Shown here: piece by piece, positions 1 through 64,000 of the stretch
Position numbering within the stretch: the first letter of the stretch is position 1
Layout of the letters: every line of letters begins with the position of its first letter
Source of the DNA: Kiritimatiellia bacterium
GTDB taxonomy: Bacteria > Verrucomicrobiota > Kiritimatiellia > SLAD01
NCBI GenBank assembly: GCA_007134735.1
Contig: SLKG01000082.1
Location: forward strand, 2,731-66,730
Direction of reading: 5' to 3'
Length of the DNA stretch: 64,000 nt
Made by a program: the position numbers and the translations under genes
Notes under the pieces: model-generated
The model's database searches: none
What the model was told of the DNA's origin: nothing
Seen by the model: only the letters and a program-made list of their open reading frames with translations

Positions 1-93
1 CGATCCTGCATGCCGCCTTCTGTATACTTCTTGCTGATTCCGTAAAAATAGACGTATTTCTTGCTCGCCCGTTTAGCCGTCATAAGAGAGTCC
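1..93 (-). CDS. 5' end of a gene running off the window edge (first 31 codons; product unknown)
   Basis: ATG at 93 on the minus strand with GGAGAGG Shine-Dalgarno-like sequence 7 nt upstream; open frame to position 1 (MTAKRASKKYVYFYGISKKYTEGGMQD...). Confidence 0.3.
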
Positions 94-220
94 TCTCCTG
101 CGTATGGTTGATTGGTCTACTGGTTAGAAACCGCCACAGGGTATCAGACAAATGCATGCTGTCAAGCGTATGAAGCGGCCCTGGTATGAAACAGCCCTGA
201 TCGGGACGGTATGGGTTTTG

Positions 221-1456
221 TCATGCGGACCGACTGCGCTCTTCTTCCTTTCGCTCAATTTCCGCCTGATCGGCCGCCGTGGTCACTTCCACCGCCACAA
301 GGCAAATATCGTCCAGTACCGGTTCATCCCCGGTAAATTCCGCTATGGCTTTCATGACCCCGTTGAGAATAACCCGTACATCCTTATACATCAGCTTCCG
401 GATCACCTTCTCCAGGCGTTCGTGCCTGAATTCCTCGCCCTCTGAATTGGTGGCCTCATAGACGCCGTCGGTAAAGAAAATGAATACATCGCCATCGACC
501 AGGCGCGCATGCCCGCCGGGATATTCTTCCTCCGGAAGGAGGCCCAGGGCGGCGCCGTGAGAACGCGGCATGGGCAGACGCATGATGCGACCCATGGTCC
601 GGCGCACATGGTAGGGCGACGGATGGCCGGCCGCGGCATAGGTGGCAATCCGGCTCGTCACATCCGGCACAAAATAGAAGGCCGAAGCGAATAGCGGATG
701 TGGAAATCCCTTGAGCAGGGAACAAAACTGCTTGTTCAGTTCCGCAATAAAGTGACGGGCATTTCGGCCATGACCCGACAAATCCCGCAACAACGTTCTG
801 AGCATGGCGGTGATCAGCGCGCTCCGCGCTCCGTGCCCCATCACATCCGCAATAAAAATACCGGCACAATCCGTCGCCAGGGGCAACACGTCAAAGAAAT
901 CCCCTCCCAGCGCTAGGGCCGGTCGATAACAATGATAAAAATCCAATCGCAACCGGCCTTCAAAATGCACTTCCGGGATTTTGGGGAAAGGGCGATTCAA
1001 ATAGGCCTGCTGGAAATCCCGGGCCAATTCAAGATCGCGCTGCACCTCGCGCGCATGGGCGGATATGGCATTCTTCACATCCTCCTCCATGCGCACAATC
1101 CATTTACTCAATTCGGATTCCAGCGATGGCTGGCCGCTCCGACCTTCCTCCTCCATCTCTTCAAAGCTCTTCGACAAAGCGGCCACGCGCACTTCTTCCG
1201 GGGCATGACGCAAGATCCACTCCCCGGCCCGCAAACGTTCGGCATAAGGATCAGCAAACACCGATGCATGGATTTTTCGCACCACACGGACCAACCATAC
1301 AAAAAGGGCGAGACTGACCAGAATGCTCACAAACAACGGCATGTATTGCCCGTGAAACCGCACCCATACCATACCGTTGACCAACACCAGAAATACCAAT
1401 ACGGGGCCAAGCGAAACCCCCGTTATCCACCATTTGATATTCTTCCTGAAATTCAT
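221..1456 (-). CDS. membrane-anchored PP2C-family serine/threonine phosphatase (SpoIIE/RsbU-like)
   Basis: 411 aa; two N-terminal TM helices, coiled-coil linker, C-terminal PPM/SpoIIE domain with DVMGHG and FFTDG metal-binding motifs. Confidence 0.7.
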   Translation of the reverse strand: MNFRKNIKWWITGVSLGPVLVFLVLVNGMVWVRFHGQYMPLFVSILVSLALFVWLVRVVRKIHASVFADPYAERLRAGEWILRHAPEEVRVAALSKSFEEMEEEGRSGQPSLESELSKWIVRMEEDVKNAISAHAREVQRDLELARDFQQAYLNRPFPKIPEVHFEGRLRLDFYHCYRPALALGGDFFDVLPLATDCAGIFIADVMGHGARSALITAMLRTLLRDLSGHGRNARHFIAELNKQFCSLLKGFPHPLFASAFYFVPDVTSRIATYAAAGHPSPYHVRRTMGRIMRLPMPRSHGAALGLLPEEEYPGGHARLVDGDVFIFFTDGVYEATNSEGEEFRHERLEKVIRKLMYKDVRVILNGVMKAIAEFTGDEPVLDDICLVAVEVTTAADQAEIERKEEERSRSA

Positions 1457-1843
1457 ATCCGATACGCTTACACGCTTCGCATTACGCCTCCTGCCCGTCC
1501 GACACGCATCCCCCGCCGCGCTACCTGTTCCACATCAGCACCCCATTCTTCCCGCGCACATCCCCTGTCGATGGAATCCATTATAGCGTCCAAATCGAAA
1601 CCGTACAGTCCTCAAAATGCCCCACCACGCATACACCCTGTCGAACCGCCACGCCCGATTCGGCCTGAAGCACCTATTTTCCCACCACCACCGGCCTTCA
1701 GCCCTTTATTCAAACCCCGCCTACCCATACCCTATATTTTTTAAGATCTGACCCCTTATGGCGCGCACCCCTTGCCCAGCCGCATCAATGCCCCCTTCTC
1801 GCGCCGTACAAACAACACGCAATGAATATCTCCGGGTCGTGGA

Positions 1844-3748
1844 TTATCCCCTGTTTATCCAGATGGACAGAATGGCAATATCAGAGGGATTCACACCGGA
1901 AATTCTAGAGGCCTGGCCTAGATTTTCCGGGTGAATTTTCTTCAACTTTTCCCGGGCTTCATACCGCAACGCACGAATGGCATCGTAGTCCAGATCGAGA
2001 GGGATACGTTGGTGCTCGAGCTTTCCCGCTTTTGCAATTCTCTTTTTCTCTCGATCTATATATCCCGAGTATTTGATATTAATCTCAATTTGGGCGACGA
2101 TTTCCGCATCCAAAGATGTATCGTGACCAGGGAGATCATGATACGCAACACCTTGCCTTCGAAGCATTTGTGACAATGATGCGCCGCTCACCCTCGTTGT
2201 TTCCAGTCGATTAATCTCCTCTTCTATTTCCTTTCTATGACTCTTTGTTTCCAGAATTTCCTCATGTGAACAAATTCCAATCCTCTGTGCATGATCTAAA
2301 AGACGAAAACACGCGTTGTCCTGCCTTAATACAAGCCGGTGCTCAGCTCTCGAGGTGAACATTCGATAAGGTTCATCAGTTCCCTTTGTGACTAGATCGT
2401 CAATCAAAACACCCAGGTATCCCTCATGCCGCGTTATGATGAGCGGCTCCTCGCCACGGATCTTTAGCACGGCATTAACCCCCGCAATAAATCCTTGCCC
2501 CGCCGCCTCTTCATATCCGGTAGTTCCGTTAACCTGGCCGGCAAGATATAGATTTTCAACAAGCATAGACTCAAGCGTATGATAAAGCTGCGTCGGATCC
2601 AGGTAATCATACTCAATGGCATAACCGGGCTTTAAGAATACAGCTCCCTCTAATCCCGGAATCGAATGAATCATCTCCTCCTGGACCTCCTGGGGAAGAC
2701 TGTTGGATGTTCCGTTGGGATAGATTTCAGGAGAAATGCGGCCTTCTGGCTCTATGAAGACATGATGCCGATCCCTGTCTCTGAACTTTACAATCTTATC
2801 CTCAATGGAAGGACAATACCGAACACCCGTCCCTTCGATCATCCCCCCGTACAAAGCGCTGCGACCCAAATTCCTTTCAATGATTTGATGGGTTTGCTCC
2901 GTCGTGTGAGTCAAATAACAGTCAATTTGACGAGTCCCGGGAAACCATGGCTTAAGCGGATTCCCCGATTGTTCCACGTGGAACAATTCATCCGTTGCAC
3001 CCGGTCCGGCCTTTTGTTGTTCCACGTGGAACAACCGCCAATCTCGCTTTGCCGCCCGCGAGAAAAACGGAGGGGGATCATATCCCGGCTGGACTTCCAT
3101 TCGACCGAAATTAATGCTTTCCCGATGCAACCTGGGAGGGGTCCCCGTCTTCAGCCTTCCCATTCGAAACCCCAACTTATTAAATGACTGACTTAATTGA
3201 TACGCCCCTTTCTCCCCAAGCCGACCGCCGGGATAACATCGGTCACCAATGTAGATTTTTCCTCCAAGAAACGTGCCTGTCGCGATTATTACACAGCGGC
3301 CAGCGATTCGAGATCCGCCCTCTGTGATCACACCCCTCACTTTTCCATCTTTTATCCACAGGTTACCAACAAGGACCTCGATAACCTCGATATTGGATGT
3401 CATTTGGATGACAGCCTTGATGCGCTCGGGGTAGGCAGTCTTCTCCGACTGAATGCGATGGGCTTGGACGGCGGGTCCTTTTCGGGTGTTCAGGGTTCGA
3501 AACTGGATTCCCGTATAATCCGCATTCCGAGCCATCTCTCCACCCAAGGCATCCAGTTCGCATACAATATGGGATTTCGCCATTCCTCCGATCGATGGAT
3601 TGCATGACATACGGGCAATGGAATCAAAAGAAGCTGTGACCAGTGCCGTGCGAGCCCCCATGCGCGCGGAAGCCAGAGCAGCCTCACAGCCGGCATGACC
3701 CGCACCCACAACAATCACGTCGTACTCTGTGTCAAGATATTTATTCAT
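1844..3748 (-). CDS. mnmG: tRNA uridine-5-carboxymethylaminomethyl(34) synthesis enzyme MnmG (GidA)
   Basis: 634 aa; N-terminal FAD motif [15 protein letters not shown], conserved [11 protein letters not shown] block, full-length colinearity with GidA; carries a ~28-aa in-frame insertion encoded by two palindromes (see parS features). Confidence 0.95.
2970..2985. other. parS-like centromere site (TGTTCCACGTGGAACA), copy 1, inside mnmG
   Basis: Perfect 16-bp palindrome matching ParB-binding parS consensus tGTTNCACGTGAAACa (Pseudomonas-type variant); read in-frame as LFHVEQ. Confidence 0.6.
3018..3033. other. parS-like centromere site (TGTTCCACGTGGAACA), copy 2, inside mnmG
   Basis: Identical 16-bp palindrome 48 bp from copy 1; also encodes LFHVEQ in-frame. 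Confidence 0.6.
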
Positions 3749-3896
3749 TCTCTCCGGATATCCTGCACCGGCCCCCAGATCGATTTTCTCTCATTCACCA
3801 TCGGGCTTGATGTGATGGTCGGCCGGTTAAACGGGGCAAAGTATATACCAGGTGCGTCATGAAGCAAGCGGCCGGGAAGGGGTCATTTCTAAACTA

Positions 3897-5357
3897 TTAC
3901 TTCCCTATACAGAAGCGCGAGAAAATATGGTCCAGGAGGTCGTCCTGATAGACGCGGCCGGTAACAGAGCCTATCTGTTCCAGCGCCGATCGCATTCGCG
4001 CAGAAGCCAAGGCCGCCATGTCCTCCCGGCCCGCACCCAGCATCTCGCAAGCGGCCCCCATATCCTCTCGGGCCCCCGCAAGAAAACGGCGATGCCGCTC
4101 CGAGATGGTCGCATGCGGCCGGGCGCCCAAATCTAACCGAGACGAAAGCAAACCACCAACTACACCCCTTATCTCGTCAACACCGAAATCCCCAGCAAGA
4201 CAAGCTTCTATGACAGGGTGGGGCGCAAATACCCCTTTATAATGTATATTTCCCAAGTCTATCTTGTTAATTACAATGATACTACGCCCCACCGGAAGAG
4301 ATGAGATCAATGTTTTGTCGGCGGCGTCCAAAGGTTCATTGGCACTGACCAGGTAGATGGGCAGATCGGCGCGGCGCAGGTGGGCGCGGGTCCGGTCGAT
4401 GCCTTCGCGCTCGATATCGCATTCGGAGTCGCGCAACCCGGCGGTATCGACCAAGCGGAGCGGAATGCCGTTGACGACGAATTCCTCCTCGATGGTGTCG
4501 CGAGTGGTGCCCGGGGACGGGGAGACGATGGCGCGGGCGGTGCCGAGGAGCTTGTTGAGCAGGGTGGATTTGCCCACGTTCGGTCGCCCGGCGATGACGA
4601 CCAATGCGCCGTCGCGCAAAAGATGACCCTCATCCCAGGTTGCGATAAGGGATTCTAGGGTTCGTTCTGCTTCGCGAGCACGCCGGACCAGTTCGGGAAG
4701 CACCTGCTCGGGCAATTCATCCTCCGGGAAATCCAGGGTCGCCTCCAGATCGCCGGCCACGAGCATGATCTGATCGTATATCCCGTTGAATTTCCGGCTC
4801 AAGCCGCCCTCCAATTGATCCAGCGCGGCGGTCGCGGCTCGTTCCGAGCGCGCGCAAATCAGATCCAACACGGCTTCTGCCTGTACCAGATCGATCCGGC
4901 CGTTCAGAAAGGCGCGCTGGGTAAACTCTCCCGGTTCGGCGGGTCGGGCCCCCGCGTCCAGCACGCATCGCAATATGCGGCGGGAACACATGGATCCGCC
5001 GTGACCCTGCAGCTCAACGACATCTTCCCCGGTATAGCTATGCGGTGCGCGCATGACAAGCAGGATGGCCTGATCTATAACCTCTTCTCCATCAACGACA
5101 TGCCCAACAACAAAGGTGTTGGCTGATCGAGCGGAGGGCTTGTCACCCTTGCAAATGAAAACCTGATCGGCAACGCCGAGGGCTTCCGGGCCGGATATCC
5201 GCACGATGGAAATCCCCGCCTCGCCCGGCGCTGTCGCAATAGCCGCGATGGTGTCGTCCGGCACGTGGGGCGCATTGGGGACAGGTACCTCGCTGGGGAT
5301 GGGGACAGAGGACGGCTGGACAGATGGACGGTTGGACGGATGAGTATCAGGGTTCAT
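3897..5357 (-). CDS. mnmE: tRNA modification GTPase MnmE (TrmE)
   Basis: G-domain P-loop GRPNVGKSTL, C-terminal CIGK tetrapeptide typical of MnmE; operon order mnmE-mnmG. ATG at 5357 gives a 35-aa Pro-rich extension; a GTG at 5265 (HVPDDTIAAIATAPG) would give canonical length, so the true start may be 5265. Confidence 0.9.
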   Translation of the reverse strand: MNPDTHPSNRPSVQPSSVPIPSEVPVPNAPHVPDDTIAAIATAPGEAGISIVRISGPEALGVADQVFICKGDKPSARSANTFVVGHVVDGEEVIDQAILLVMRAPHSYTGEDVVELQGHGGSMCSRRILRCVLDAGARPAEPGEFTQRAFLNGRIDLVQAEAVLDLICARSERAATAALDQLEGGLSRKFNGIYDQIMLVAGDLEATLDFPEDELPEQVLPELVRRAREAERTLESLIATWDEGHLLRDGALVVIAGRPNVGKSTLLNKLLGTARAIVSPSPGTTRDTIEEEFVVNGIPLRLVDTAGLRDSECDIEREGIDRTRAHLRRADLPIYLVSANEPLDAADKTLISSLPVGRSIIVINKIDLGNIHYKGVFAPHPVIEACLAGDFGVDEIRGVVGGLLSSRLDLGARPHATISERHRRFLAGAREDMGAACEMLGAGREDMAALASARMRSALEQIGSVTGRVYQDDLLDHIFSRFCIGK

Positions 5358-5444
5358 AAGGGATATATTGAAACCAATTCGGCGAAAAACAAGCGTTTAC
5401 GGGCTCTGCAGTGGTACCTGTCCCCCAAGTCCGTGACCTGAATC

Positions 5445-6362
5445 TTACGGGCGATGCCGGCGCCAATCAAAATCATGGGCTTTTTCGGGAAACCCGGGCG
5501 GGGGTGTATAGTCCGGAGGATAGCTCCCGGTGGCCCGGGCATATTCTTCCATGGCGTAGGGCAGTAATTCGTTCAAGGCCTCGTACCGTTCCCGGCTGGC
5601 GGGATGGGTGGAAAATATATGAGCGCGGTCGCGCCGGTCGCCTTCTTCGTATACGCGCCTCCAGATGCGCGGCGCGGCGCGCGGGTCGTACCCCGCTCTG
5701 GCCATGTATAACAGGCCGAGCCGGTCCGCCTCGTACTCGTTCTGACGGCTGTATGATGGCATCCACAATACGGCGCCCACTACGGAAACGGTGCGTAAAA
5801 TATCGCCCAGCTGCGTGTCTTCCCGTCGGCTTTCCACCCCGATCGCAATCAGTTCGGTCGCCAACTGCAGACCCATCAGCCGGCTCAACCGCTCCGTAAC
5901 ATGCCGCGCGTTGATGTGCGCAATCTCATGCGCCATGACGGCGGCCAGTTCGTCCTCGTCCCGGACCAACCCGATTTCGGGGTCATACAATCCCTCGAAT
6001 ACCATCATGGCTCCGCCGGGTGCCGCGGCGGCATTAACTATATTGGTATGGAATAAAGTGACCTCGTAAGGCAGATCGGGATAATCCGACACGTACGCAA
6101 TACGTTCGGTGATTTCCCTCAATTGCGCCACGCGCACGGGGTCGTCATTGATCCGAACTCCCGCCTTCTTCATTTCCTCAATGTTGGCTTCGCTCACCTG
6201 GCGCCCTAATTCCACGTCGTCCTGCAGTGTATAGAGATTGTAGGTGCGCCGCGCGGTTATCGGGTCCATCGTGGCGCAGGACGCCAGGCTGATCGTCATG
6301 GCGCACAAAATGCCGGTCACCACCATATTCCTGGCCACCGATACGACCGTAAGGGCATTCAT
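5445..6362 (-). CDS. M48-family zinc metallopeptidase lipoprotein (BepA/YfgC-like)
   Basis: 305 aa; lipobox LASC after signal peptide; HEIAH zinc-binding motif with downstream E. Confidence 0.75.
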   Translation of the reverse strand: MNALTVVSVARNMVVTGILCAMTISLASCATMDPITARRTYNLYTLQDDVELGRQVSEANIEEMKKAGVRINDDPVRVAQLREITERIAYVSDYPDLPYEVTLFHTNIVNAAAAPGGAMMVFEGLYDPEIGLVRDEDELAAVMAHEIAHINARHVTERLSRLMGLQLATELIAIGVESRREDTQLGDILRTVSVVGAVLWMPSYSRQNEYEADRLGLLYMARAGYDPRAAPRIWRRVYEEGDRRDRAHIFSTHPASRERYEALNELLPYAMEEYARATGSYPPDYTPPPGFPEKAHDFDWRRHRP

Positions 6363-6512
6363 GGCTGATCACTTCCTGTTTTTAATGGACGATTCACTTT
6401 CCATACTATATCAACGTCCCGAATATAAGACGGCATGACCGAAGCGGTTATTCATCCGGAGGCTTTGTACAATACCCCAGGCGTCGCATAGCTCCACTCA
6501 CAAAATATACTC

Positions 6513-9404
6513 ATGACGACCATGTTTACCGATACATTTGAGAATCGGCATATCGGGCCAAGGACGCGGGATCGAGCCGCGATGCTGGAACGTATCGGTG
6601 TCGCCTCGACGGATGAGCTGATCGCCCAGATCATCCCGGAGTCCATACGTCTGCCCGATCCGCCGGGTCTCCCGCCGGCGGAAACCGAGCACGCCTACCT
6701 GTCGCGCCTGCGGTCGGTGGCGGAAAAAAACAAACCCCGGCGCTCCTTTATCGGTACGGGATACCACCCCTGCATCACGCCGGCCGTCGTTCTCCGCAAT
6801 GTGCTGGAGAATCCGGGCTGGTACACCCCCTATACCCCATACCAGGCGGAAATCGCACAGGGCCGGCTGGAAGTCCTGTTTAACTTTCAAACGATGGTCA
6901 CCGGCTTGACCGGCCTGGACATCGCCAACGCCTCCCTGCTCGACGAAGCCACCGCGGCGGCGGAAGCCATGACGCTGATGCACCGGATGCAGAACCGGCG
7001 CCGGAAGGGAACCCTCCGAAACGAACTCTTGGTCTCGGACCGGTGCTATCCGCAAACGCTCGACGTCCTGCGCACGCGAGCCGAGCCCCTCGGGATCGCT
7101 CTCCACATCGTCCCGCTCGAGGAAATGACGTTTTCCGAGTCCGTGTTTGGACTGCTGGTCCAGTCGCCCGACGATCACGGCGCCTTGCACGATCTCCGGG
7201 AACTCTTTACCCGGGCGCGTGAGGCAGACGTGTTGACCGCCGTGGGAACGGATTTGTTAAGTCTAACCCTTGCCGTGCCGCCCGGGGAAATGGGCGCCGA
7301 TATGGCCTTCGGAAACTCCCAGCGTTTCGGGGTCCCAATGGGATATGGCGGGCCGCACGCCGCCTTTCTGGCGACCCGCGAGAAATTGGCGCGGGAGATT
7401 CCAGGGCGGATCATCGGGCGATCCGTGGATGCGCACGGACGCCCGGCCTACCGTATGGCCCTGCAGACGCGCGAACAGCATATACGACGGGAAAAAGCGA
7501 CATCGAACATCTGCACGGCCCAGGCCCTGCTGGCCAATATGGCCGCGCTGTATGCCATGTATCACGGGCCCGAAGGCCTGTGCGCAATGGCCGAACGAAT
7601 TCACCGGCTCGCGCGCTTGTTGGAGGACAAATTGGCAGGCCTCGGTTATGACCGGTCCGTCACGGCGCATTTCGATACGTTACACATCGACCCGGCACCG
7701 GCGGGAGACCGAAAAACGGCCGCTGAAAAAATCCGCGCCCTCGCACTCCAACAGAACATGAATTTCCGTTATTTCGACGACGGACACATCGGTATTTCGC
7801 TCGACGAAACAACCCGGCCGGAAGACGTGAACGATATCGCGGCCGTATTCGCCGAAGCGTCCGGATCGGTACCCGGCGGCAGCGACCGGGAGGAGGCGCT
7901 TCCGGATATCGGTTTTTCCAATGATCTGGTTCGGTCAAGCCGGTATCTCACGCAACCGGCTTTTCATGCGTACCGGTCCGAGACGGAAATGATGCGTTAC
8001 TTGAGACGTATGCAGAACAGGGATCTCGGGCTTGATACCTCCATGATCCCGCTGGGTTCCTGTACAATGAAATTGAGCGCGGCCGCCGAAATGATCCCGG
8101 TAACGTGGCCGGAGTTTTCGAATCTTCATCCGTTTGCCCCGGCCGACCAGGCGGAGGGCTATCATCAGATTTTCCGCGAGCTGGAAAGCGCGCTCGCGGC
8201 AATCACCGGATTGCCGGGTGTGTCGCTGCAGCCGAATGCGGGGGCGCAGGGCGAATATGCGGGGTTGCTGGTCATCCGGGCCTGGCATCGGGATCGGGGC
8301 GAGGGCCACCGAAACGTGGTCCTGATTCCCGCCTCGGCGCATGGCACCAATCCGGCCTCGGCCGTGATGGCGGGAATGAAGGTCGAGGTGGTTGCGTGCG
8401 ATGAACACGGATATGTGGACGTGGAGGACCTGAAGGCCCGGGCGGAGCAACACCAGAAAGCACTGGCGGCCCTGATGATCACCTATCCCTCCACCTACGG
8501 CATATTCGAGGAGCGCATCGGGGAGATTTGCGCGATCGCGCATGCCCACGGCGCGCAGGTGTACATGGACGGAGCCAACATGAACGCGCAGACGGGCCTG
8601 ACGTCCCCGGGACGGATCGGGGCCGATGTCTGTCACTTGAATCTTCACAAGACCTTTGCCATCCCACACGGCGGGGGCGGGCCGGGGATGGGCCCGATTG
8701 CGGTGGCCGAACATTTGACGCCCTATCTTCCGCGCCATGTTGTCGCGTCCGTCGGCGGGGAAAAAGGCATCACGGCCGTATCCGCGGCGCCGTGGGGCAG
8801 CGCCGGCGTCCTGCTGATTTCTCATGCGTATATTTGCATGCTCGGCGCGGACGGACTGACCCGGGCGGCGGAAACCGCCATTCTCAACGCGAATTATGTA
8901 AAGGCTCGGCTGGAAGAACATTATCCCGGGCATTACACGGGCACGCGCAATCGGGTCGGCCACGAATTGATTTTCGATCTGCGCCCACTGACGGAACAAT
9001 CGGATGTGAATGAACACGACGTTGCCAAGCGATTGATGGATTACGGTTTTCATGCTCCGACCGTGTCCTGGCCCGTGCCGGGAACCATGATGATCGAGCC
9101 AACGGAATCCGAATCAAAAGAGGAGTTGGACCGGTTCTGTGACGCCATGATCGCCATTCGGCACGAAATTCAGGCGGTGATCAACGGCGAAGTGGACCGG
9201 GGCGACAATGTCCTGAAACACGCGCCCCACACGGCCATGGAAATCACGTCGGACACATGGAATCATCCGTATTCGCGCGAACAGGCGGTCTTTCCGCTTC
9301 CGTTCGTGAAAGCCAACAAATTTTGGCCGGCCGTCTCGCGTATCGATAACGCTTATGGCGATCGGCATCTGGTCTGCGCGGAACCGCCAGAACATGGGGT
9401 GTGA
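6513..9404 (+). CDS. gcvP: glycine dehydrogenase (decarboxylating), glycine cleavage system P protein
   Basis: 963 aa single-chain P protein; N-terminus MTTMFTDTFENRHIGP typical of GcvP; PLP-lysine region NLHKTF. Confidence 0.95.
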   Translation: MTTMFTDTFENRHIGPRTRDRAAMLERIGVASTDELIAQIIPESIRLPDPPGLPPAETEHAYLSRLRSVAEKNKPRRSFIGTGYHPCITPAVVLRNVLENPGWYTPYTPYQAEIAQGRLEVLFNFQTMVTGLTGLDIANASLLDEATAAAEAMTLMHRMQNRRRKGTLRNELLVSDRCYPQTLDVLRTRAEPLGIALHIVPLEEMTFSESVFGLLVQSPDDHGALHDLRELFTRAREADVLTAVGTDLLSLTLAVPPGEMGADMAFGNSQRFGVPMGYGGPHAAFLATREKLAREIPGRIIGRSVDAHGRPAYRMALQTREQHIRREKATSNICTAQALLANMAALYAMYHGPEGLCAMAERIHRLARLLEDKLAGLGYDRSVTAHFDTLHIDPAPAGDRKTAAEKIRALALQQNMNFRYFDDGHIGISLDETTRPEDVNDIAAVFAEASGSVPGGSDREEALPDIGFSNDLVRSSRYLTQPAFHAYRSETEMMRYLRRMQNRDLGLDTSMIPLGSCTMKLSAAAEMIPVTWPEFSNLHPFAPADQAEGYHQIFRELESALAAITGLPGVSLQPNAGAQGEYAGLLVIRAWHRDRGEGHRNVVLIPASAHGTNPASAVMAGMKVEVVACDEHGYVDVEDLKARAEQHQKALAALMITYPSTYGIFEERIGEICAIAHAHGAQVYMDGANMNAQTGLTSPGRIGADVCHLNLHKTFAIPHGGGGPGMGPIAVAEHLTPYLPRHVVASVGGEKGITAVSAAPWGSAGVLLISHAYICMLGADGLTRAAETAILNANYVKARLEEHYPGHYTGTRNRVGHELIFDLRPLTEQSDVNEHDVAKRLMDYGFHAPTVSWPVPGTMMIEPTESESKEELDRFCDAMIAIRHEIQAVINGEVDRGDNVLKHAPHTAMEITSDTWNHPYSREQAVFPLPFVKANKFWPAVSRIDNAYGDRHLVCAEPPEHGV

Positions 9405-9426
9405 CGGACTAAATCAATCCACCCCG

Positions 9427-9447
9427 GCGGTCGCAGCGCGACCGCCC
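9427..9447 (+). terminator. GC-rich stem-loop downstream of gcvP (possible terminator, weak T-tract)
   Basis: ggcggtcgc-agc-gcgaccgcc perfect 9-bp stem 23 nt after gcvP stop; followed by second inverted repeat cgccctacc...ggtagggcg. Confidence 0.3.
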
Positions 9448-9572
9448 TACCTTTCCCGCGGTTGATTGGGACGGGTAGGGCGGAGCCGCCATGTCACGGC
9501 GTAGCTTCCGAGCAAAGCCGGACGGACCCGCCGGAATACGGAACACTGAATACTAAATACTGAATACCGCCC

Positions 9573-10520
9573 ATGCCCACCGCCCTCATAACGGACGACA
9601 TATTCCTGCAGCACGATACGGGTTGGGGACATCCCGAATCGCCCGCCCGGTACGATGCCGTCATGAAAGCATTGCGCCATGAGGGTCTCCTGGACCGGCT
9701 GTCCCGGATTCCGACGCGTCGGGCGACGGATGACGAGATTGCGTTGTGTCACACGCGTGAGTACATCCGGTTGGCGCGCGAAGAAATCGAGGCAGGTTAC
9801 AGCCAACTCTCCACCGGGGACACGATGGTTTCGCGCCGCTCCCATGAGGCGGCGTGTTACGCCGCCGGCGCCGTGATGTGTGCCGTGGATGCCGTCATGG
9901 AAGGCCGGGCGCGCAACGCGTTCTGCCCGGTTCGTCCGCCCGGTCATCATGCCACGTCCGATCACGGCATGGGCTTCTGTATCTTCAACAACGCCGCTAT
10001 TGGCGCACGACACGCACAGATCCGGCACGGCATCGAGCGCGTTCTAATCGTGGATTGGGATGTTCATCACGGGAACGGAACACAGGACATCTTTTATGAG
10101 GATCCTTCTGTATTCTATTTCAGCACGCACCAGTCGCCGTTGTATCCGGGTACCGGGGCGCCGGACGAAACCGGACGGGGCCACGGGGCAGGAACCACAC
10201 TCAATTGCCCGTTTCCCGCCGGAGCGGGGCGGGATGATATTTTCGGCGCATTCGAGCGGCAACTGGCGCCGGCCATGCAGGCGTTCAAGCCCGGGCTTGT
10301 GATTATTTCCGCGGGATTTGATTCACGCGTGGAGGATCCCCTGGGTGCGTTCAAGCTGACTGATGACGATTTTGCCGATCTTACCCGGTTGATGATGAAG
10401 ATCGCCGCGCGGTATGCGAAGGGCCGCGTGGTGTCGGTCCTGGAAGGCGGATACAACCTGCACGGTCTCGCCTCCGCCTGCGCCGCTCACGTTGGGGCAT
10501 TGATGGTGGAAATGGATTGA
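9573..10520 (+). CDS. histone deacetylase-family protein (AcuC/HDAC-like Zn-dependent deacetylase)
   Basis: 315 aa; HDAC fold motifs (DVHHGNG, GFC.FN, catalytic His pair region). Confidence 0.85.
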   Translation: MPTALITDDIFLQHDTGWGHPESPARYDAVMKALRHEGLLDRLSRIPTRRATDDEIALCHTREYIRLAREEIEAGYSQLSTGDTMVSRRSHEAACYAAGAVMCAVDAVMEGRARNAFCPVRPPGHHATSDHGMGFCIFNNAAIGARHAQIRHGIERVLIVDWDVHHGNGTQDIFYEDPSVFYFSTHQSPLYPGTGAPDETGRGHGAGTTLNCPFPAGAGRDDIFGAFERQLAPAMQAFKPGLVIISAGFDSRVEDPLGAFKLTDDDFADLTRLMMKIAARYAKGRVVSVLEGGYNLHGLASACAAHVGALMVEMD

Positions 10521-10570
10521 TCCGGATTGCGATACCGGCGGAACTGGCGAAGCGGCAGCACATGTAGGGG

Positions 10571-10598
10571 ATTCGCTTGCGAAGCCCGTGCGCAAGCT
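10571..10598. repeat. REP-like hairpin element, family 3 (CATGTAGGGGaTTCGCTTGCGAAGCCCG)
   Basis: Near-identical copy at 12134-12161; imperfect 9-bp stem gggattcgc/gcgaagccc. Confidence 0.6.
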
Positions 10599-10704
10599 AT
10601 GGTAGCCCGCAAACTTTTCGGGTCGGCGTCGCATAGCTCCGCCCTCCACCCTTGCTCAGTTTCTCCTCATAAAGCTCACGCGCATCCCTCATAACGGCCG
10701 TTTC

Positions 10705-11166
10705 TTATTCCAACGCCGCCAGCACTTCGTCCGGGTGCGTTTCCGCGTTCTTCACGGATTTCCAGTGCTTCACAACCTTGCCGTCCGAACCGATCAGCAC
10801 GGTGGACCGGATTGTCCCTTCCACTTCCTTCCCGTACATCATCTTCTTTCCAAACGCACCGTACTTCTTCATCACCTTGGCGTCCGGGTCGGATAACAGA
10901 ATGAACGGCAATTTGTATTTCTTCCGGAACTCCTCATGAGACGCACGCCCGTCGCGGCTCACCCCTAAAACAACGGCGCCCTTTTTCTGAATGTCCCGGT
11001 TTCGATCGCGGAAACCGCAGGCCTCCTTTGTGCAACCCGGCGTATCATCCTTGGGATAGAAATAAAGCACCACGGTCTTTCCGGCATACTCCTTCAGGCT
11101 GTGTTTCTTTCCGTCGCTTCCCTCCAACGTGAACTCCGGGGCCTTCTGTCCTTCAAGTCTGCTCAT
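10705..11166 (-). CDS. bcp: peroxiredoxin Bcp (thiol peroxidase, 1-Cys/atypical 2-Cys)
   Basis: 153 aa; FTLEGSDGKKHSLKEYAGKTVVLYFYPKDDTPGCTKEACGFRD peroxidatic Cys motif. Confidence 0.9.
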   Translation of the reverse strand: MSRLEGQKAPEFTLEGSDGKKHSLKEYAGKTVVLYFYPKDDTPGCTKEACGFRDRNRDIQKKGAVVLGVSRDGRASHEEFRKKYKLPFILLSDPDAKVMKKYGAFGKKMMYGKEVEGTIRSTVLIGSDGKVVKHWKSVKNAETHPDEVLAALE

Positions 11167-11373
11167 GAATCTTTCTCCTTTTGTACAAAGTCGGACAATA
11201 TGCCGGCGCCTTACAAGTGATTAAAAGCCGACGCGGGGATTGCATCGGCCGGAACCGCTTACGTTCGGACATTGACGGGCAAAATTGATTGACCCAGACT
11301 ATTATTCGGAAAACGTCTCAACTTCGCCGCCCGTGGCGGGCGTCTGAACGATGAGCATGGCAAGGGTAGAGGA

Positions 11374-12141
11374 TTGAGCACGACCTTGAACATACCAGAC
11401 GAGCTGATCCAGGCGTTGCAACAGACCGCGCGTGTAACCGTGATGACCGGCGCGGGCATCTCGCAGGAGAGCGGAATCCCGACGTTTCGCGACGCGATGG
11501 AAGGGCTTTGGGCGAAATACGACCCTGCCGAATTGGCCACGCCCGAGGCGTTCGAGCGGGATCCGGAGCGGGTGACCCGATGGTACGATGAGCGGCGCAT
11601 GAAATGTCTGTCGGCCCGTCCGAACGCGGGACACCACGCCTTGGCACGCATGGAGTCCGCGTTTCAAGATCGCGGCGACTATTTTGTGTTGATCACCCAG
11701 AACATCGATGGACTGCACCGGTCGGCGGGCAGCCGGGACGTCATCGAATTGCACGGGTCGATACGCCGATGGCGCTGTGTTGCGTGCAACCGCGCGCGTG
11801 ATGAGGACGGCGGACTGTTTGAAACGTATCCGCCCCGTTGTGAATGCGGAGGCATGCGGCGCCCCGATGTCGTGTGGTTCGGAGAATTTCTTCCGGAAGC
11901 GGCTGTACGGCGCGCAACCGCGGCGTCGCTATCCTGCAATCTTTTTCTATCTGTGGGAACCAGCGGAGTTGTGTATCCGGCGGCGGATTTATTGAATACC
12001 GCGAAGGTTGCGGGCGCGAAAATTGTGGAAGTAAATCCCGAACCGACGCCCGCCTCCGCCTTTGCGGATTGGATGTTGCCCGGCCGCGCCGGGGATGTGC
12101 TCCCGAAACTGGCGGAGATAACGGAACGAAAGCGCATGTAG
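11374..12141 (+). CDS. cobB: NAD-dependent protein deacylase, sirtuin (CobB-type)
   Basis: TTG start; GAGISQESGIPTFRD NAD-binding motif, CVAC...CECGG zinc ribbon, 255 aa typical of housekeeping Sir2. Confidence 0.85.
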   Translation: MSTTLNIPDELIQALQQTARVTVMTGAGISQESGIPTFRDAMEGLWAKYDPAELATPEAFERDPERVTRWYDERRMKCLSARPNAGHHALARMESAFQDRGDYFVLITQNIDGLHRSAGSRDVIELHGSIRRWRCVACNRARDEDGGLFETYPPRCECGGMRRPDVVWFGEFLPEAAVRRATAASLSCNLFLSVGTSGVVYPAADLLNTAKVAGAKIVEVNPEPTPASAFADWMLPGRAGDVLPKLAEITERKRM

Positions 12142-12161
12142 GGGCTTCGCTTGCGAAGCCC
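12134..12161. repeat. REP-like hairpin element, family 3 (CATGTAGGGGCTTCGCTTGCGAAGCCCG); overlaps cobB stop codon
   Basis: Second copy of family-3 element; perfect 9-bp stem gggcttcgc/gcgaagccc. Confidence 0.6.
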
Positions 12162-12176
12162 GGAAGCTATTTTTTG
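12142..12176 (+). terminator. rho-independent terminator of cobB (family-3 hairpin plus T-tract)
   Basis: gggcttcgc-ttgc-gcgaagccc followed by ggaagctATTTTTT. Confidence 0.5.
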
Positions 12177-12209
12177 ACTTGGGATGCCGTGCGTAATATC
12201 CTGTCGATC

Positions 12210-12869
12210 ATGTTTCACTCACCGATACCCGCACTTCCCCGGCGCGCCTTGACAACAGGCGAGGAGATTGCCAACAGCGCCAGTCACGGCGTGGCCGCCT
12301 TGGCCATATCGATCGGCATCCCGTTTCTCATGGTACACGCGGTCCGGGTCCGGGACACGGGATACATTGTCGGCGCCGCTATTTTTTCGGCTACCGTATT
12401 CTTGTTGTTCCTCACATCTACGATCTACCACGGCCTGCCCCTCAACCGGGCCAAAAAGGTATTTCGGCTGTTGGATCACAGCGCCATTTACCTTCTGATC
12501 GCCGGCACGTATACGCCGTTCACGCTCGGTCTTCTGCGCGGGGCATGGGGCTGGTCGCTCTTTGGGGTCATCTGGGCCATGGCCTTTCTCGGCATCATGT
12601 TCAAGACCGGCGGGCGGCTGCATCACCCGGTCCTGTCCGCGTCTCTGTATCTGGCCATGGGTTGGCTGGTGCTTATCGCCATTTTCCCCCTTTGGCATCG
12701 GATGACCGGCATCGGCTTCATGTGGCTTTTGGCGGGCGGACTCTGCTACACCGTCGGGATCGTCTTTTATGCGGCGCGCTCGTGGCCTTATCATCATCTG
12801 GCATGGCATTTGTTCGTAATGGGAGGCGCCGCCTGTCATTACTTCGCCGTACTCTGGCACGGCGTGTGA
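12210..12869 (+). CDS. hemolysin III / PAQR-family channel protein
   Basis: ATG at 12210 inside the longer 11844 ORF (upstream part overlaps cobB and is non-coding-looking); 7 TM helices, conserved HSAIYLLIAGTYTPF and HLFVMGG motifs of the HlyIII family; ~219 aa. Confidence 0.8.
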   Translation: MFHSPIPALPRRALTTGEEIANSASHGVAALAISIGIPFLMVHAVRVRDTGYIVGAAIFSATVFLLFLTSTIYHGLPLNRAKKVFRLLDHSAIYLLIAGTYTPFTLGLLRGAWGWSLFGVIWAMAFLGIMFKTGGRLHHPVLSASLYLAMGWLVLIAIFPLWHRMTGIGFMWLLAGGLCYTVGIVFYAARSWPYHHLAWHLFVMGGAACHYFAVLWHGV

Positions 12870-12890
12870 ATCGGAGCCTGTAATCAATTT

Positions 12891-13436
12891 ATGAAGGATA
12901 ATATCCACATACGCAAAGCGGTTGCATCGGACCTGGACAAGGTGCTGTCCGTCGAACGCGCGGCTTTCGAAACCGACGGTGAAGCAAAACTGACACACGA
13001 TCTCCTGCAGGATCCCGAAGCGCAACCGGTCGTTTCACTTCTGGCCATGGAGGGGGACGAGGCAATCGGCCATATCCTGTTCACCCGGGCAGGCGTGGAA
13101 TCCGATCCATCCCCGTCGGCGTATATTCTTGCGCCGCTGGCCGTGATTCCCCCGCGCCAGAAACAGGGTGTCGGCGGAAAACTCATCCGGCACGGCCTGC
13201 GGATGCTTTCGGATTCCGGCGTGGATCTCGTTTTCGTGCTCGGTCATACCGACTATTACCCGCGTTTCGGATTCAAACCGGCTCTACCACTGGGGTTCGA
13301 GCCCCCTCAGCCGGTCGAGGAACGACATGCCGACGCCTGGATGGTCTTGGAGCTTACGCCCGGGACCATCGAGCAATCCGGCGGACGGGTGCACTGTGCG
13401 CCCGCCATGAACACACCGTCATGCTGGCGTGAATAG
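12891..13436 (+). CDS. GNAT-family N-acetyltransferase
   Basis: 181 aa; acetyl-CoA binding motif A RQKQGVGGKLIRHG. Confidence 0.7.
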   Translation: MKDNIHIRKAVASDLDKVLSVERAAFETDGEAKLTHDLLQDPEAQPVVSLLAMEGDEAIGHILFTRAGVESDPSPSAYILAPLAVIPPRQKQGVGGKLIRHGLRMLSDSGVDLVFVLGHTDYYPRFGFKPALPLGFEPPQPVEERHADAWMVLELTPGTIEQSGGRVHCAPAMNTPSCWRE

Positions 13437-13459
13437 ACGTGGGCCGGCTATACCGGAGG

Positions 13460-14899
13460 TTACGCGTTTCGTCTTCTCAACCGCATGGCCAAACGGCCAA
13501 AGGTGAAATAGCCGAACACAAGCCAGAACAGGGTAATGCCGCCGGTCAGCATCAGGACAAAACGCGGGCCGAATTCGACAATGAGCGGCAGGGATGCCGC
13601 GGTGAACAGGCCCCCGCCCACGACCGGCTCGAAAAGGAGCTGTTTGTAGCCGAAACTCTCCAGCGAACCGGACCGGTTCGGCGGATCGGCCATGCGCATG
13701 AGCAGTAGACCGGTTACGGTGACCCCCATCGATTGCCCGAAATCGCCGATTCCGCGCTCGAACCAGTCGTACGGGATAAGCCGGGGCGCCAACACGATCA
13801 CGGCCGTCACGTTCCACAATATCCCCGCCGCGGCAAGGGACAGGAACGGAACCAGGTGCTCGCCGAGCGCCATAATGGACAGTGTGCCCAACGCCGAAAC
13901 AATCGTAAAATCAAGTGCCATGCCGGAAATGCGGTTCATCAGACGTCGACTCAGATGATGCCCCATGCCCGTGCGATCCAGAAAGATCTGGATGATGACA
14001 CCGCCAATCATGGCGAGGGGAAACAAGGGTATGTGACGAATCAGTTCGGGGCCGTCGTTACGCGCCCAGGTGGCCTGCTCAAGCCCGATCAACCCTTCCT
14101 TGATCAGCCAGCCGATTCCGATGGCGAGCGCAACCACGCCGAGATGAATGGACAGTGGATCCGTGGATTGCTCTTCCTGTGTCCGGTTTCGTTCCAGTTC
14201 TTGAATCTGTTCGCGCGTCAGATCTTTGGGGTCGACCGAACACGTAACGTCGGGCTCGGATTCGACCTCGATATATTTCCGCCGCGCGGCCCAGTTGATC
14301 AGGATGGTCCCGATGACCACGCCTGAAACAAGGCCGATGGTGGCGAGACCAAGGGCCAGGTCCGCGCCTTCCGCAAAACCGAGTTCGCGGAAGGATGCCG
14401 CCATTCCGGCGGCGGTGCCGTGCCCGCCCTCAAAGCCGATTTCGATCAGCGCTCCCGCCATTGGATGGATCCCGAATACCGGGGTCAGCACCAGCAGGCA
14501 CAGGGAAATACCGACCACGTATTGTCCCCAAGCCAGCGTTTGTCCGAACACGACCTGCGGTCCCGCGCGCACCCAGATTTCCCGGATGCCGGGAATGGCC
14601 TTGCCCAGGAACAGCGCGGCAAACACCACGTTGATCAACAGACCGGGCAAACCGCGCCACGCGGTCAGGATGGATTCCGGAAACAGGCCGTTTGCCAGCA
14701 GGGCTTCCTCCCCGGCCGCCGACGTGACGGCCACACCCAACACCTGCGGGCCCAGAACCAGTACGAGAAATCCGGCGATGATGGAGCTTGGCAGAAAAAG
14801 CGCTTGTATCCAGCGGGTTCGCGCACGCAGCACGTTTGAGACGAGCAGAAACAGCCCGATCAGAACGATCGCCCAAAATACGTTCGGCAAGGAAACCAT
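13460..14899 (-). CDS. gltS: sodium/glutamate symporter GltS-family transporter
   Basis: 479 aa polytopic membrane protein; IEIGFEGGHGTAAGMAASFRELGF matches GltS signature (SGGHGTGAAW...); two-domain repeat architecture with charged central loop. Confidence 0.7.
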   Translation of the reverse strand: MVSLPNVFWAIVLIGLFLLVSNVLRARTRWIQALFLPSSIIAGFLVLVLGPQVLGVAVTSAAGEEALLANGLFPESILTAWRGLPGLLINVVFAALFLGKAIPGIREIWVRAGPQVVFGQTLAWGQYVVGISLCLLVLTPVFGIHPMAGALIEIGFEGGHGTAAGMAASFRELGFAEGADLALGLATIGLVSGVVIGTILINWAARRKYIEVESEPDVTCSVDPKDLTREQIQELERNRTQEEQSTDPLSIHLGVVALAIGIGWLIKEGLIGLEQATWARNDGPELIRHIPLFPLAMIGGVIIQIFLDRTGMGHHLSRRLMNRISGMALDFTIVSALGTLSIMALGEHLVPFLSLAAAGILWNVTAVIVLAPRLIPYDWFERGIGDFGQSMGVTVTGLLLMRMADPPNRSGSLESFGYKQLLFEPVVGGGLFTAASLPLIVEFGPRFVLMLTGGITLFWLVFGYFTFGRLAMRLRRRNA

Positions 14900-14915
14900 C
14901 GCTTCTCCGGCCGGC

Positions 14916-17876
14916 TTATTCTTCCTCCGGCATCTCTACCATGATGCGGAAATACGCTCTCGCGGCCTTATCATCGTCAAAGATGAAAGAATCTTCGTCG
15001 CCCGCCCCGGGGCGCCGATCGACGCCGGGAACATTGCTCCAGATACCGTCCACCAGGTCTTCCACAAACTGGAACGAATACACCCGCCCCGTCGAACCCG
15101 GCTCGAAATAGACGGTCATCGGCGGACCGGGCTCCACATCCAGTATCCGGAATATCGAAGCGGGATTGGTCGGATTCAGGTCGGCGATGAATTGCTGCGT
15201 AAGGGTCATGCGTTTGTCGGGATCGTAACGCTGATCCACATCGCTCCAGTCTTCTTCTACCTCAGGCTCAATCTCATGCACGGTATACCAGTCAATGGCT
15301 ACGCCGCCCACGCTTTGGAAGAAGGCCGTATAGGTTCCGGACTCTTGCACCCCTTGTTCCGTACGCGCCGGAGCCATATGGCCATCGTCCCAATGCCGGA
15401 ACTCCGCCCCGGCCTCGGGGTCCGCGATAACTTCCTCGCCGTCCTCGCCGTCGCGCACCACTTGGGTTGTCGGACCCGCCAGTTCCCCGCCTGCACCCGC
15501 GATATAGGTCAGGGCATGACCGACCGTGTAGGCATGGAGTGTGGCCCGGAATTTGGCAACGCCGAATGCAATCCCGTCGTCGTTATCTATCTCACCCAGG
15601 GCATGCGCGAAAATAATCCCGCCCAAATGGTCGCCGACCTCTTTCTCGATCGGGCCGTAAGTGGTTTGCTCCAGATTGTCCAGCAGGACCGTATCCTCGT
15701 CATCCGCGGGGATCACGGCAATGGTGTTGACGTCGGGGTCGGTCAACGCCTCCCAGGTGATCAGAACAGGGCTTGCCAACAGATCCTCTTGAAGGGGTTG
15801 TGTGATGACCGGTTGCTGCGCGGGCATCGGCAACGGACTCACGCGGTCCGCGGCGCCGAACCAGAAAGGCGTGCATATCGCCGTTTCGGAGTCCGGGCGC
15901 AGGACCAGCACATGCCAGCCATCCCCCGGCAGGTCGTCCGGATCGTCGGCGTCAATTTCGAACAGGATTTCGTTGTCATGTACCGGCGACAGGTCGGCAT
16001 GGTGCAAATAATGTGCGTCGCCGTCTTGCGATCGCAGTATGACCTCGTAAAACAGGGAGGCAACCGAATCGGTGAAATAAGTTTCGAAGGAAAAAACGTG
16101 AACCGGATCGTCCCCGTTCGCCTCCAAGACAAATCGGCCGAAGTCAACGCGCTCGATTGAATCAAACCGGTCCGGATCGGTATTCGTCGAAAATATGGAT
16201 TCCGTCACATTCGCGCGCAGGAGCAAATAGATCGTCTCCACTTCGCCGCTCGTGTCGTCCTCTTCCGCATTGATGAAGAGGACTTCACATCCGTACACGC
16301 GATCCGGTGTCAGCGCCTCCATTGTAATGTTTGTCGGGAAGGGATCGCCGGGCTCGATTTCGATGAATTCTTCGTACTCCTCATCCTCGGCGAATTCCTC
16401 CCAGTAAAACGCCAAAATGACCCCGAAGTTGGGATCCGGCACGAAAGCCCACTCGAGGTTGGCTTCCGGTGCGGCAACATCCGACTGACCCATGGCGGGT
16501 GATACGATTTGCGGCATGGCGTTGGGCATCTCCGGCGTCTCGGCAAAATCCACAATGGCGGTGGACACACCGTTGTAATGCGTGATCTCCACCAGATATT
16601 CGCCCGCCTCGAATTTGGCATCCAGTGCTGCGATGCTTTCGCCCTGCTCTCCATACTCCCACCACTCAAGTTCCCAGTCGTCAGGCTCCAATTCATACCA
16701 TTGGTCCGACGGCGCCTTAAAGCGGGCGCCCAGGATGCCTTCCCCTAAAACTTCCAGCAAAAAGAAGTGAAACCGGTCGTCCCATGTCACCCAAATCAAC
16801 GCAATCTCTTCAACGTCCAGTGTGGCGTAGCGCCAGAAAATATACGTGGAATGATCGTGTTCATCGTAAAAGTACACGTACCCTTCTGTACCCTCCTGGA
16901 TATTGATTCCTTCCGCACCCAAGTTGGCCGTCCACTCCCCGTCGTTGTTCGCCTGGGCTTCAACCGTAACTTCGCCGACACGCACCAGCACCCAGACATT
17001 TGAGGGGCCGACGCCGCTGAGCGTGTCGGCGTCCATGTCCGCGCCGATGACGGACAGGCCAACCACTGTCATGGAGCGCAGATATGTCCCGTCGTCCGCC
17101 GTGATCACGTCGCCGGCCCGAATGCGGTAATCCTCACCGGGATCAAACCACCAGTATCCATGGTAATCGGCGTATACGGTGGCGAACACATCCGGATCGC
17201 CGGGATCGCCGATGGTAATTTCGATGACGGCCCCGGCCGGCCATCCTTCACCCCTGATATAGTTGCGAAAAGGATTAACCCGAATGACGGGATCCGGCAG
17301 GCGCCAGTAGATGTGCGTTTCATCCCCGTCCTCATCAAACTGGGCGGCGGCGCCCCCCATACCCGGTTCAAGGTCGAACGCCCGTTCCCAATACTCTCCA
17401 CCCGCAGGTTCATTGAAATCCACCAGCCACTCGCCATGTTCATCCACTTCTACATCGCGACTGATATCTTCGTCCCAAACATTCACATTTACCCACGTTC
17501 CCGTCTGCGCCGTTCCCTGTATAGTGTTGTTCGAATAATTGACTTCCGTGATCTGCAGATCGGTCACCACATGCTCTCTCAATACGCTGTCGGATTCGGC
17601 CCGGATCAGGTCATGCGCCTGGATGTCGAGAGGGCTGTCCACCCACCAATCCCCCCATTCATTGACCACGGTGGTGCCCAGCGTTTCATCCGGCGATCCC
17701 ACCCGCGTCACGGTCACCGTTTCATCGACCGGCCATTCGTGTCCCCACACATGATCCGCCATGGGATCCACCATGAAACGGGGGTCTTCATCGGCTTGCG
17801 CGGGTATGGCCCATGCCGTACCGATCAATGCAAGAGTTACCAAACGGAATGAAAACATGATCCTCTTCATCATCAT
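14916..17876 (-). CDS. large secreted acidic Trp-rich protein of unknown function (986 aa) with C-terminal module shared with the GH57 giant
   Basis: Start placed at MMMKRIMFSFRLVTLALIGTAWAIPAQA signal peptide (ATG 17876, AGGGGG RBS 8 nt upstream; longer 18008 ORF start lacks signal); very D/E/W-rich, no recognisable catalytic motif; 14 bp upstream of gltS on same strand. Confidence 0.6.
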   Translation of the reverse strand: MMMKRIMFSFRLVTLALIGTAWAIPAQADEDPRFMVDPMADHVWGHEWPVDETVTVTRVGSPDETLGTTVVNEWGDWWVDSPLDIQAHDLIRAESDSVLREHVVTDLQITEVNYSNNTIQGTAQTGTWVNVNVWDEDISRDVEVDEHGEWLVDFNEPAGGEYWERAFDLEPGMGGAAAQFDEDGDETHIYWRLPDPVIRVNPFRNYIRGEGWPAGAVIEITIGDPGDPDVFATVYADYHGYWWFDPGEDYRIRAGDVITADDGTYLRSMTVVGLSVIGADMDADTLSGVGPSNVWVLVRVGEVTVEAQANNDGEWTANLGAEGINIQEGTEGYVYFYDEHDHSTYIFWRYATLDVEEIALIWVTWDDRFHFFLLEVLGEGILGARFKAPSDQWYELEPDDWELEWWEYGEQGESIAALDAKFEAGEYLVEITHYNGVSTAIVDFAETPEMPNAMPQIVSPAMGQSDVAAPEANLEWAFVPDPNFGVILAFYWEEFAEDEEYEEFIEIEPGDPFPTNITMEALTPDRVYGCEVLFINAEEDDTSGEVETIYLLLRANVTESIFSTNTDPDRFDSIERVDFGRFVLEANGDDPVHVFSFETYFTDSVASLFYEVILRSQDGDAHYLHHADLSPVHDNEILFEIDADDPDDLPGDGWHVLVLRPDSETAICTPFWFGAADRVSPLPMPAQQPVITQPLQEDLLASPVLITWEALTDPDVNTIAVIPADDEDTVLLDNLEQTTYGPIEKEVGDHLGGIIFAHALGEIDNDDGIAFGVAKFRATLHAYTVGHALTYIAGAGGELAGPTTQVVRDGEDGEEVIADPEAGAEFRHWDDGHMAPARTEQGVQESGTYTAFFQSVGGVAIDWYTVHEIEPEVEEDWSDVDQRYDPDKRMTLTQQFIADLNPTNPASIFRILDVEPGPPMTVYFEPGSTGRVYSFQFVEDLVDGIWSNVPGVDRRPGAGDEDSFIFDDDKAARAYFRIMVEMPEEE

Positions 17877-18024
17877 TCGTTCCCCCTTGGAAGTAGGCAT
17901 GGCTTGCGACTCCGGGCCTTTAGCGATGTAACGGATGCCCTTGCCAATTTCTTTCCTGATTACCTGCATTCTGTCAATAATGTCAACAATAATATTCCCG
18001 ATAAGCACCCGGGAAAGTACAAAA

Positions 18025-18057
18025 GTACCTGTCCCTCAGGACCAAAGTACCTGTCCC
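18025..18057. repeat. two tandem copies of 13-mer GGGACAGGTACTTT (reverse orientation) upstream of the acidic giant / Lpd-like genes
   Basis: AAAGTACCTGTCCC at 18022-18035 and 18044-18057, 22-bp period; same core as clusters at 28.0-29.2 kb and 35.0 kb. Confidence 0.7.
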
Positions 18058-18065
18058 TGGTTTTC

Positions 18066-18080
18066 TTCCAACGATTGGAA
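18066..18080. promoter_or_regulatory. 15-bp palindromic operator-like site TTCCAAcgaTTGGAA
   Basis: Perfect inverted repeat; second copy 32 bp downstream; third copy upstream of Fe-ADH at 44195. Confidence 0.45.
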
Positions 18081-18097
18081 ATGTGGATGCAAAAAGG

Positions 18098-18112
18098 TTC
18101 CAATGATTGGAA
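18098..18112. promoter_or_regulatory. 15-bp palindromic operator-like site TTCCAAtgaTTGGAA
   Basis: Perfect inverted repeat, 123 bp upstream of the Lpd-like oxidoreductase start. Confidence 0.45.
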
Positions 18113-18234
18113 AATCGGGTCGGAAACGGCTCAATTCCGGCGGCGCTTGCGCCCGGTGGGGTCCGGCGGTACGATGACGGTTCGATCCTCATCAACGGTG
18201 ATGTTCGTACCGTTCAATAACAGGTGGATGAATC

Positions 18235-19656
18235 ATGAAAGAACGACAGGTTGAAGTGGCCGTCATCGGCGCCGGGACGGCCGGCCTGGTGGCATTGCGC
18301 GAAGTGCGCAATGTGACCAATGACTTTGTGCTGATCAATAAGGGGCCCTATGGAACCACTTGCGCGCGTGTGGGGTGTATGCCCTCCAAGGCCTTGATCC
18401 AGGTGGCGCACGATTTTCATCGCCGGCGCCAGTTTGGACGGGAAGGCATCCTCGGTTCGGACGGGCTGGCCGTGGATGCGGCACAGGCGATGCGGCATGT
18501 GCGTGCCCTCCGGGATCATTTCGCGGGCGGCATGGTCAAGCGCACGGAACGGTTCGGCGACCGGAACATCCGGGGACACGCGCGGTTCGTGGAACCCGGC
18601 GTGCTGGACGTGGACGGACAGATCGTGCGCGCCCGACGCGTGATCATCGCCGCCGGATCGCATCCAGCCGTGCCGGACGCCTGGCAGGCGCTGGGCGAAC
18701 GTATCCTGACGAGCGACACGATTTTCGAGGAAGAGACCCTGCCGGCCTCCGTCGCGGTAATCGGTCTGGGCGTAATCGGCGTGGAGTTGGGCCAGGCGCT
18801 CGCGCGGCTGGGCGTGGAGACGGTCGGCGTCAGTCATTCCCACAGCCTGGCCGGCCTGACGGATCCCGATATCCGGAATGCGGCGGGGGAATTGATGAAA
18901 GAGGACTTGGAGCTTTGGCAGGGGGAACCCGCGGAGTTGACGGAAGAAGGCCATGGCGTTCGGGTAACCGCCGGGCCGAATTCCCGCAACGTGGACAAGG
19001 TGCTTGTCAGCATAGGGCGAAATCCAAACACGGAGGGATTGGGACTTGAGAATCTCGGTGTTGAGATTCGGGAAGACGGCTTGCCGGTATTCGATCCGGA
19101 CACCTTGCAGGTCGGTGGCTTGCCCGTCTTCATCGCGGGCGATGTGAACAACGAGTATCCTATTCTGCACGAGGCGTGGGACGACGGTCGGATCGCAGGG
19201 TACAACGCGATGCAGGACCGGCCCGTCTGTTTCAGAAGGCGGACGCCGCTGGCCATAACCTTTTCCGATCCGAACATCGCGATGGCCGGACGTTCGTATG
19301 CGTCATTGAAACCGGATACCTTCGTGGCCGGAGACGAGGATTTTGCCCGACAAGGCCGGGCGCTCATCAAGGGCGAGGCGCGCGGCCGATTGCGCATCTA
19401 CGGCGATCCTGAGTCGGGTCGTCTTCTGGGCGCGGAGATCGTCGCGCCGGACGGCGAACATCTCGCGCATCTGCTGGCATGGGCCATACAGAAGAACATG
19501 ACCGTATTCGAGGCGTTGCGCATGCCGTTTTATCATCCGGTCACCGAAGAAGGCGTGCGCATGGCCCTGCAGAGCCTGGCGACGAAGATGCCGCACAAGC
19601 CGGCCCCGATGGACATGGCCTTTTGTGAAGAAACGCCTCCGGACGCGTTGTCCTAG
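18235..19656 (+). CDS. FAD-dependent pyridine nucleotide-disulfide oxidoreductase (dihydrolipoyl dehydrogenase / mercuric reductase-like)
   Basis: 473 aa; FAD motif VAVIGAGTAGL, redox-active disulfide GTTCARVGCMPSK, C-terminal dimerisation domain with HP.(T)..E. Confidence 0.8.
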   Translation: MKERQVEVAVIGAGTAGLVALREVRNVTNDFVLINKGPYGTTCARVGCMPSKALIQVAHDFHRRRQFGREGILGSDGLAVDAAQAMRHVRALRDHFAGGMVKRTERFGDRNIRGHARFVEPGVLDVDGQIVRARRVIIAAGSHPAVPDAWQALGERILTSDTIFEEETLPASVAVIGLGVIGVELGQALARLGVETVGVSHSHSLAGLTDPDIRNAAGELMKEDLELWQGEPAELTEEGHGVRVTAGPNSRNVDKVLVSIGRNPNTEGLGLENLGVEIREDGLPVFDPDTLQVGGLPVFIAGDVNNEYPILHEAWDDGRIAGYNAMQDRPVCFRRRTPLAITFSDPNIAMAGRSYASLKPDTFVAGDEDFARQGRALIKGEARGRLRIYGDPESGRLLGAEIVAPDGEHLAHLLAWAIQKNMTVFEALRMPFYHPVTEEGVRMALQSLATKMPHKPAPMDMAFCEETPPDALS

Positions 19657-19657
19657 T

Positions 19658-19706
19658 GGAGGGTCACGTTTCCGCGTGACCCGGACGCGCGGAAGCGCGT
19701 CCCTCC
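19658..19706. repeat. REP-like hairpin element, family 2 (GGAGGGTCACGtTTCCGCGTGACCCGGACGCGCGGAAGCGCGTCCCTCC)
   Basis: Imperfect ~22-bp inverted repeat immediately after lpd-like stop, between convergent genes; second copy at 53188-53236. Confidence 0.65.
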
Positions 19707-19743
19707 AACCCGCGCCGGGGTCATGTGAAACAACGACCCCACT

Positions 19744-21102
19744 CTAGCCCGTGATTTCCAGCAGGGCGTTGGCGATGGAGAGGTAGATCAGCACACCCCC
19801 CACATCCGCGACGGAGGTTACCAGCGGGGCGCTGGCCGTCGCGGGATCCATCTTGAATCGGCCCAGGATGAACGGCAGGGACATGCCGAGCAGGCTTCCG
19901 AAGATCACAATGCTGACCATGGAAGTCGAAACAACCAGGGCCACCCGCATATCGGTTCGGTACAGGGCCAGGAAGAACACCGCGACCGCCATGGAAATAC
20001 CCAGCGTCAGCGAGACGGCGATTTCGCGGAATAACAGGCGAAGATAATCGCCGGTTCGCACGTCACCCGTGGCCAGACTGCGCACAATCAGTGTGGCCGC
20101 CTGCGCCCCCGAATTGCCCCCGCTGTCGATCAGCAACGGTAGAAAGAATACAAGCGCCACTACGGATTCGATCAACTCCTCAAAATGCGCGATGCCCGCC
20201 CCGGAGAAAATGTTTACGAAGACCAGCAGGACCAACCAGCCGACCCGCCGCAGATAAAGGGTGGCATACGGAGCGTTCAACACGCTGGTGTGCAGGGGAA
20301 GCACCGACCCGATTTTCTGCATGTCCTCCGTGGCTTCCTCTTCGATGACGTCGATAATGTCGTCGGTCTTGATTCGACCGATCAAGACACCGCCGTGTCC
20401 GACAACCGGAATGGCGCGAAAATCGTATTTCTCGATCAGGTGCGCCACTTCCTCCTGGTCGGCATCCGCGCGCACGCTGATGACATCGCGCGTAGCGATG
20501 TCACCCAGCCGCATGCGTTCATCATCGGCCGTTATGAGCCGCTTCAACGGCATCACGCCGGTCAGGCGCCGTTCCCGGTCGGTGACATACAGATAGGAAA
20601 TGCCTTCGACCTCTTCCAATGCGCGGAGCGCCTGGATGGCCCCGGCCACGGTGGTGTCTTCGTCCAGCGCGAAAACGTCCGGCGACATGATGCCGCCCGC
20701 GCTTTCCGGGCTGTAGGCCATCAGTTCCTGAATTTCGGCGGATTCCTCCAGCGTCATGTGGCCAAGCACGGAATCCACAACGTCTTCGGGCAACCCGCCC
20801 AGAATATCCGCAACCTCTTCGGGGGGCAGGGTGCGCAGCGCGTCAGACGTCGTTCGCGGATCAAGCAATTCGGCGATTTCGCCGCGCACCACGGGATCCA
20901 GTTGATACAACACGCGGCCGGCGACGTCCGGCGGGAGAAGATCAAGAATGCGCCGGCACTCATCCGCGTGCAGGGTATGGCAAGCGTCCGCAATGTCTTC
21001 CGGACGCTCTTTGCGAAGAAGGAAACGCAGTTGTTCGACGTTATTTTCCTCCAACGCGGCCTTGATTTGTTCGGCCAGTCTGTTGTCTGTCGGTTCGGTC
21101 AT
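19744..21102 (-). CDS. mgtE: magnesium transporter MgtE (copy 1)
   Basis: 452 aa; N domain, tandem CBS domains, C-terminal 5-TM MgtE domain ending ...GFLLK/ GRFKMDPA..PLVTS.DVGGVLIY. Confidence 0.9.
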   Translation of the reverse strand: MTEPTDNRLAEQIKAALEENNVEQLRFLLRKERPEDIADACHTLHADECRRILDLLPPDVAGRVLYQLDPVVRGEIAELLDPRTTSDALRTLPPEEVADILGGLPEDVVDSVLGHMTLEESAEIQELMAYSPESAGGIMSPDVFALDEDTTVAGAIQALRALEEVEGISYLYVTDRERRLTGVMPLKRLITADDERMRLGDIATRDVISVRADADQEEVAHLIEKYDFRAIPVVGHGGVLIGRIKTDDIIDVIEEEATEDMQKIGSVLPLHTSVLNAPYATLYLRRVGWLVLLVFVNIFSGAGIAHFEELIESVVALVFFLPLLIDSGGNSGAQAATLIVRSLATGDVRTGDYLRLLFREIAVSLTLGISMAVAVFFLALYRTDMRVALVVSTSMVSIVIFGSLLGMSLPFILGRFKMDPATASAPLVTSVADVGGVLIYLSIANALLEITG

Positions 21103-21129
21103 GTTGTCCCGAAATGATACGACATTACA

Positions 21130-22536
21130 CTATATGAAAATCCATGGCACACACACCGCCCGCGCTTCTTCGATGACGGCCGCGGGGTCCATGATGTCCA
21201 GCAAAGCCGTCGCAATGCCCAGATAGATCAGCACGCCCGCGATATCCGCGATCGATGTCACCAACGGCGCGCTGGCGGTGGCCGGATCCATATTGAATTT
21301 CTTCAACAGGAACGGAAGGGATATGCCGATCAAACTTCCGATCACCACAATCGTGATCATGGATATGAAGACCACCAGGGCGACTTCGGGGCCGGCGCGG
21401 TACCAGGCGATCATGTACACGCACACGGCCATGGTGGCGCCCAGCGCCAGGGACACACCGACTTCGCGCAGCAGCAGGCGCGCGTAATCGCCCGCGTTGA
21501 CATCCCCCGTGGCCATACTCCGCACGATGAGGGTTGAGGCCTGCGCGCCGGAATTGCCCCCGCTGGCAATGAGCAGGGGCAGGAAAAATACCAGGGCCAC
21601 CACGGATTCGATGAGATGCTCATGATAGGCAATGCCCGCGCCGGAAAAGATGTTAACGAAGACCAGCAGGATTAACCAGACGACCCGCCGCGCGTATAAG
21701 GCCGTGAAGCGCGTCTTCAATACGCTGGTTTCGAAGGGCATGACCGATCCGATCTTCAGCATGTCCTCGGTGGCTTCTTCCTCGATGACGTCCATCACGT
21801 CATCGGCCGTGACCCGGCCTACCAGTGTGCCGTTCAGGTCGACGATGGGCAGGGTTCGAAAATCGTATTTCTGGACCAGGTGAGCCACCTTTTCCTGGTC
21901 GTCGTCCACGCGGGCGCTGATCACGCCGCGGGTCATGATCTCGGAAAGCGCCTGATCGTCCCGGGCGGCAATTAACCGCTTTAGGGGCATCACCCCGATC
22001 AATCGGCGATTCCGATCCGTGACATAGAGATAAGAAACCTGTTCGAGGGTTTTATCTTCGCGGAGCGCCCGGATCGCCTCGGCCACTGTGATATGGCCTT
22101 CGAGGTTGTAAACGTCCGGCGTCATGATGCCGCCGGCCGTGTCCGGCGGATAGGTCATCAATTGTTCGACGTCTTCGGCGGCTTCCGACTCCATGCGCTC
22201 GATGGTGGCCTCGGCCAATTCTTCGGGGATATTTTCGAGAATGTCGGCGGCTTCGTCGGACGGAATGGTATCCAGCGCATCGGCCACGACTTGCGGGTCC
22301 ATCATTTCGATCACTTCGCCGTGAATGACCGGATCGAGATCGGCCATCACCGCGCCAATGGCTTCGGGTTCGAGCAGGCCGAGGACGTGCTTGATTTCTT
22401 CGGCATGAAGGTTGCGGCAGAGTTCGGCAATGTCTTCGGGGCGTTTCTTGTGCAACAGGAACCGGACGCGCACGTCGTCGTTCATTTCCAGCGCGGTTCG
22501 GATTTGGGGGACCAACCGGTTATTGGATTTTGCCAT
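21130..22536 (-). CDS. mgtE: magnesium transporter MgtE (copy 2, tandem paralog)
   Basis: 468 aa; collinear with copy 1 over full length (~55-60% identity by eye). Confidence 0.9.
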   Translation of the reverse strand: MAKSNNRLVPQIRTALEMNDDVRVRFLLHKKRPEDIAELCRNLHAEEIKHVLGLLEPEAIGAVMADLDPVIHGEVIEMMDPQVVADALDTIPSDEAADILENIPEELAEATIERMESEAAEDVEQLMTYPPDTAGGIMTPDVYNLEGHITVAEAIRALREDKTLEQVSYLYVTDRNRRLIGVMPLKRLIAARDDQALSEIMTRGVISARVDDDQEKVAHLVQKYDFRTLPIVDLNGTLVGRVTADDVMDVIEEEATEDMLKIGSVMPFETSVLKTRFTALYARRVVWLILLVFVNIFSGAGIAYHEHLIESVVALVFFLPLLIASGGNSGAQASTLIVRSMATGDVNAGDYARLLLREVGVSLALGATMAVCVYMIAWYRAGPEVALVVFISMITIVVIGSLIGISLPFLLKKFNMDPATASAPLVTSIADIAGVLIYLGIATALLDIMDPAAVIEEARAVCVPWIFI

Positions 22537-22647
22537 AAGGAATCTCCGCGTTGAAGAGCAGTCCCTGGTTCAACATGCTGAAAGGCTAAGGAATTAACAT
22601 GATGCGGTCAAACTTCAAGCGCCCCTGAATGGTCTTTCTGTTCTTAT

Positions 22648-22725
22648 GGAGGGCGAGGCTCCCGCCGAGCCGGGAAATCACCGACACACCCGGTGCTCCA
22701 CGGCTCGGCGGGAGCCTTGCCCTCC
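22648..22725. repeat. REP-like hairpin element, family 1 (GGAGGGCGAGGCTCCCGCCGAGCCG ... CGGCTCGGCGGGAGCCTTGCCCTCC)
   Basis: 25-bp arms around a 28-nt loop; related copies at 30668-30691 (half element) and in the 42.6-kb tandem array. Confidence 0.65.
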
Positions 22726-22919
22726 AGTATCGATCACATTGTTCACCCGTGGAGTTGAGTAAGACGCTGCGCTGAGCCGCGCATCAACGGATGGTCTGTC
22801 CGGAAATATTCCGGGGAGGAGACATTGAGCGTGTTCCCGGGAGCGCCCCCCCCCGAAAGCACGGGCCGGATGGGCCGAACCCCTCCCCCTCGCAGGGAGG
22901 GAGGGGAGGCCACCGCGGA

Positions 22920-23549
22920 TTACGCCTTGGCTTGGGCGTACAATTGGCCGACTTTCTTCCAGTTCACCACATTCCAGAATGCGTCGATATAGTCCGGGCG
23001 ACGATTCTGGTATTTGAGGTAGTACGCGTGTTCCCACACGTCCAGTCCCAGGATGGGTGTGCCCGAACACTCGGCCACGCCCTTCATGATGGGATTATCC
23101 TGGTTCGGAGTCGAACAGATGCACAGCTTGCCGTCGTTGTTCACGCACAGCCAGGCCCAGCCCGAACCGAAACGGGCGACGGCCGCCTCCTTGAACTTTT
23201 CCTTCAAGGCGTCCAACCCACCCAGTTCGGCGTCGATGGCTTTCGCCAGATCGCCGTCCGGCTCGCCCCCTCCTTCGGGTGAAAGGAGCTGCCAGAAGAA
23301 GGTATGGTTTACGTGTCCGCCGCCGTTGTTGCGAACCGCCGTCCGGATGTCCTCGGGAACACCGGACAGGTCCGCGATCAGCTCTTCGGCGGATTTCGAC
23401 GCCAGGTCGGCGTGTTTTTCCAGCGCCGCGTTCAGCTTGCTCACATAGGCGCCGTGATGTTTTCCATGATGGATCTCCATCGTCTTCGCATCGATATGGG
23501 GTTCCAACGCGCTGACGTCATACGGCAACGTGGGTAGTTCGTGTGCCAT
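22920..23549 (-). CDS. Fe/Mn-family superoxide dismutase
   Basis: 209 aa; HHGKHH, metal ligands and DVWEHAYY signature. Confidence 0.9.
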
Positions 23550-23708
23550 GGGTTATCCTCCTTTTCTATGGTTTGATCTATGTACTCCGCCCAATATAAT
23601 CAGGCCATTCGAAATATCAAGGGTAGCCCCCGATATTTGTCCGGCCACCCGTTCCGTGTACAATCGACAAGCGTGCGGTCCTGGGGTAATCTGTGGATTG
23701 ATTGGAAA

Positions 23709-24152
23709 ATGGGTATGGATTTCTTCACCAACATAACAATCTGGTGCGCCTTTCTCGCGTGGCTGGTGGCCCAGTTCTTGAAATTTATTTTTCATTATAT
23801 CAACACCCGCGAGATAGACTTCTACGTCTTTGTCAGCACGGGGGGCATGCCGAGTTCGCACTCGGCCGCGGTAAGCGCTCTGGCGATGTCCGTCGGGCTG
23901 GTGGTCGGTTTCGGAAGCCCGGTCTTTGCGGTGGCGCTTCTCTTTGCGGTCGTCGTGATGTTCGACGCGCAGAGCGTGCGGCGGGCCGCCGGGATGCAGG
24001 CGCGCCTGCTCAACCAGATCGTGGATGAACTGGTGAAGGAACATCATTTACCCGAAGAGAAACTCGTGGAGTTGCTCGGCCACACGCCCTATGAAGTTCT
24101 GTTCGGCATGGTGTTGGGCATTCTGATGACCCTGCTGATTCATGCAATATAG
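23709..24152 (+). CDS. divergent PAP2-family membrane protein (DUF212/YuiD-like)
   Basis: Start at MGMDFFTNITIW (ATG 23709) within longer ORF; 4 TM, conserved GGMPSSHSA motif. Confidence 0.6.
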   Translation: MGMDFFTNITIWCAFLAWLVAQFLKFIFHYINTREIDFYVFVSTGGMPSSHSAAVSALAMSVGLVVGFGSPVFAVALLFAVVVMFDAQSVRRAAGMQARLLNQIVDELVKEHHLPEEKLVELLGHTPYEVLFGMVLGILMTLLIHAI

Positions 24153-24265
24153 TATTGCCTTTTTCTGCGCGGCCGCTATCTTCCTGCACAATTTGACACC
24201 GAACGGGGCCATGACGGCGCCGTCACAAGGTTCAATCAAACCCCTCAAACAAGGAGAGGAAGTAT

Positions 24266-24544
24266 ATGGCAAAACCTAAAACGAAGTCGCAGATCATCGG
24301 CCAGGTAGCGGAGGATGCGGAAATCACAAAGGCGCAAGCCAAGGCCGCCATCGAGTCGCTTGTGGCGCAGGCATACAAGGGCGCCAAGGACGGATTTACC
24401 ATCCCGGGACTCGGCAAGATCGTCGTGGTCAAACGTAAAGCGCGTATGGGCCGAAACCCGGCCACCGGGGAATCCATCAAGATCCCCGCGAAGCGCGTTT
24501 TGAAATTCCGTATTGCCAAGGCGGCGAAGGACGCGATTCTTTAA
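24266..24544 (+). CDS. hup: DNA-binding protein HU
   Basis: 92 aa; KAAIESLVAQAY...GFTIPGLGKIVVVKRKARMGRNPATGE..IKIPAKRV.KF HU/IHF fold; AAGGAGAGG RBS. Confidence 0.9.
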   Translation: MAKPKTKSQIIGQVAEDAEITKAQAKAAIESLVAQAYKGAKDGFTIPGLGKIVVVKRKARMGRNPATGESIKIPAKRVLKFRIAKAAKDAIL

Positions 24545-24570
24545 GCGATTCCATCGGAATGACTCTGCAT

Positions 24571-24602
24571 CGCGCCCTCTTCGGAGGGCGCGATTCTTTT
24601 TT
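24571..24602 (+). terminator. rho-independent terminator of hup
   Basis: gcgccctc-ttcg-gagggcgc stem followed by gattcTTTTTTT. Confidence 0.8.
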
Positions 24603-24684
24603 AGGGGATCCTGTTTCAATCATCGCCCGCGGATCGGGACAAGCCCGCTTGCGGGCACCCTCCATATGCGGTATAAGCCAACCC

Positions 24685-25581
24685 ATGACAATGACATCGC
24701 CCCTGATCAGCGAGATTCTGGCGGCCGCGCGACGCCCGGTTTTGTCGTATGAGTTTTTCCCCCCGAAAACCAAGGATCGGTTGGATCAATTGAAACGGGT
24801 GGCGGAGGAACTGAAACCGACCCGACCGGATTTTGTTACCGTGACCCATGGCGCGGGGGGATCTTCTCAAGGCCGCACGCTGGAGGCGTGTGCCCATCTT
24901 CGATCCGCCGGGTTCGCCGTGGTGATGCCCCATCTGACCTGTATCGGCGCAAGCCGGGAGGAACTGTGCGAGACCATTGACGCGTATTACGAGGAGGGAT
25001 ATCGCAACATCATGTGTTTACGGGGCGATCCGCCGCGAGGGGAGTCGCATTTTCAAAAGCATCCCGACGGACTGGCACACGCGAACGAGTTGATCGCGCT
25101 GGTGAAGAAACGGCATCCCGACATATGTTGCGGAGCCGCGGGTTATCCCGAGGTGCACCAGGAAGCCCTGTCTCCGGAATCGGACCTGTTGTATTTGAAA
25201 AGCAAGGTGGAAGCCGGCGCTTCGTTTATCACCACCCAGTTGTTTTTCGATAATCGCGCCTATGCCGGCTTTGTAAAGAAGTGTCGCGAGTGGGGAATCG
25301 CGGCGCCCGTCGTTCCCGGATTGCTTCCCCCCACCTCGTTGAAGCAAATTCAGCGTATGGCGGGCATGTGCGGAGCGTCTCTCCCTCCGCCACTGGTGAC
25401 GCACTTGATGGAGGCCGGAGAAGACAGGACAAAGGCAAAGTCCGTTGGTATTGAATGGACCGTGAAACAGGTCCGCGGGCTTCTTGAGCGCGGCGTTTCC
25501 GGGATCCATTTATATGTTCTCAACCAATCGGGGGTAGCGCTGGCCCCCGCCCTCACGGCATGTTTCAAGGAATATACATAG
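24685..25581 (+). CDS. metF: 5,10-methylenetetrahydrofolate reductase
   Basis: Start at MTMTSPLISE (ATG 24685; upstream part of ORF covers the hup terminator); SYEFFPPKT N-terminal motif, ~298 aa. Confidence 0.85.
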   Translation: MTMTSPLISEILAAARRPVLSYEFFPPKTKDRLDQLKRVAEELKPTRPDFVTVTHGAGGSSQGRTLEACAHLRSAGFAVVMPHLTCIGASREELCETIDAYYEEGYRNIMCLRGDPPRGESHFQKHPDGLAHANELIALVKKRHPDICCGAAGYPEVHQEALSPESDLLYLKSKVEAGASFITTQLFFDNRAYAGFVKKCREWGIAAPVVPGLLPPTSLKQIQRMAGMCGASLPPPLVTHLMEAGEDRTKAKSVGIEWTVKQVRGLLERGVSGIHLYVLNQSGVALAPALTACFKEYT

Positions 25582-25588
25582 TGCCGCC

Positions 25589-27463
25589 ATGAACCGGAAA
25601 ATCATCTTGGGAGCCTTCGCACTCTACCTGATGGGGGCCTTTCTTCACCTCGAATTGTTTCGACAGCCACCCGGAACGATCTGGGGCGATGCCGGGGACG
25701 GTTTTTTCAACCTGTGGGTGCTTCATCATGTCACCGAATCTGTTGCCCGTGGCGATTGGAACGTCGCCGATGGCCGAATCTTCTGGCCGGAGACAAACCA
25801 TACGCTCTTTTTGTCCGATAACCTGTTTGCCATAGCGCCCTTGTTTGCCGTGGGCCGGTTTCTTACCGCCGACCTGTTTGACGCTTTCCGGCTTACGGGA
25901 ATATTCCTGTCCATGCTGCATTTCAGCGCACTGTTATTTCTATGGCATCAAGCGTTCGCGCTGGTGCGCGATCAATATCCCGGCCTTTCTCCGCGTGCCG
26001 CCTGGCTGATCCCGGTCTTTGCCTATCTGGCCCATTTCTCACCCGCCGTTCTGATCAATCACTTTCTTCATATTCAGAACCTGAGCTCTTTGGGCATATT
26101 CGTCCTTTTGGGGGCGATCCTGGCCTATATCCGAAATCCGGCGGAGCGATGGATCGGTGTGATGGCCGCATCACTGGTCTTCATGTTGTATTCCACGCCG
26201 TACTTTGCCGTGGCCGGGTTCATTCTTCTGTCGGTCGGGCTGGGTTTTCAGGCGGCGCGAAACCCCGGTCGTGTATTTCAAACGCTATGGGGGGCACGAT
26301 GGCTCCTGGCGGCCTTCTTTGTTCCCGCTTTGTTTCTGGCTGTTATGTATCTCCGGGTGGAAGGTCCGGCATACCGGCCTTCGGATATAAGAACATTCTC
26401 CATACAATGGAGTCATCTGGTAACCCCGGCGTACAGCCTGACCCAGCAAATGATTTCCGGATGGATCAATAATTATCCCCGGCCGCATAATGAGAAGATT
26501 GCCTGGCTGGGCCCCGGCCTTCTGATCGGCCTGATTGTCATCCTGGGCGACACCGCAAGGCGCGCACAACTGCTTCGTTCTTTGTGGATTCGATCGCCCC
26601 TGTTCTGGATCGTTATTCTGACCATCATTCTCCTGCATGCAAAAATTCGTGAATTGCGGCCGTTTCTTACCGTGTGGACCGTGCTCCTGATCGGCGTCGC
26701 GGGTGTGGCATACATCCGCTTCTTCTCCCGTCAATACCGGGATGACACCATAATCTCGGCGGCCGCATATCTGGTTATGGCCGCGGCGCTCATGTACGGC
26801 ATTGCGTTCGGACCGCTCACGTATTACCTGTACGAACCCGTCAATCCATCGCTCTGGGGTTTCCTCACGTTGTGGGTTCCGGGCATGGTCAGTATCCGCG
26901 CGGTCGGCCGCATGGCATTCATCGGCCAGGTCCTGCTCTATGCTCTCGCCGCTTTGTGGATCTGGGTCACCCTGGCCCGTTCGGGCCGGACCCAAAAGCG
27001 AATGGTATGGACAGTGGTGGTGTTGCTGTGCGTTCTACAGGGGCTGGATGTATTCACCGTGCGTGCGCGCCAAGGGCGGTATGACGAATCGATCATTCGC
27101 CCGACACAAGAGGAGCACGCGTTTTTTGAGACGATTCATGGATCCCTGGTGTCCATACCGGCGCATCCTTTTTCCCGGAACACGGTGCCGATGTTGTACT
27201 TTGTCGGCTATCCTGAATTGCGCCTTATGAACGGTTATTCGGCCGTGTCCACGCCGGTATGGGATGAAGTGATGAGGTTGGAGCGTCAACACGGCGCATG
27301 CAGTCCGGAACAAGTCCAGTACGTGGTGAGCCAGGGCGTGGATTATATCGCGGTGCGCCTGGATTTCATACGCGCGTCTCGGGTCGCATGGCTAACGGAG
27401 TGGGCGGGGGCGCCCGTGTTTGAGAATCATCGATGGGCGGTGTATGCCACCGCAAACAGATAA
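25589..27463 (+). CDS. large polytopic membrane protein of unknown function (glycosyltransferase-C/YfhO-like topology)
   Basis: 624 aa, >12 predicted TM helices, starts 8 bp after metF stop; no catalytic motif recognised. Confidence 0.5.
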   Translation: MNRKIILGAFALYLMGAFLHLELFRQPPGTIWGDAGDGFFNLWVLHHVTESVARGDWNVADGRIFWPETNHTLFLSDNLFAIAPLFAVGRFLTADLFDAFRLTGIFLSMLHFSALLFLWHQAFALVRDQYPGLSPRAAWLIPVFAYLAHFSPAVLINHFLHIQNLSSLGIFVLLGAILAYIRNPAERWIGVMAASLVFMLYSTPYFAVAGFILLSVGLGFQAARNPGRVFQTLWGARWLLAAFFVPALFLAVMYLRVEGPAYRPSDIRTFSIQWSHLVTPAYSLTQQMISGWINNYPRPHNEKIAWLGPGLLIGLIVILGDTARRAQLLRSLWIRSPLFWIVILTIILLHAKIRELRPFLTVWTVLLIGVAGVAYIRFFSRQYRDDTIISAAAYLVMAAALMYGIAFGPLTYYLYEPVNPSLWGFLTLWVPGMVSIRAVGRMAFIGQVLLYALAALWIWVTLARSGRTQKRMVWTVVVLLCVLQGLDVFTVRARQGRYDESIIRPTQEEHAFFETIHGSLVSIPAHPFSRNTVPMLYFVGYPELRLMNGYSAVSTPVWDEVMRLERQHGACSPEQVQYVVSQGVDYIAVRLDFIRASRVAWLTEWAGAPVFENHRWAVYATANR

Positions 27464-27470
27464 AGGGTCG

Positions 27471-27890
27471 TTATTCCGCCGGCTTGGGCGGTAACTTCGC
27501 GAGAAAGCGCATGGACGCATACACATACAGGCCACACAGGATGGCCATAATGGAGCGCGTCACCACGGCGCCCGGTTGCGGCACATGTTCGGGTCCCACC
27601 GACATCATGTAGAGCAAGAAACGCATCTGTCCAACGGTTGCCAGAAGAGCTATGGCGGCCAGCGCTGTTGCGGCATACAGGGGGCGTTTCTGCACTTGCT
27701 CATGCATTGACGCCATCACGCCGCACACCAGAATGAAAACTCCGAAGAAAGCGCCCATCAGCAGCGTGGCCGGTCCGGCGCCCGTTAAGAAATATCCGCC
27801 CGCGCCCGTCAGAACCAGCGCCACGCCCAGCCCTATCGTGTATTTCGGCACAACAAAATCCTCCGCAGAATCTCCGTTTGCCTGAAGCAT
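27471..27890 (-). CDS. small 4-TM membrane protein, unknown function
   Basis: 139 aa hydrophobic ORF filling the gap between convergent/divergent neighbours; no homology recognised. Confidence 0.35.
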   Translation of the reverse strand: MLQANGDSAEDFVVPKYTIGLGVALVLTGAGGYFLTGAGPATLLMGAFFGVFILVCGVMASMHEQVQKRPLYAATALAAIALLATVGQMRFLLYMMSVGPEHVPQPGAVVTRSIMAILCGLYVYASMRFLAKLPPKPAE

Positions 27891-27912
27891 AACCGACGTT
27901 CATAATAGCGCA

Positions 27913-28881
27913 ATGAAGTTCTTAAGCGATTATCCCCAAAAAACTCAAGAGTTTCTCCCGCCCGGAAGCCGATGGCAACCTGCCGGATTAACCGATTTCA
28001 ACAAGACAGACCATCTTTTGTGGCAGGCGCTTGGTCGCGGGGGACAGGTACAGGTATGCGATGTTGCCGACCCGGCGGGATTCGTATCCACGGATCCGAG
28101 AATCGTACTGATTTCCCATGCTCCGGAATCACAGTTCATGGCCGCTACCCGCATCCTTCGGCAGGGGATCTCCCTGCCGGATTCCGTGTTCTGCCTCGCC
28201 TTGGAGGGAAAAGGCTTCCGGGGACAGAGAAACCGGACATGGGAAGCCCTGGCCGGAAATCTACATTTAACCGTTGTGTACCAGGCCGACATCCCCGCAC
28301 GAAACGCCGGCGCGGAGCTAACCATGCTACCCGCCGTGGCCGCTGCCGAAACCACCCGTACCGCCTTGGAGGGACAGGTACCGGAGGGACAGGTACCTGT
28401 CACCATCAAATGGATTAACGACATCCTTATTGACGGCCAGAAGGCGGCTGGCGTGCTGACATCCACACAGATTCGCGGGGATCGGATAACCGGGGTTGTG
28501 TTTGGGGTGGGTATAAATGTCGCGCAGGCGCCTTGTATCGACCCCACCCCGTTTGCACCCTCGGCCACGGCCATTTCCCGTCATGCCCCGTCGCGCGCCC
28601 ATCAATTACCCGATATTTTCCGGGATATAGCCGTCCGAATAGACCGGTATTACAGGAATCTTCAGACTGGCGGACCCTCGACTCTATTTGGGCGATATCG
28701 CAAATATACCGATATTGTGGGCCACCGCGTGTGTATCTGGCCTGAAAATATCTCGGATTGGAAGAAATCCGAGCCATTTGCCTCAGGCACGGTTACCGAA
28801 CTGAAACCTGATCTTTCACTCATATTGGATCACCACCCCGAACCCATCACAAAAGGGCGCCTCGCCTATGAGTCCGCTTGA
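27913..28881 (+). CDS. biotin--protein ligase-like protein (BPL/LPL catalytic domain)
   Basis: GKGFRGQRNRTW (cf. BirA GRGRRGRKW) and KWINDILIDGQKAAGVL (cf. KWPNDLYL.GKKLAGIL); N-terminal 50 aa uncertain; contains three in-frame copies of the GGGACAGGTAC 13-mer (GGQVQV, EGQVPEGQVP). Confidence 0.6.
   Translation: MKFLSDYPQKTQEFLPPGSRWQPAGLTDFNKTDHLLWQALGRGGQVQVCDVADPAGFVSTDPRIVLISHAPESQFMAATRILRQGISLPDSVFCLALEGKGFRGQRNRTWEALAGNLHLTVVYQADIPARNAGAELTMLPAVAAAETTRTALEGQVPEGQVPVTIKWINDILIDGQKAAGVLTSTQIRGDRITGVVFGVGINVAQAPCIDPTPFAPSATAISRHAPSRAHQLPDIFRDIAVRIDRYYRNLQTGGPSTLFGRYRKYTDIVGHRVCIWPENISDWKKSEPFASGTVTELKPDLSLILDHHPEPITKGRLAYESA
28039..28051. repeat. 13-mer GGGGGACAGGTAC copy inside BirA-like gene
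   Basis: Read in-frame as G-G-Q-V. Confidence 0.6.
28371..28398. repeat. two adjacent copies of GGGACAGGTACC inside BirA-like gene
   Basis: gagGGACAGGTACCggagGGACAGGTACCtgtc encoding EGQVPEGQVP. Confidence 0.7.
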
Positions 28882-28882
28882 A

Positions 28883-28893
28883 GGGACAGGTAC
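28883..28893. repeat. 13-mer copy GGGACAGGTAC 2 nt after BirA-like stop codon
   Basis: tgaagGGACAGGTACtgcc. Confidence 0.55.
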
Positions 28894-28930
28894 TGCCACA
28901 TACGTACCCGTTCCCTCGAATCCAACAAAA

Positions 28931-28971
28931 CCACAAATTCGTGGTTGACACTTAACTATATATGGTATAAT
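28931..28971 (+). promoter_or_regulatory. putative promoter and palindromic operator of the XRE-family regulator gene
   Basis: CCACAAATTCGTGG near-palindrome (28931-28944) abutting TTGACA (28945-28950), 15-nt spacer, extended -10 TGgTATAAT (28963-28971); gene start 28997. Confidence 0.4.
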
Positions 28972-28996
28972 TTCTACCACAGTTGGGTTTTTTTAT

Positions 28997-29389
28997 ATGA
29001 ATTTTCCGGAAATTATAAAGGGGCTACGGGTTAAGCGGGGGCTCACATTGCGCAAGTTTTGTTTAGGAAACGGGCTTGATCCAAGCAACTGGAGCAAGCT
29101 CGAGCGCGGTCTTCTGGCCCCGCCCCGGGATTCGGAGACATTGGATAAATGGGCGTTATTACTTGGCCTGGAAAGGGATACAGAGGAGTGGCAGGAGTTC
29201 ATGGATGCCGCAGATCTGGAGCGGGGACAGGTACCGCATGATCTTCTCGCCAGCCCGGATCTTCGGGACCGGATCATGTCTTTCCTTAAGGCCATCCGCG
29301 CGGAACAACAAGCGGGGCGGGAAATCCGCGACAGGGAACCTGTGCCCCGCTTTTATGCGCCCAGCTCCAATGACGACTTCATTGATTGA
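28997..29389 (+). CDS. XRE-family helix-turn-helix transcriptional regulator
   Basis: 130 aa; N-terminal HTH_3-like segment LRVKRGLTLRKFCLGNGLDPSNWSKLERG; contains one in-frame 13-mer copy (RGQVP). Confidence 0.6.
   Translation: MNFPEIIKGLRVKRGLTLRKFCLGNGLDPSNWSKLERGLLAPPRDSETLDKWALLLGLERDTEEWQEFMDAADLERGQVPHDLLASPDLRDRIMSFLKAIRAEQQAGREIRDREPVPRFYAPSSNDDFID
29223..29235. repeat. 13-mer GGGGACAGGTACC copy inside XRE regulator gene
   Basis: Read in-frame as G-Q-V-P. Confidence 0.6.
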
Positions 29390-29418
29390 CCCAGAATATG
29401 TTCTTCATGTCCGATTCA

Positions 29419-30627
29419 CTACACCGCTTTGAGAATGTTTAGCAACCCGGCGCGGAAAATATCGGACGGTGTGATCAATGAAACCGCGATATGCGGAGCG
29501 GGTGTAACGGCTTGCATATCGAAAAAATAGCCCGGTTGGACCAACACGCCCTCCTGTTTCAGAAAGCGCTCCGCCCATTCCTGGTCGTCTTGAGTGGCGG
29601 GCAGTTTCAGCAATAGAGTCCATCCCCCCTCGACATCCAGAACGGTTGCGGACGTATCGCGTGTTGCGTGCCGGGCGAATTGCGCATTGTCCATGCACCG
29701 TTCACGGATGCGGTCCTGCATGGCCGGTGCGGCCTTCAGCAAGGCGGGCAAGGCCTGTTGCGCGACGGTGGACGCATTGAGAAAGGTGTCGGAAATCAGT
29801 TCCGCGCGGGCCAAAGCCTCGTGACGCATGGCGTTCGGGCCGGAAATGACGGCCCAGGAGAGTTTAATCTGCGGGAGTGCGGCGGCCTTGGACAATCCGG
29901 ACAGCAGGAAGGACAGCATAGGGGGTTCGCCGGCTGTGTTGCCCGCATGTTCGGGATCCCGGCGAAGCACAAAATCGGAAAATACTTCATCGACAATCAG
30001 CGCCCAACCATTCTCAACACATACCCGTTCCATGCGTTTTATGTCGTCATATTTCAGACAATGTCCGGTTGGATTACCCGGTGACACGGCGATCAAGGCG
30101 CGGATTTTCCGCGCCGCTTCGCGGTTTTGTTCAACGGTATCAAAATCGATTCTCCATTGATCGTCATAGACCAGGTTGTATGTCTCAAGACGCACCCCGC
30201 ACAGTTCGGCTAAATAGGAGAAAAGGGGGTAGCCCGGTTGCGGCACCAGTACCGTGTCGCCTGGATCACACAACAACCAAAGTATTTGCGCATATAACTC
30301 GCTTGTCCCCGCCCCGATCCAGATATGATCCGGCGCAATACGTATCCCCCGTCCGGCATAATATGCGGCTACGGCGGCCCGCGCTTCGGGCAAGCCCAAC
30401 GGGCCGGGATCGTAACAAGCGGCGTTAGGTGTGATGAGCGAAGCATAGACCTCGGGTCCGTGAGTGAAACCGACCTGCGCGGGATTCGAACAGGTCAAAT
30501 CCATGAGCGTTCGCCCGGACCTCCCGAATTCGCCTCGCAACGCTGCAAGGTTGTTGATCTTTCGTTCCCAGGCTGTCCGTTTGGAAAACATGTTCCGAGT
30601 GTAACCGATAGGCCGGAATACATCCAC
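29419..30627 (-). CDS. class I/II PLP-dependent aminotransferase
   Basis: 402 aa; aminotransferase fold-type I features (N-terminal FSKR.., PLP-lysine region SGLSKAAALPQIKLSW); alternative ATG at 30591. Confidence 0.8.
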   Translation of the reverse strand: MDVFRPIGYTRNMFSKRTAWERKINNLAALRGEFGRSGRTLMDLTCSNPAQVGFTHGPEVYASLITPNAACYDPGPLGLPEARAAVAAYYAGRGIRIAPDHIWIGAGTSELYAQILWLLCDPGDTVLVPQPGYPLFSYLAELCGVRLETYNLVYDDQWRIDFDTVEQNREAARKIRALIAVSPGNPTGHCLKYDDIKRMERVCVENGWALIVDEVFSDFVLRRDPEHAGNTAGEPPMLSFLLSGLSKAAALPQIKLSWAVISGPNAMRHEALARAELISDTFLNASTVAQQALPALLKAAPAMQDRIRERCMDNAQFARHATRDTSATVLDVEGGWTLLLKLPATQDDQEWAERFLKQEGVLVQPGYFFDMQAVTPAPHIAVSLITPSDIFRAGLLNILKAV

Positions 30628-30667
30628 TGCGGGGAAGCGTCCGAGGTCACGCGGGAGTCTGCTTCAC

Positions 30668-30691
30668 GGCTCGGCGGGAGCCTCGCCCTCC
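30668..30691. repeat. half copy of REP-like family 1 element (CGGCTCGGCGGGAGCCTCGCCCTCC)
   Basis: Downstream of GH57 giant gene / upstream of aminotransferase. Confidence 0.5.
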
Positions 30692-30726
30692 ATGCAAATA
30701 AAGCGGTTATTGCCCTATTCTCGCGC

Positions 30727-33700
30727 TCATTCCATGTCATGGAAACGCACACGATAGAAACGGCGCGGGGCGTCGCCGTTATCCATAATGTCCTCGCCGA
30801 CGGAGATTATGTGCAGATTCGACCATACCGGATGCATCAAGTCGTCCTTGTATTGCACCTCATACACACGGCCCGTAGGCGCTTCAAAGGTGAATTTCCT
30901 GTCGCCGTTCATGAGCATCCGGAACGGGGGAATCGTATCGTCATCCGGATCCAGGTTCATGAAGTAGGAATCGCGATACGTGTATCCGTTTGGCGCCATG
31001 GTCTGTCCCACGTCCGGGTCCGTGTGATCCAGACCGTGCCCGATATAGAAGGAATCCGGCACCCCGTCGTCGTTGCTGTCGGGATCGTCATCCGTCTCGC
31101 GCGTGATCGTTACCGTCACACTCGTCCATACCCCTTCACCCGTGCCCGGCTTCACGATGGACAGGTTGTTGAAATATAGATTTCTTTCGTCGTCCGAACC
31201 GGGGGCATTGCCCGTATAGAGCCGGAAACCACCGAGTTCCTCACCCGTGACGGTGGTGCTCCACGTGTCCGACCATGCCTCGCCCGCACTTGAGCCGCTT
31301 ACCAGAATATCCAAATCTCCCCCGTCCTGCGTGATCTGGAAGTTCAGCACCATGTCGGAATAATAGTCAAAAGGCGATCCTCCATAACCGTCCCCGGTGA
31401 TGTCGAAGTTCCAGATTTCATTCTCATTCGCGAACCCGTCAGGATCAAAGAGGCTCACTCCACGAGCGCCTTCACGCCATTGTACGGCCAGGCTGATGGA
31501 AAACGTGTGCCCATCGCCCCACTCCGTTATACTGCGTTGGGCGTTGGCCCACTGTCCGGAATGCCCAAACAGGCCAAAGGCCACGCCGACCGAATTAATA
31601 TCTCCATGTCCATCCGCCGTGCTGTCACCGATAAAGAAACCGGAATCCGCTCCGTCATCCCACATGTTCCACGCACCGAAGCCGGATCCCTGATTGGCGT
31701 CGGTTTCCCATGCGGGGGGATCGTAGTTATCCGCCCGGTCTTCGCCCACAACTTCTTCCCCGCTGCCCGGAATTTCGCCGGATACGGTAATAACGTTCTG
31801 GCCCACATCCAATGCGATCTCCGGAATGCTCCACGGCGTCGCGACCGGGAGGCTGCCCGACGCCCCGGTCAGGGCGTTGGTCCAGTACAGGTCGCCCTCG
31901 ACATCCTCGGCGATGCCCTGCAGCGTGTAGTTGTCCACTGCGTGCCCCACCACGATATCCGACGGCGGATTCGTGATGACCAGTCCGCTGGGGGGTGGGG
32001 GTTCGTCTTCACAATTTGTCACAGTTACATTCCAGTTGTTTCCGTCGTTGTTGTCCCAACCCTCCGCGCCGTCGTTGAACACAAAGTTGATTTCCTCGGT
32101 TCCCGGCGGGGGGTGGTATGTATACGACCAAACTCCTCCGTCCAGCGTCATGGCCGGGTCAGGAGATAAGACATCCTGCCAATCGTTGCGGCCCACATGG
32201 ATGTACACCTGGGCGGCGCCCGAGATCGGGCGGCCTGACGGATCATAGTAGATGGTGATCGGGTCGCATCCATCCGGGGCCGGCGGATCGGTCCAGACGG
32301 GGCCGTCCGGCGCGCTACAGTCGCGTAGCGTTGTGGACCAGTTGTTGTCGTTGTTGCTGTCCACGATCGACCCGTCCGTGTTTTCAAACCAGACGATCGC
32401 GCTCGGCGCGCCTTCGGGGGGCATGACCGTATAGGACCAGACATTGGCAACCGTCTGCGTCATTTCATACCTAGTCCATGTAATATCCTCGTCAAAACTG
32501 ATCTGCATGAATGCCGGATCAATTCCCTCCAGATCCCCTCCCGTTGCGGAGTAGGTGATGGTCAACGGGGAGCAATCGTTGGGGTCGGGAGAGAAATTGA
32601 CGGTCGGCACGGTTACGCCCTCGCCGTCGTCTTCGACATAGACATGCTGAATGTCCGTCCGGTTGGTATTGCCGCGGGTATCCACGGCTTCGACATAGTA
32701 ATCAAAGAGATTATCGCGGAAGTTCGGCAGGACGGAATCATCAATCCGGACGTAGTACTGATCGGCAATCTGTGGATCAGACCAAAACGCCGGGTCCATC
32801 GGCCAATAGTCAATCTGAGGATTATTAGCGCGCGCATTCAGTTCCGCCCTTGTGCTGGGCAGTACGCGCCTTGTCATCGGGATCCGCACCCAGTCCTCCA
32901 CAGTCGGGCCGCCGGCATAGGTTTCGTTGTCCGTATTGTCCAATGACCGATAACCCGTCTTGGAGCGACGGATCATCAGGTCCGCGCTTTCGATGCCCGA
33001 AATATCGTAGGCCAACGTCCAGATATAGAATTCGGAGGGCATTTGCTTGAGGTAATTGCCGTTTTCGGGTGTCGGATTGAACCAGCCGAAGGTGTAGCCG
33101 CCCGGATTATACGGGAAGCGCTGCGGCACCAGCACGGTCGGAGGCGTACGATCCTCTTCAATGCGCGGTATGACATAACCCTCAAGAGTTTGAACCGTGC
33201 GCTTGGCGGCCAGCGGGGGTTTGACTTCATCGTCGTTCCCCAATCCCCCATAGTATTGGAACCCGGAATCAAGACCGGTCAGGTAGATGTGCCAGCCCAA
33301 CTCCGCCACGTTGGGCGCCCCATCACCCCAGTTCCCCTGCCCGTCCCAGTCGTTCGGATCTTGAATCACCCACGGGCGGACTACGCCGCCGTCATCCACC
33401 CATATCTGTTCGGCGGTCTCCACCCAGTTCGCGCCCGCCATTTTCGGCGCATATGCGAAGAATTTCAGCGCCCACCCATTCTCAATGTCCACTTGCGTGT
33501 TCGGATACATCGTCGGACTGCCCGGCTCGCCGACCGGCGGCTCAATCCATTTCAGGAAGTACGGCGATCCGTAGCACATCTCCGGGAAGATCCAGGCGCC
33601 GTCTTCAATATGCGAAAGCGGCGCGTTGCCGCCGTGTGCATTGACAAAGTCCTGGATCGCGGTGATTTGATAGCCGGAATTCTCCGCATCGCCAAACATT

Positions 33701-34848
33701 TGCGGTGTCGCATTTATCCAGGAATCAAACCCGCCGCCCCATGCATTGTCGCCGTCGGAGGACGGCATCACGATGACAGGCCGACCGGGGTCATTGGCGT
33801 GCGGGGAAATTTGACTGTGAATATGGCCTATGCCCGCATTGGCATAACCGTATTCGTAACTCAGTACATCATCCGACGGGACGGCGATGATGCTGTATTC
33901 TTGTCCGGTTTCGGGATTGACGTGTCGTACGCGATGCAACTGATAGGCGTACGGCGCCACGTTCCATGCTCCCATGCCGGGATTCGGTTCTCCGTACCAC
34001 CACTGGTCCGCATTATTGAATTCCGGGCCGATCTGATCGGCGCGATTCGGCGGGCTGGAGGCAATCCCAAAACTGTCGGGATTGACGAAGTTGTTATAGG
34101 AAGGACTGGTGCGGCTCAAATGGTGACTGGCCACGATGACCCACTCGTATCCCTCTTCGACCAACACATCAATAATACGTGAGGAGAAGGCCATTTCCGT
34201 CGGGAAAAATCCCTTGGAGTGATCGCTCAGATCCATATTGCCGCCCCACGCTTTCCACCAAGCCTGTTTGAATAGCTGGATCTCCTTGCGCAAGACCGAG
34301 CGCGGAAGCAATGGGGTCAGCGAGTGATGATAGGAAAAGCCCACGAGATCCAGGCGCGGGCTACCGGAAGGCGTGGTCCAACCGCGCGCCTGGGTGTTGC
34401 CGGAATTCCAGTCTCCGCTGTACCAGGCACCGTTGGCCGCCAGGTTACGGATATTGTCAATCAGCGAACCGGTATAGCTCATGGCAAAGCCGCCGGCCTC
34501 TCCGATATTCTGCAATGCATCCCGCGGACGGCCCTGATAGGCCGCAATACGATCATCCAGGCTGAAAATCTGGACGAGGTCATTATCCGGATGGCCGCCA
34601 CTATAGGATGTGAGGCCGCCATACGTTTGCCCCGGCTTCCGCTGTATGGAATCGTGGGCATATTGGACACGCAGATACGGACCGGCGCCATCTTCCCAGT
34701 CCGGCCAGTAGATCGGCTGGTGGTTATGCCAGAACCGGGTTACGTGGACATTGCTGTTTGCCGCTGAAATCAAGGGAAAAAAGAGAAACAGGCCTATCAG
34801 AAAGAGTCGGCCCGGCAGGGACGGGAAGCAGAGGGATATCCTTTTCAT
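30727..34848 (-). CDS. giant secreted GH57-family glycoside hydrolase (1373 aa) with long C-terminal beta-rich extension
   Basis: Signal peptide; GH57 signatures FWHNHQPIYWP, FSYHHSLTPLLP, nucleophile-region GFFPTEMAF (cf. WLTERVW) and acid/base-region VMPSSDGDNAWGGG (cf. HDDGEKFG); C-terminal ~70 aa homologous to tail of the 986-aa acidic protein. Confidence 0.75.
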   Translation of the reverse strand: MKRISLCFPSLPGRLFLIGLFLFFPLISAANSNVHVTRFWHNHQPIYWPDWEDGAGPYLRVQYAHDSIQRKPGQTYGGLTSYSGGHPDNDLVQIFSLDDRIAAYQGRPRDALQNIGEAGGFAMSYTGSLIDNIRNLAANGAWYSGDWNSGNTQARGWTTPSGSPRLDLVGFSYHHSLTPLLPRSVLRKEIQLFKQAWWKAWGGNMDLSDHSKGFFPTEMAFSSRIIDVLVEEGYEWVIVASHHLSRTSPSYNNFVNPDSFGIASSPPNRADQIGPEFNNADQWWYGEPNPGMGAWNVAPYAYQLHRVRHVNPETGQEYSIIAVPSDDVLSYEYGYANAGIGHIHSQISPHANDPGRPVIVMPSSDGDNAWGGGFDSWINATPQMFGDAENSGYQITAIQDFVNAHGGNAPLSHIEDGAWIFPEMCYGSPYFLKWIEPPVGEPGSPTMYPNTQVDIENGWALKFFAYAPKMAGANWVETAEQIWVDDGGVVRPWVIQDPNDWDGQGNWGDGAPNVAELGWHIYLTGLDSGFQYYGGLGNDDEVKPPLAAKRTVQTLEGYVIPRIEEDRTPPTVLVPQRFPYNPGGYTFGWFNPTPENGNYLKQMPSEFYIWTLAYDISGIESADLMIRRSKTGYRSLDNTDNETYAGGPTVEDWVRIPMTRRVLPSTRAELNARANNPQIDYWPMDPAFWSDPQIADQYYVRIDDSVLPNFRDNLFDYYVEAVDTRGNTNRTDIQHVYVEDDGEGVTVPTVNFSPDPNDCSPLTITYSATGGDLEGIDPAFMQISFDEDITWTRYEMTQTVANVWSYTVMPPEGAPSAIVWFENTDGSIVDSNNDNNWSTTLRDCSAPDGPVWTDPPAPDGCDPITIYYDPSGRPISGAAQVYIHVGRNDWQDVLSPDPAMTLDGGVWSYTYHPPPGTEEINFVFNDGAEGWDNNDGNNWNVTVTNCEDEPPPPSGLVITNPPSDIVVGHAVDNYTLQGIAEDVEGDLYWTNALTGASGSLPVATPWSIPEIALDVGQNVITVSGEIPGSGEEVVGEDRADNYDPPAWETDANQGSGFGAWNMWDDGADSGFFIGDSTADGHGDINSVGVAFGLFGHSGQWANAQRSITEWGDGHTFSISLAVQWREGARGVSLFDPDGFANENEIWNFDITGDGYGGSPFDYYSDMVLNFQITQDGGDLDILVSGSSAGEAWSDTWSTTVTGEELGGFRLYTGNAPGSDDERNLYFNNLSIVKPGTGEGVWTSVTVTITRETDDDPDSNDDGVPDSFYIGHGLDHTDPDVGQTMAPNGYTYRDSYFMNLDPDDDTIPPFRMLMNGDRKFTFEAPTGRVYEVQYKDDLMHPVWSNLHIISVGEDIMDNGDAPRRFYRVRFHDME

Positions 34849-34966
34849 ATTCTAATCTTTCATAGGTTTTGACACCATAGAATACACGGCACCCGAAACA
34901 AGGTAAAGCGTTTTTTCTCTATATTTTATTCGTTTTTCTTCTTATTCCTCACCGGAATAAACATTA

Positions 34967-35080
34967 TGGGGACAGGTACACTGGCCCACTGGCCGGGCGA
35001 TGGGGACAGGTACCCGGGTGGGTTATCCGGGGGACAGGTACCCGGCCGGCCGTTATGGGTTCCGGGGCGGGGACAGGTAC
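34967..35080. repeat. four tandem copies of 13-mer GGGGACAGGTACC plus one degenerate copy
   Basis: Copies at 34967, 35002, 35030, 35069 (spacing 35/28/39 bp), degenerate GGGGCAGGCTATCC at 35089; between divergent GH57 giant and PUR-like genes. Confidence 0.75.
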
Positions 35081-35217
35081 ACATTTTAGGGGCAGGCTAT
35101 CCGAAACTTGACAGGCGGTGTATTTATACGACGTTAGCGAGGAGAGTGCAACGAGCGCGGCATGCGTACCGGTTCGGGTGACGTGGGCATGATTACCATA
35201 TAGGGAGGTGGGGGTAG

Positions 35218-35436
35218 ATGGACAAGGAACTGGCAAGTGAAAAGATTCAGGTTGAACGCAAACAGTTTTTCTTTGATCTGAAAGAAAACCCGCGTGGGCG
35301 GTTTCTTCGAATTACGGAAGATGTTGGAGGGCGGCGGGATGCCATCATCATTCCTGCTCCGGGACTGAAGTTATTTCGGGATTCGCTGGACCGCGTAATT
35401 GCGGCCAACACAAACGGGGACGAAGACAGCGCGTAA
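35218..35436 (+). CDS. bacterial PUR-alpha-like nucleic-acid-binding protein (DUF3276 family)
   Basis: 72 aa; KIQVERKQFFFDLKENPRGRFLRITE...GGRRDAIIIPAPGL matches PUR repeat pattern; strong GGGAGGTG RBS. Confidence 0.55.
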   Translation: MDKELASEKIQVERKQFFFDLKENPRGRFLRITEDVGGRRDAIIIPAPGLKLFRDSLDRVIAANTNGDEDSA

Positions 35437-35440
35437 CGGT

Positions 35441-37000
35441 TCAGTTCCCCAGCAATATCCCAAGGGATAAGTCATTCAGGATTCCGTGACCTGTTTCAGG
35501 GTTCCATTCCGTTTGCGTGGTTTGCGCAACGGCTTTCTTTAAATCGTTCAGGGCTTGTTCGATAGAGGCTCCCGGGTTTTGCATGAAGTATAAGCCAAGC
35601 GCCCTTGTTACATACGCGCTGGAGATTGAAGTGCCCGCGTATTGACCGGGCGGCCCTTGGTGCCCCACCGAAAACTGCGCCACTCCGGGGGCGGCCAAGT
35701 AAATATGTGCCCCCCGATTGGATTGCGCCCAGGGGGTCCCGTCCGGGTTGGTTGCGCCGATACCGATTACGCCGGGATACGCGGCGGGATACATGGGCTG
35801 TTCGACCCCGTCGTTTCCGGCCGCGGCCACGGGCAACACCTCATTCGCGCGCGCATAGCTCAGCGTATCCGCGAGAAACCGGCTTCGGGTTTCCGACCCC
35901 CAACTTAAATTGATGACGCGCGAACCCTGTTCGATGGCATACACAATACTGCGCATGAGGTGATAATTAGACGTGGCTCCGCGGTCATCAAATATACGAA
36001 CGGCCACAATAGGCAATCCTTGAACTTCTTCCGTCTCGAACCCACCGAACGGCAAAACTGCGCCCGCGGCAATCAGCGCCATTTGTGTTCCGTGCCCGGC
36101 CGGATCCGTCAATGCGCGCCCGGGATCCAACGCATCCAACCCGCCCGCAATCAAGCCTGCGAGTTCCGGCCGAGCGGTCAAACCGGAATCCAATATGGCT
36201 ACCGGACCGACGCCTTCGACCGGAGCCGGCATGCGCCGCGTCTCGGATGCCGCGGGGCTTCCAGGCCGGAAGACATGCGGCGCCGGATCCGGCGCCCTGT
36301 ATACATAATTGGGCTCGGCAACGGCAACCAGCGGATTTCGACCGAGCTGTTCAACCACATCCGGGATATTCGCGCCGGCCGGGAGCCGAATGCGATAGAT
36401 ACCCAATTCCGGAATCCCGCCCAGCACCGTACCCCCCAGTTGGGACAGAAGGCGTTTCAGATCTTCCAGGCTCGCGTCCGGAGAAAAGCCGATCAGGATC
36501 TCGTCCGGTACATACAGGGGTCCTATTCCGTCCGGCCAACGGGCGATCCGCACGTTTCCATCGGCAGGGCCGACATGGCGGACCTTGCCCTGCCGGCCGG
36601 GTTTAAACACATGAAGTTCGGAAAGTTTTGGATAGGCTCCCAGCGGCCCGTTCAATACGTCCCATATCAGTACGTATCCCAAAGGATCCAACAGGATATC
36701 GAGTGCCTGTTCGATATTCGCGTTCTGTACGGTTCCGTTTACCATTCCCGATAATTCCGGATCCGCCTTCACCCGCACCCCGGCCCGAACAAACGATTCG
36801 AGGACGTTCCGTACGGACGCCCCATCGGCATTCAGCCAAAGCCGATCACCGTCGAGCCGAAGCTCCACGGCTGTTTCCCCATACAGCGGCCCGGTCCAGA
36901 GAGAAACCAGGCACAGAACCAGCGCGCAGATTCCCACCGGACATGACCCGCCCGGCTGGGCGCGCAACCCGAAAAAAGAACTCCAACCGCTTTGTTTCAT
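35441..37000 (-). CDS. secreted subtilisin-like S8 serine protease with N-terminal secretin-N/STN-like domain
   Basis: Catalytic triad motifs AILDSG (Asp), GHGTQMA (His), GTSISSAYVT (Ser); signal peptide; residues ~45-115 resemble Secretin_N/STN beta-alpha domain (VRNVLESFVRAGVRV...IEQALDILLDPLGYVL). Confidence 0.85.
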   Translation of the reverse strand: MKQSGWSSFFGLRAQPGGSCPVGICALVLCLVSLWTGPLYGETAVELRLDGDRLWLNADGASVRNVLESFVRAGVRVKADPELSGMVNGTVQNANIEQALDILLDPLGYVLIWDVLNGPLGAYPKLSELHVFKPGRQGKVRHVGPADGNVRIARWPDGIGPLYVPDEILIGFSPDASLEDLKRLLSQLGGTVLGGIPELGIYRIRLPAGANIPDVVEQLGRNPLVAVAEPNYVYRAPDPAPHVFRPGSPAASETRRMPAPVEGVGPVAILDSGLTARPELAGLIAGGLDALDPGRALTDPAGHGTQMALIAAGAVLPFGGFETEEVQGLPIVAVRIFDDRGATSNYHLMRSIVYAIEQGSRVINLSWGSETRSRFLADTLSYARANEVLPVAAAGNDGVEQPMYPAAYPGVIGIGATNPDGTPWAQSNRGAHIYLAAPGVAQFSVGHQGPPGQYAGTSISSAYVTRALGLYFMQNPGASIEQALNDLKKAVAQTTQTEWNPETGHGILNDLSLGILLGN

Positions 37001-37120
37001 TCCGTAAACCTACAGCGGAACAATTCTCGCTTCAACGGGTTTGACGCAGATTGATACCGAAGGTAAACTGGGGCATAGATTCCAGTAGTATTTGTATCCT
37101 TTTTTTCATTCAGGCGACTG

Positions 37121-38269
37121 ATGAAAACCCGCTTTATAACGGCAAGCGCATGGCTTTGGGTTGCCGTGTTGCCTCTTGAGATTCCGGCCGATAACGCTGA
37201 TTCGGCCGCCGGTCGTTCCACCCGGCATCAGACAAGGCCGGCGGAAATGCATGAGATCCACATCCATAGCTTTCCGGCCGCCCCCGGGGAAGAACGGGAA
37301 CCGCGAACACGCATACGCACAGATCGGGGTCATACCGACGACATGCCGGCATTGCCGTCTTTTCGACATGGCCATTTCATGCCTCCTTCGGCCCGGCCGC
37401 CCGGGGAACGCCCCAGGAGAAATTGGATCCTTCCCCCGCCGCTTGACGACGTGGAGGAGCGCGAGGAAAGCATACCCAGCGGATGGGGCTGGCTGGCCGA
37501 CGAGATGGCACACCGCCGTGAACTGGAGGATGCCGAACGACTCGAAGAGGAGGCGCGTGAAGAAAGCGAATTCTGGGAATCGCAATTCATGCCGGAGCAA
37601 GGCGAACAACCTCCGGACAGCTTGATTTTTGAATGGCCCCTTTGGATTACCGATATCGAGCAGGCTGGAACAGGACAGGATGACCGCGTAATCGACGTAT
37701 TCGACATGGACGCCGACTTGGCGGATGACGATGAACGAGATGTGGAACGGGCGTCCTTTCTGGAAATGAACTCCTTTTTCGACCCGGCGCTTCAAGAGGC
37801 CATTACGCGCGATGGAGGGCGAGAGCAGGATTCGCACGATAATCGCTGGGGAATGGATCGCATCTGGGGTGTTTCCGATGATATGGCCCGCAGGCCCTTC
37901 CTGTCCGAGGCACCCGTACAATCACGCATTCCAATGGTTCCGGAAAACATCCCCAGTCCCTTCGGATTGCCGGACGGTCCGGCCGCCCGAGGCGAGACCG
38001 CCGCAACCCGTGAATCCGTTCCGGGTGAAGCGGACGTCTCCAGCGGCGATGCGTTTCAGGAGGGGTGGGGATCGCCCGGTTCGTTCGATCCGGGCGGCAT
38101 GGTCTTCGAGTATCGCCCCTTCTATCCGGAGTCATCCGGCATCTCTGCGCGCCACACAGAGGACACACCGCGTACCGGCGGCTCTTTGGAGGAGCGATCC
38201 TCATTTCAGCCCGTATCCGAACGCACTCCGTCCATTTTCCGGAACGATGGATGGGCGGAAGACTGGTAA
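37121..38269 (+). CDS. secreted acidic low-complexity protein, unknown function
   Basis: 382 aa; signal peptide MKTRFITASAWLWVAVLPLEIPA; E/D/R-rich, no recognisable domain; divergent from S8 protease. Confidence 0.45.
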   Translation: MKTRFITASAWLWVAVLPLEIPADNADSAAGRSTRHQTRPAEMHEIHIHSFPAAPGEEREPRTRIRTDRGHTDDMPALPSFRHGHFMPPSARPPGERPRRNWILPPPLDDVEEREESIPSGWGWLADEMAHRRELEDAERLEEEAREESEFWESQFMPEQGEQPPDSLIFEWPLWITDIEQAGTGQDDRVIDVFDMDADLADDDERDVERASFLEMNSFFDPALQEAITRDGGREQDSHDNRWGMDRIWGVSDDMARRPFLSEAPVQSRIPMVPENIPSPFGLPDGPAARGETAATRESVPGEADVSSGDAFQEGWGSPGSFDPGGMVFEYRPFYPESSGISARHTEDTPRTGGSLEERSSFQPVSERTPSIFRNDGWAEDW

Positions 38270-38384
38270 GCATCCAACGCGTCCGGCTCTCTCCCGTATC
38301 TACTTTTCTGTTTCCGGAAACACGGTCTTTTGATATCGTCTGCACGAGCCTGCAAAACATCCATTACCAAGGCGAGAACGTGCC

Positions 38385-39704
38385 ATGATACCGCGATACA
38401 CCCGCCCCGAAATGGGGGCCATCTGGTCCGATGAGAACAAATACCAAAACTGGCTGGCCATCGAGGTGCTGGCTTGTGAGGCCATGCATCGACGGGGTCA
38501 GATCCCCGGACCGGATCTGAAGCGGATACAAAAGAAAGCACGTTTCGACATTCAACGAATCGAGGAAATCGAGCAGAAAGTCGATCATGATGTAATCGCC
38601 TTTCTGACCTGTGTGGCCGAACATGTGGGTCCTTCGGCCCGGTATATACACAAGGGGTTGACCAGTTCCGACGTGTTGGACACAGCGCTTGCGGTTCAGA
38701 TGGTCCAAGCGTCCGACCTGCTCATTCAAGGGGTGAAAACCGTGCGACGGGCCGCCGCTCAAAAAGCGCGGAAATACCAATACACCCCCATGATCGGACG
38801 CTCGCACGGCGTACATGCCGAACCCACGACGTTTGGGCTAAAAATGGCTCTGCTGTACGACGAATTCGGCCGCGCCCTGAAGCGCCTGGAGGCTGCGCGT
38901 GAAACCGTGCGCGTCGGGCAGCTTTCCGGCGCGGTCGGCACCCATGCGCACCTGGATCCCGCCATAGAAAAATACGTGTGTACGCGGCTTAAATTAAAAC
39001 CCGCCACGCTTTCCACCCAAATCCTCCAAAGGGATCGTCATGCGGAATTTGTATCCACCCTGGCACTCGTCGCCTCGTCCGTGGAGCGGTGGGCCCAGGA
39101 ATTCCGCCATCTTCAGCGTACCGAGGTGCTCGAGGTGGAAGAACATTTCGGAAAAGATCAGAAGGGTTCCTCCGCCATGCCGCACAAAAAGAATCCCATC
39201 ATTGGAGAACGGCTTTGCGGCATGGCGCGCCTGGTGCGGGGTTACGCGTTAACCGCCATGGAGAATGTGGCCTTGTGGCACGAACGCGATATCTCCCACT
39301 CCTCCGCCGAGCGCGTGATCCTGCCGGACGCCTGTATCGCCCTCGATTACATGCTGGCCAAACTCGAACACCTGGTGCGCACGTTGAAGGTGTATCCGAA
39401 GCGTATGGAACAGAACCTGAACGCCACACACGGACTCGTGCACTCGCAGTCCGTGTTGCTGATGTTAACCGAACAGGGCGTGTCCCGGGAGATGGCCTAC
39501 CGATGGGTTCAACGTAACGCGATGAAGGCCTGGGAGGACGGAAACGATTTCAAGACCCTGCTCGAAAACGATCCCGATATCAAGCGGCGGATCAAGCCGG
39601 AGGCTCTGGAAGCGGCGTTCGACCTGAAGAAACATTTCCGGCACGTGGACCGGGCCTTCCGGGCCTTGGGACTGGGCAAGAGAGCGGGCCGATCTTCAAC
39701 ATAA
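38385..39704 (+). CDS. purB: adenylosuccinate lyase
   Basis: 439 aa; MIPRYTRPEMGAIWSDENKYQNWL N-terminus and fumarate-lyase signature GSSAMPHKKNP. Confidence 0.95.
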   Translation: MIPRYTRPEMGAIWSDENKYQNWLAIEVLACEAMHRRGQIPGPDLKRIQKKARFDIQRIEEIEQKVDHDVIAFLTCVAEHVGPSARYIHKGLTSSDVLDTALAVQMVQASDLLIQGVKTVRRAAAQKARKYQYTPMIGRSHGVHAEPTTFGLKMALLYDEFGRALKRLEAARETVRVGQLSGAVGTHAHLDPAIEKYVCTRLKLKPATLSTQILQRDRHAEFVSTLALVASSVERWAQEFRHLQRTEVLEVEEHFGKDQKGSSAMPHKKNPIIGERLCGMARLVRGYALTAMENVALWHERDISHSSAERVILPDACIALDYMLAKLEHLVRTLKVYPKRMEQNLNATHGLVHSQSVLLMLTEQGVSREMAYRWVQRNAMKAWEDGNDFKTLLENDPDIKRRIKPEALEAAFDLKKHFRHVDRAFRALGLGKRAGRSST

Positions 39705-39739
39705 TCAACAACCACCGCTTAAATGGTTAAGGAACCGGT

Positions 39740-41374
39740 ATGAACAAAATCCAACGAGCCATCATTAGTGTCAGCGACAAAACAAACATGGTGGAGTTTG
39801 CCTCCGCATTGGCGGAAATGGGCGTTGAAATACTGTCCACCGGGGGAACGGCCGGCGCGTTGCGCGATGCCGGCATCGCCGTCACCGATGTGTCTGAATT
39901 CACCGGGTTTCCCGAGATGCTCGACGGGCGCGTCAAGACACTTCACCCGCACGTGCACGCCGGCATCCTTTTTCGCCGGGACCGGGCGGAGCATGTGCAA
40001 ACCATGAAGGAACACCGATTGGCGCCGGTTGACCTGGTTTGTGTCAATCTGTATCCCTTTGAAGACACGATCGCCGATAAAACCGCCTCGTTTGAGGACG
40101 CGATCGAGAACATCGACATCGGCGGCCCTGCCATGCTTCGGTCCGCCGCCAAGAATTTCAGTGCCGTCACCGTCGTCGTCGATCCGGCCGATTATACCCG
40201 CGTACTGGAGGACATGAAGACCCACCAGGGGCAAACCACGGAAGCCCTTCGGATGGAACTGGCGCAAAAAGTGTTCGCACGGCTGGCGGCGTACAATGCC
40301 GCCATCGCGCACTATCTCTGCGAACACATCCCGGCGGAGAAGCAGGCGCCGCCCTTTGTGTTGGCCTATGGCGCGGGAACCACCCTGCGGTACGGGGAGA
40401 ACCCACACCAGGAAGCGGCGCTCTACCGGGATGCGCACACCTCCGGCGCAACGCTGGCCCACGCGGAGCAATGGCACGGGAAGGAGCTTTCCTACAACAA
40501 TTATCTCGATGGCGACGCCGCCCTGGAAGCGGCCCGGGAGCTGGCCGATCAAACCGGTGTGGCCATCATCAAGCATTCCAATCCCTGTGGCTACGCCACG
40601 GGAAAGAATCTTTCCGAAGCGTTTGAAGCGGCCTGGGCCGGCGATCCGGTTTCGGCGTTCGGCAGCGTGATCGCGGTTACACGGCGGGTAACGCTCGACA
40701 TGGCCGAGCAGTTGAAAGGGCGTTTCGTCGAGGTACTGATCGCGCCGGACTTTGACAAAGACGCGCTGGAATACCTCAAGCAAAAGAGCGCCAGCCTGCG
40801 CCTCCTCAAGCTCACGCGCCCCCTGGCCCCGCTTCCGCCGGGAAATACGGTTCGCCCGATTTCCGGCGGATTGCTTGTCCAGAGCCGCGATATCGGGCTG
40901 ATGGATAACTGGTTTGTGCCGACGGAAACACCGTTTCCGGAAGAACGCCGCGCATTGGCTGAATTCGGCATCGCCGCCTGTAAACACGTCAAATCCAACG
41001 CTATTGTCATCGTACGCGAGTACGCGCCGGGCCAATTCATGCAACTGGGCATGGGGGCCGGCCAACCGAACCGGGTGGACGCCCTGCGCAAACTGGCGCT
41101 GGCACGTTGTACCGAAAACATGGAAAAATTATTCGCGACCGAGAAGGTATATGGAAAAACCCTTCCGGAATATCAAATGGAGATTCTGCACGATTGCGTG
41201 TTGGTGTCCGACGCCTTCTTCCCGTTCGCCGACAGCATTGAATACGCGGCGGAGGCCGGCATCCGCAATATCGTTCAACCCGGCGGATCAAAACGGGACG
41301 AAGAAGTAATCTCCAAGTGCGATCAATACGGCATTGCCATGGCCTTCACCGGGATGCGCCATTTCCGGCATTAA
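39740..41374 (+). CDS. purH: bifunctional AICAR transformylase / IMP cyclohydrolase
   Basis: 544 aa; MGS-like N-domain ISVSDKT...LSTGGTA and AICARFT domain; ends MRHFRH. Confidence 0.95.
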   Translation: MNKIQRAIISVSDKTNMVEFASALAEMGVEILSTGGTAGALRDAGIAVTDVSEFTGFPEMLDGRVKTLHPHVHAGILFRRDRAEHVQTMKEHRLAPVDLVCVNLYPFEDTIADKTASFEDAIENIDIGGPAMLRSAAKNFSAVTVVVDPADYTRVLEDMKTHQGQTTEALRMELAQKVFARLAAYNAAIAHYLCEHIPAEKQAPPFVLAYGAGTTLRYGENPHQEAALYRDAHTSGATLAHAEQWHGKELSYNNYLDGDAALEAARELADQTGVAIIKHSNPCGYATGKNLSEAFEAAWAGDPVSAFGSVIAVTRRVTLDMAEQLKGRFVEVLIAPDFDKDALEYLKQKSASLRLLKLTRPLAPLPPGNTVRPISGGLLVQSRDIGLMDNWFVPTETPFPEERRALAEFGIAACKHVKSNAIVIVREYAPGQFMQLGMGAGQPNRVDALRKLALARCTENMEKLFATEKVYGKTLPEYQMEILHDCVLVSDAFFPFADSIEYAAEAGIRNIVQPGGSKRDEEVISKCDQYGIAMAFTGMRHFRH

Positions 41375-41463
41375 GACCGAAGAGGGTCGTGCGGCGCTTC
41401 GCATACGCTCGTCCCTTTGTTCCGGCATCCTTGCGCACGGACCGAAACCTCCGTGGCTCCGGG

Positions 41464-42114
41464 TCACCGCTTCCGCCGAGTTCGGGCAACATCTCGCGAC
41501 AGGGTGATGATCGTCTTGGGAAGAAAAGGCGCCGCTTCCTTGGGAATGACGATATGGAGCCGGTGCATGGCCCCCGACAAATACGGCAAGTCCGGCGTGT
41601 GGCCGGCATCAAAAATAGATTGCAGGTCGTCCATGTCCTTGGCTCGCAGGCGCGTCGAGGATAAGGCATGCAGCTTGGAGAGAATGACATCTTCGAGCGT
41701 GAGCACCGGCACCGGGCCAAAACCGAAATTCACCTGGTTGAATTGCGCGCGTGTTACGGCCTCCCCAGCCCAGGGAATGGCCGGTAGAAGGATATCAACG
41801 CCTTCTCCGGACGTGTCGTCCTTGGCGCGCCCAAACACCATGAGCGGTTTCGTGCTCTTGCGACGGATAGCGAAGAGCGGGCCGCCCGCCAGATCGGCCT
41901 CGCGGGCTATGCCCGCGTGCAAACCCAATGAACGGATGATTTCCGCGGCCGTTCGAAGTCCCTTCGTCCCGGTTGCTATGACCAAGTCCACATCCATGGT
42001 CAGCCGGGGCTCGCGCCGGTACAGGTCGGCGGCAAACCCGCCGGCCACGGCGAAGGGGACCTTTCTCCTGCGTAGTTCAGCCACGGCCGATTGGAACAGC
42101 TTATCGAGCTTCAT
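41464..42114 (-). CDS. minimal nucleotidyltransferase (AbiEii/DUF1814-like, Pol-beta superfamily)
   Basis: 216 aa; VAGGFAADLY...RLTMDVDLVI = G[GS]..x9-13 DxD NTase motif; overlaps upstream wHTH gene by 14 nt. Confidence 0.5.
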   Translation of the reverse strand: MKLDKLFQSAVAELRRRKVPFAVAGGFAADLYRREPRLTMDVDLVIATGTKGLRTAAEIIRSLGLHAGIAREADLAGGPLFAIRRKSTKPLMVFGRAKDDTSGEGVDILLPAIPWAGEAVTRAQFNQVNFGFGPVPVLTLEDVILSKLHALSSTRLRAKDMDDLQSIFDAGHTPDLPYLSGAMHRLHIVIPKEAAPFLPKTIITLSRDVARTRRKR

Positions 42115-42484
42115 CCTTCGATCTCCTTGCGTGCGCGCGGATTTTGTTCGCCCGGTTCAACAACGGTAGAATACGACGCGCCGTGCGATTCAAGGAACGG
42201 CTCCGCATTTTGATGAAGCCGCGTTCCGAAGCCTCAAATACCGGCATGAGCACCTCGGCATGCGGATGGTTCCGGTTCAGATGGTATAATGCGCGGGAGC
42301 CCCTTCGTTTCCTCTTCACCATTCCCGCTTCGACCAGTGAGGACAACGCCAATTCCGCTGAATGCGGGTGTACGTCTGCGAGTCTCGCCGCCTGCCGCAA
42401 ACCGATGGGATCCGCATGATGCGACAAGGCCCTCAGGATCTCCGCCTGGCTTACCGTACTAAATAATGTTCCCCAATTAGCCAT
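42101..42484 (-). CDS. winged-helix DNA-binding protein (MarR/ArsR-like), putative partner/antitoxin of the NTase
   Basis: 127 aa; predicted wHTH SQAEILRALSHHADPIGLRQAARLADVHPHSAELALSSLVEAGMV; translationally coupled to NTase. Confidence 0.5.
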   Translation of the reverse strand: MANWGTLFSTVSQAEILRALSHHADPIGLRQAARLADVHPHSAELALSSLVEAGMVKRKRRGSRALYHLNRNHPHAEVLMPVFEASERGFIKMRSRSLNRTARRILPLLNRANKIRAHARRSKDEAR

Positions 42485-42525
42485 AATTATATGTACAACT
42501 ATTTAGACACTTATTGCAACCGAAA

Positions 42526-42556
42526 AATGCCCGCACCGGATCCTGTGCGGGCTGTG
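42526..42556 (-). terminator. hairpin plus T-tract (minus strand) between repeat array and wHTH-NTase operon
   Basis: gcccgcac-aggatccg-gtgcgggc followed by aTTTTT on the minus strand. Confidence 0.4.
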
Positions 42557-42595
42557 TCAAGAAACCGCTCATACCGCAACCGCGGGATTCGCCCC

Positions 42596-42885
42596 CCCCA
42601 TATCAACGAATAACCGTTAATTTTAGGTGGAGGGCGAGGCTCTCGCCGAGCCGGGATCGCTCCGCACGCATCGCCTGTCTCCCGGCTCAGCAGGAGCTTC
42701 GCCCTCCATACCAACGAATAACTGTTGCTTTGTTGTTAAGGGCTGGGGCGAGGCTCTCGCCGAGCCGGGATCGCTCCGCACGCATCGCCTGTCTCACGGC
42801 TCAGCAGGAGCTTCGCCCTCCATCACCAACGAATAACAGTTGCTCTGTTGTTAAGGGCTGGGGCGAGGGTCTTGACGAGCCAGAA
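42596..42885. repeat. tandem array (~116-bp unit x 2.5) of long REP-like hairpins (family 1-related)
   Basis: Units begin CA(T/C)(A/C)CAACGAATAAC(C/T)GTT...; each contains GGAGGGCGAGGCTCTCGCCGAGCCGGGA / TCCCGGCTCAGCAGGAGCTTCGCCCTCC arms around a 25-nt loop; unit-to-unit identity >90%. Confidence 0.75.
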
Positions 42886-43004
42886 ATCGGTTTTGATACA
42901 GCCCCAGGACGGCGCTTTGTTGAACTACAGACGTGTTCAAGACGAGCTTATCACTCACGGCGATATTGCACGACAAGTTGTGTAATATCCGGGCTAAAAA
43001 ACCC

Positions 43005-44156
43005 CTACAACGCGCGATTCAAGATCGCACGTAATTCCTCATCGGTCAGTTCGATGGGATTGCCTTTCATGCTGCTCGATCGGCGGGATTTGGGGATGAT
43101 GTCGGCAAAATCCGTTTCGGCGATGCCGTATGCCGCCAACGGCGGAACATCAAGGGTTTCGCACAGGTCCCGCACCCAGGCAAGCCCGTCTTCGGTTCCG
43201 GCGCCGGGCCGTCCGGTCAGCATTTTCGCGATTTCTTCATAACGACACAACGACGTGTGATCCGGATCGCGCGCCTGCAGGGCCGTGATATTGGCTTCCA
43301 TGACAAACGGCAACAGCCGAGCGCACACCGCGCCGTGCGGCGCCGGGTACATGCCGCCGAGCGGTCCGGCCAAGCCGTGTACGGCGCCCAGCCGCGCGTT
43401 GGCCAGCGCCATCCCGCTGAAGAGTGCCGCAAGGCACATGTCTGAACGCGCCTTCGCGTCCCGCCCGTCTTCCCACGCCGTGCGCAAACTCCCCGCACGT
43501 CGCAAACCCTCGCGGCACACCGCGTCGGTGACCGGGTTCGCATTATCGCTCACGAAAACCTCCATAAGCTGGGTCAACGCGTCCAATCCCGACGCGGCCG
43601 TCGCCGCGCGCGGAAGATCGTACGTGAGTTCGGGATCCACCACGGCATATCGCGGCAGCATAAGATGACTTCGCATGCTGACCTTGACCCGGTGTTCCGG
43701 GGACCCCACCACGGCGTTACGGGTCACCTCGGCGCCGGTCCCGGCCGTGGTCGGAACGGCGATGAACGGCGCGGCGGGGCGCGCCAGCGGTTTGCCCCGG
43801 CCGATGATCTCAAGATAATCCGGCACATCGCCCTCGTTCGTCATCAGCGCGGAAATCATTTTGGCCGTATCCATTACGCTTCCGCCGCCGATGCCGACGA
43901 CCACATCGCAACCGGCTTCGCGCGCCCGATTCAAACCCTCCGCGATCGTTTCCGTGGTGGGTTCGCCGGAAACGCTGAACTCGGTTGCGCGGGTATTCTG
44001 ATCCTTAAGCCGACCGAGAAGCGCGGACGCGTATCGACGGGAACGGCCGGTTACGAGTAACACGTGTTTTCCCGATTCGGCCGCCAGGGCCGGCACGGTT
44101 CCGACGGTCCCTTCCCCGAAGATGATTCTTCCGGCTGTGGCAAATTCAAAGTTCAT
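43005..44156 (-). CDS. iron-containing alcohol dehydrogenase
   Basis: 383 aa; Fe-ADH signatures GGGSVMDTAK and metal-binding His cluster. Confidence 0.85.
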   Translation of the reverse strand: MNFEFATAGRIIFGEGTVGTVPALAAESGKHVLLVTGRSRRYASALLGRLKDQNTRATEFSVSGEPTTETIAEGLNRAREAGCDVVVGIGGGSVMDTAKMISALMTNEGDVPDYLEIIGRGKPLARPAAPFIAVPTTAGTGAEVTRNAVVGSPEHRVKVSMRSHLMLPRYAVVDPELTYDLPRAATAASGLDALTQLMEVFVSDNANPVTDAVCREGLRRAGSLRTAWEDGRDAKARSDMCLAALFSGMALANARLGAVHGLAGPLGGMYPAPHGAVCARLLPFVMEANITALQARDPDHTSLCRYEEIAKMLTGRPGAGTEDGLAWVRDLCETLDVPPLAAYGIAETDFADIIPKSRRSSSMKGNPIELTDEELRAILNRAL

Positions 44157-44194
44157 GCTTTTTCCCAGTCGTTGGAACTATTTCGCGCCTTTGC

Positions 44195-44209
44195 TTCCAA
44201 TCATTGGAA
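44195..44209. promoter_or_regulatory. 15-bp palindromic operator-like site TTCCAAtcaTTGGAA upstream of Fe-ADH
   Basis: Same palindrome family as 18066/18098; plus half-site tcgTTGGAA at 44169-44177; 39 bp upstream of ADH start. Confidence 0.45.
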
Positions 44210-44222
44210 ATCGCGTGGCGGG

Positions 44223-44543
44223 TCACCACCCCTGATCATCCGGAAAGAGGTTGACGTATTTCACGCTGTACCGCGGTTCGGCCATCATGTCCGCGACGGC
44301 ATCCCGCCATTGGGCGTAGTGCGCGGTTTCCTTGTGCGCGGCGGGGGCGTCGGGTGTTTTGTAGGCCTCGACCAATACAAAGCGGCGGGGATCATCTTGT
44401 TGTTGGACCACGTCAAAACGGGCCACCCCCGGCTCCTCAAGACTGCAACGTGCATTTGCGAGCGAGGCGGCTTTGAAGGCCTCCACGCATTCCGGCTTCA
44501 CATGAACATGCACGTGCACCACCAATAAAGACATCTGGATCAC
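44223..44543 (-). CDS. antibiotic-biosynthesis-monooxygenase (ABM/Dabb)-family protein
   Basis: ~100 aa ferredoxin-like ABM pattern ([13 protein letters not shown]....A....EPG...F.V.Q...DP..F.L.E.Y); likely co-transcribed with Fe-ADH. Confidence 0.5.
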
Positions 44544-44928
44544 CTCCCGGAACTACTTCTTTCTCCTGTATACCGTCCCCGGGGAAATATGACAATGAAG
44601 ACCCGTTCCCAGCCCCCTGAGAGGAGAAAAAAATGACCGGATTATCCAATATTCCTTTGAAATACGGAGTCCTTCGAAAAAAATTTATCCCCCGTGTAAG
44701 GTTGGTCTGGGATATACGACTCCAGTGATGGGAGGTCGGTCCGCGGCATTAACCCTGTGCCCCTGTCACCCGCCGGACACGGCCTCCCCCTTTTTTGTGC
44801 CGGCACCGCGATATGGCGGTATTCCCGCCGCGATTCCTGCTGTGAAGGAGATGCCCCCCCCAAGCAGGCCCAAGCGGGCCGTGTGGCAGGGTTAGGCTAT
44901 GCTTTGTTGGAAACCGAAAACCCGCGCA

Positions 44929-46728
44929 TCAGGCTTTTTTCAGTCGTTCTTCAAGCTTCTCAAGCTCTTCCCGAAGCTCGTTCGGCAATTTTTCTCCGAA
45001 TTGGTCGTAGTGCTTGGCCATGTCGGGTAATTCCTTGAGCCATTCTTCGGTGTTGACCTTGAGCAATTCGTCCAGTTCCTGTCCGGATAGATCGAGTCCT
45101 TCTACATCGATGGCTTCCGGCGTGGGAAGGTAACCAACGGGGGTCTCCTGGGCTTCCGCCTTTCCGGCGCAGCGTTCGCAGATCCATTTCAGAACCCGGC
45201 TGTTTTCGCCGAATCCGGGCCAGAGCCACTTTCCGTCGTCGCTCTTGCGGAACCAGTTCACGTAGTAGATTTTCGGAAGCTTCGTTTCGTCGGCGGATCG
45301 GCCGATCCGGATCCAGTGCGCGAGGTAGTCGCCCATGTGGTATCCGCAGAACGGCAGCATGGCCATGGGATCGCGGCGGACTTCACCGACCTTGCCCGCG
45401 GCGGCGGCCGTCTTTTCAGAAGACATCACGGAGGCCAGAAACGTTCCTTGCTGCCAATCGAAGGCCTCGTTGACCAACGGGATCGTGGTGGCGCGCCGGC
45501 CGCCGAAGAGGAAGGCGTCGATGGGCACGCCCTTCGGGTCTTCCCATTCGTCCGCAATCACGGGGCACTGGCGGGCCGGGGTGGTAAACCGGGAGTTGGG
45601 ATGCGCGGCTTTTCGTCCGCACTTCGGCGTCCAAGGTCTCCGCAGCCAGTCGAACAGTTGTTCCGGCTGTTCGTCGGTCATTTCCTCCCACCAGATATCG
45701 CCGTCCGGCGTGATGGCGCAGTTGGTGAAGATGCTGTTGGCGTGCAGGGTGCGCACGGCATTCGGATTGGAAGCCATACTGGTACCCGGCGCCACGCCGA
45801 AGAATCCGGCTTCCGGATTGATGGCATACAAACGGCCGTCCTCACCGAATTTCATCCATGCGATATCGTCGCCTATGGTTTCCACCTTCCAACCCGGAAT
45901 GGTGGGCTCCATCATGGCCAGGTTGGTCTTGCCGCAGGCGCTGGGAAACGCGGCGGCCACATATTTCACATCACCCTCGGGCGAGGTGATCTTCAAGATC
46001 AACATATGCTCAGCCATCCAGCCCTCATCGCGGGCCTGGACGGAGGCGATGCGCAGGGCATGGCATTTCTTACCGAGCAGGGCGTTTCCGCCGTAGCCGG
46101 AACCGTAGGACCAGATCTCCCGTGTTTCCGGATAATGGGTAATATACTTGTTTTCGGCGTTGCAAGGCCACGGGACATCCGGGGTTTTGGGTTCCGGAAG
46201 CGGCGCGCCGATGGAATGGATACCGCGCACGAAGTCTTCGCTGTCGCCCAGCACTTCGAGGACCTTGGTTCCTACGCGGGCCATGATATGCATGTTGACC
46301 ACCACATAGGCTGAGTCGGTCAATTCGATCCCGACCTTGGCAATGGGGCTTCCAATAGGACCCATGGAATAGGGGATCACATACATGGTGCGGCCCTTCA
46401 TGCATCCGTCATAGAACTTACGGAGGGTCGTCTTCATTTCCTTGGGGTCGGCCCAATTGTTGGTCGGCCCGGCGTCTTCTTCCTTTTCCGAGCAAATGAA
46501 GGTAAATTCCTCGACCCGGGCTACGTCGGCCGGATCGGAACGGCAGAAAAAGCTGTTGGGGCGAATTTCGTCATTCAAGCGGATAAACGTGCCGCCCTTG
46601 ACCAAGGCATTGGTGCACCGATCGTATTCCTCTTTGGATCCATCGCACCAGACCACCTCGTCCGGCTGGCACATGGCGGCGACTTCATCCACCCAATCCA
46701 GTAATTTTTTATTCTTTGTAGCCGTCAT
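44929..46728 (-). CDS. pckG: phosphoenolpyruvate carboxykinase (GTP)
   Basis: Start at [15 protein letters not shown] (ATG 46728, GAGGAGG RBS); GTP-PEPCK hallmarks incl. kinase-1a loop and C-terminal domain; ~599 aa. Confidence 0.9.
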
Positions 46729-46807
46729 TCCGACCTCCTCGGTTTGTTTGCATGAAAGTTGATTGCCGAATATACCGATGACGTTCCGGATGTAAATAGG
46801 AATTGAA

Positions 46808-47428
46808 TTATTTCCCCAGAATTTTCCGCGTGCGGGCGATGGTTTCCTCGGGATTTGTGTATAAAATCGAACGAATTCCAAAAAGTTCCGCGCTTTCCAC
46901 GTTTTCGGGCCGATCATCGATGAACAGGCACGTATTGGCCGTGACGCCGAATTGTTTCAGGGTCCGTTCATAGAAAGCGGGTTCGGGCTTGGTGGCACGG
47001 AGCCGGTACGAAAAAGCCGCATCCTTGTAGAAGCAGAGGGACGGAAAGGCTTCCAGCACATACGGAATATGCAAATCGCTGGCGTTGCTGGCCAGATAGA
47101 CGTCATATTTCCTCGAAAGTTCCCGGGCGAACCGGATCATCGGTTCGTTTTCGATAAAAATATCCCGCCAGATTCCTACAAATTCGTCGTGCGTTCCCCG
47201 AAAACCCGTTTTCTTTACAAAATGTTGAAAGAATTCTTTCCCCGTGATGTCTCCTCGTTCGTACCGATCAATGGAGGGATCCCGCCCGATCAGCGTGAAG
47301 AATTCCTCCGGAGAGGAGCCGACGGCCCCATCGAAATATGGCATCGCGCGCTTGAAGGCCGGGCCGTAATCGATATGCAACAGCACCATTCCGAGATCAA
47401 ACAAGATGTTGCCATACGGTTTCGTCAT
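46808..47428 (-). CDS. HAD-superfamily hydrolase (subfamily IA-like)
   Basis: 206 aa; motif [10 protein letters not shown], motif [14 protein letters not shown]. Confidence 0.65.
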
Positions 47429-47840
47429 GTTTTTGCAAGATTCCTTCGATTGACGTACTCCGACAAGCTATCCTGTTGCGACCGGTTTCATCAATCCCGG
47501 AAATGCCCGAACGGGGCCCGATCCCCGTCTGTGCCGCCCCCTGCTTCGGGAGGACGCGGAATCCGGCCACATACCGTATCGATGGGACAGAAGAAGGCTC
47601 TGCTGGAGCAGGGGCCGAAAAGACGCGGGGGGAATCCCGGCGGGGAATTACGGCCTTAAACGCACGGGTGACAGGCAGGAATGCCTGTCTTACTGTAGTA
47701 AGTCGGTCATTCTTGGCCGACTTGATCATGGTCACGGCACCATCATTAGAATTGCTGGACTCCGGCGGGCGGAGCTTGACTCATCCCGGCGGCTACGACA
47801 TAAAGTATAAATCCTCAAGTCCAGTTTATCGGGAGTCATC

Positions 47841-48737
47841 ATGGCGAAACATATCGGTCTGGGACGCGGTCTGAACGCGTTGATCAAGGACGCCCCCGCG
47901 GCGGAAACCGGCAAAGCGGCCGGCCAGGGCGTCACGCGAATCCCGCTCAACACCATCCACAAGAGTCCGTGGCAACCGCGCCGCCGATTCGACGCGGGGG
48001 CACTGGCGGACCTGGTGCAATCCGTCCGCGAGCGCGGCCTGTTGCAACCCCTGCTGGTTCGAGAAGTGGAAAACGGATATCAACTCATTGCCGGGGAGCG
48101 CCGGTTCCGCGCCGCACAGGAAGCCGAACTCACGGATGTGCCGGTAATTGTGCTGGAGGCATCGGACCGGGACGCACTGGAGCTGGCCCTGATCGAGAAC
48201 CTGCAACGGGAGGATCTCAACCCGATTGAAGAGGCGGAGGGCTACCAGTCGCTGATCGATAAATTCGGGTTGACCCAGGAACAGATCGCGGAGCGGGTCG
48301 GCAAAGGCCGCGCCACGGTCGCCAATGCCCTGCGCCTGTTGAGCTTGCCCGACCCGGTTCGCGCGATGATATCCGAGAGCCGGCTCTCCACCGGACACGC
48401 CAAGGTATTGCTCGGCGTGGACATCCCGCGCGAACAGGAACTGCTTGCTGACCGGGCCGCCAAGGAAGGCCTGTCGGTACGGACGCTGGAAAAAATCGTG
48501 GAGAAACTCAAGAAACCGACCCGAAAAACACGCAGCGATCATTCGGATATTCCCGCGTCCCATCTCCAGCATTTGACGGATGAACTGCATGCGCGATTTG
48601 GAACCAGTGTCCGCATCACACCGAGCCGGACGTTGGCAAACGGGAAGAAAGTCCGCGGACGCATAGAAATCGATTATTACTCCCCCGACGATCTGGACCG
48701 CCTGTTGGTCATCCTGGGTTTAACCGAATCCCTCTAG
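47841..48737 (+). CDS. parB: chromosome partitioning protein ParB (Spo0J)
   Basis: 298 aa; ParB box GERRFRAA, HTH domain, C-terminal dimerisation domain; no parA upstream in this window. Confidence 0.9.
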   Translation: MAKHIGLGRGLNALIKDAPAAETGKAAGQGVTRIPLNTIHKSPWQPRRRFDAGALADLVQSVRERGLLQPLLVREVENGYQLIAGERRFRAAQEAELTDVPVIVLEASDRDALELALIENLQREDLNPIEEAEGYQSLIDKFGLTQEQIAERVGKGRATVANALRLLSLPDPVRAMISESRLSTGHAKVLLGVDIPREQELLADRAAKEGLSVRTLEKIVEKLKKPTRKTRSDHSDIPASHLQHLTDELHARFGTSVRITPSRTLANGKKVRGRIEIDYYSPDDLDRLLVILGLTESL

Positions 48738-48741
48738 TATC

Positions 48742-49896
48742 ATGGATGACCAACCATCCAATCCTTCTTCGGACGAAGGCGCTGATCGGTCGCGCCAGGA
48801 ACAAGCCCGCGAGTACGAATCCATTCACAATCGACTATTCGTGGTCCGGATCGCGCTTACCGTATTATTGCTTGTCCTGTACCTGTTCACAGGCCTTTCC
48901 GCCCAACTGACCGAGGGGCTCGAGAATCGGTTCGGCGACGCATGGTGGATGGTTAACACGCTATACATCCTGGTCACCCTCTTCATCTTTTCGGCCATCA
49001 TGTTTCCGATCAGCCTGTACGGCGATTACCACATCGAGCGCCGCTACGGGTTGAGCAAACAGGGCATGAACAGTTGGTTCGCGGACTACCTCAAGGGACT
49101 GGCGCTGGAATTGACGTTGATGACGCTGTTTTTGAGCGTCATCTATGCGTTGTTGCGGTGGTATCCCGACATCTGGTGGATTTGGGCCACGGCGGTGTAT
49201 GTCCTGCTTTCGGTGGTGTTGTCCTCCGTGGCGCCTGTCCTGATCATGCCGCTTTTTCACAAATTCGAACCCCTTGAGGATTCGGAGCTTACGCAAGCCG
49301 TCCGCGATTTCGCGGAGCGAGCGGGCTTGCGGGTCATCGGCGTATTCAAGTGGGGCCTGGAGGAGAAAACGGAGACGGCCAATGCGGCCTTGGCGGGCTT
49401 GGGCCGAACACGGCGCATCATACTTGGGGACACCATGCTCGGTGATTACAGCCGGGACGAAATCCTGTCGGTACTCGCGCACGAGGTGGGCCATTACAAG
49501 AACCGCGACATGTCCCGCTTGCTTGTGGTCAGTACCGTGCTGGCCGCCCTGGGATTTTATGCGGCGCACCTGGTACTTCGCGTGCTGGCGGATTATTTCG
49601 GATTCGCCGGGGTTCAGGACATCGGGGCATTTCCGATTTTCATTTTCTCCCTGTTTGTGTTTTCGCTGATCGCCATGCCGCTGGCCAACACCTATTCGCG
49701 GGTGCGCGAATACGCCGCCGACGCCTATGCGGTCCGGGCCGTCGGCACGGCTGAACCGCTGGTCGGCGCGCTTGAAAAATTGGCGGACCAGAACCTGGCG
49801 GACCGGCAGCCTCCGGCCTGGATCGAATTCCTGCTGCACAGCCACCCGTCCATTTCCCGGCGGATCGATCGCGCGAAGCGGGTTCTCGGGAATTGA
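48742..49896 (+). CDS. M48-family zinc metallopeptidase (Ste24/HtpX-like), integral membrane
   Basis: 384 aa; multiple TM helices; HEVGHYKNRD zinc motif. Confidence 0.8.
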   Translation: MDDQPSNPSSDEGADRSRQEQAREYESIHNRLFVVRIALTVLLLVLYLFTGLSAQLTEGLENRFGDAWWMVNTLYILVTLFIFSAIMFPISLYGDYHIERRYGLSKQGMNSWFADYLKGLALELTLMTLFLSVIYALLRWYPDIWWIWATAVYVLLSVVLSSVAPVLIMPLFHKFEPLEDSELTQAVRDFAERAGLRVIGVFKWGLEEKTETANAALAGLGRTRRIILGDTMLGDYSRDEILSVLAHEVGHYKNRDMSRLLVVSTVLAALGFYAAHLVLRVLADYFGFAGVQDIGAFPIFIFSLFVFSLIAMPLANTYSRVREYAADAYAVRAVGTAEPLVGALEKLADQNLADRQPPAWIEFLLHSHPSISRRIDRAKRVLGN

Positions 49897-49906
49897 GCTT
49901 CCGGTA

Positions 49907-50323
49907 TCAGGCTCGGGGCCATGCGTCCAAAAAGGCGCGCGGCGACAGCACCTCCACGTTTCGCCGAACGGCGGAGGGGTAGTGCCGAAGGTTGCCGGTG
50001 ATCAACGGCGCGGCAAGGGCGGCGGCCGCCGCAAGGAATTTTTCATCGTCCGGATCGGGCAATCGCAGAGGCCATGGTTCGGTCACCACGCGCTGTCCAT
50101 ACATCTCGCATAATCGCAACACATCATCCCCCCGGCCCGCATCCAGATCGAGTTCCGGTCGGTGCAACACGTCCGTATACTCCGCGAGAATGCGTTCATC
50201 GTATCCGAGAGAAAGGTGACCGGCCAACGCAAGGTCCATGATATGACCCGGGGCCCCCAACTCGGAAAGCAGGCCGGACACCAGCTCATTCGTGTCCAAA
50301 ATCACGCATGACCGACTATTCAT
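49907..50323 (-). CDS. PIN-domain ribonuclease toxin (VapC-like)
   Basis: 138 aa; N-terminal VILDTNELVS acidic PIN motif, further conserved Asp; 4-nt overlap with upstream antitoxin gene. Confidence 0.7.
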   Translation of the reverse strand: MNSRSCVILDTNELVSGLLSELGAPGHIMDLALAGHLSLGYDERILAEYTDVLHRPELDLDAGRGDDVLRLCEMYGQRVVTEPWPLRLPDPDDEKFLAAAAALAAPLITGNLRHYPSAVRRNVEVLSPRAFLDAWPRA

Positions 50324-50628
50324 CGACCGGTTTCTCGCGCCTTTGCACCGCGCCGGCGTCGGGTTGTTGCGACGATATCATTAATTTCCTCCATGCGCAT
50401 CCGATCCACGCCCGATTCCTTTGCCCCGCGCCGGATCTCTCGAAGTGCCAATTGCGCGCGCGCCATTCGAAAGGCGCGGACAACCTCTTCGTAATCTTCA
50501 TCGGTGACAGATGTCACCAAAGCAAACGGTCGTCCATTGGCTGTCAATAATGCTTCAGAATCCTTTGATATTTGACTTCGCACCTTCGCCGGGCGGGTTC
50601 GAAAGTCTCGAATGGATATTGTTTTCAT
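50320..50628 (-). CDS. type II antitoxin (Phd/YefM-like)
   Basis: Start at MKTISIRDFRTRPAKV (ATG 50628); ~103 aa; ...GRPFALV... pattern of Phd/YefM antitoxins. Confidence 0.55.
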   Translation of the reverse strand: MKTISIRDFRTRPAKVRSQISKDSEALLTANGRPFALVTSVTDEDYEEVVRAFRMARAQLALREIRRGAKESGVDRMRMEEINDIVATTRRRRGAKARETGR

Positions 50629-50806
50629 GAAGATAATATTACGATATTGTAGACAATTGTCAACAATCATTCACAGGAATGATAATGTGGGCGCCACCGG
50701 GATGATCGGGGTCGGCCCGGAATGGCCGACATACCGGCGTTAGATAGGCCTTCTTGCCTGTCTTTTCGTGCGTTAAAGGCCATCGTGAGAATCCTGATCG
50801 TGCGCG

Positions 50807-51256
50807 CTATAACGGACGACGGCGGGGATGGAGGCGGGTGAGGAGCCATTCCTCCTTGAGCACGATGACCGCGAGGAACATGTAGCCGAGATTGCGGAAT
50901 ACGTGGCCCCAGCTGATGAGGTCTTCCGTGGGCGCTGTTGTGGTGCATCCGCACGCAATTTCCAGCCCTCGAATGAGATTGATGGCGATGCCCAGGGTAA
51001 ACACGGTCAGCATTCCGAGTATGAGCGCGGATGCGGCATCGCGAAATCGATACGAAAAGATAATGGCCATGGCGGCCGTCAGTTCCATCCAGGGCAATGT
51101 AATGGCCACCGGGTTGATCGCGGAATGGGGCAAAAGGCGGTATCGGAAAATCGCCATCGCAAAATCGTGCGGAAACAGGATTTTTTCCACGCAAGCGAGC
51201 AGAAAAATGACGCCCAGTACAAGGCGGCACATCATGATGAGATATCGCGGATTCAT
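50807..51256 (-). CDS. MauE/DoxX-family membrane protein
   Basis: 149 aa, 4 TM helices, conserved CGC motif; 4-nt overlap with upstream rhodanese gene. Confidence 0.55.
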   Translation of the reverse strand: MNPRYLIMMCRLVLGVIFLLACVEKILFPHDFAMAIFRYRLLPHSAINPVAITLPWMELTAAMAIIFSYRFRDAASALILGMLTVFTLGIAINLIRGLEIACGCTTTAPTEDLISWGHVFRNLGYMFLAVIVLKEEWLLTRLHPRRRPL

Positions 51257-51765
51257 GGTTCCCCGTTCACTTTAACGCCTTCCACCGGATATCCGGCCGC
51301 CCGCCACTCCGACATTCCGCCCGGAAACAGCACCACATTGGTGTACCCGTGATCGCGCAGGAAGAAGGCCAGAAGCAGCGCATCATCGCATGTCGGATCG
51401 GAACAATAGGTCAGCACCGGCTGTTGCGGCGTCAGAAAGATCCGGGCATCGAGAAAGGCGTATTCAATTTCGTGATACGGCACGGAAATGGCGCCCGGGA
51501 GGGCCCGGGCGAAGTATTCGGGGGCGGGCCGGGCATCGAAGATGACGTGCGTACCCGCTTCCAGAATGCGTCGAACCTGTTCCGCGTTTACGAGTTCGAT
51601 GCCCTCTCGCCGGGCGCGCGATTCGACATGATGCGCCCAGTCTTCCGTCCAGGGCAGGCCGCCGTCGGGCCGGAGGGCATTTACAATCGCACCCGTCAGC
51701 ATCGAAAGCACAACCAGCCACAGTATGCGCGTGGCCAAATTTCCAGGTCGGTTGGCATCAGGCAT
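51253..51765 (-). CDS. rhodanese-domain sulfurtransferase with N-terminal membrane anchor
   Basis: 170 aa; rhodanese fold with catalytic Cys in YCSDPTC loop. Confidence 0.7.
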   Translation of the reverse strand: MPDANRPGNLATRILWLVVLSMLTGAIVNALRPDGGLPWTEDWAHHVESRARREGIELVNAEQVRRILEAGTHVIFDARPAPEYFARALPGAISVPYHEIEYAFLDARIFLTPQQPVLTYCSDPTCDDALLLAFFLRDHGYTNVVLFPGGMSEWRAAGYPVEGVKVNGEP

Positions 51766-51813
51766 GGATTCACCCGGTTTCGCACAAGCATTTCCCGGAG
51801 AGGGACCGGACGG

Positions 51814-52230
51814 TTACAGGTGATAGTCTCCGGACGCTTCGGGTTGATACAGAATTTTCTCGATCTTGATGCGGCGTTTGCCGTCGGGGACTTCCCATTC
51901 TATGATATCGCCTTCGGAATATCCCAATATCGCGGTTCCGATGGGGGACATAACCGAGATGGCGCCTTTTTCGATATCCGCGTCGCGGGGAAACACGAGG
52001 GTATAATCCATCACTTCATCCGCCTCCAGGTCACGCAGGCGGACGCGGGTGTTCATGGTCACAACGGTCGGCTCCACCTCCTTGGAGTCCACCAGTTTTC
52101 CCCGCTCGAGTTCTTCTGCAAAGCCCTTGAGATCGCCCCGGTTTCGGTACTCGAAATCCCCCGCCACCGCAAGAAGCTCTTCCAGCCGCTGGCGGTCGAA
52201 TTCCGTGATGGAAATAACACGTTTTGCCAT
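51814..52230 (-). CDS. rnk: GreA/GreB-family regulator, Rnk-like (regulator of nucleoside diphosphate kinase)
   Basis: 138 aa; C-terminal FKBP-like Gre domain ISVMSPIGTAILGYSEGDIIEWEVPDG; no N-terminal coiled coil. Confidence 0.65.
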   Translation of the reverse strand: MAKRVISITEFDRQRLEELLAVAGDFEYRNRGDLKGFAEELERGKLVDSKEVEPTVVTMNTRVRLRDLEADEVMDYTLVFPRDADIEKGAISVMSPIGTAILGYSEGDIIEWEVPDGKRRIKIEKILYQPEASGDYHL

Positions 52231-52249
52231 TATTTTGTCTCCAAGAAAA

Positions 52250-52320
52250 TTGCCGGACTAGGATTCGAACCTAGACTCACAGATCCAGAGTCTGCTGTGC
52301 TACCATTACACCATCCGGCA
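52250..52320 (-). tRNA. tRNA-Gln (anticodon CUG)
   Basis: Cloverleaf foldable by hand: acceptor UGCCGGA/UCCGGCA with U1:A72, D-arm GUGU-AAUGGUA-GCAC, anticodon arm GCAGA-CUCUGGA-UCUGU, T-arm CUAGG-UUCGAAU-CCUAG; CCA not encoded. Confidence 0.8.
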
Positions 52321-52490
52321 TGGTTTGCTTCTGGGGGGACAATGTATCAACTGGGCCCGCAAAATCAAGCGTCTCCGTGAAGGGTGGCCTATGCATGGAC
52401 GACGTGGAGCGGCTTTCCCGGCCGGGCATTTAAACTTGGCATGAACTTCGGCATCGGGCATAGTCCACACTTTTTCCGGAGGATTGGAAT

Positions 52491-53057
52491 ATGTACAACG
52501 CGTCGGATTTGAGAAAAGGGTTGAAAATCGAAATCGATGGCGATCCCTGTGTGGTCGTGGATTTTCAGTTTGTGAAGCCCGGCAAGGGACAGGCGCTGTA
52601 TCGTTGCAAGATCAAGAACCTGATCACGGACGCCACCACGGACAAAACCTACCGATCCGTGGATAAAATCGACAAGCCAAACCTTGAAGAACGGGACTTG
52701 ATCTATTCGCATCCGGAAGGCCACCACCATGTCTTTATGGATACGGACACCTACGAACAGGTCATTATCGGGGAGGATATCCTGGGGGACCAGCGCTATT
52801 TCCTGGTGGAGGACATGGACGTCCAGGTGCTTTTCCACAACCATCGGCCGATTGAAATCACCTTGCCCTATTTCATTGAAAAGCGGATCGCGAAGACCGA
52901 ACCCGGGGCGCGGGGCGACACGGCGACGAACGTCTTGAAATCCGCGAAGCTGGACAACGGATACGAGATCCAGGTTCCTCTGTTCATCAATGAAGGCGAC
53001 CTGGTCCGAATCGACACACGTACCGGCAAGTACGCGGACCGGGTCAGCAAGGGGTGA
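52491..53057 (+). CDS. efp: translation elongation factor P
   Basis: 188 aa; KPGKGQA loop (modifiable Lys), three OB-like domains. Confidence 0.95.
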   Translation: MYNASDLRKGLKIEIDGDPCVVVDFQFVKPGKGQALYRCKIKNLITDATTDKTYRSVDKIDKPNLEERDLIYSHPEGHHHVFMDTDTYEQVIIGEDILGDQRYFLVEDMDVQVLFHNHRPIEITLPYFIEKRIAKTEPGARGDTATNVLKSAKLDNGYEIQVPLFINEGDLVRIDTRTGKYADRVSKG

Positions 53058-53187
53058 GGCCGCACGGCGGCTGAACCCAAGTTCGACAGTAGTTCTTTAA
53101 CGAAAGGAACATCTACTGTCGGGTCGATGCCCCATCGTACCATGTGGGTGGGTCTCGGTCGGAGAGGCCGCCGACCCTCCCGAAGAT

Positions 53188-53236
53188 GGAGGGTCACGCT
53201 TCCGCGTGACCCGGACGCGCGGAAGCGCGTCCCTCC
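53188..53236. repeat. REP-like hairpin element, family 2 (second copy)
   Basis: GGAGGGTCACGCTTCCGCGTGACCCGGACGCGCGGAAGCGCGTCCCTCC; preceded by additional hairpin gaccctcc-cgaagat-ggagggtc. Confidence 0.65.
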
Positions 53237-53498
53237 ATTATTCAAGAAACGGGCTTATCCGGCGGGAGAGACCGCGCGAGTCAGGGCGAAGCCGCAGGCG
53301 AAGACTGGGCCTCGCGGTCCTGAAAATGTAGTGGAGAAAAAGAGGAGCAAGGGAGTGCCTTTCTCGGAAATATCGCATTTTTTGCCTCGTAACCTTGGGT
53401 TAGAATTCAATATTCAATAGCCAGCCAACATGGAATGCCCAAGTTTTCAAATTGATTCCCGGGTTATTCCTTGTTGGATATTGGATATTCCATAATGC

Positions 53499-54425
53499 AT
53501 GTCTAAAACCGAATCCAACCATTTGGGGCCGTATCAACGCGCGCTGTTGATTCGCAGTACTCTATTGCGGGTCACGCGTGCGTTCTTTCACGAGCGGGAT
53601 TTTCTGGAAGTTGAAACCCCGGTGCGCCTTAAGTACCCGGCGCCGGAACCCCACATCGACGCCATGGCGAGCGAGGATCATTATTTGCGCACGTCCCCGG
53701 AGCTGCACATGAAGCGCCTGCTGGCCGCGGGATACGAACGTCTTTTTCAGATCGGCCCGTGTTTCCGGCGGGGTGAGCGCGGTCCCTATCATCAGCCGGA
53801 ATACACCATGCTCGAATGGTACCGCGCGCATGCGGATTACGAGGATATCCTGTGTGACACACGGGATTTGTTTGCCCGGATTGCGGACGCGCTGCTGGGC
53901 GGAAAGGCACTGGTACGCGGCGGACGACGTATCGATTTGAGGGGCGACTGGGAGCGCCTGACGGTGGCCGAGGCCTATAGCCGGTGGGCCGGATGGAACC
54001 CGGTCACCGACTACGATCCGGACCGGTTCGACCTGGACATGGCGGACCGCATCGAACCCGCGCTCGGCGCGCTGGACGCGCCGGTCGTATTGACGGATTA
54101 TCCCGTTGAATCCGCGGCGCTGGCGCGCCGGAAGGGAACGCGGCCCGATGTGGCCGAACGGTGGGAGCTGTACGTGGGCGGCATGGAACTGGCCAACGCG
54201 TATTCCGAGTTGACGGACGCGGACGAACAGGAGGCGCGTTTCATCGCCTGTAACCGGGAGCGGCGGGCCCGGGGCGCGGCATCGTATGAACCGGACCCGG
54301 ATTACCTGGCCGCCTTGCGGGCGGGCATGCCACCGTCCGGGGGGATCGCGCTCGGGGTGGATCGGCTGGTCATGCTGCTTGCCGGCGCCGACACACTGGA
54401 CGGGGTTCTTCCGTTTCGGGAATGA
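53499..54425 (+). CDS. epmA: EF-P--(R)-beta-lysine ligase EpmA (PoxA/GenX)
   Basis: 308 aa truncated class-II LysRS paralog: SPELHMKRLL, FRRGERG..HQPEYTMLEWY, ELANAYSELTD, GIALGVDRLVM. Confidence 0.85.
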   Translation: MSKTESNHLGPYQRALLIRSTLLRVTRAFFHERDFLEVETPVRLKYPAPEPHIDAMASEDHYLRTSPELHMKRLLAAGYERLFQIGPCFRRGERGPYHQPEYTMLEWYRAHADYEDILCDTRDLFARIADALLGGKALVRGGRRIDLRGDWERLTVAEAYSRWAGWNPVTDYDPDRFDLDMADRIEPALGALDAPVVLTDYPVESAALARRKGTRPDVAERWELYVGGMELANAYSELTDADEQEARFIACNRERRARGAASYEPDPDYLAALRAGMPPSGGIALGVDRLVMLLAGADTLDGVLPFRE

Positions 54426-54656
54426 TTCCGGTTCCCTCATCCATTCCCGGGCCGCCGTTGCGACGTCGTATCTCTCGACGCGCCGCGTGTTACCTTTCCG
54501 GCAAAGCCGGTTTCCCCCGCCACGCGAACGATATGAATTTCATTTCATGGGCGCTCTTCCCGCGATATCATGGCCGGGTAATGGCAAACCGTCGAACGGC
54601 GGTTTGAAGCCCGGGCGCTTCGGACGTAGAATAGGGCAAGGAAGAAAGGAAACCAG

Positions 54657-55538
54657 ATGACACATACGATGCGAACGCTTTTAGCGGCCGTAGTTCTCGC
54701 GGGAATGGTGTCGGGCCCGGTTCGGGGCCAATATGGGCTGGCGCCTTATTGCCAGATTCTCGACCGGATTGAAGATCCGATCTGGGAGGTTTATTTCGGG
54801 TATATGACCAATGAGGACGCGAAGGAGCCCGACGCCGGGCATTTCGGACTCACCGAGATCGGGGCACGCGCGGGCCTTTATTATTACCGGACGGCGGGCG
54901 GCGACCTGGACATTCAAGCCGGTTTCGACACCATGTATTTTACGGGCGGCGGCGGGATCGGCCTGCCGACGCAGGTGACGGCCGCACGACTGGATCTTGA
55001 CTATATCATGCGTTTCGACGACGGGTATGCCCTGCGCCTCAAGATGGAGCCGGGCTTATATTCCGATCTACGGGATCTTGGATGGCGGGACATGTATGTG
55101 CCGTTTGCCTTGTCAGGCATTCACGCCGTTCGTTCGGACGTATCGCTGGAAACGGGCGTCGCGTTCTTTCCGGGGTTTGACCGGCTGGTGGATCCCCGGA
55201 TTCTGCTTCGCTGGGAGCTCGGCGATTTCTTTCTCCTGGACGCGGGGTATCCCGGCTCGCGCCTGGTGTATCGTCCGGCCCTGCACTGGGGTTTCACGGC
55301 CGGGTTTGATGTTCAGCAACACATGCAGTATCGACTGAAGCGCAGTGACGACCGTCGTTCCTTGCGCTACGAGGAAGTGCGGTTTCACCTCGGGGTCGAA
55401 CGCATTTTTGCCGAGAACCTTCTCTGGCGGTTTGAGGCCGGGCATGCGGTAAACAGGAGCTTGAATTTCGAACGCGGCGAAGATTATAAACTGAACGACG
55501 CATATTATTTCCGCATCGGCGTCGGGGGCCTCCTGTAG
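54657..55538 (+). CDS. predicted outer-membrane beta-barrel protein, unknown function
   Basis: 293 aa; signal peptide, alternating amphipathic beta-strand pattern rich in G/Y/F/D/R, C-terminal aromatic. Confidence 0.45.
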   Translation: MTHTMRTLLAAVVLAGMVSGPVRGQYGLAPYCQILDRIEDPIWEVYFGYMTNEDAKEPDAGHFGLTEIGARAGLYYYRTAGGDLDIQAGFDTMYFTGGGGIGLPTQVTAARLDLDYIMRFDDGYALRLKMEPGLYSDLRDLGWRDMYVPFALSGIHAVRSDVSLETGVAFFPGFDRLVDPRILLRWELGDFFLLDAGYPGSRLVYRPALHWGFTAGFDVQQHMQYRLKRSDDRRSLRYEEVRFHLGVERIFAENLLWRFEAGHAVNRSLNFERGEDYKLNDAYYFRIGVGGLL

Positions 55539-55558
55539 GACGGGGGAATCAGCACATC

Positions 55559-56539
55559 ATGCGCCTGGCCGTTATTTCCGATATTCATGTTCTGGGGCCC
55601 GGCGAGTATGAGCTGTACGTGGACAGTGCCCGGGCGATCGGGCATGGGGTGTCATCGGTTCGCCGGTCCTGGCGGCGCCTGCTATATACCGTGCGCCGCC
55701 GGTTCTGGAACTGGCATCCGGAAGCCCGCCAAGCGTGTTTCATGAAGGCCTTGGAGCATACGCTGGAGTATGCCCCGGACTGGGTCATTGCCAATGGGGA
55801 TTACGCGGGGGATGCCGGCGGTACCGGTTTGAGCGATATTCACACCTTTGAGAGCGCGGCGCAGGCGATTACCCTTATTCGCGAGTTATTCCCCGGACGA
55901 TGTCATTTTGTATTCGGCGATCACGAACTCGGAAAATACAGCACATTGATTCGAAGCGGCGGCATCCGGCTGGAAAGCCTGTACCGGGGAGAGCGGGACC
56001 TCGGCATCCAGTCTTTCTGGCATGAACAGGATGGGCCATATCATCTTATCGGGATCAATTCCTCCTTATTCACACTCGATATGTTTTTTCCCGAAGCCCG
56101 CGAAGAGGAGATACCGGAGTGGAAGCGGATCAGCGCCGAACACAAGGAACGCGTGAATGAAACCTTTTCCGGTCTTCCCGATACCGCGCGCATTCTCTTG
56201 TTTTGTCATGATCCCGGCGCCTTGACCGCCTTGTACGAACTGGCGGCTGTGCGTGAGCGCATGCACCAGATTCATCAGACCATCCTGGGACACCTGCACG
56301 CGCCAGGGTTATTGACACTCGCCCGGATTGTATCCCGCATGCCCCAGTGGAAACCCAAATATCCGGTTGCGCGAATCCTGGCCGACGCCACGCGCGGCGC
56401 GCGCACCTGGTCGAAATTCAATCCGATCGTATGTCCATCCACCTTTGGAACAGGCCGGCATTTCCACGGGGGTATTCTATTCATCGAAGACGGTCCCGGA
56501 GGGGGTATTGTGACGCGGCGGCATCCCATCAAACTCTGA
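55559..56539 (+). CDS. calcineurin-like metallophosphoesterase
   Basis: 326 aa; motifs ISDIHV, GDYAGD, GDHE, and C-terminal GHLH. Confidence 0.7.
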   Translation: MRLAVISDIHVLGPGEYELYVDSARAIGHGVSSVRRSWRRLLYTVRRRFWNWHPEARQACFMKALEHTLEYAPDWVIANGDYAGDAGGTGLSDIHTFESAAQAITLIRELFPGRCHFVFGDHELGKYSTLIRSGGIRLESLYRGERDLGIQSFWHEQDGPYHLIGINSSLFTLDMFFPEAREEEIPEWKRISAEHKERVNETFSGLPDTARILLFCHDPGALTALYELAAVRERMHQIHQTILGHLHAPGLLTLARIVSRMPQWKPKYPVARILADATRGARTWSKFNPIVCPSTFGTGRHFHGGILFIEDGPGGGIVTRRHPIKL

Positions 56540-56671
56540 TGGCGGTTCGATCCCAAACATGAAGATTCCTGCCGGGCGCCTTCCTTTGAAACGCAATTTT
56601 CCCGCCCGGAAGAACTGTGGAAGGAATGGGTATTATTTTGTCAATTATAATAATTTTGATGCGCTCTGTAA

Positions 56672-59353
<2,682 letters not shown>

Positions 59354-59354
59354 T

Positions 59355-61835
59355 ATGTACAATCCCAACGAGCGAATTGAGCCGGTCAATATTGAAGACG
59401 AAATGCAGCGCGCGTACATCGATTACTCGATGAGCGTAATTGTGGGGCGCGCCCTTCCGGACGCGCGCGACGGCTTGAAGCCCGGCAATCGGCGCATTTT
59501 ATACGCCATGCACGAGCGCGGCTGGACGCACAACAAACCGTTTGTAAAATGCGCCAAGGTCGTCGGCGAAGTCATCGGTAATTTTCATCCGCACGGCGAT
59601 GCCGCCGTGTACGACACCATGGTTCGCATGGCCCAGGACTTTTCCATGCGGTATCCCCTCATCCACGGTCAGGGCAATTTCGGCAGTGTTGACGGCGATC
59701 CGCCCGCAGCCTATCGCTACACGGAATGCCGCCTCAACCGCATGGCCGGGGAAATGCTGGCCGATATAGATAAACGGACGGTTGATACGCGCGCCAATTT
59801 TGATGAAACCCTGCAGGAACCCGTTGTGCTGCCGGCCCGCCTGCCCAACCTGCTGGCTAACGGGAGCACCGGGATCGCGGTGGGAATGGCTACCAATATC
59901 CCGCCGCACAACCTGGGGGAGTTGACGGACGCGTTGATTCACTTGATCGATCACCCCGAGGCCTCCATAGCGGATCTGATGCAGTACGTCAAGGGACCCG
60001 ATTTTCCGACCGGCGGCGTGGTCTGCGGACTGGCCCCCATTAAGAGCATGTATGAAACCGGCCGCGGCCTGATCAAGTTGCGGGGAAAGGCCGGCATTGA
60101 GTCGGATCGTCACGGCAAGGAAAATATCGTCATCACGGAAATTCCTTATGCGCTCAACAAATCCTCTCTTATCGAGAAGATCGCGCACCTGGTACAGGAG
60201 AAGAAACTGGAGGGTATTTCGGATATCCGGGACGAATCGGACAAGGACGGCATCCGCATCGTGATCGAGTTGAAACGCGGAACGATCCCCCGCGTCTTAC
60301 TGAACAACCTTTTCAAGCAGACCCCGCTGGCGATGACGTTCGGGGCCATTCTGTTGGCCATCGACCGGGGCCAACCGCGCGTGATGAATCTCAAGCAGAT
60401 CATGCAGTGCTTTCTGCATCATCGCTTCGATGTGGTTACCCGCCGGGCCCGGTTCGACCTGGAAAAGGCCGAGGCGCGCGCGCATATCCTGGAAGGATTG
60501 AAAATCGCGCTCGACCATCTCGACGAAGTGGTCAAGACCATCCGGGGCGCGCGGGACCGTGACCAGGCGCGCGCGGATTTGATGAAACGGTTCGGCCTGA
60601 CCGAAATACAGGCGAACGCCATTCTGGATATGCGGTTGTATCAGCTGACCAATCTCGAGCGGGCCAAAATTGACGAGGAATACCTGGAAATCATCAAGCT
60701 GATCAACTATCTGCGGGATCTCCTGGCACAGGATCAAAAGATCTACGAGGTGATCAAGGAAGATTTAAAGGATCTGAAAAAAACGTATGCCGATGAGCGG
60801 CGAACGGAGATTACCCCGGACGAGGACGAGATTAACATTGAGGATCTTATCGCCGACCGCAGTTATGTCATCACGATCACCCATAGTGGTTACATCAAGC
60901 GGGTCCCCGTAAGCACCTATCGTAACCAACGGCGGGGCGGAAAGGGTGTGGTCGGCATGGGAATGCGGGATGAAGATTATGTGGAACATGTCTTCATGGC
61001 GTCCACGCACGATTACATCCTGTTTTTCACCGAACGGGGCCGTGTGTACTGGAAGAAGGTATACGAGATCCCGGAAGGCGCGCGCGCCACCAAGGGAAAG
61101 GCCATCGTAAACCTGCTGGAAATCAGCAATGATGAAAAAATCGCGGCCATGATCCGGGTCCGTGAATTCTCGGAAACCAACCACCTGGTCATGGCGACCG
61201 CGCGCGGCGTGGTCAAAAAGACCAACTTGTCGGCGTTCAAAAATCCCCGGGCGGGGGGCATCATCGGCATTGCCATTGATGAGAGTGACCGGTTGATCGG
61301 CGTGCGGTTGACGAACGGCGATGACGACCTGATGCTGATCACCCACAAGGGCATGAGCATTCGCTTCAACGAGAATCAACTGCGCGACCAGGGCCGCGCG
61401 ACCCGCGGTGTCCGGGGCATTACATTGGGCCGGGAAAACGACCAGGTGGAGAGCATTGAGGTCGTGGCTCCGGACGAACAAGCCTCGCTGCTCGTCATTA
61501 CGGAAAACGGGTACGGGAAACGGACACTTTTTTCCGAATACCCGGTTCAGCGGCGCGGCGGGAAGGGGGTCATTACGATCCGGGCCTCCGAGCGGAACGG
61601 TCCGGTGGTCGACGCCCATACCGTTCGTTTCAACGACCAGTTGATGTTGATCACGGAGTGGGGTCAGATGATTCGCATATCCGTCGGGGATATCCGCACC
61701 ATCAGCCGCAATACGCAGGGGGTGCGATTGATTACGCTGTCGGAAGAGGACAAGCTGGTATCGGCCACCCCGGTTGAGCCGGAAGGCGACGAATCGGAAT
61801 CGGGGGACGAGGAGGAAGCTCCGGAAGGGAGTTGA
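59355..61835 (+). CDS. gyrA: DNA gyrase subunit A
   Basis: 826 aa; [16 protein letters not shown], active-site Tyr region AAYRYTE (QRDR-like), six C-terminal pinwheel blades, acidic tail. Confidence 0.95.
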
Positions 61836-61872
61836 ATTTCCGCGGCGCCGGGTTTGGGCGCGGAACCGGTCG

Positions 61873-62295
61873 CTATGGTTTTTCCGGCCGCTCGGGCTTC
61901 GTTCCAGGATCCACTTGGCTGACGATTTCCTTCAGCAGTGTGTCATACCCCTTGCCCTTGGAAATCTCTTCTTCCATTTCATGAAACGCCGTGGTGGCGC
62001 CCTTGGGCTCGCTATCCGATTCGAACACCATGACTATGGAGCCGATTCGAATGCGGTCGCCGGGAGACAGTCGCGCCGAATCCACTTTTTCGTTGTTGAC
62101 GAATGTGCCGTTCTTGGAATTGAGATCCTTGATGGTGTACCCGTCGGGCTCCTTGCGGATACCGCTATGCAGGCGCGACGCCTTATCGTCCTCTATCACC
62201 AGGTCGGCCTTGGGGCTGCGACCGATGGTGATGGGGTGCTCGCCCAGCCGGAAAACGACGGGCTGCCCCGCGGGATTTGAATATCTCAAGCGCAT
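61873..62295 (-). CDS. FHA-domain protein
   Basis: 140 aa; FHA signature GR...DLVIED..ASRLHSGIRKEPDGYTIKDLNSKNGTFVN. Confidence 0.75.
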   Translation of the reverse strand: MRLRYSNPAGQPVVFRLGEHPITIGRSPKADLVIEDDKASRLHSGIRKEPDGYTIKDLNSKNGTFVNNEKVDSARLSPGDRIRIGSIVMVFESDSEPKGATTAFHEMEEEISKGKGYDTLLKEIVSQVDPGTKPERPEKP

Positions 62296-62352
62296 CGGTT
62301 CGCCTTTCTTCCGGTTGACAGCATACCTGATCGGACCACTCCGCGCAACGCC

Positions 62353-63321
62353 CTAAATTTCATTTTTTTCTACGAGCGCTTTAAAATAATCGATCGTCGC
62401 CTGCAGTCCTTCCTCCAGGCCGGTGCGGGGTTCCCAGCCCAGGAGTTCCCGGGCCTTGTCGATATTGGGCTGTCGGATTTTCGGGTCGTCTTCCGGAAGG
62501 GGTTTGTGTTCGATGCGGGACTCGCTCCCGCAGGCGCGAATGATGGTATGCGCAAAATCCATAACGCTCATTTCGGCGGGATTTCCGATATTGACCGGCT
62601 CGGCGCAGTCGCTCATGGCCAGCCGGTAGATGCCGTCAATCAGGTCCGCCACATAGCAGAAACTGCGTGTTTGCGAGCCGTCCCCGAATACCGAAACGGG
62701 TTCGCCTTTCAGTGCCTGCACGATGAAGGTCGGAACGACGCGTCCGTCGTGCGGCCTCATTCTCGGTCCGTACGTATTGAAGATGCGAACGATGCGGGTG
62801 GATAAATTGTGATAACGCTGATAGGCCATGGTCATGGCTTCCGCGAAACGTTTGGCTTCATCGTACACCCCGCGCGGGCCGATGGGATTGACATTTCCCC
62901 AATAGGTTTCCGCCTGGGGATGTTCTAGCGGGTCGCCATAGACTTCGGACGTGGAAGCAAGAAAAAAGCGGGCATTTTTTGCGCGCGCAAGGCCGAGCGT
63001 CTTATGCGTGCCGAGTGCGCCGACTTTAAGGGTTTGAATGGGCAATTCGAGATAATCGATCGGACTGGCCGGAGAGGCAAAATGAAACACATAGTCAATG
63101 GATCCGGGCAGGTAGATATATTCGGTCACATCGTGTTCGATAAAATGAAACTTCCTGTTCCCGGCCAGGTGTTCGATATTGGCCACATTTCCCGTAATCA
63201 GGTTATCCAACGCGATGACCTCGTGCCCATTTCCGAGAAGATAATCGGCCAGATGCGATCCCAGAAAGCCCGCGCCGCCGGTGATCACTGAAACCGGCGC
63301 TTCTTTATTGTTGGTTCCCAT
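62353..63321 (-). CDS. UDP-glucuronate decarboxylase (UDP-xylose synthase, SDR family)
   Basis: 322 aa; [11 protein letters not shown] Rossmann motif, catalytic YDEAK, UXS-typical RSFCYV..L and high collinearity with UXS1. Confidence 0.85.
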
Positions 63322-63549
63322 AATGTCTTCTCCTTCTCAAACAAGCACAGCGTACCGGTGCGATATGGCGCGGACGGCTCGCCTCATCCGCCAATGTTCC
63401 CCGGTCTTGGGCCGGATCGGCATCCACCGCCGGCCCGCAACGATCGACACGATGACACAGGGGGGACGGTGTGTACACTGTAAATGGAGCGCACACCGGG
63501 AGTGCATGCGCTCGTTTCCGCGCGTGGTGAACGGGAATCCCGCAACGAC

Positions 63550-63972
63550 TCAATTCATGACCATTTCGGGATAGAACTCAGAGACAAACTGCCGGATTTG
63601 ATCCAGGTAGGTTTCGTCCTCGTGATCCACCCGCGCCCCGGACACCGCAATATAGGCCCAGCGGTGTGCCACCCGGTTGAAAATACTGTCGAACCCCATC
63701 CAAATCATGCGCTGAATGTGATGCGGCGTTTCCCGTCCTTTCCCGACAAACCAATAGGCATAATAGGTCAGAAATTCATGCGTGGTGTTGTTCGGCCCGG
63801 GAACGGTACGGCGAAGGGTGAGCACCATGACGTCGAGATCGTCCCGGCCTTCCAGGGGAATGGAGATCACACGGCTTCCCGTAATTCTCTGGTTTTGTCC
63901 CTGCAAACATACCTCGGGCCGGTGAATACTGGAGCGTTCGGCACCGCTCAATACAATGGATGCCAGCACCAC
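63550..63972 (-). CDS. EpsI-like (exosortase-associated) domain protein, tentative
   Basis: 140 aa; HRPEVCLQGQNQRI resembles the H.PE.CLPG.GW motif of EpsI-family proteins; next to window edge so context unseen. Confidence 0.3.
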   Translation of the reverse strand: MVLASIVLSGAERSSIHRPEVCLQGQNQRITGSRVISIPLEGRDDLDVMVLTLRRTVPGPNNTTHEFLTYYAYWFVGKGRETPHHIQRMIWMGFDSIFNRVAHRWAYIAVSGARVDHEDETYLDQIRQFVSEFYPEMVMN

Positions 63973-64000
63973 CTCTTGCGAGGGATGTTGATAGCGTTTC

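What the first reader, a model, noticed from the sequence alone, without database searches (positions are those of the whole stretch)
2969..3034. Two perfect Pseudomonas-type parS centromere palindromes embedded in-frame inside mnmG
The 18-bp palindrome TTGTTCCACGTGGAACAA occurs twice inside mnmG, at 2969-2986 and 3017-3034. The two copies are 48 bp apart and are the only shared sequence in that interval. Their 16-bp core TGTTCCACGTGGAACA is the known ParB-binding parS consensus (tGTTNCACGTGAAACa, the symmetric C/G variant described for Pseudomonas). A parB gene lies 45 kb away and mnmG is a classic origin-proximal gene. Both copies are translated in-frame on the coding strand as LFHVEQ. They sit in a ~28-aa insertion relative to E. 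coli MnmG, between the PPPFF and CYLTHT blocks. This looks like centromere sites carried inside a loop-tolerant region of a housekeeping enzyme.
Basis: partly seen in the sequence, partly recalled or inferred. Interest (0 to 1): 0.65.

Follow-up and report, generated by a model that had tools for sequence, protein, structure and literature searches.

The report
Centromere sites embedded inside mnmG gene
Two perfect copies of the bacterial chromosome-segregation docking site (parS) sit inside a dispensable-looking surface loop of the tRNA-modifying enzyme MnmG, and hundreds of related bacteria keep the exact DNA sequence there in any of the three reading frames, so the loop seems to persist because of the DNA sites it carries.

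Summary
TTGTTCCACGTGGAACAA occurs at 2969-2986 and 3017-3034. Nothing else within 3 mismatches of the 16-bp core occurs in the 64 kb. Both copies lie in frame (LFHVEQ) in a roughly 30-34-residue insertion of MnmG (1844-3748, minus strand). A canonical ParB is encoded at 47841-48737.

Comparative data support the parS reading.
- Of 357 MnmG relatives with a recognisable loop (Kiritimatiellota, Opitutales/Coraliomargarita and an unnamed clade), 356 carry 1-5 parS-encoded motifs there.
- The spacers between motifs vary freely in length and sequence.
- In 11 genomes sampled by protein homology, all 27 motifs are the perfect 16-mer, read as FHVE or CSTWN. A VPRGT reading occurs in other loci.
- For 11 FHVE sites, the chance of this codon choice is about 10^-18.
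- The only relative without the motif has a perfect pair in the mnmE-mnmG spacer.
- No other parS-like site was found in about 246 kb of flanks.

These are most likely real ParB loading sites held by selection on DNA. Binding is untested, and no genome-wide census could be run. The biochemistry is ordinary. The clade-wide dual-coding arrangement is unusual and was not found in the searchable literature.

The parts
3017..3034 (.). parS copy A. This is an 18-bp palindrome with 16-bp core 3018-3033 (TGTTCCACGTGGAACA). It is read on the minus strand as MnmG L239-Q244 (LFHVEQ).
   Evidence: F240, H241, V242 and E243 are nearly invariant in the 81-sequence alignment
2969..2986 (.). parS copy B. This is an identical 18-bp palindrome with core 2970-2985. 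It is read as MnmG L255-Q260 (LFHVEQ).
   Evidence: F256, H257, V258 and E259 are nearly invariant
2987..3016 (-). 30-bp spacer between the two sites, encoding [10 protein letters not shown]. Its length and sequence are hypervariable in relatives.
   Evidence: centre-to-centre spacing ranges from 30 to 138 bp, most often 45-51 bp
2933..3058 (-). Lineage-specific insertion loop of MnmG (about residues 231-272), lying between the PPPFFS and Q-x-x-C-Y-L-T-H-T blocks. It hosts both parS sites and is predicted to be flexible.
   Evidence: unaligned to PDB MnmGs; absent in outgroups; AF2 mean pLDDT 90.6, but 58 and 49 for residue blocks 241-250 and 251-260
1844..3748 (-). mnmG (gidA), encoding the tRNA U34 carboxymethylaminomethyl modification enzyme. 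The 634-aa ORF is intact.
3897..5357 (-). mnmE (trmE), immediately upstream of mnmG. The mnmE-mnmG pair is conserved in relatives.
47841..48737 (+). parB, the presumed cognate binding protein. It is a canonical CTP-dependent ParB. No parA lies next to it.
   Evidence: ParB_N, HTH_ParB, ParB_C; 1e-59 to M. xanthus ParB 7bnk; GERRFRA, ENLQRE, GKGR...GHAK; no ParA Walker-A ORF in the window

Best explanation
The two palindromes are genuine chromosomal parS sites. ParB dimers, encoded 45 kb away, would recognise the 16-bp core, close into CTP-bound clamps and slide onto flanking DNA. This would build the partition complex that marks the origin-proximal region for segregation and probably for SMC loading.

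The sites sit in a flexible, lineage-specific surface loop of MnmG. Selection acts on the DNA 16-mer, and the enzyme simply tolerates whichever peptide results (FHVE[Q/H], CSTWN or VPRGT). Two or more copies give redundancy and higher loading.

Shown here: the sequence identity to parS, the presence of a canonical ParB, DNA-level rather than protein-level conservation across Kiritimatiellota and Opitutales, and the loop's location and low model confidence.

Inferred, not shown: ParB binding, clamp loading, and a role as the main centromere.
For: 1. The perfect 16-mer occurs twice against 0.02 expected, and no other site within 3 mismatches occurs in 64 kb.
2. Canonical ParB is present with its parS-specificity residues.
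3. Motif counts in the same loop: 238 of 239 relatives from the first two protein searches have at least one FHVE motif, and 215 have two. In a third search, 118 of 118 have 2-5 motifs in three frames.
4. The residue before F is L, M or V in 93% of cases (codon NTG). The residue after E is Q or H in 98% (codon CAN). This is the footprint of a 16-nt constraint.
5. Eleven genomes were fetched by protein identity, not by DNA pattern. All 27 motif sites in them are the perfect 16-mer. For 11 FHVE sites, the joint probability of codons TTC-CAC-GTG-GAA under each gene's own codon usage is 10^-18.4.
6. Frame independence: P0020 and P0119 read one site as CSTWN and the other as FHVE. L069 and L092 use VPRGT. 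L161 has four sites, all read as CSTWN.
7. P0088 is the one homolog without the motif. It has a perfect pair in the adjacent mnmE-mnmG spacer.
8. No other site within 3 mismatches occurs in about 246 kb of window plus flanks.
9. In relatives, mnmG lies 0.1-8 kb from dnaA or dnaN.
10. The loop is absent from solved MnmG structures and from outgroup MnmGs, and it has low pLDDT.
Against: - There is no experimental evidence of ParB binding.
- No parA was found in the 64 kb. No dnaA, dnaN or DnaA-box cluster was found either, so origin proximity of this copy rests on a weak GC-skew turn and on gyrBA.
- A genome-wide parS census was impossible with these tools, so 'main centromere' is unproven.
- In Coraliomargarita algicola, mnmG lies at 2.86 Mb of a 5.38-Mb record. 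That would be far from the origin if the record starts at oriC, which is unknown.
- The two palindromes also form a very stable mRNA stem, so an RNA-level contribution cannot be fully excluded.
Confidence: 0.85

Rival explanations
1. The conserved feature is a peptide motif. On this view [L/M]FHVE[Q/H] is a functional repeat in MnmG, for example a contact for MnmE, tRNA or a cofactor, and the DNA palindrome is incidental.
For: The motif is nearly invariant at the protein level in the alignment. The first copy lies at the end of a predicted helix.
Against: - The same 16-mer is kept when it is read as CSTWN or VPRGT.
- Synonymous codons are fixed, with probability 10^-18.4.
- Flanking residues vary exactly as NTG and CAN codons allow.
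- P0088 lost the motif but gained an intergenic pair.
- Copy number ranges from 1 to 5 and spacing from 30 to 138 bp.
- The loop is absent from characterised MnmGs.
Confidence: 0.02
2. Selection is on mRNA structure. The two self-complementary copies pair into a long stem inside the mnmG mRNA that controls its stability, processing (for example by RNase III) or translation.
For: The predicted stem is about 21 bp, with MFE -54.2 kcal/mol and z = -4.3 against shuffles.
Against: - An RNA stem would tolerate covarying changes, but here the exact parS sequence is invariant across phyla.
- Single-copy genes exist, such as P0049, P0029 and P0110.
- The pair can move to an intergenic spacer.
- The same pairs occur in non-coding DNA of many other lineages.
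- No Rfam family matches here.
The stem is best seen as an unavoidable by-product, though it may have side effects.
Confidence: 0.05
3. The palindrome is bound by a different DNA-binding protein, such as a ParB paralogue, a Noc-like factor or a CACGTG-recognising regulator or restriction-modification system, and has no centromere role.
For: No parA is adjacent to parB. Binding is untested.
Against: - The sequence matches the ParB parS consensus over all 16 positions, not only CACGTG.
- Conservation stops exactly at the 16-bp boundary.
- The window's ParB keeps the parS-type Arg and Gly rather than the Noc-type Gln and Arg.
- The sites are linked to mnmG, dnaA and dnaN, as is typical for parS.
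Confidence: 0.05
4. The repeats are copies of a small mobile or repetitive element (REP- or MITE-like) that happened to land in mnmG.
For: The sequence is a short perfect palindrome in two copies. Some relatives show tandem duplication, such as L121 and P0294.
Against: - No other copy occurs in 64 kb or in about 180 kb of relatives' flanks.
- The position is fixed at one loop across phyla.
- Only the 16-mer is shared; the spacers are unrelated.
Confidence: 0.01

Closest known systems
Chromosomal ParABS centromeres, parS consensus tGTTNCACGTGAAACa. Examples are the perfect sites TGTTCCACGTGGAACA of P. aeruginosa parS1-4 and the Caulobacter, Thermus and Myxococcus sites.
   Same: The 16-bp palindrome is identical. 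ParB is canonical (1e-59 to M. xanthus ParB, 7bnk), with its CTP-binding motifs and parS-specificity residues. The sites are clustered, rare, and linked to origin-region genes (mnmG/gidA, dnaA, dnaN, gyrB).
   Different: All detected sites are confined to one protein-coding loop. parB lies 45 kb away and has no parA beside it, unlike the classical gidA-gidB-parA-parB operon with mostly intergenic or nearby sites.
Intragenic parS sites of Bacillus subtilis, for example the site inside spo0J (general knowledge: Lin and Grossman 1998; Breier and Grossman 2007)
   Same: These are functional ParB/Spo0J sites lying within open reading frames, showing that coding DNA can double as a centromere.
   Different: In B. 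subtilis the sites are single and scattered over several genes, and they overlap ordinary coding sequence. Here an extra loop of 30 to 190 aa exists in a universal enzyme, holds 1-5 sites, and is conserved across at least two phyla while everything but the 16-mers drifts.
DNA uptake sequences (USS/DUS) and other cis-elements that shape the peptides of the genes they sit in (general knowledge)
   Same: A DNA-level signal imposes recurrent peptide motifs in three frames on host proteins, preferentially in tolerant regions.
   Different: Uptake sequences number in the thousands and are dispersed genome-wide. Here a handful of sites occupy one orthologous position.
parS sites next to or inside mnmG in other phyla, seen here
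   Same: Perfect pairs lie just upstream or downstream of mnmG in 13 metagenome loci and in a MAG labelled Bifidobacteriaceae. Single sites lie inside the C-terminal linker of mnmG in a Burkholderiaceae MAG (perfect site), a Flavobacteriales MAG and Butyrivibrio (one mismatch each), read as VSRET or VPRGT.
   Different: Those sites occupy a different position in the gene or lie outside it. They are not arrays and do not sit in a dedicated insertion.

Membership tests
Chromosomal parS (ParABS centromere) | 16-bp inverted repeat matching tGTTNCACGTGAAACa | tested here: met
   Two perfect TGTTCCACGTGGAACA sites, against 0.02 expected by chance
Chromosomal parS (ParABS centromere) | A cognate ParB (N-terminal CTPase domain, HTH, C-terminal dimerisation domain) with parS-type specificity residues is encoded in the genome | tested here: met
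   47841-48737 has ParB_N, HTH_ParB and ParB_C. GERRFRA, ENLQRE, GKGR and GHAK align with the M. xanthus, B. subtilis and T. thermophilus ParBs. The R173 and G201 equivalents follow PMC7383237.
Chromosomal parS (ParABS centromere) | ParB binds the site specifically, in vitro or in vivo | not testable with these tools
   This needs EMSA/BLI or ChIP-seq.
Chromosomal parS (ParABS centromere) | Sites are few and clustered in the origin-proximal domain | tested here: inconclusive
   In the window these are the only two sites in 64 kb. The GC-skew minimum is at about 44-49 kb and gyrB/gyrA are present, but dnaA, dnaN and DnaA-box clusters are not. In relatives, mnmG lies 0.1-8 kb from dnaA or dnaN. 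Whole genomes could not be scanned.
Chromosomal parS (ParABS centromere) | A partner ParA ATPase is present | tested here: inconclusive
   No ParA-type Walker-A ORF occurs in the 64 kb, and none lies next to parB in L156. It may be encoded elsewhere.
Chromosomal parS (ParABS centromere) | The DNA sequence is conserved as such, independent of coding context | tested here: met
   All 27 sites in 11 genomes sampled by protein homology are perfect; all three reading frames are seen across the sampled loci; codon-choice probability is 10^-18.4; the pair has relocated to a spacer in L155.
MnmG/GidA | FAD-binding GIDA domain plus C-terminal helical domains, full length, next to mnmE | tested here: met
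   GIDA 9.4e-155, GIDA_C_1st and SAM_GIDA_C. 1.3e-184 to A. aeolicus MnmG 2zxh. AF2 pLDDT 90.6 and pTM 0.92.
Noc/NBS (nucleoid occlusion sites) | NBS-type sequence and Noc-type specificity residues (Q173, K179, K184, R201) | tested here: not met
   The site is parS, not NBS. The protein has Arg and Gly at the 173 and 201 equivalents.

The most novel reading that the evidence does not exclude
The MnmG loop may be a dedicated, anciently maintained 'centromere cassette'. On this reading, in Kiritimatiellota and Opitutales/Verrucomicrobiota the principal (perhaps only) ParB-loading sites of the chromosome live inside the coding sequence of a transcribed housekeeping gene. The loop would exist and grow (1-5 sites, up to about 190 aa) solely because of DNA-level selection. 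ParB loading would then have to coexist with transcription and with an unavoidable long mRNA stem, which might couple mnmG expression to segregation.
Probability: 0.45. Interest if true: 0.7.

Novelty: new variant of a known kind. Interest (0 to 1): 0.55.

Why it matters
The biochemistry expected here (ParB on parS) is textbook. The arrangement is a clean natural example of a non-coding function dictating protein sequence: a universal enzyme carries an extra loop whose only conserved content is a DNA-binding site, kept in any reading frame across at least two phyla.

- It gives a ready marker for the segregation centre, and probably the origin region, in PVC genomes and MAGs, which are poorly studied and where dnaA is not a reliable guide.
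- It offers a natural system for asking how ParB clamps and SMC loading coexist with transcription.
- It is a caution for annotation, because FHVEQ, CSTWN and VPRGT peptides are signatures of parS and not protein motifs.

Tried and rejected
- The genome-contig scan with the MnmG protein picked non-conserved peptides. The loci were reused as outgroups.
- Literature searches found nothing on parS within an MnmG insertion. Terms tried were parS with mnmG, gidA or Verrucomicrobia, and FHVEQ, FHVEH, CSTWN and VPRGT. Livny et al. 2007 (PMC2168934) is not held, so its site tables could not be checked.
- The DnaA-box scan found no cluster. The ParA Walker-A scan found no ORF.
- Pfam on the ORFs beside parB and gyrB found no dnaA or dnaN.
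- No promoter-like or terminator-like site coincides with the palindromes, and counts equal those in shuffles.
- Rfam returned only one tRNA in the window.
- The half-site GTTCCAC is not enriched: 11 found against 7.9 expected, and 4 of the 11 belong to the two parS.
- The listing of cluster members gave no taxon names for the unnamed clades.
- A genome-wide parS census and the origin position in complete genomes could not be obtained, because at most +-10 kb per locus can be fetched.

Full report
**Observation.** The window holds TTGTTCCACGTGGAACAA at 2969-2986 and 3017-3034.
- The 16-bp core TGTTCCACGTGGAACA occurs exactly twice. At up to 2 mismatches 0.02 matches are expected, and none of 100 shuffles gave two.
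- Relaxing to 3 mismatches adds nothing in 64 kb.
- The copies are 48 bp apart centre to centre. The 30 bp between them is not repeated.

**Gene context.**
- ORF 1844-3748 on the minus strand is a full-length MnmG: Pfam GIDA 9.4e-155 plus both C-terminal domains, and 1.3e-184 to the A. aeolicus structure 2zxh.
- mnmE lies directly upstream at 3897-5357.
- Both palindromes are read in frame as LFHVEQ, residues 239-244 and 255-260.
- In HMMER alignments to solved MnmGs the match splits in two. Window residues about 231-272 face only about 8 residues in the A. aeolicus and E. coli chains, so this is an insertion of about 30-34 residues.
- An AlphaFold2 model built on 81 homologs is confident overall (pLDDT 90.6, pTM 0.92). 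It drops to 58 and 49 for residue blocks 241-250 and 251-260, as expected for a flexible surface loop.
- MnmGs from seven other phyla lack the insertion.

**ParB.**
- ORF 47841-48737(+) has ParB_N, HTH_ParB and ParB_C domains.
- It matches M. xanthus ParB (7bnk) at 1e-59, and also Thermus, Bacillus, Caulobacter and Helicobacter ParB/Spo0J.
- It carries GERRFRA and ENLQRE, and in the recognition region GKGRATVANALRLL...STGHAK. These align with GK-x-R and G-H-A-R/K of experimentally characterised ParBs.
- Jalal et al. (PMC7383237) report that R173 and G201 are invariant in ParBs and are replaced by Q and R in Noc. The window protein has the ParB-type residues.
- No parA lies beside parB, and no ParA-type Walker-A ORF occurs in the window.

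**Who else has it.** The closest named MnmG relatives are Kiritimatiellia MAGs. The window matches MAG GCA_003567595.1.
- Of the 120 best homologs (60-73% identity), almost all carry two [L/M/V]FHVE[Q/H] motifs in the same loop. The spacer between them varies from 4 to more than 60 residues with unrelated sequence.
- A second search was seeded with metagenome variants. It shows that Opitutales/Coraliomargarita (Verrucomicrobiota, including cultured C. algicola) and an unnamed clade have 2-3 motifs at the same place.
- Over these two searches, 238 of 239 proteins with a recognisable loop have at least one motif, and 215 have two.
- A third search found another Kiritimatiellota clade with 2-5 motifs in 118 of 118 proteins and loops up to about 190 residues. 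There CSTWN is the commonest reading, alongside FHVE and VPRGT.

**DNA rather than protein is conserved.** Five lines of evidence agree.
- *Frame independence.* FHVE, CSTWN and VPRGT are the three forward translations of TGTTCCACGTGGAACA.
  - In P0020 and P0119 the two sites of one gene are read in different frames, yet both are the perfect 16-mer.
  - L069 and L092 combine FHVE with VPRGT.
  - L161 has four perfect sites all read as CSTWN, and L162 has five read as FHVE.
- *Boundary of the constraint.* The residue before F is L, M or V in 93% of cases (codon NTG). The residue after E is Q or H in 98% (codon CAN). This is what a 16-nt constraint ending mid-codon predicts. The 17th and 18th bases of the window's 18-mer are not conserved.
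- *Codon choice.* Eleven genomes were retrieved by protein identity, so they are unbiased with respect to DNA: the window, L028, L030, L032, L154, L156, L157, L159, L160, L161 and L162.
  - All 27 motif sites in them are the perfect 16-mer.
  - For the 11 FHVE sites analysed, the joint probability of TTC-CAC-GTG-GAA under each gene's own synonymous usage is 10^-18.4.
- *Relocation.* P0088 is the only homolog with no motif. It retains a degenerate loop and has a perfect pair in the mnmE-mnmG spacer, at L155 6162 and 6207.
- *Redundancy.* Several proteins have one decayed copy (FHGEQ, FRVEQ, FYVEQ, FHMEH) next to an intact one. This suggests redundancy, with at least one site always kept.

**Rarity and location.**
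- Apart from the mnmG sites and the L155 pair, no sequence within 3 mismatches of the core occurs in the 64-kb window or in the flanks of the ten relatives scanned at that threshold, L028 at up to 2 (about 246 kb in all).
- In the window the cumulative GC skew turns at about 44-49 kb, near parB. gyrB and gyrA lie at 56.7-61.8 kb. There is no dnaA, dnaN or DnaA-box cluster. Origin proximity here is therefore plausible but not shown.
- In relatives, mnmG is 114 bp from dnaA (L162), 2.7 kb from dnaA and 4.4 kb from dnaN (L161), or 8 kb from dnaN (L160). parB is 6.6 kb from mnmG in L156.

- In 15 loci the pair is inside a full-length mnmG at this loop.
- In 13 loci the pair abuts an mnmG of other lineages.
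- The rest are mostly in short spurious ORFs, that is intergenic DNA, for example just upstream of parA or by rsmG.
- Among the accidental outgroups, parS sites lie within a few kb of mnmG in many Firmicutes. A Burkholderiaceae MAG has a perfect site, and a Flavobacteriales MAG and Butyrivibrio each have a one-mismatch site, inside the C-terminal linker of mnmG, read as VSRET or VPRGT.
- Paired parS and an mnmG neighbourhood are therefore general. The dedicated loop array is specific to these PVC lineages.

**Rivals.**
- *Peptide motif.* This is excluded by the frame and codon data.
- *mRNA structure.* The two copies can form a stem of about 21 bp (-54.2 kcal/mol, z = -4.3). However, the exact sequence is invariant rather than covarying. 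Single-copy genes exist, the pair can leave the gene, and identical pairs occur in non-coding DNA. The stem is therefore a by-product, though perhaps one with consequences.
- *Another binding protein.* This is unlikely, because all 16 positions match parS, only those 16 are constrained, and ParB has parS-type residues.
- *Mobile repeat.* This does not fit a fixed orthologous position with unrelated spacers and no dispersed copies.
- No Rfam family, promoter-like or terminator-like signal coincides with the sites, and half-sites are not enriched.

**Mechanism (inferred).** ParB dimers would nucleate at the two sites, bind CTP, close and slide onto neighbouring DNA, and recruit ParA and/or SMC. 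MnmG keeps working because the sites occupy a tolerant loop. Duplication within the loop expands the array. Mutation of one site is buffered by the others. If all sites are lost, selection favours new ones nearby.

**Novelty.** parS, ParB and intragenic parS (as in B. subtilis spo0J) are known. I found no description of a conserved parS-bearing insertion in MnmG or of these peptide signatures in the searchable literature. The key census paper, Livny 2007, was not available. I rate this a new variant of a known kind: ordinary in biochemistry and unusual in evolutionary arrangement. Confidence that these are real ParB sites held by DNA-level selection is 0.85. Confidence that they are the principal centromere is about 0.45.

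Noticed in passing
window 47841-49896; L156 1368-3430: parB is followed by an M48/CAAX-type peptidase gene and has no parA beside it. The same parB-M48 pair occurs in a relative (L156). No ParA-type Walker-A ORF occurs anywhere in the 64 kb.
   Followed up: partly
L155 6162-6222 (ENA ERZ23497309 scaffold_549): P0088 is the only MnmG homolog lacking the motifs. It has a perfect parS pair, 45 bp centre to centre, in the mnmE-mnmG spacer. Its loop still reads MQFGEQ, which looks like a decayed site.
   Followed up: yes
L161 10805-11018; L162 1675-2002; L053 3944-4058: Another Kiritimatiellota clade carries arrays of 3-5 perfect parS in the same MnmG loop, mostly read as CSTWN, with loops up to about 190 aa. 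In L161 and L162, mnmG lies next to dnaA.
   Followed up: yes
L023 2620-2635; L021 11401-11416; L019/L020 11398-11413: In other phyla a parS (perfect in a Burkholderiaceae MAG; one mismatch in Flavobacteriales and Butyrivibrio) lies inside the variable C-terminal linker of mnmG, read as VSRET or VPRGT. This is a second, independent way of embedding parS in this gene.
   Followed up: partly
L122 2802-4271; L144 10993-12462: Ten perfect parS 16-mers lie within about 1.5 kb, inside a 751-aa stop-to-stop ORF that has only a sub-threshold Wzy_C match. The lineage is unknown, and it is unclear whether the ORF is real.
   Followed up: partly
window 2940-3065 (minus strand RNA): The two palindromes pair with each other in the mnmG mRNA to give a perfect stem of about 21 bp (-54.2 kcal/mol, z = -4.3). 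This could be an RNase III target or a translational obstacle.
   Followed up: partly
window 2001-4000: The mnmG region has GC 0.50, against 0.55-0.62 over the rest of the window.
   Followed up: no
L158 9023-10927 (GCA_003567595.1 PWZD01000172.1): This MAG contig encodes an MnmG identical to the window's. There mnmG is called as two genes (70 aa and 563 aa), whereas the window has one intact 634-aa ORF. This is likely an annotation or assembly artefact.
   Followed up: no
L159 (Coraliomargarita algicola CP138858.1, 2,854,351-2,876,327 of 5,384,071): The parS-bearing mnmG sits near the midpoint of the deposited complete genome. If the record starts at oriC, the centromere would be far from it. 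The record's start point is unknown.
   Followed up: no
window 19744-22536: Two tandem MgtE-family magnesium transporter paralogues lie side by side (452 aa and 468 aa).
   Followed up: no

Follow-up and report, generated by a model that had tools for sequence, protein, structure and literature searches.

The stretch of DNA analysed here (64 kb, referred to as the window) carries, at the piece shown, a BirA-like biotin/lipoate ligase-family gene followed by an XRE-type helix-turn-helix (HTH) gene (Table 1). The BirA-like ORF matched PF03099 (E 7e-10), had 82 homologues and gave an AlphaFold2 model with a pLDDT of 90.7; the XRE-type ORF matched HTH_19 at 24.7 bits, which is below the Pfam cut-off. 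The XRE-type gene has its own extended -10 promoter (TTGACA at 28947-28952 and TATAAT at 28968-28973, with a 15-nt spacer ending in TG-G), which is kept upstream of the orthologue P0084 in locus L229, and the genome encoding the BirA-like orthologue P0003 carries no XRE-type gene at the corresponding position. A short word, with GGGACAGGTAC as its exact core and usually reading GGGGACAGGTACC, recurs here: five exact cores, all on the forward strand, lie within 28041-29234, and four of the five are coding. At the gathering threshold, Rfam identified only a tRNA at 52250-52320(-), and at E<=1 it returned nothing relevant in 27.5-35.5 kb and no match for the array at 34969-35080.

Table 1. Genes and copies of the repeated word in the window
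Feature	Position	Strand	Remarks
Copy antisense to mnmE	5278..5288	+	Inside called 486-aa MnmE ORF, read VPVP
Copy, intergenic between M48 peptidase gene and mnmE	5414..5424	-	
Two direct copies	18025..18057	-	18025-18035 and 18047-18057
BirA-like biotin/lipoate ligase-family gene	27913..28881	+	322 aa, hosts copies A, B1 and B2
Copy A in BirA-like ORF	28041..28051	+	Codons G43-G44-Q45-V46, then second CAGGTA
Copy B1 (EGQVP)	28371..28381	+	Upstream unit of 15-nt tandem duplication
Copy B2 (EGQVP)	28386..28396	+	
Post-stop copy and imperfect inverted partner	28883..28914	+	Copy 28883-28893, partner 28904-28914
XRE-type HTH gene	28997..29389	+	130 aa
Copy in XRE-type ORF (R-G-Q-V-P)	29224..29234	+	Over conserved RG(E/Q)(I/V)P segment
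Array of four direct copies	34969..35080	+	At 34969, 35003, 35031 and 35070

The repeated word in the window

Thirteen exact copies of the core were found in the window, in four clusters, versus ~0.05 expected from order-2 Markov simulations. With three further copies carrying one mismatch, 16 matches were observed at <=1 mismatch, compared with expectations of 1.15 (order-2 Markov simulations) and 0.54 (dinucleotide shuffles, maximum 3). The repeated word is genuine and its frequency is far above chance. The initial annotation, which had described a recurrent 13-mer and a hotspot in the BirA-like and XRE-type genes, was right on both counts, and the hotspot recurs in two orthologous genomes; its start coordinates pointed to the correct sites but lay 1-3 nt too far upstream, an extra leading G or R having been counted. 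A purine precedes the core in 13 of 13 copies, and a fourth G is present in eight. Flanks and spacers are unrelated between copies, no target-site duplications were seen, and the copies of the window take no consistent position relative to genes.

The stems flanking the window copies are only 1-4 bp, the longer ones seen elsewhere being mostly missing, and hairpins are formed by two pairs only. In the first, the post-stop copy starts 2 nt past the TGA stop (28879-28881) of the BirA-like ORF, as had been noted before, and its partner reads GGAACGGGTAC on the reverse strand, giving a REP-like hairpin (RNA fold -16.1 kcal/mol, z -2.5). A canonical terminator after the BirA-like gene was rejected because this hairpin has no U-tract. 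In the second, B2 overlaps a one-mismatch inverted copy at 28393-28403(-) to form the near-palindrome GGGACAGGTACCTGTCAC. Elsewhere in the window, the copies at 5278(+) and 5414(-) form a 15-nt inverted pair (TTGGGGACAGGTACC), the former lying in the N-terminal extension of MnmE or, if translation really starts at a GTG five codons further on, in the leader. MITE or REPIN doublets were rejected, since this pair and that at L237:18641/18756 share only the 15-nt ends, with unrelated spacers. The copies at 18025 and 18047 lie upstream of a promoter-like TTGACA hexamer and a 1030-aa ORF at 14916-18008(-), and the array at 34969-35080, irregularly spaced by 34, 28 and 39 nt, lies between divergent genes, upstream of a PurA-like small ORF.

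Copies inside genes and their orthologues

The coding sites were aligned with 16 BirA-like and 6 XRE sequences. The four coding copies in 28041-29234 start at offset 2 mod 3 from the start codon and are read G GGA CAG GTA C. Across this lineage the word is read GQV(P) at five of five independent sense sites and VPVP at four of four antisense sites, which bears out the non-random frame proposed in the initial annotation; that every coding copy is read GGA-CAG-GTA-CC holds for the sense copies and fails for the antisense copy at 5278, read VPVP in MnmE. The coding sites are also loops in the AlphaFold2 model, as predicted, with copy A at a loop-to-strand boundary and residues 153-162 (B1 and B2) within a loop.

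Apart from one tandem duplication at B, no length change relative to orthologues accompanied the coding copies at A, B and the XRE site in the window or the orthologue copies at C, at D and at the shared XRE site. At the copy A site, orthologue P0003 carries 10/11 of the motif at the identical offset (128), and P0002 and P0004 carry non-motif codons of equal length; in the window protein, Gln stands in place of a conserved Trp. At the B site, all 16 BirA-like orthologues show a gap of five residues opposite B1 and B2, and the 15-nt EGQVP tandem duplication is private to this genome. P0002 and P0003 have a single exact copy at offset 458/461, which equals the offset of B1 here, and the codon alignment matches that copy to B2. 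In the alignments this duplication is the only true insertion, with B1 and B2 indistinguishable as the extra unit. The codons GAG GGA CAG GTA CC at B2 are shared without change by three lineages (61-62% amino-acid identity), and four identical codons have an empirical chance of ~0.008. At the XRE site the alignment with all six orthologues was gap-free: an exact motif stands at the same offset (227) in P0084, P0085 encodes RGEIP and lacks the motif, and RGQVP pairs residue-for-residue with RGEIP/RQEIP of distant orthologues whose DNA is motif-free (CGC GGG GAA ATC CCG). Insertion at this site is thus contradicted by an observation that the initial annotation itself took to speak against it.

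Moreover, two copies private to P0003 stand where its relatives have non-motif codons, with length unchanged, and sister genomes have new copies at non-homologous positions, again without length change. Because the sites are otherwise gap-free and these private copies replace codons, substitution or patch replacement is the source of the copies, with slippage responsible once, and those in protein loops were written mostly by base substitution and not by insertion of a mobile 13-mer. The initial annotation had instead pictured a short mobile or slippage-prone 13-mer inserting in frame into surface loops. The EGQVPEGQVP duplication, the intergenic tandem arrays, the loop locations and the consistent phase are in keeping with that picture, and Rickettsia and Opitutus genes provide a precedent in their in-frame palindromic elements. 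Its slippage component survives in the one 15-nt duplication, but the mobile component does not, given the unchanged length at every other coding copy, the lack of target-site duplications and the unrelated flanks and spacers. We regard the model as improbable, and the gap-free alignments have already largely refuted it.

The word itself is strongly retained. Orthologues at 54-62% identity match the motif exactly at corresponding positions, down to its rare codons (GGA, 21% of Gly; GTA, 14% of Val), and homologous sites, both coding and post-stop, preserve the word letter for letter despite ~40% protein divergence; P0002 and P0003 likewise carry motif or variant copies 5-9 nt past their stops. 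The BirA-like gene is a motif hotspot in three lineages, including the two orthologous genomes, in which the position of the cluster is kept and individual sites turn over. No motif was found in the more distant relatives L124 (12.7 kb) and L230 (20 kb). Selection on the peptide GQVP itself could account for the same four residues in two proteins, but the identically kept rare codons, the conserved post-stop copies and the majority of copies being intergenic or antisense leave it next to no likelihood, the non-coding copies already contradicting it. The XRE protein was also rejected as the reader of the motif: its family numbers just 7 among 5.8 billion proteins, the L230 genome has an XRE orthologue and no motif, and the BirA-like hotspot in L122 occurs without a neighbouring XRE gene.

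Association with Y1 transposase genes

Across more than 10 phyla, the core was found with lineage-specific flanks as dispersed copies, tandem arrays (up to 30 copies in 2.4 kb in L104) and inverted pairs, with the core invariant and the flanks variable. In this cross-genome set, flanking stems of >=5 bp accompanied 26% of copies versus 5.6% of controls; a universal hairpin-loop was nevertheless rejected as a defining feature, being real in many lineages and missing from the window copies. Literature searches with the exact motif and its majority variant GGGGACGGTTC returned only primers and unrelated matches. Among viral contigs, the 22 tandem hits checked were collagen-like G-T-G-T coding repeats in large ORFs, in phase 0 and with periods in multiples of 3, and were set aside as a separate phenomenon; some Streptomyces and Paraburkholderia genome matches were likewise collagen-like coding repeats.

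Of 118 loci selected by the motif, 10 had a Y1_Tnp gene (PF01797) beside the motif arrays; they came from Clostridia, Bacillaceae, Alphaproteobacteria, Lentisphaeria and Parabacteroides. Where the Y1 gene is in view the arrays adjoin it, in gene orientation upstream and inverted downstream, and L055 and L084 have a downstream array only. The motif-adjacent proteins scored 59.8, 38.9 and 26.8 bits against PF01797 (cut-off 23) and had REP_Tyr_transpos as best NCBIfam model (71-73 bits); NHxH is invariant in the Y1 alignment A2, and L115 shows a weak C-terminal sigma-r4/HTH-like match. In the reverse direction, 40 metagenome loci with sufficient flank were selected by protein, and about 25 of these Y1 genes were bracketed by inverted GGG[A/T]C repeats, mostly ~55-195 nt ahead of the start codon and ~10-30 nt beyond the stop. 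Protein-selected loci L150, L154 and L170 contained the exact GGGACAGGTAC variant and L162, L190 and L199 one-mismatch versions of it, and the identical core brackets Y1 genes as inverted copies in L070, L150, L154, L170, L091 and L093. Among sister Y1 sequences the repeat variant follows the protein clade; the same variant also stands beside distantly related Y1 clades, indicating that specificity is not one-to-one. The Paucisalibacillus globulus Y1 protein P0092 has the variant GGGGACAGGTTCC.

These proteins are known as RAYT-like, "TIRYT", "TIRtrons" or TnpA_Y1 subclass 2.1 and relatives. Terminal inverted repeats (TIRs) of TIRYT genes share GGGGWSAS, and some belong to repeat families in dimers and clusters (PMC3733652); GGGGACAG, that is, GGGG-A-C-A-G, fits this consensus. 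We therefore consider it probable, at roughly 0.6, that (TT)GGGGACAGGTACC, at 11-15 nt, is the conserved core of terminal inverted repeats bracketing IS200-like HUH/Y1 transposase-homologue genes. Neither tblastn nor HMM searches detected a Y1_Tnp gene in the window or in the 10 kb of contig on either side of it (20 kb of flank, 84 kb in all), so that the link to this genome is indirect and we infer it from the other lineages. A single profile search of a protein database found TIRYT/subclass 2.1 Y1 proteins to be very common (>5000 clusters), and Quentin et al. recorded subclass 2.1 in 14.9% of strains (PMC6006769). The presence of TIRYT genes and that of TIR repeat families are not strictly correlated, according to Di Nocera et al. 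(PMC3733652).

Discussion

The repeats described here are best seen as a short-core, partly intragenic variant of a known, little-studied kind of repeat. As in TIRtrons (PMC3733652), the core fits the TIR consensus, inverted copies elsewhere bracket Y1_Tnp genes at similar distances, dimer and cluster families are formed and the proteins often have a C-terminal HTH. Unlike TIRtrons, the unit is only the 11-15-nt core and not a whole TIR or hairpin, the core is identical across many phyla, and copies lie in genes in fixed phases, having arisen there by substitution, with no Y1 gene in the window. Quentin et al., who took up the TIRYT work and described the C-terminal HTH/DnaA_C-like domain of subclass 2.1 TnpA_Y1, did not find REP-like sequences near subclass 2.1 genes (PMC6006769), in which the present repeats also differ. 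REP/REPIN-RAYT systems (Nunvar 2010; Bertels & Rainey 2011; Ton-Hoang 2012; Messing 2012) similarly tie a short repeat family to a Y1 HUH homologue that is usually single-copy and repeat-flanked, with BIME-like clusters and copies after stop codons. However, a REP is a palindrome of 20-40 nt whose stem foot carries a GTAG (or CGTC) head, and REPs spread by transposition in the form of doublets, whereas here the conserved part is a non-palindromic 11-mer, often in a loop between variable stems, and new copies come without indels. The window copies have no GTAG/CGTC head and no REP/REPIN palindrome, and the gap-free coding alignments and unrelated spacers of the inverted pairs give no sign of whole-unit insertion. 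Rickettsia palindromic elements and the intragenic REPs of Opitutus terrae (PMC3733652) are also tolerated in frame in non-critical protein parts, but these are insertions adding 20-50 residues; here 4-5 residues are overwritten and the length is the same save for one 5-residue duplication.

Under the terminal-repeat reading, this genome presumably encodes a Y1 protein elsewhere that reads the core, and by analogy with TnpA_REP and TnpA_IS200 it would do so in single-stranded DNA; in many lineages the core would be presented to it in a hairpin loop. Through the presence of the reader, either a directional drive or selection would raise copy number and keep it up, survivors within genes being those copies in tolerant loops in the GQV(P) (sense) or VPVP (antisense) phase, and local slippage would then account for EGQVPEGQVP-like tandem copies and for the intergenic arrays. 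Against a Y1 account, Y1 transposition predicts insertions rather than same-length substitutions, and we know of no Y1-enzyme activity that writes a motif by substitution.

Substitution is what selection on sites predicts, and the copies might instead be host-level sites for a DNA- or RNA-binding factor, such as the subclass 2.1 HTH/DnaA_C-like domain or an unrelated conserved protein, with clusters acting as selected regulatory or chromosome landmarks that undergo site turnover without transposition. The scarcity of decayed copies (13 exact versus 3 one-mismatch), the kept cluster position with turnover of sites in the BirA-like gene of three lineages, the location of several clusters 27-52 nt upstream of TTGACA hexamers, and the upstream repeat of TIRtrons, which abuts the -35 of the Y1 gene, are all consistent with this. 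Yet such a site has no named reader protein, the 30-copy arrays and inverted Y1 bracketing resemble mobile-element ends and not operators, the window copies lack a consistent position relative to genes, and Quentin et al. point out that the motif is unlike a DnaA box (PMC6006769). We consider this alternative rather unlikely.

Uptake sequences are hyper-abundant intragenic words limited to one phylum or family. HIP1 (GCGATCGC) of cyanobacteria (PMC4390886), for which a selection analysis is available (PMC5861425), and DNA uptake sequences resemble the present word in being hyper-abundant, conserved beyond codon expectation, intragenic and propagated by substitution; its genic phase preference, its inverted pairs downstream of genes and its presence or absence across whole lineages are also reminiscent of DUS/USS and HIP1. 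An uptake-signal, Chi-like or HIP1-like word arising from biased uptake, repair or methylation-linked repair, unrelated to Y1, is nonetheless a distant prospect: those words are confined to one phylum or family, roughly evenly spread, without long tandem arrays or a transposase-gene link, whereas this 11-mer occurs in >10 phyla, in four tight clusters in the window and in long arrays elsewhere, and directly adjoins Y1 genes in inverted-bracket geometry.

It is also possible, if doubtful, that GGGGACAGGTACC is more than the debris of transposon ends and serves as a "written" signal across the genome, with a conserved Y1/HUH reader, or else a repair pathway partnered with it, driving the conversion of near-matches to exact copies or selecting for such copies, including in essential genes. 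If so, it would be a HIP1- or uptake-sequence-like word common letter for letter to >10 phyla, its repeats would propagate by substitution or patch conversion, which is undescribed for Y1 transposases, and a host-level function of the clusters would be implied.

If the preferred reading as a terminal-repeat core is correct, a Y1 end-motif can spread through a genome as nothing more than an 11-15-nt word that is conserved at the nucleotide level inside genes and gains new copies by substitution. Such words would skew codon usage and introduce short recurring peptides (GQVP, VPVP), along with sites prone to slippage, into proteins that are otherwise conserved. The locus and the cross-genome data together offer a testable handle on what TIRYT/subclass 2.1 enzymes recognise, and raise the question of whether domesticated HUH proteins may shape genome sequence other than by cut-and-paste.

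The repeated word and its setting

Reading region 27700-29700 directly and comparing the 13 copies of the window, we found that the invariant word was the 11-mer GGGACAGGTAC. A purine came before it in every one of the 13 copies (G in eight) and a C after it in seven, which gives the 13-mer GGGGACAGGTACC of the initial annotation. Thirteen exact copies were counted in the 64-kb window versus ~0.05 expected in simulations (0.5-1.2 with up to one mismatch), and because just three one-mismatch copies exist, the word family is unusually sharp. The copies fell into four clusters (5278/5414, 18025/18047, 28041-29234, and 34969-35080). In the third, exact words were confirmed within the BirA-like and XRE-type genes, the four coding copies all starting at offset 2 mod 3 and being read G GGA CAG GTA C, and also two bases past the TGA stop of the BirA-like ORF, as first described. 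The repeated-word observation is correct and highly non-random.

Features of the window and of related loci (L-numbers, fetched loci)
Feature	Position	Strand	Remarks
Exact copies of the word, hotspot cluster	28041, 28371, 28386, 28883, 29224	all +	
BirA-like ORF, 322 aa	27913-28881	+	PF03099 (biotin/lipoate ligase family) match; hosts copies 28041, 28371, 28386
Conserved 75-residue N-terminal extension	27913-28137		D6 invariant in 17 sequences
XRE-type ORF, 130 aa	28997-29389	+	Weak XRE-type HTH match; hosts copy 29224
Interval between BirA-like and aminotransferase genes	28882-29418		XRE gene absent here in L122
Quasi-palindromes	28386-28403, 28883-28914		Candidate sites for template-switch or patch conversion
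15-bp palindromes TTCCAATCGTTGGAA and TTCCAATCATTGGAA	18066-18080, 18098-18112	-	Look like operators
1030-aa ORF	14916-18008	-	
72-aa ORF	35218-35436	+	PurA/PUR-alpha ssDNA-/RNA-binding family match (PF04845, 51 bits)
Cumulative GC skew minimum	~44000-48000		
mnmG/mnmE	1844-5357		
gyrB/gyrA	56672-61835		
Near-copy GGGACAGGTAA	L229:1053-1063		Forms the TAA stop of a PD-(D/E)XK nuclease-family gene
Largest array seen	L104:54-2348		Pirellulaceae KatS3mg110

The two 15-bp palindromes lie just upstream of the motif pair 18025/18047 and of a TTGACA promoter-like site of the 1030-aa ORF. The array of four motif copies is followed directly by the PurA-like ORF; the pairing of an arrayed, presumed ssDNA signal with an ssDNA-binding protein may be a coincidence. 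Because of its cumulative GC skew minimum, the window may be near the replication origin. All 13 copies are left of this minimum, and 10 of the 13 are on the + strand.

Coding copies arose without insertion, except one

The motif had been taken for a mobile or slippage-prone insertion. A database search retrieved 82 BirA-like homologues, 16 of which were aligned, and the DNA of the three closest lineages was used for a codon alignment. At the site of copies 28371 and 28386, the orthologues P0002 and P0003 (61-62% identical) have a single EGQVP in identical codons (GAG GGA CAG GTA CC), and the window has two through a 15-nt tandem duplication, the only length change in the codon alignment. Distant orthologues carry ENRVA, QGRCA, EGRLA or similar at these columns, gap-free. 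At copy 28041, P0003 matches 10 of 11 motif bases, and P0002 and a third orthologue, P0004, have unrelated codons of equal length. Two copies private to P0003, one antisense (VPVP) and one sense (EGQVP), likewise displace the relatives' non-motif codons with no gap. Past the stop codon, the word or its variant GGGACAGGTGC occurs 2-9 nt downstream in all three motif-bearing lineages, in DNA otherwise unalignable. The P0004 genome, which is in synteny with the window (66-72% nucleotide identity), has no copy of the word in 12.7 kb.

Only six homologues of the XRE protein were found, and its RGQVP aligns without a gap to their RGEIP or RQEIP. The closest, P0084, carries the exact word at an identical offset, and its 1.7-kb contig has four exact copies as well as GGGACAGGTAA; P0085 keeps RGEIP without the motif and has zero copies in its 20-kb contig. 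Judged by these gap-free alignments, the mobile-insertion reading fails for every copy except one; slippage accounts for the second EGQVP, the other coding copies being same-length replacements.

In L229 the near-copy supplies a stop codon, as REP ends have often been observed to do in published work. L229 and the P0003 genome (L122) come from different runs in one SRR32456xxx series and are perhaps the same organism; in L229, the XRE orthologue P0084 adjoins the nuclease-family gene. As the XRE gene is absent from its position in the P0003 genome (L122) and has an orthologue elsewhere beside a nuclease gene, it appears to have moved or been gained. The BirA-like family is without the N-terminal HTH of true BirA repressors, and the NCBI gene call (P0001, 247 aa) leaves out the N-terminal extension. 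In a relative (L125), an HMGL-like/biotin-lipoyl carboxylase subunit gene and an OAD_beta subunit gene are just downstream of the BirA-like gene, the first starting ~440 nt past its stop.

The word is maintained at the nucleotide level

Of the Gly codons in the window, 21% are GGA, and of the Val codons, 14% are GTA. Where the three BirA-like genes agree in residue, they also agree in codon at 41% of two-fold sites and at 22% of four-fold sites, so that the chance of four identical motif codons is ~0.008; the same holds for the XRE pair. Such codon comparisons show that the word is maintained at the nucleotide level, for which the closest precedent within genes is HIP1 of cyanobacteria, conserved beyond codon expectation (PMC5861425). 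In the window's lineage, five independent sense sites read GQV(P) and four antisense sites VPVP, a phase agreement with a chance of roughly 5e-4. In an AlphaFold2 model of the BirA-like protein (pLDDT 90.7), EGQVPEGQVP is placed in loop 153-162, which links a helix to a strand, copy 28041 falls in loop 41-45, and the two private P0003 sites map onto loops 129-132 and 254-256. Given these loop positions and consistent phases, the proposal of a fixed frame tolerated in loops stands.

The word occurs in many phyla and at the ends of Y1 transposase genes

A scan of one genome for each species, for pairs of copies no more than 30 nt apart, returned at least 118 stretches, versus about two expected by chance. 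Those listed span Clostridia (27% GC) to Propionibacteriaceae (72% GC) and include Bacteroidota, Verrucomicrobiota, Lentisphaeria, Kiritimatiellae, Planctomycetota, Binatia, Acidobacteriota, Proteobacteria, and others; the core is constant, and the flanks differ by lineage. Array periods are multiples of three in a minority, and in 26% of copies, versus 5.6% of controls, complementary flanks of 5 bp or more enclose the core as a hairpin loop. In 2.4 kb, the Pirellulaceae array packs 30 exact copies together with many variants, its sub-period being ~26 nt. Tandem matches in viral contigs (L127-L148) were rejected as look-alikes: they encode collagen-like Gly-Thr repeats in large ORFs, in phase GGG ACA GGT AC with periods in multiples of 3, and are unrelated to the Y1-associated word.

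When all ORFs near motif loci were clustered, a single recurrent family was informative: it is homologous to IS200-like Y1 transposases, matches PF01797, and has REP-associated tyrosine transposase as its best NCBIfam model. By profile HMM, the gene was present in 10 of the 118 motif-selected loci listed, where at most about one was expected, with motif arrays roughly 10-650 nt away, those upstream oriented as the gene and those downstream inverted. In reverse, eighty metagenome loci were picked by Y1 protein alone; in about 25 of the 40 with a full gene and enough flank, the gene lay between inverted copies of a repeat that contains GGG[A/T]C. The majority variant was GGGGACGGTTCTC, usually in a small hairpin abutting the Y1 gene's -35 hexamer. 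Exact GGGACAGGTAC brackets the gene in three loci (L150, L154, and L170), near-exact versions occur in three more (L162, L190, and L199), and sister Y1 proteins have repeat variants in common. This comparison shows the word to be identical with Y1-gene end repeats of other genomes. The Y1 family is very large, its NCBI names being "transposase" or "REP element-mobilizing transposase RayT".

The Lentisphaeria MAG 30dZY2.bin.23 (L055, L084, L091, and L093) has at least four paralogous Y1_Tnp genes of a longer type (N-terminus MRMARIKHRGGGCYYHLTNR; 312-345 aa where complete, two cut by the locus edge). Each is accompanied by 3-10 arrayed motif copies, which in L091 lie on either flank, and the system there looks multi-copy and is possibly active.

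Relation to known repeats and possible origin

RAYT-like genes flanked by terminal inverted repeats (TIRs) rather than REPs were named TIRtrons and their proteins TIRYTs; their TIRs share a GGGGWSAS motif, and some form moderately abundant repeat families in dimers or clusters (Di Nocera et al. 2013, PMC3733652). The window word GGGGACAG fits this consensus. TIRYTs correspond to TnpA_Y1 subclass 2.1, with a C-terminal HTH/DnaA_C-like domain, present in 14.9% of strains, and no REP-like sequences were found near subclass 2.1 genes (Quentin et al. 2018, PMC6006769). On sequence grounds, membership of the motif in the TIRYT/RAYT-associated repeat kind is established, and the element is best classed as a partly intragenic variant with a short core. 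The in-frame intragenic repeats of Rickettsia and Opitutus are insertions of at least 20 residues (PMC3733652).

No Y1 gene was found within the 64-kb window or in the 20 kb of contig added to it. By inference, such a gene would lie elsewhere in the genome and its protein would read the word, producing drive or selection that keeps copies exact and makes new ones. The alignments show that the word was gained without indels, one slippage duplication having occurred, and the copies lie in loops with phase filtering. A cut-and-rejoin HUH enzyme offers no ready account of same-length replacement; candidate explanations are selection acting on binding sites and, at quasi-palindromes, template-switch or patch conversion.

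The repeat kind is already known; what the literature covered does not describe is its letter-for-letter conservation across phyla and its spread into coding loops by substitution. Together, these give a testable starting point for work on a very common protein family whose function is unknown.

Follow-up and report, generated by a model that had tools for sequence, protein, structure and literature searches.

RAYT-like genes flanked by terminal inverted repeats (TIRs) instead of REPs have been described as 'TIRtrons', and their enzymes as 'TIRYTs' (Di Nocera et al. 2013, PMC3733652). Many of these TIRs share the sequence GGGGWSAS, and some belong to moderately abundant families in which the units occur singly, as dimers or in groups (PMC3733652). 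Most TIRYTs fall within TnpA-Y1 subclass 2.1, which has the motifs NHVH/NH[YF]H and YIELNP/Y[IV]HLNP, a C-terminal HTH and the consensus GGGG[AT][CG]A[CG], and for which REP-like hairpins are reported to be absent (Quentin et al. 2018, PMC6006769). Subclass 2.1 genes are found in ~15% of genomes, at ~2 copies (PMC6006769). RAYT Group 1 is the most widely distributed RAYT group, with 21 classes and flanking 16-mers that are only modestly repeated, and RAYT systems have been argued to be co-opted by their hosts (Bertels et al. 2017, PMC5581495). TIRYTs are rarely mentioned in the literature that we searched, and we found no biochemistry of any TIRYT there.

Here we analysed a stretch of 64 kb from a Kiritimatiellia bacterium (hereafter the window), which carries many copies of the short motif GGGGACAGGTAC(C). 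We consider it likely that these copies are non-autonomous TIR repeats, of the family that is found around TIRYT genes and believed to owe its spread to these enzymes, which are IS200-like Y1 (HUH) tyrosine transposases (TnpA-Y1 subclass 2.1, or RAYT Group 1). What carries this reading is observed: the identity of the motif, the outward geometry of its GGGG end, its linkage to Y1 transposase genes in other genomes and the insertion-like contexts of the copies in the window. Because no Y1 transposase gene is present in the window and the 10 kb on either side of it (84 kb), the link to a transposase within this genome is indirect, and we infer that a cognate enzyme exists, or existed, in it.

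Copies of the repeat in the window

Four copies of GGGGACAGGTAC followed by C or A lie on the + strand at 34968, 35002, 35030 and 35069 and together span 34968-35081, a direct cluster of the 'grouped' TIR type. They sit between two divergent genes. One encodes a single-repeat PUR-alpha-like protein of 72 aa (PF04845; 35218-35436, +), and its start is 137-250 nt downstream of the copies. On the other side is the gene for a GH57/CBM53 protein of 1373 aa (30727-34848, -); both neighbours were assigned by domain matches and lie outside the element. A preliminary description of this DNA, made without database searches, had named the same two flanking genes and reported four tandem 13-mers between them. 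The genes and the four copies are as it described, but its first coordinate was off by one, and only the middle two copies (35002 and 35030) are exact 13-mers, those at 34968 and 35069 ending in A and not in C. Its irregular spacers of 15-26 bp are also borne out, with measured gaps of 21, 15 and 26 bp; the start-to-start distances of 34, 28 and 39 bp show no helical phasing. The degenerate fifth copy that it placed at 35089 does start there (GGGGCAGGCTATC, or GGGGCAGGCTATCC; 35089-35113, +), and a TTGACA lies 20 nt past its first G.

Allowing up to two mismatches, the 13-mer has 17 matches in the window against 1.16 expected, and the maximum among 100 dinucleotide shuffles was 5. The exact 10-mer GGACAGGTAC occurs 13 times, at 5279+, 5414-, 18025-, 18047-, 28042+, 28372+, 28387+, 28884+, 29225+, 34970+, 35004+, 35032+ and 35071+. 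These copies group into five places within 30 kb (5.3-5.4, 18.0, 28.0-28.4, 28.9-29.2 and 35.0 kb), and none is found from 35.1 to 64 kb, the last 29 kb of the window. The preliminary figure of about 11 copies in 64 kb therefore had the right order of magnitude but missed the convergent pair at 5.3-5.4 kb, while the further copies that it noted at 18.0 kb and at 28.0-29.2 kb, and its statement that orientation varies between loci, are correct. It had also proposed a compositional background model as a way to refute the motif. A compositional or chance oligonucleotide bias would find an argument in the G+C-rich background of the window and in nothing else; the background does not account for the copy number, as none of the 100 shuffles reaches 17, and such a bias would also have to produce four copies within 114 bp and recurrence across phyla together with a linked gene. 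We regard its probability as negligible.

The other copies take the unit forms described for TIRs: singles (28040, 28882), a convergent dimer (5277/5413) and groups (18.0, 28.37 and 35.0 kb). The dimer (5277-5425) has GGGGACAGGTACC as its left arm (5277-5289, +) and the exact complement as its right arm (5413-5425, -). The arms are 123 bp apart, and decayed copies come after the left one, such as GGGGACAGAGGAC at 5301. The dimer takes up the spacer between the stop codon of an M48 peptidase gene (5445) and the likely start of mnmE (a GTG near 5265), one copy lying 22 nt past the peptidase stop codon and the other ~12 nt ahead of the likely mnmE start. The called mnmE ORF runs for 35 residues before its TrmE_N domain, which starts at residue 36; with the GTG near 5265 as the start codon, the N-terminus is typical of MnmE. 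At 18024-18058 (-), two direct copies of AGGGACAGGTACT lie within a 22-bp tandem unit upstream of a gene for a 1030-aa Big_6 protein.

The remaining copies surround or interrupt a biotin-ligase-like gene and an XRE-type HTH gene. A single copy, GGGGACAGGTACA, lies at 28040-28052 (+), ~90 nt 5' of the called start of the biotin-ligase-like gene (28138). Within this gene, two direct 15-bp units and an overlapping inverted copy (palindrome GACAGGTACCTGTC) occupy 28370-28404, in frame and on both strands. Another single copy (28882-28894, +) follows the stop codon of the gene (28881) directly, by at most 3 nt, upstream of the XRE gene, and an exact copy at 29223-29235 (+), inside the XRE gene, is joined by a convergent inverted copy with two mismatches at 29335-29347 (-), which could be a chance match. 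The three in-frame 10-mers (28372 and 28387 in the biotin-ligase-like gene, 29225 in the XRE gene) all read G-Q-V-P, the first two units encoding EGQVPEGQVP and the XRE copy RGQVP. In a HMMER alignment with the solved Pyrococcus biotin ligase 1wnl, EGQVPEGQVP is an insertion of ~8 aa just ahead of the conserved KW(P/I)ND strand.

Because the repeats fill short spacers beside stop and start codons, and because the copies in the biotin-ligase loop form an in-frame insertion of ~8 aa, we read the copies in the window as insertion-like and not as operators. Another convergent pair lies in the 10-kb left flank, between two co-directional genes, and locus L268 holds a convergent dimer (18640/18756). 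All inverted pairs in the window and the left flank are convergent, with the GGGG ends outward. The consensus GGGG-W-S-A-S is matched by GGGGACAG in each of the four array copies and in five of the nine other core copies, and four core copies begin with AGGG (those at 18.0 kb, 28370, 28385 and 28882).

The motif in other genomes

We scanned a set of genomes in which each species is represented once, looking for pairs of the 11-mer GGGACAGGTAC with 4-34 nt between the copies. Such tandem pairs occur at a minimum of 119 loci, in about 60 genomes from at least eight phyla, the taxa including Actinomycetota, Bacillota, Bacteroidota, Verrucomicrobiota (with Kiritimatiellae and Lentisphaeria), Binatia, Acidobacteriota, Pseudomonadota, Nitrospirota and Planctomycetota. 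Of the preliminary suggestion of a genus-specific, highly iterated motif, the dispersed and iterated character stands, but the motif is not specific to a genus. In a collection of viral contigs the real pattern was found at 20 loci, compared with 4 and 5 loci for two shuffled patterns of matched composition. We rejected a further 'shuffled' control, GGTACAGGGAC, which gave 35 loci in the same contigs, as not independent, because coding repeats of the type (Gly-Thr)n contain it as well as the real motif. Part of the matches across genomes are likewise unrelated Gly-Thr coding repeats (for example L007, L022 and L073). The remaining matches are intergenic arrays, in which the base preceding the 11-mer is mostly G. 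Where adjacent copies lie on opposite strands, 43 pairs are convergent and 4 divergent among the matches listed. Searching the literature for the literal motif sequence brought up primers and siRNAs and nothing else.

The motif is enclosed by a short stem in 15 or more lineages, each with a stem sequence of its own, such as CTGAACCG...CGGTTCAG in a Propionibacteriaceae MAG, GAAACCC...GGGTTT in a Binatia MAG and GGGGACGGAG...CTCCGTCCCC in Coprococcus. Around the copies in the window, stems are no more frequent than in shuffled sequence (a stem of at least 5 bp in 31%, against 46% of the shuffles), and folding of the array is no better than that of shuffles (z = -1.1). In searches of the window and nine array loci with Rfam 15, nothing matched the motif at the gathering threshold (a tRNA aside), and at an E-value threshold only chance-level miRNA and pRNA matches appeared; a known Rfam RNA family was ruled out on the lack of a covariance-model match.

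PUR proteins bind GGN-rich single strands. On a reading in which the array acts at the RNA level, a 5' leader would hold several copies of the purine-rich site GGGGACAGG, to be bound by an RNA- or ssDNA-binding protein such as the PUR-like protein itself (autoregulation) or by a CsrA-type factor in a sponge-like manner. The binding preference of PUR proteins, the placement of the motif in the loop of hairpins in other lineages and the orientation of the copies would suit such a role, 12 of the 13 copies being sense to the local gene. Crude statistics of gene context and orientation were set aside as too noisy, since arrays create false ORFs. Against it, the window array folds only as shuffled sequence does and matches no Rfam family, and PUR homologues are absent near the arrays elsewhere among the matches listed. 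A loop on a stem is equally expected of the single-stranded DNA target of a Y1 transposase, and an RNA role would not account for why the geometry is strictly convergent or why the motif flanks transposase genes. An RNA-level role is thus very unlikely.

The genes that accompany the motif bear on the two regulatory roles put forward in the preliminary description, a shared cis-regulatory element of a secreted-protein regulon and iterons or clustered transcription-factor sites. Both amount to an iteron-like or operator array through which a regulator would control the PUR-like, GH57 and other secreted-protein genes. Four direct copies in a divergent intergenic region just 5' of the PUR-like start, two further copies upstream of another large-protein gene and an XRE-type HTH gene flanked by copies are what such a regulon might look like. 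But copies also follow stop codons, interrupt two genes and sit beside the housekeeping gene mnmE and the biotin ligase gene, and the spacing in the array is irregular and unphased. Among the matches listed, none of the ~120 loci from other genomes has an XRE or PUR homologue near the motif, and no neighbouring gene family recurs other than the Y1 transposase; the motif also fits a published transposase-end signature. We consider control by a regulator quite unlikely and do not retain either role. This removes a tempting regulatory reading and assigns the motif to a barely studied system of mobile repeats.

Linked Y1 transposase genes

We compared all ORFs within 1.5 kb of motif loci by all-against-all BLAST. 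The big clusters consisted of ABC ATPases, histidine kinases and false ORFs that cover repeats, while one small, phylogenetically scattered cluster matches PF01797 (IS200-like Y1 transposase). An HMM built from these Y1 proteins matches nine motif-selected loci in five genomes, the source proteins of the HMM being counted among the matches, and tblastn detected a truncated Y1 copy after an array in Parabacteroides distasonis. Among the matches listed, a Y1 gene lies between inward-facing copies of the motif in 6 of ~60 genomes; the loci in which the same repeat flanks a Y1 gene in this way are L082, L104, L106, L108, L078, L046, L065, L097, L083, L117 and L272. Every Y1 locus has + copies on the left and - copies on the right, irrespective of the strand of the gene. 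Given the frequencies in PMC6006769, the number of loci with a subclass 2.1 gene expected by chance among 119 random 8-kb loci is, by our estimate, below 0.1. The link of the exact motif to Y1 genes comes from ~7 genomes.

The linked proteins are of the class-2 TnpA-Y1 type. They score 25-47 bits against PF01797 (cut-off 23), and their E values against the NCBIfam model NF047646 ('REP-associated tyrosine transposase') run from 1e-7 to 1e-20, with matches under its equivalog cut-off. In an alignment of these proteins from other genomes, the HUH motif reads NHVH, NHFH or NHIH and the tyrosine motif YVELNP, YIILNP or YIHRNP. The HTH match is weak (E 0.04-0.24). A protein search with the Lentisphaeria enzyme returned 28 homologues, some of them named 'REP element-mobilizing transposase RayT' or 'transposase'. 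One of these, P0011, which was picked by protein search alone, is encoded on metagenomic contigs where two exact copies of GGGGACAGGTACC precede the gene by ~200 nt. Other homologues have sister cores, for example GGGACAGGTTGA or GGTGACAGATAAA, duplicated upstream.

We also collected 80 metagenomic TIRYT loci solely by similarity to the alphaproteobacterial enzyme (the L082 transposase). The exact 10-mer is absent from these 80 loci, and we rejected the idea that the relatives of this transposase share it; they have the sister core GGGGACA(C/G)(C/T)ATAC instead. In their upstream flanks GGGGWSAS is found in the forward orientation in 56 of 74 and reversed in 4, and in their downstream flanks it is reversed in 46 of 72 and forward in 5. 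The upstream copy typically lies ~55 nt 5' of the start codon and is often duplicated, with the consensus A(A/G)(T/A)TC(C/T)GGGGACA(C/G)(C/T)ATAC(T)T-A(A/T)(T/C)T-cTTGAC. Within these metagenomic TIRs, the bases at -6 to -3 covary and pair with those at +15 to +18, through exchanges of A-T for T-A and of A-T for G-C. This pairing is compatible with a small hairpin in single-stranded DNA or, equally, with symmetric half-sites for a dimeric protein.

Relation to known mobile repeats and proposed mechanism

Among known systems the TIRs of TIRtrons are the closest to the repeats in the window. They have in common the GGGGWSAS core, the occurrence as singles, inverted dimers and groups, the inward-facing position around Y1 genes (for the same 12-mer, in other genomes) and a wide but patchy taxonomy. 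Unlike TIRtron TIRs, however, the repeats in the window and its 10-kb flanks come with no transposase gene, and their conserved part of 12-13 nt is shorter than typical TIRs. Direct arrays of 4-9 copies and one exact 12-mer across at least eight phyla do not feature in PMC3733652 or PMC6006769, and in many lineages the core is held in the loop of a short lineage-specific stem, whereas subclass 2.1 is reported to lack REP-like structures.

Like REP, BIME and REPIN sequences with their RAYT (TnpA-REP) enzymes, the repeats are short, mainly intergenic and high in copy number, go with a low-copy, domesticated IS200-like Y1 transposase, and form clusters, inverted doublets and occasional in-frame intragenic insertions. 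In contrast to the REP/BIME elements of subclasses 2.2, 2.4 and 2.5, the copies in the window have no GT[AG]G foot (neither GTAG nor GTGG) and no imperfect palindrome of 20-40 nt, and the 35-kb and 18-kb clusters are all direct, without alternating orientation. The conserved part here is the loop or end, not the stem as in REPs. IS200/IS605 elements and their miniature derivatives share the transposase superfamily (HUH, a single catalytic tyrosine) and have ends that are asymmetric in sequence, but theirs are subterminal hairpins without inverted-repeat ends, in elements that are multi-copy together with their gene, whereas the copies here are mostly gene-less and the ends are true inverted repeats.

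The in-frame EGQVPEGQVP resembles Rickettsia palindromic elements and intragenic REPs, short in-frame insertions that are tolerated in surface loops, although the sequence families are unrelated and the insert here measures just 15-30 bp. Plasmid iterons and operator arrays also consist of several direct copies of a short asymmetric motif in intergenic DNA; the arrays here differ in that neither a Rep gene nor a regulator gene is linked to them, that their phasing is not regular, that copies also lie within coding sequence and 3' spacers, and that the motif is common to several phyla. A CRISPR array (repeats of 23-50 bp, constant spacers) was ruled out, in agreement with the preliminary description, as the unit is 12-13 nt, the gaps are 15-26 bp and the copies are dispersed. 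A DNA uptake sequence, which had been offered as another candidate role, would be evenly spread and restricted to a lineage; it was dismissed, because the copies are clustered and the motif crosses phyla.

If the system works like E. coli TnpA-REP and IS608 (cited in PMC6006769), a transposase would recognise the repeat and cleave a single strand of the DNA at the core or close to it, the 12-mer being the conserved outer end of the repeat. Re-ligation of the cut strand at other, mostly intergenic, sites would then spread gene-less copies. Arrays may arise by local re-insertion beside existing copies or by slippage, and units this short could survive in frame within genes. Any effect of the copies on the PUR-like or giant-protein genes is presumably incidental, for instance through a promoter carried by the repeat. 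The fifth copy with its TTGACA, at nearly the same spacing as the TTGAC in TIRs upstream of TIRYT genes (GGGGACACCATACTTAATTCTTGAC), may provide such a promoter for the PUR-like gene.

The four-copy array upstream of this gene could likewise have been co-opted for regulation. Taken further, and compatibly with an origin as transposase-linked TIRs, the repeats might since have been domesticated as portable promoters, terminators or stabilisers of mRNA ends, as classical REPs have. The packing of copies against gene ends, the distance of the TTGACA from the fifth copy and the published argument for host co-option of RAYT systems (PMC5581495) point in this direction. But a promoter and terminator scan of 34800-35500 gave no full sigma-70 match and no terminator, and the copies in this genome form no stable hairpins; such domestication is unlikely.

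On the reading as TIR repeats, a wider pattern may be proposed, although we hold it only tentatively and think it rather doubtful in full. Subclass 2.1 / Group 1 RAYTs may drive REP/BIME-like families in many phyla, with a near-invariant core of 12 nt (GGGGACAGGTAC, or GGGGACAnnATAC in a sister clade) as loop or outer end, while the flanking stem varies by compensatory substitutions; direct arrays of up to nine copies, in-frame slips and possibly the donation of promoters, as to the PUR-like gene, would belong to the same pattern. The exact 12-mer across phyla, the tandem arrays and the design of a loop on a variable stem are not described in the literature that we found. If the pattern is true, one transposase-end core of 12 nt has been kept from Actinomycetota to Verrucomicrobiota along with lineage-specific stems and arrays. 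It would then give a handle on the target of RAYT-like transposases in the group that is largest and most poorly understood, and a simple sequence tag for such repeats in metagenome-assembled genomes.

In a sample of the population, all five contigs are 100% identical to the window, and no copy-number variation or signal of mobility between strains is seen among them. Four of the contigs span the array at 35.0 kb. Such arrays can break assemblies: the fifth contig of this population begins inside the array.

Multicopy Y1 transposase genes and motif arrays in a Lentisphaeria genome

The Y1 transposase gene is present in at least five copies in a single genome, the Lentisphaeria MAG JAWLHB01 (loci L104, L106, L065, L083 and L097), and two of these copies are ~93% identical. 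Every one of them is next to motif arrays, with up to 9 units of 24-26 bp each. In this genome the Y1 gene behaves like an IS and not like a domesticated gene kept in single copy.

Motif copies within and between genes

A further convergent pair of motif copies (GGGGACAGGTAC / GGGGACAGGTAA) occurs outside the window, ~7.2-7.3 kb before its left end, at 18640-18767 of locus L268 (contig PWJR01000007.1, MAG GCA_003559975.1). Its arms are ~105 bp apart, a geometry that is the same as that of the window pair at 5.3-5.4 kb, and it lies between genes encoding a CBM48/alpha-amylase and a HAD hydrolase.

Other copies overlap annotated coding sequence. The public gene call for mnmE starts at 5357 (minus strand), as does the longest ORF, and the resulting 31-aa N-terminal extension (window 5265-5357, minus strand) harbours one motif copy. 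Because the TrmE_N domain begins at residue 36 of this ORF and a GTG near 5265 yields a typical MnmE N-terminus, translation probably begins further downstream than annotated. Within the biotin-ligase-like gene, two 15-bp repeat units (window 28370-28399) are translated as EGQVPEGQVP. Compared with the biotin ligase 1wnl, whose structure is solved, this stretch amounts to ~8 inserted residues, positioned immediately ahead of the KW(P/I)ND strand. Here an in-frame repeat is tolerated within an essential-type enzyme.

Assembly breaks and gene calls

The L005 contig, assembled independently from the population to which the window belongs, starts at window position 35085, inside the repeat array upstream of the PUR-alpha-like gene. 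Given this break, such arrays may fragment metagenome assemblies. The window and GCA_003559975.1 both have gidA/mnmG (window 1844-3748; 7709-9613 in both L267 and L268) as one 634-aa ORF; two ORFs are called in GCA_003567595.1. The split probably reflects a frameshift introduced into one of the MAGs by sequencing or assembly.

Other repeats and adjacent exosortase genes

A 15-bp palindrome, TTCCAA(C/T)GATTGGAA, occurs twice, 32 bp apart (window 18066-18080 and 18098-18112), in the divergent region between the genes for a 1030-aa Big_6 protein and a pyridine-nucleotide disulphide oxidoreductase. The palindrome is unrelated to the GGGGACAGGTAC motif, and the two copies look like a classical operator pair for a putative dimeric regulator. 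A tandem direct repeat of ~114 bp was also identified at window 42632-42881 (two overlapping 136-bp matches, 95% identical); an AbiEii-like gene (41464-42114, minus strand) adjoins it.

Genes encoding the exosortases EpsH and EpsI are found ~0.2-1.9 kb past the right end of the window (8088-9772 of L271, the locus that covers this flank). Their proximity suggests that the giant secreted proteins carry a PEP-CTERM-type sorting signal, which the preliminary description termed their shared C-terminal module.

Follow-up and report, generated by a model that had tools for sequence, protein, structure and literature searches.

Two overlapping minus-strand genes lie between purH (39740-41374, plus strand) and an Fe-alcohol-dehydrogenase (Fe-ADH) gene (43005-44156, minus strand) in the window analysed here, a continuous stretch of 64 kb. 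The upstream gene (42101..42484) encodes a 127-aa protein with a winged helix-turn-helix (wHTH) and a long C-terminal helix, a putative antitoxin and autorepressor; the downstream gene (41464..42114) encodes a 216-aa nucleotidyltransferase (NTase) of the DUF1814/AbiEii family, which the ORF list, Pfam, a phmmer search of the PDB and fold comparison point to as a MenT1-like toxin. As the preliminary description had stated, the two frames overlap by 14 nt (42101..42114, minus strand): the NTase ATG occupies 42114..42112 and the TAA of the wHTH gene 42103..42101. These coordinates would permit translational coupling, and a Shine-Dalgarno-like AAGGAG (42123..42128, minus strand; read directly, as ctcctt reversed) lies within the wHTH coding sequence, with the NTase ATG 8 nt downstream. 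The flanks are likewise as first described, with purH on one side and a hairpin with T-tract and a tandem repeat array on the other. The module is composed of the two ORFs only, and its G+C content (~0.60) equals that of its surroundings, leaving no compositional hint of recent transfer. That both ORFs are genuine genes and not random open frames is clear from their many homologues and from every homologous locus inspected, in which they again lie side by side and overlap.

Judged by sequence and predicted structure, the 216-aa protein is a member of the DUF1814/AbiEii nucleotidyltransferases with a MenT-type fold. It matches Pfam PF08843 (AbiEii/DUF1814) over residues 20-180 with 37.8 bits against a gathering cut-off of 22.5 (E 2.5e-9); there are 218 database homologues of ~215 aa, a precomputed PF08843 hit is present in nearly all of the 120 homologues listed, and public sources call these proteins 'AbiEii/AbiGii toxin family'. 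The best sequence match in the PDB is MenT1, a toxin of Mycobacterium tuberculosis that modifies tRNA (8an4; phmmer E 7e-5), although identity to it is only ~22-24%. An AF2 model (pLDDT 82.6, pTM 0.80) gives MenT1 again as the top Foldseek matches (8an5_B and 8an4_A; E 1e-7, probability 1.00, TM 0.59/0.68), and MenT3/TglT is also among the fold matches. The resemblance to AbiEii/DUF1814 toxins that had been noticed from the letters alone is thus borne out by Pfam, by sequence and by fold. The preliminary description had also regarded both partners as markedly shorter than canonical AbiEi/AbiEii; the NTase does fall ~50-80 aa short of canonical AbiEii, and its match takes in only positions 14-179 of the 238-position Pfam profile, but there is precedent for this size, in that the solved MenT1 chain has 196 residues.

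The motif quoted earlier (AGGFAADLY...DVDLVI) is present at residues 24-46. DUF1814 proteins are characterized by motifs I and II, in which DhD comes ~15 residues after hG[G/S] and motif II includes an Arg, and by two family-specific motifs, a Lys between hydrophobic residues (III) and +DxxD (IV) (PMC3985639). Here motif I reads A24-G25-G26, with 14 residues between it and D41-V42-D43; motif II is R37-x-T39-x-D41-x-D43, motif III I-L-S-K147-L-H-A-L and motif IV K159-D160-M-D-D163. Conservation was scored over 33 homologues of 57-91% identity, all of which keep G25, R37, T39, D43, D107, K147, R157, K159 and D163, while D41 is kept in 32 and D160 in 31; loss of the motif among homologues, which the preliminary description had named as evidence against its reading, is not what we find. 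In MenT1, roles have been assigned to R37, T39, D41xD43, K137, R146, D149 and D152 (PMC11375011). The first of these, through D43, are numbered identically in the 216-aa protein, and the remainder align with K147, R157, D160 and D163, every position in the set being conserved in 31-33 of the 33 homologues. T39, the counterpart of the phospho-acceptor Thr39 of MenT1, stands two residues before the DxD motif. Thr39 is, however, a generally conserved fold residue across DUF1814, and its invariance here is therefore no proof of phospho-regulation. By analogy with its relatives, the 216-aa protein would be toxic and would act on tRNA.

The partner protein is of a different character. In its predicted model, a wHTH at residues ~11-69 is followed by a single C-terminal helix of 51 residues (76-126; pLDDT 94), and there is no second domain beyond these. 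The helix is amphipathic, with a conserved hydrophobic stripe spaced by 3-4 residues (98/102/105/109/112/116/119), and the recognition-helix residues HPHSAE are invariant among the four closest partners. The best fold matches are dimeric DNA-binding proteins of the MarR/ArsR/Sso10a type, and a family profile of the wHTH gave only generic ArsR/SmtB-type matches in the PDB. A word-indexed search for homologues of the wHTH protein returned only two proteins, and the family was supplied by exhaustive phmmer over 1.84 billion 50%-identity representatives, which yielded 176 cluster representatives at E <= 1e-3. The second-best phmmer match (P0123), a 1882-aa tandem-repeat translation, was set aside as a compositional similarity and not a relative.

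Comparison of this family with known antitoxins was largely negative. The partner has no match to the Pfam AbiEi families at E <= 10, and its own family is absent from Pfam; the PADLOC AbiEi model reaches E 0.037 over the wHTH only, AbiEi_4 is matched weakly by just 2 of 48 family members, and an hhalign comparison between the family profile and an AbiEi_1 protein yields a probability of 0.5%. The C-terminal helix alone has no match at E <= 10 among PDB sequences, even though MenA1 is present there (8an5). By these sequence comparisons, the partner is assigned to an unnamed family of ~125-aa proteins related to neither AbiEi nor MenA1. Given that there is no detectable homology to AbiEi or to any PDB helix, a neutralisation mechanism is not transferable by homology. 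The earlier designation of the pair as 'AbiE-like type IV' accordingly stands for the NTase, which is AbiEii/DUF1814, but not for the upstream protein, which is no AbiEi homologue and belongs to a family of its own. The 'type IV' label is itself outdated, because AbiE and MenAT are now described in terms of antitoxin binding and induced auto-phosphorylation of the toxin (PMC11375011; bioRxiv 10.64898/2026.01.19.700257).

Upstream of the pair, a candidate promoter (42485..42519, minus strand) was read from the sequence and alignment, with a -35 TTGCAA (42519..42514), an 18-nt spacer and a -10 TACATA (42495..42490). A strict sigma-70 scan does not call it, and so we infer the assignment. The ATG of the wHTH gene, at 42484, begins 5 nt past the -10 hexamer and has no Shine-Dalgarno sequence, and for this reason the mRNA of the first gene is probably leaderless; six other loci have the same geometry, with the ATG 5-9 nt after TACAnT. 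The promoter spacer holds a candidate operator that extends into the -10 hexamer, the 18-bp imperfect palindrome TGTCTAAATAGTTGTACA (42492..42509, minus strand), with half-sites TGTCTAA and TGTACAA. It is unique within the window (0.01 copies expected), and all eight loci have it in the promoter spacer; each homologous locus contains exactly one copy, without exception immediately ahead of the wHTH ATG. The variant at one locus (L010) is TGTCTAAATATGTGTACA, and the invariant columns are GTC.AA....TGTACA (alignment A4). A palindrome conserved at this place in the promoter suggests autorepression.

Farther upstream, a terminator scan found a G+C-rich hairpin followed by ATTTTT (42529..42552, minus strand). 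The scan gave three terminator-like sites, with 2.0 expected from shuffled sequence, and taken alone the hairpin is without significance. Because it is upstream of the module's promoter, it more likely terminates or insulates read-through from Fe-ADH than ends the module. The tandem repeat (42632-42881) has a 114-bp unit in 2.2 copies with 94% matches, each unit forming a hairpin with 29-bp arms (z = -5.2 against shuffles). Rfam gave nothing meaningful over 41300-43100, the sole match, to a plant miRNA on the hairpin repeat, scored 26.9 bits and fell below the gathering score of 168. We do not count the array as part of the module, since the same hairpin element is found elsewhere in the window and in the purB-purH spacer of a relative; it is a genome-wide dispersed element.

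The two genes keep company wherever they were inspected. A called gene of 120-141 aa overlaps the NTase start, by 4, 11 or 29 nt, in all seven of the other distinct loci, and even a remote wHTH member (25% identical) is followed by a 205-aa AbiEii gene. Across the same loci, antitoxin identity is 37-46% against 62-67% for the toxin, which makes the antitoxin the faster evolving of the two. The neighbouring genes differ in every homologous locus examined: at one (L005) the cassette adjoins a canonical AbiEi_1/AbiEii pair, and at another (L011) a PIN-domain gene that is preceded by a small ORF. The preliminary description had proposed an accessory pair inserted between housekeeping genes and a comparison of the purH-adh interval. 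Scans with purH of genome and metagenome contigs gave only 45%-identical relatives; a purH protein search and contig look-ups led to an empty site (L013, the closest purH relative found), where only 70 bp, without the pair, separate purH from the orthologous Fe-ADH, against 1630 bp in the window. With this empty site and a different neighbourhood in each genome, the proposal holds: the pair is accessory and not core, the cassette is mobile and its genes are obligately paired. No NTase relatives were found on viral contigs, sequenced plasmids or phages, and so a known mobile element as carrier is without support.

Among characterized systems, MenAT1 of Mycobacterium tuberculosis (Rv0078B-Rv0078A) is the nearest, MenT1 being the closest solved relative of the toxin by sequence and fold and close to it in size. 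In both systems the antitoxin gene is upstream, and neutralisation is plausibly the work of a helix. MenA1 is a helical protein of 68 aa without a DNA-binding domain, and MenAT1 lacks autoregulation (PMC10435456, PMC11375011), whereas the partner here has a wHTH, a conserved candidate operator and no sequence similarity to any PDB chain beyond the generic wHTH, and is thus not of the MenA1 type. The AbiE system of Lactococcus lactis and Streptococcus agalactiae (AbiEi-AbiEii; COG5340-COG2253) shares a bicistronic, overlapping, regulator-first operon and a DUF1814 toxin with motifs I-IV, and its wHTH antitoxin is expected to repress its own promoter by way of inverted repeats there (PMC3985639); however, the partner here lacks the globular C-terminal antitoxicity domain of AbiEi. 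SanaTA, RlegTA and SdenTA, which were found by shotgun cloning, also combine DUF1814 toxins with small antitoxins (SanaA has 136 aa), and for these toxins a Ser/Thr phospho-acceptor is predicted at the position equivalent to Thr39. Going by its description, SanaA is set apart in being distantly COG5340-like with a conserved AbiEi loop, a relation not detected here. A literature search for PygAT gave only unrelated papers.

The wHTH also bears a weak likeness to the N-terminal wHTH of wHTH-MNT fusions (HEPN-MNT antitoxins of 200-220 aa; PADLOC PDC-M05A), but this similarity is limited to the ~80-90 residues of the wHTH. Assignment to PDC-M05 was rejected: the PDC-M05A match joins residues 6-79 to positions 9-82 of 201 (E 2e-6), and the NTase matches AbiEii models only. 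A HEPN-MNT (type VII) system was likewise rejected, as neither protein has an NTP_transf_2, Polbeta or HEPN match in Pfam; of the HMM searches that had been suggested, that for DUF1814/AbiEii gave a match and those for MNT and HEPN did not.

We consider it probable that the pair is a two-gene DUF1814 (AbiEii/MenT) toxin-antitoxin cassette, consisting of a MenT1-like toxin and its cognate antitoxin and autorepressor, inserted between purH and Fe-ADH. The 216-aa downstream protein would be the toxin and the 127-aa upstream protein the antitoxin, whose wHTH domain, probably dimeric, would bind the 18-bp palindrome and repress the operon with its apparently leaderless first gene. The long amphipathic C-terminal helix would contact the toxin and neutralise it, through sequestration, through induced auto-phosphorylation of Thr39 as with MenA1 on MenT1, or both; a single MenA1 helix can suffice for inducing phosphorylation of MenT1 (PMC11375011). 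Both the DNA binding and the mode of neutralisation of the 127-aa protein we infer, and the helix may serve for dimerisation only, as in Sso10a-type wHTH proteins. More tentatively, and here we lean somewhat toward doubt, the partner could represent a widespread and undescribed family of minimal antitoxins with two functions: the wHTH would autorepress a leaderless operon via the palindrome, which is highly conserved from host to host, and the single helix would suffice to bind the MenT1-like toxin and set off auto-phosphorylation of Thr39.

Other explanations keep the same parts and change their purpose or mode. The cassette could have been selected for abortive-infection phage defence, like lactococcal AbiE and SanaTA, rather than for a stress or addiction role, with infection depleting or inactivating a labile wHTH antitoxin and the freed NTase halting translation. 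The founding member, AbiE, is itself an Abi system (PMC3985639), T7 is affected by two DUF1814 systems, SanaTA and RlegTA (bioRxiv 10.64898/2026.01.19.700257), and one homologous cassette, at L005, sits beside a canonical AbiE pair. PADLOC AbiEii models also match the NTase, but only weakly and in part (the best match, at E 1.8e-7, spans 62 residues); the locus in the window is between housekeeping genes and not in a defence island, and AbiE from S. agalactiae did not protect against any of 32 coliphages. We regard this alternative as unlikely, though it is the most credible of the four considered. Less likely still is that the wHTH protein is purely a transcriptional repressor that makes no contact with the toxin, as in the classical 'type IV' arrangement, where neutralisation is indirect or exerted through transcription alone, its helix being a dimerisation coiled coil. 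The dimeric fold matches and the 3-4 stripe are compatible with such a role, and AbiE was first reported to be non-interacting (PMC3985639); on the other hand, AbiEi-AbiEii has since been reported as a stable complex and AbiE as type VII, MenA1 and MenA3 work through contact, and strict co-inheritance with overlapping frames in all loci suits a stoichiometric partner.

There are also two scenarios in which the NTase would not be an active toxin. The module might be a domesticated or decayed remnant without current toxic activity, and MenT2, which has no detectable activity (PMC11375011), provides an example; the G+C content suggests long residence. Against this, the catalytic residues are all intact and strongly conserved over the 33 homologues, with the two frames, their overlap and the promoter motif equally intact, and we judge decay improbable. 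It is hardly to be expected that the NTase is instead a small-molecule nucleotidyltransferase, for example for aminoglycosides, under a MarR-like repressor. MarR-like regulators often control resistance genes, and ANT(2'')-Ia ranks third among the fold matches of the NTase (E 1.9e-4, TM 0.48/0.54), yet the sequence falls within AbiEii with MenT1 as best match, motifs III and IV, which are specific to DUF1814, occur in invariant form, and the cassette, with its regulator gene first and its frames overlapping, travels as one piece. In addition, the NTase has no match at E <= 10 in NCBIfam, the library behind NCBI's bacterial protein naming.

Toxin-antitoxin systems of this kind are well known; the one undescribed element is the type of partner protein. 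DUF1814 (AbiEii/MenT) toxins are widespread translation-blocking enzymes, and how they are neutralised by very diverse antitoxins is an active question, to which the cassette adds a compact and apparently abundant antitoxin type of ~125 aa. If the single-helix mechanism were true, the partner would be the smallest known antitoxin to act on transcription as AbiEi does while neutralising through one helix as MenA1 does, and it would link the two best-studied DUF1814 systems. In other respects the cassette is an ordinary accessory toxin-antitoxin module. The unusually conserved candidate operator makes this an easy system in which to test whether a wHTH and one helix suffice for autoregulation and toxin phosphorylation. 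Finally, we note that at least one NCBI annotation leaves the partner gene uncalled; such short upstream genes should be called and tied to the AbiEii gene.

The best-supported reading of the pair is a DUF1814 toxin-antitoxin cassette. Two overlapping minus-strand ORFs are present as the preliminary description had them, the wHTH gene (127 aa) at 42101..42484 and the NTase gene (216 aa) at 41464..42114. The 14-nt overlap runs from the NTase ATG (42114..42112) to the wHTH-gene TAA (42103..42101), and an AAGGAG sequence within the wHTH gene (42128..42123, minus strand) lies 8 nt before the NTase ATG.

The likeness of the NTase to AbiEii/DUF1814, also proposed in that description, is borne out by Pfam, where it belongs to PF08843 (37.8 bits, above the curated cut-off of 22.5), and by M. 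tuberculosis MenT1, its best match in both sequence and fold. MenT1 (8an4, E 7e-5) is the sole significant PDB sequence match. An AlphaFold2 model built with 33 homologues in the alignment (pLDDT 82.6, pTM 0.80) finds MenT1 as its top two Foldseek matches (E 1e-7, TM 0.59/0.68), followed by ANT(2'')-Ia, JHP933 and MenT3/TglT. PADLOC AbiEii models match weakly and partially, and NCBIfam gives no match. In the HMMER alignment, with MenT1 roles taken from PMC11375011, NTase R37, K147, R157 and D160 pair with the nucleotide contacts R37, K137, R146 and D149 of MenT1, T39 with the phospho-acceptor T39, D41-x-D43 with the Mg2+-binding D41xD43, and D163 with D152, a conserved NTase-fold residue needed for MenT1 NTase activity. 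These residues correspond to the four DUF1814 motifs as defined in PMC3985639. Lack of conservation of the NTase motif had been named beforehand as grounds for refutation; the motif is kept across the 33 homologues (57-91% identity), with G25, R37, T39, D43, D107, K147, R157, K159 and D163 invariant, D41 kept in 32 and D160 in 31. A word-index database search gave 218 homologues, nearly all of 205-237 aa, and the few with names come from metagenome-assembled genomes of Kiritimatiellae/Verrucomicrobia and are called 'nucleotidyl transferase AbiEii/AbiGii toxin family protein'. The Pfam and MenT1 matches, motifs and names therefore make the NTase a recognised DUF1814 protein, of the short kind seen in MenT1. 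In the model, residues 29-38, the loop right before Thr39, and the loop 77-81 fall below pLDDT 50 while the rest is confident; these predicted loops are consistent with, but no evidence for, a mobile T39 loop such as that described for MenT1.

The partner is less readily classified. It gives marginal generic winged-helix matches in Pfam (HTH_IclR, 22.5 bits with a cut-off of 22; MarR_2) and a marginal match to an ArsR-type model in NCBIfam, and as a single query it has no match among PDB sequences. An exhaustive search with phmmer gave 176 cluster representatives (E <= 1e-3), most of them 120-130 aa and aligned end to end; of 48 aligned family members scanned against Pfam, 43 have no match at E <= 1e-3 and 2 weakly touch AbiEi_4. 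The confident AF2 model (pLDDT 94.2) has a wHTH at residues ~11-69, followed by a single 51-residue helix (76-126), and it matches DNA-binding proteins of the MarR, ArsR/SmtB and Sso10a-2 types in fold. The helical tail itself has no match among PDB sequences. Its distal part has a conserved stripe of hydrophobic positions spaced 3-4 residues apart (98, 102, 105, 109, 112, 116, 119), which indicates a protein-protein interface. Some longer relatives share the wHTH alone, among them two wHTH-MNT fusions, P0193 and P0187, in which it is joined to minimal Pol-beta/NTP_transf_2 nucleotidyltransferase domains (~210-220 aa); this wHTH type is thus common to two different NTase-based toxin-antitoxin families, and such relatives account for a weak PADLOC PDC-M05A match. 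Another apparent relative, the predicted protein P0123 (1882 aa, E 2e-26), scores through a short, biased segment (…GVHPH…) and consists of ~22 near-identical repeats of roughly 85 residues; it is almost certainly a false positive, the translation of a tandem DNA repeat.

The two genes are consistently found together. At all seven other distinct NTase loci retrieved (contigs checked: L001/L002, L003/L004, L005, L008/L009, L010, L011/L012), a called gene of 120-141 aa comes directly before the NTase gene and shares 11-29 nt with its start, and even a remote wHTH-family member (25% identical) has a 205-aa AbiEii gene after it, the two overlapping by 4 nt. Within these loci, identity to the window's proteins is 37-46% for the partners and 62-67% for the NTases; an antitoxin that diverges faster than its toxin is expected of such a pair. 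Some annotations seem to overlook the antitoxin gene. For L001 (424-1194, GCA_016929905.1), NCBI lists no gene upstream of the AbiEii gene, where the DNA encodes a wHTH gene, and on the same DNA L002 has a 120-aa call (786-1148). The window's wHTH protein is on record from Logan and ENA only, not NCBI. The L002 call probably begins 6 codons too late, and those of L011, P0124 and P0128 too early.

A feature absent from the preliminary description is a DNA motif before the wHTH ATG that is common to all eight loci, despite proteins that are only ~40% identical. In the window this candidate operator, TGTCTAAATAGTTGTACA (42509..42492, minus strand), is unique in the 64 kb, with 0.01 occurrences expected by chance. 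Each locus has one copy, always in the same position (L010 has one variant), and the invariant alignment columns are GTC.AA....TGTACA. The motif can be read as an imperfect palindrome, its half-sites being TGTCTAA and TGTACAA, and it sits between the hexamers of a plausible promoter, in their 17-18-nt spacer (in the window, -35 TTGCAA and -10 TACATA), and extends into the -10 hexamer. A strict sigma-70 scan of the window did not call a wHTH-gene promoter, so we only infer it. In every locus the -10 hexamer lies 5-9 nt from the ATG with no Shine-Dalgarno sequence, an arrangement suggestive of a leaderless mRNA. In the four closest partners the putative recognition helix, HPHSAE, does not vary, which fits a conserved operator site.

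How does the pair relate to known systems? It is not a canonical AbiE system, since the partner does not pass as an AbiEi protein: hhalign detected no relation between the wHTH-family profile and an AbiEi_1 protein (probability 0.5%). Nor is it MenAT1, since the partner carries a DNA-binding domain and bears no relation to MenA1. HEPN-MNT and PDC-M05 identities were rejected. The earlier AbiE-like reading thus holds for an AbiEii-family toxin in an accessory toxin-antitoxin module, but not for the partner. Small DUF1814 antitoxins are already known, for example SanaA (136 aa). What is new is the antitoxin family and the architecture, the kind of toxin-antitoxin system being known already; the interest is that the antitoxin family is unannotated, that the candidate operator is conserved and the arrangement apparently leaderless, and that one relative has an empty site.

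By analogy, the pair would work like both AbiE and MenAT. MenT1, MenT3 and MenT4 are enzymes that extend the 3' acceptor ends of tRNAs with nucleotides (PMC10435456), and AbiEii is a translation-blocking NTase specific for pyrimidines (bioRxiv 10.64898/2026.01.19.700257); the 216-aa NTase would be the corresponding toxin. From its anatomy, we infer that the 127-aa protein is the antitoxin: a dimer of the wHTH protein would repress the operon at the palindrome, and its contact with the toxin would be through the amphipathic C-terminal helix. In MenAT1 a single antitoxin helix suffices to induce T39 auto-phosphorylation (PMC11375011). T39 is invariant among the 33 NTase homologues, so the same mode of neutralisation is plausible, and we offer it tentatively, at somewhat less than even chances. 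Alternatively, the helix may merely dimerise the repressor.

The cassette behaves as an accessory module between housekeeping genes, as had been supposed: its neighbours differ in every locus (e.g., URO-D; SDR/DeoR/2-oxoacid dehydrogenase; gcvP/DUF2911; transglutaminase/GDSL lipase). In the window it is flanked by purB (38385-39704, plus) and purH (39740-41374, plus) on one side and by an Fe-type alcohol dehydrogenase (ADH) gene (43005-44156, minus) on the other, beyond which are a small 106-aa ORF and a 662-aa ORF that we tentatively take for a GTP-type PEP carboxykinase. The proposed comparison of the purH-ADH interval revealed an empty site. The closest purH relative found (purH 75%, ADH 68% identity) has the order purB, purH, 70-bp spacer, ADH gene and lacks the cassette; the corresponding distance between stop codons in the window is 1630 bp. 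Two further relatives (purH 72% identity) have other genes after purH. Elsewhere, a canonical AbiEi_1 + AbiEii pair lies directly upstream of the cassette (L005 3946-5531), and a 92-aa ORF with a PIN-domain gene, a VapBC-like pair, lies beside it (L011 2810-3504), which suggests small toxin-antitoxin islands. Cassette G+C is about 0.60, like its surroundings, and no relatives were found on viral contigs, plasmids or phages.

The flanking hairpin with T-tract and the tandem repeat noted previously are both real. The G+C-rich hairpin (42552..42529, minus strand) lies just upstream of the wHTH-gene promoter and is therefore better read as an ADH read-through terminator or insulator; this position disfavours it as the module's own terminator. 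The 114-bp repeat (42632-42881, 2.2 copies) has a hairpin with 29-bp, G+C-rich arms in each unit. Six copies of the hairpin core, GGAGGGCGARGCTC, lie in the window versus 0.06 expected, including sites at 22648-22725 and 30678-30691 outside the locus array (42628-42881), and one copy lies in a relative, in its purB-purH spacer (L015 3751-3764). This REP-like element is dispersed in the lineage and so does not belong to the module, though the array does contribute to the enlarged purH-ADH intergenic region. A 242-aa plus-strand ORF (42514-43242) is probably spurious, since it crosses the repeats and shares DNA with the ADH gene on the opposite strand. A 15-nt inverted repeat (93% complementary) has arms 703 nt apart, at 41840-41854 inside the NTase gene and at 42558-42572 just upstream of the terminator-like hairpin, and is probably due to chance.
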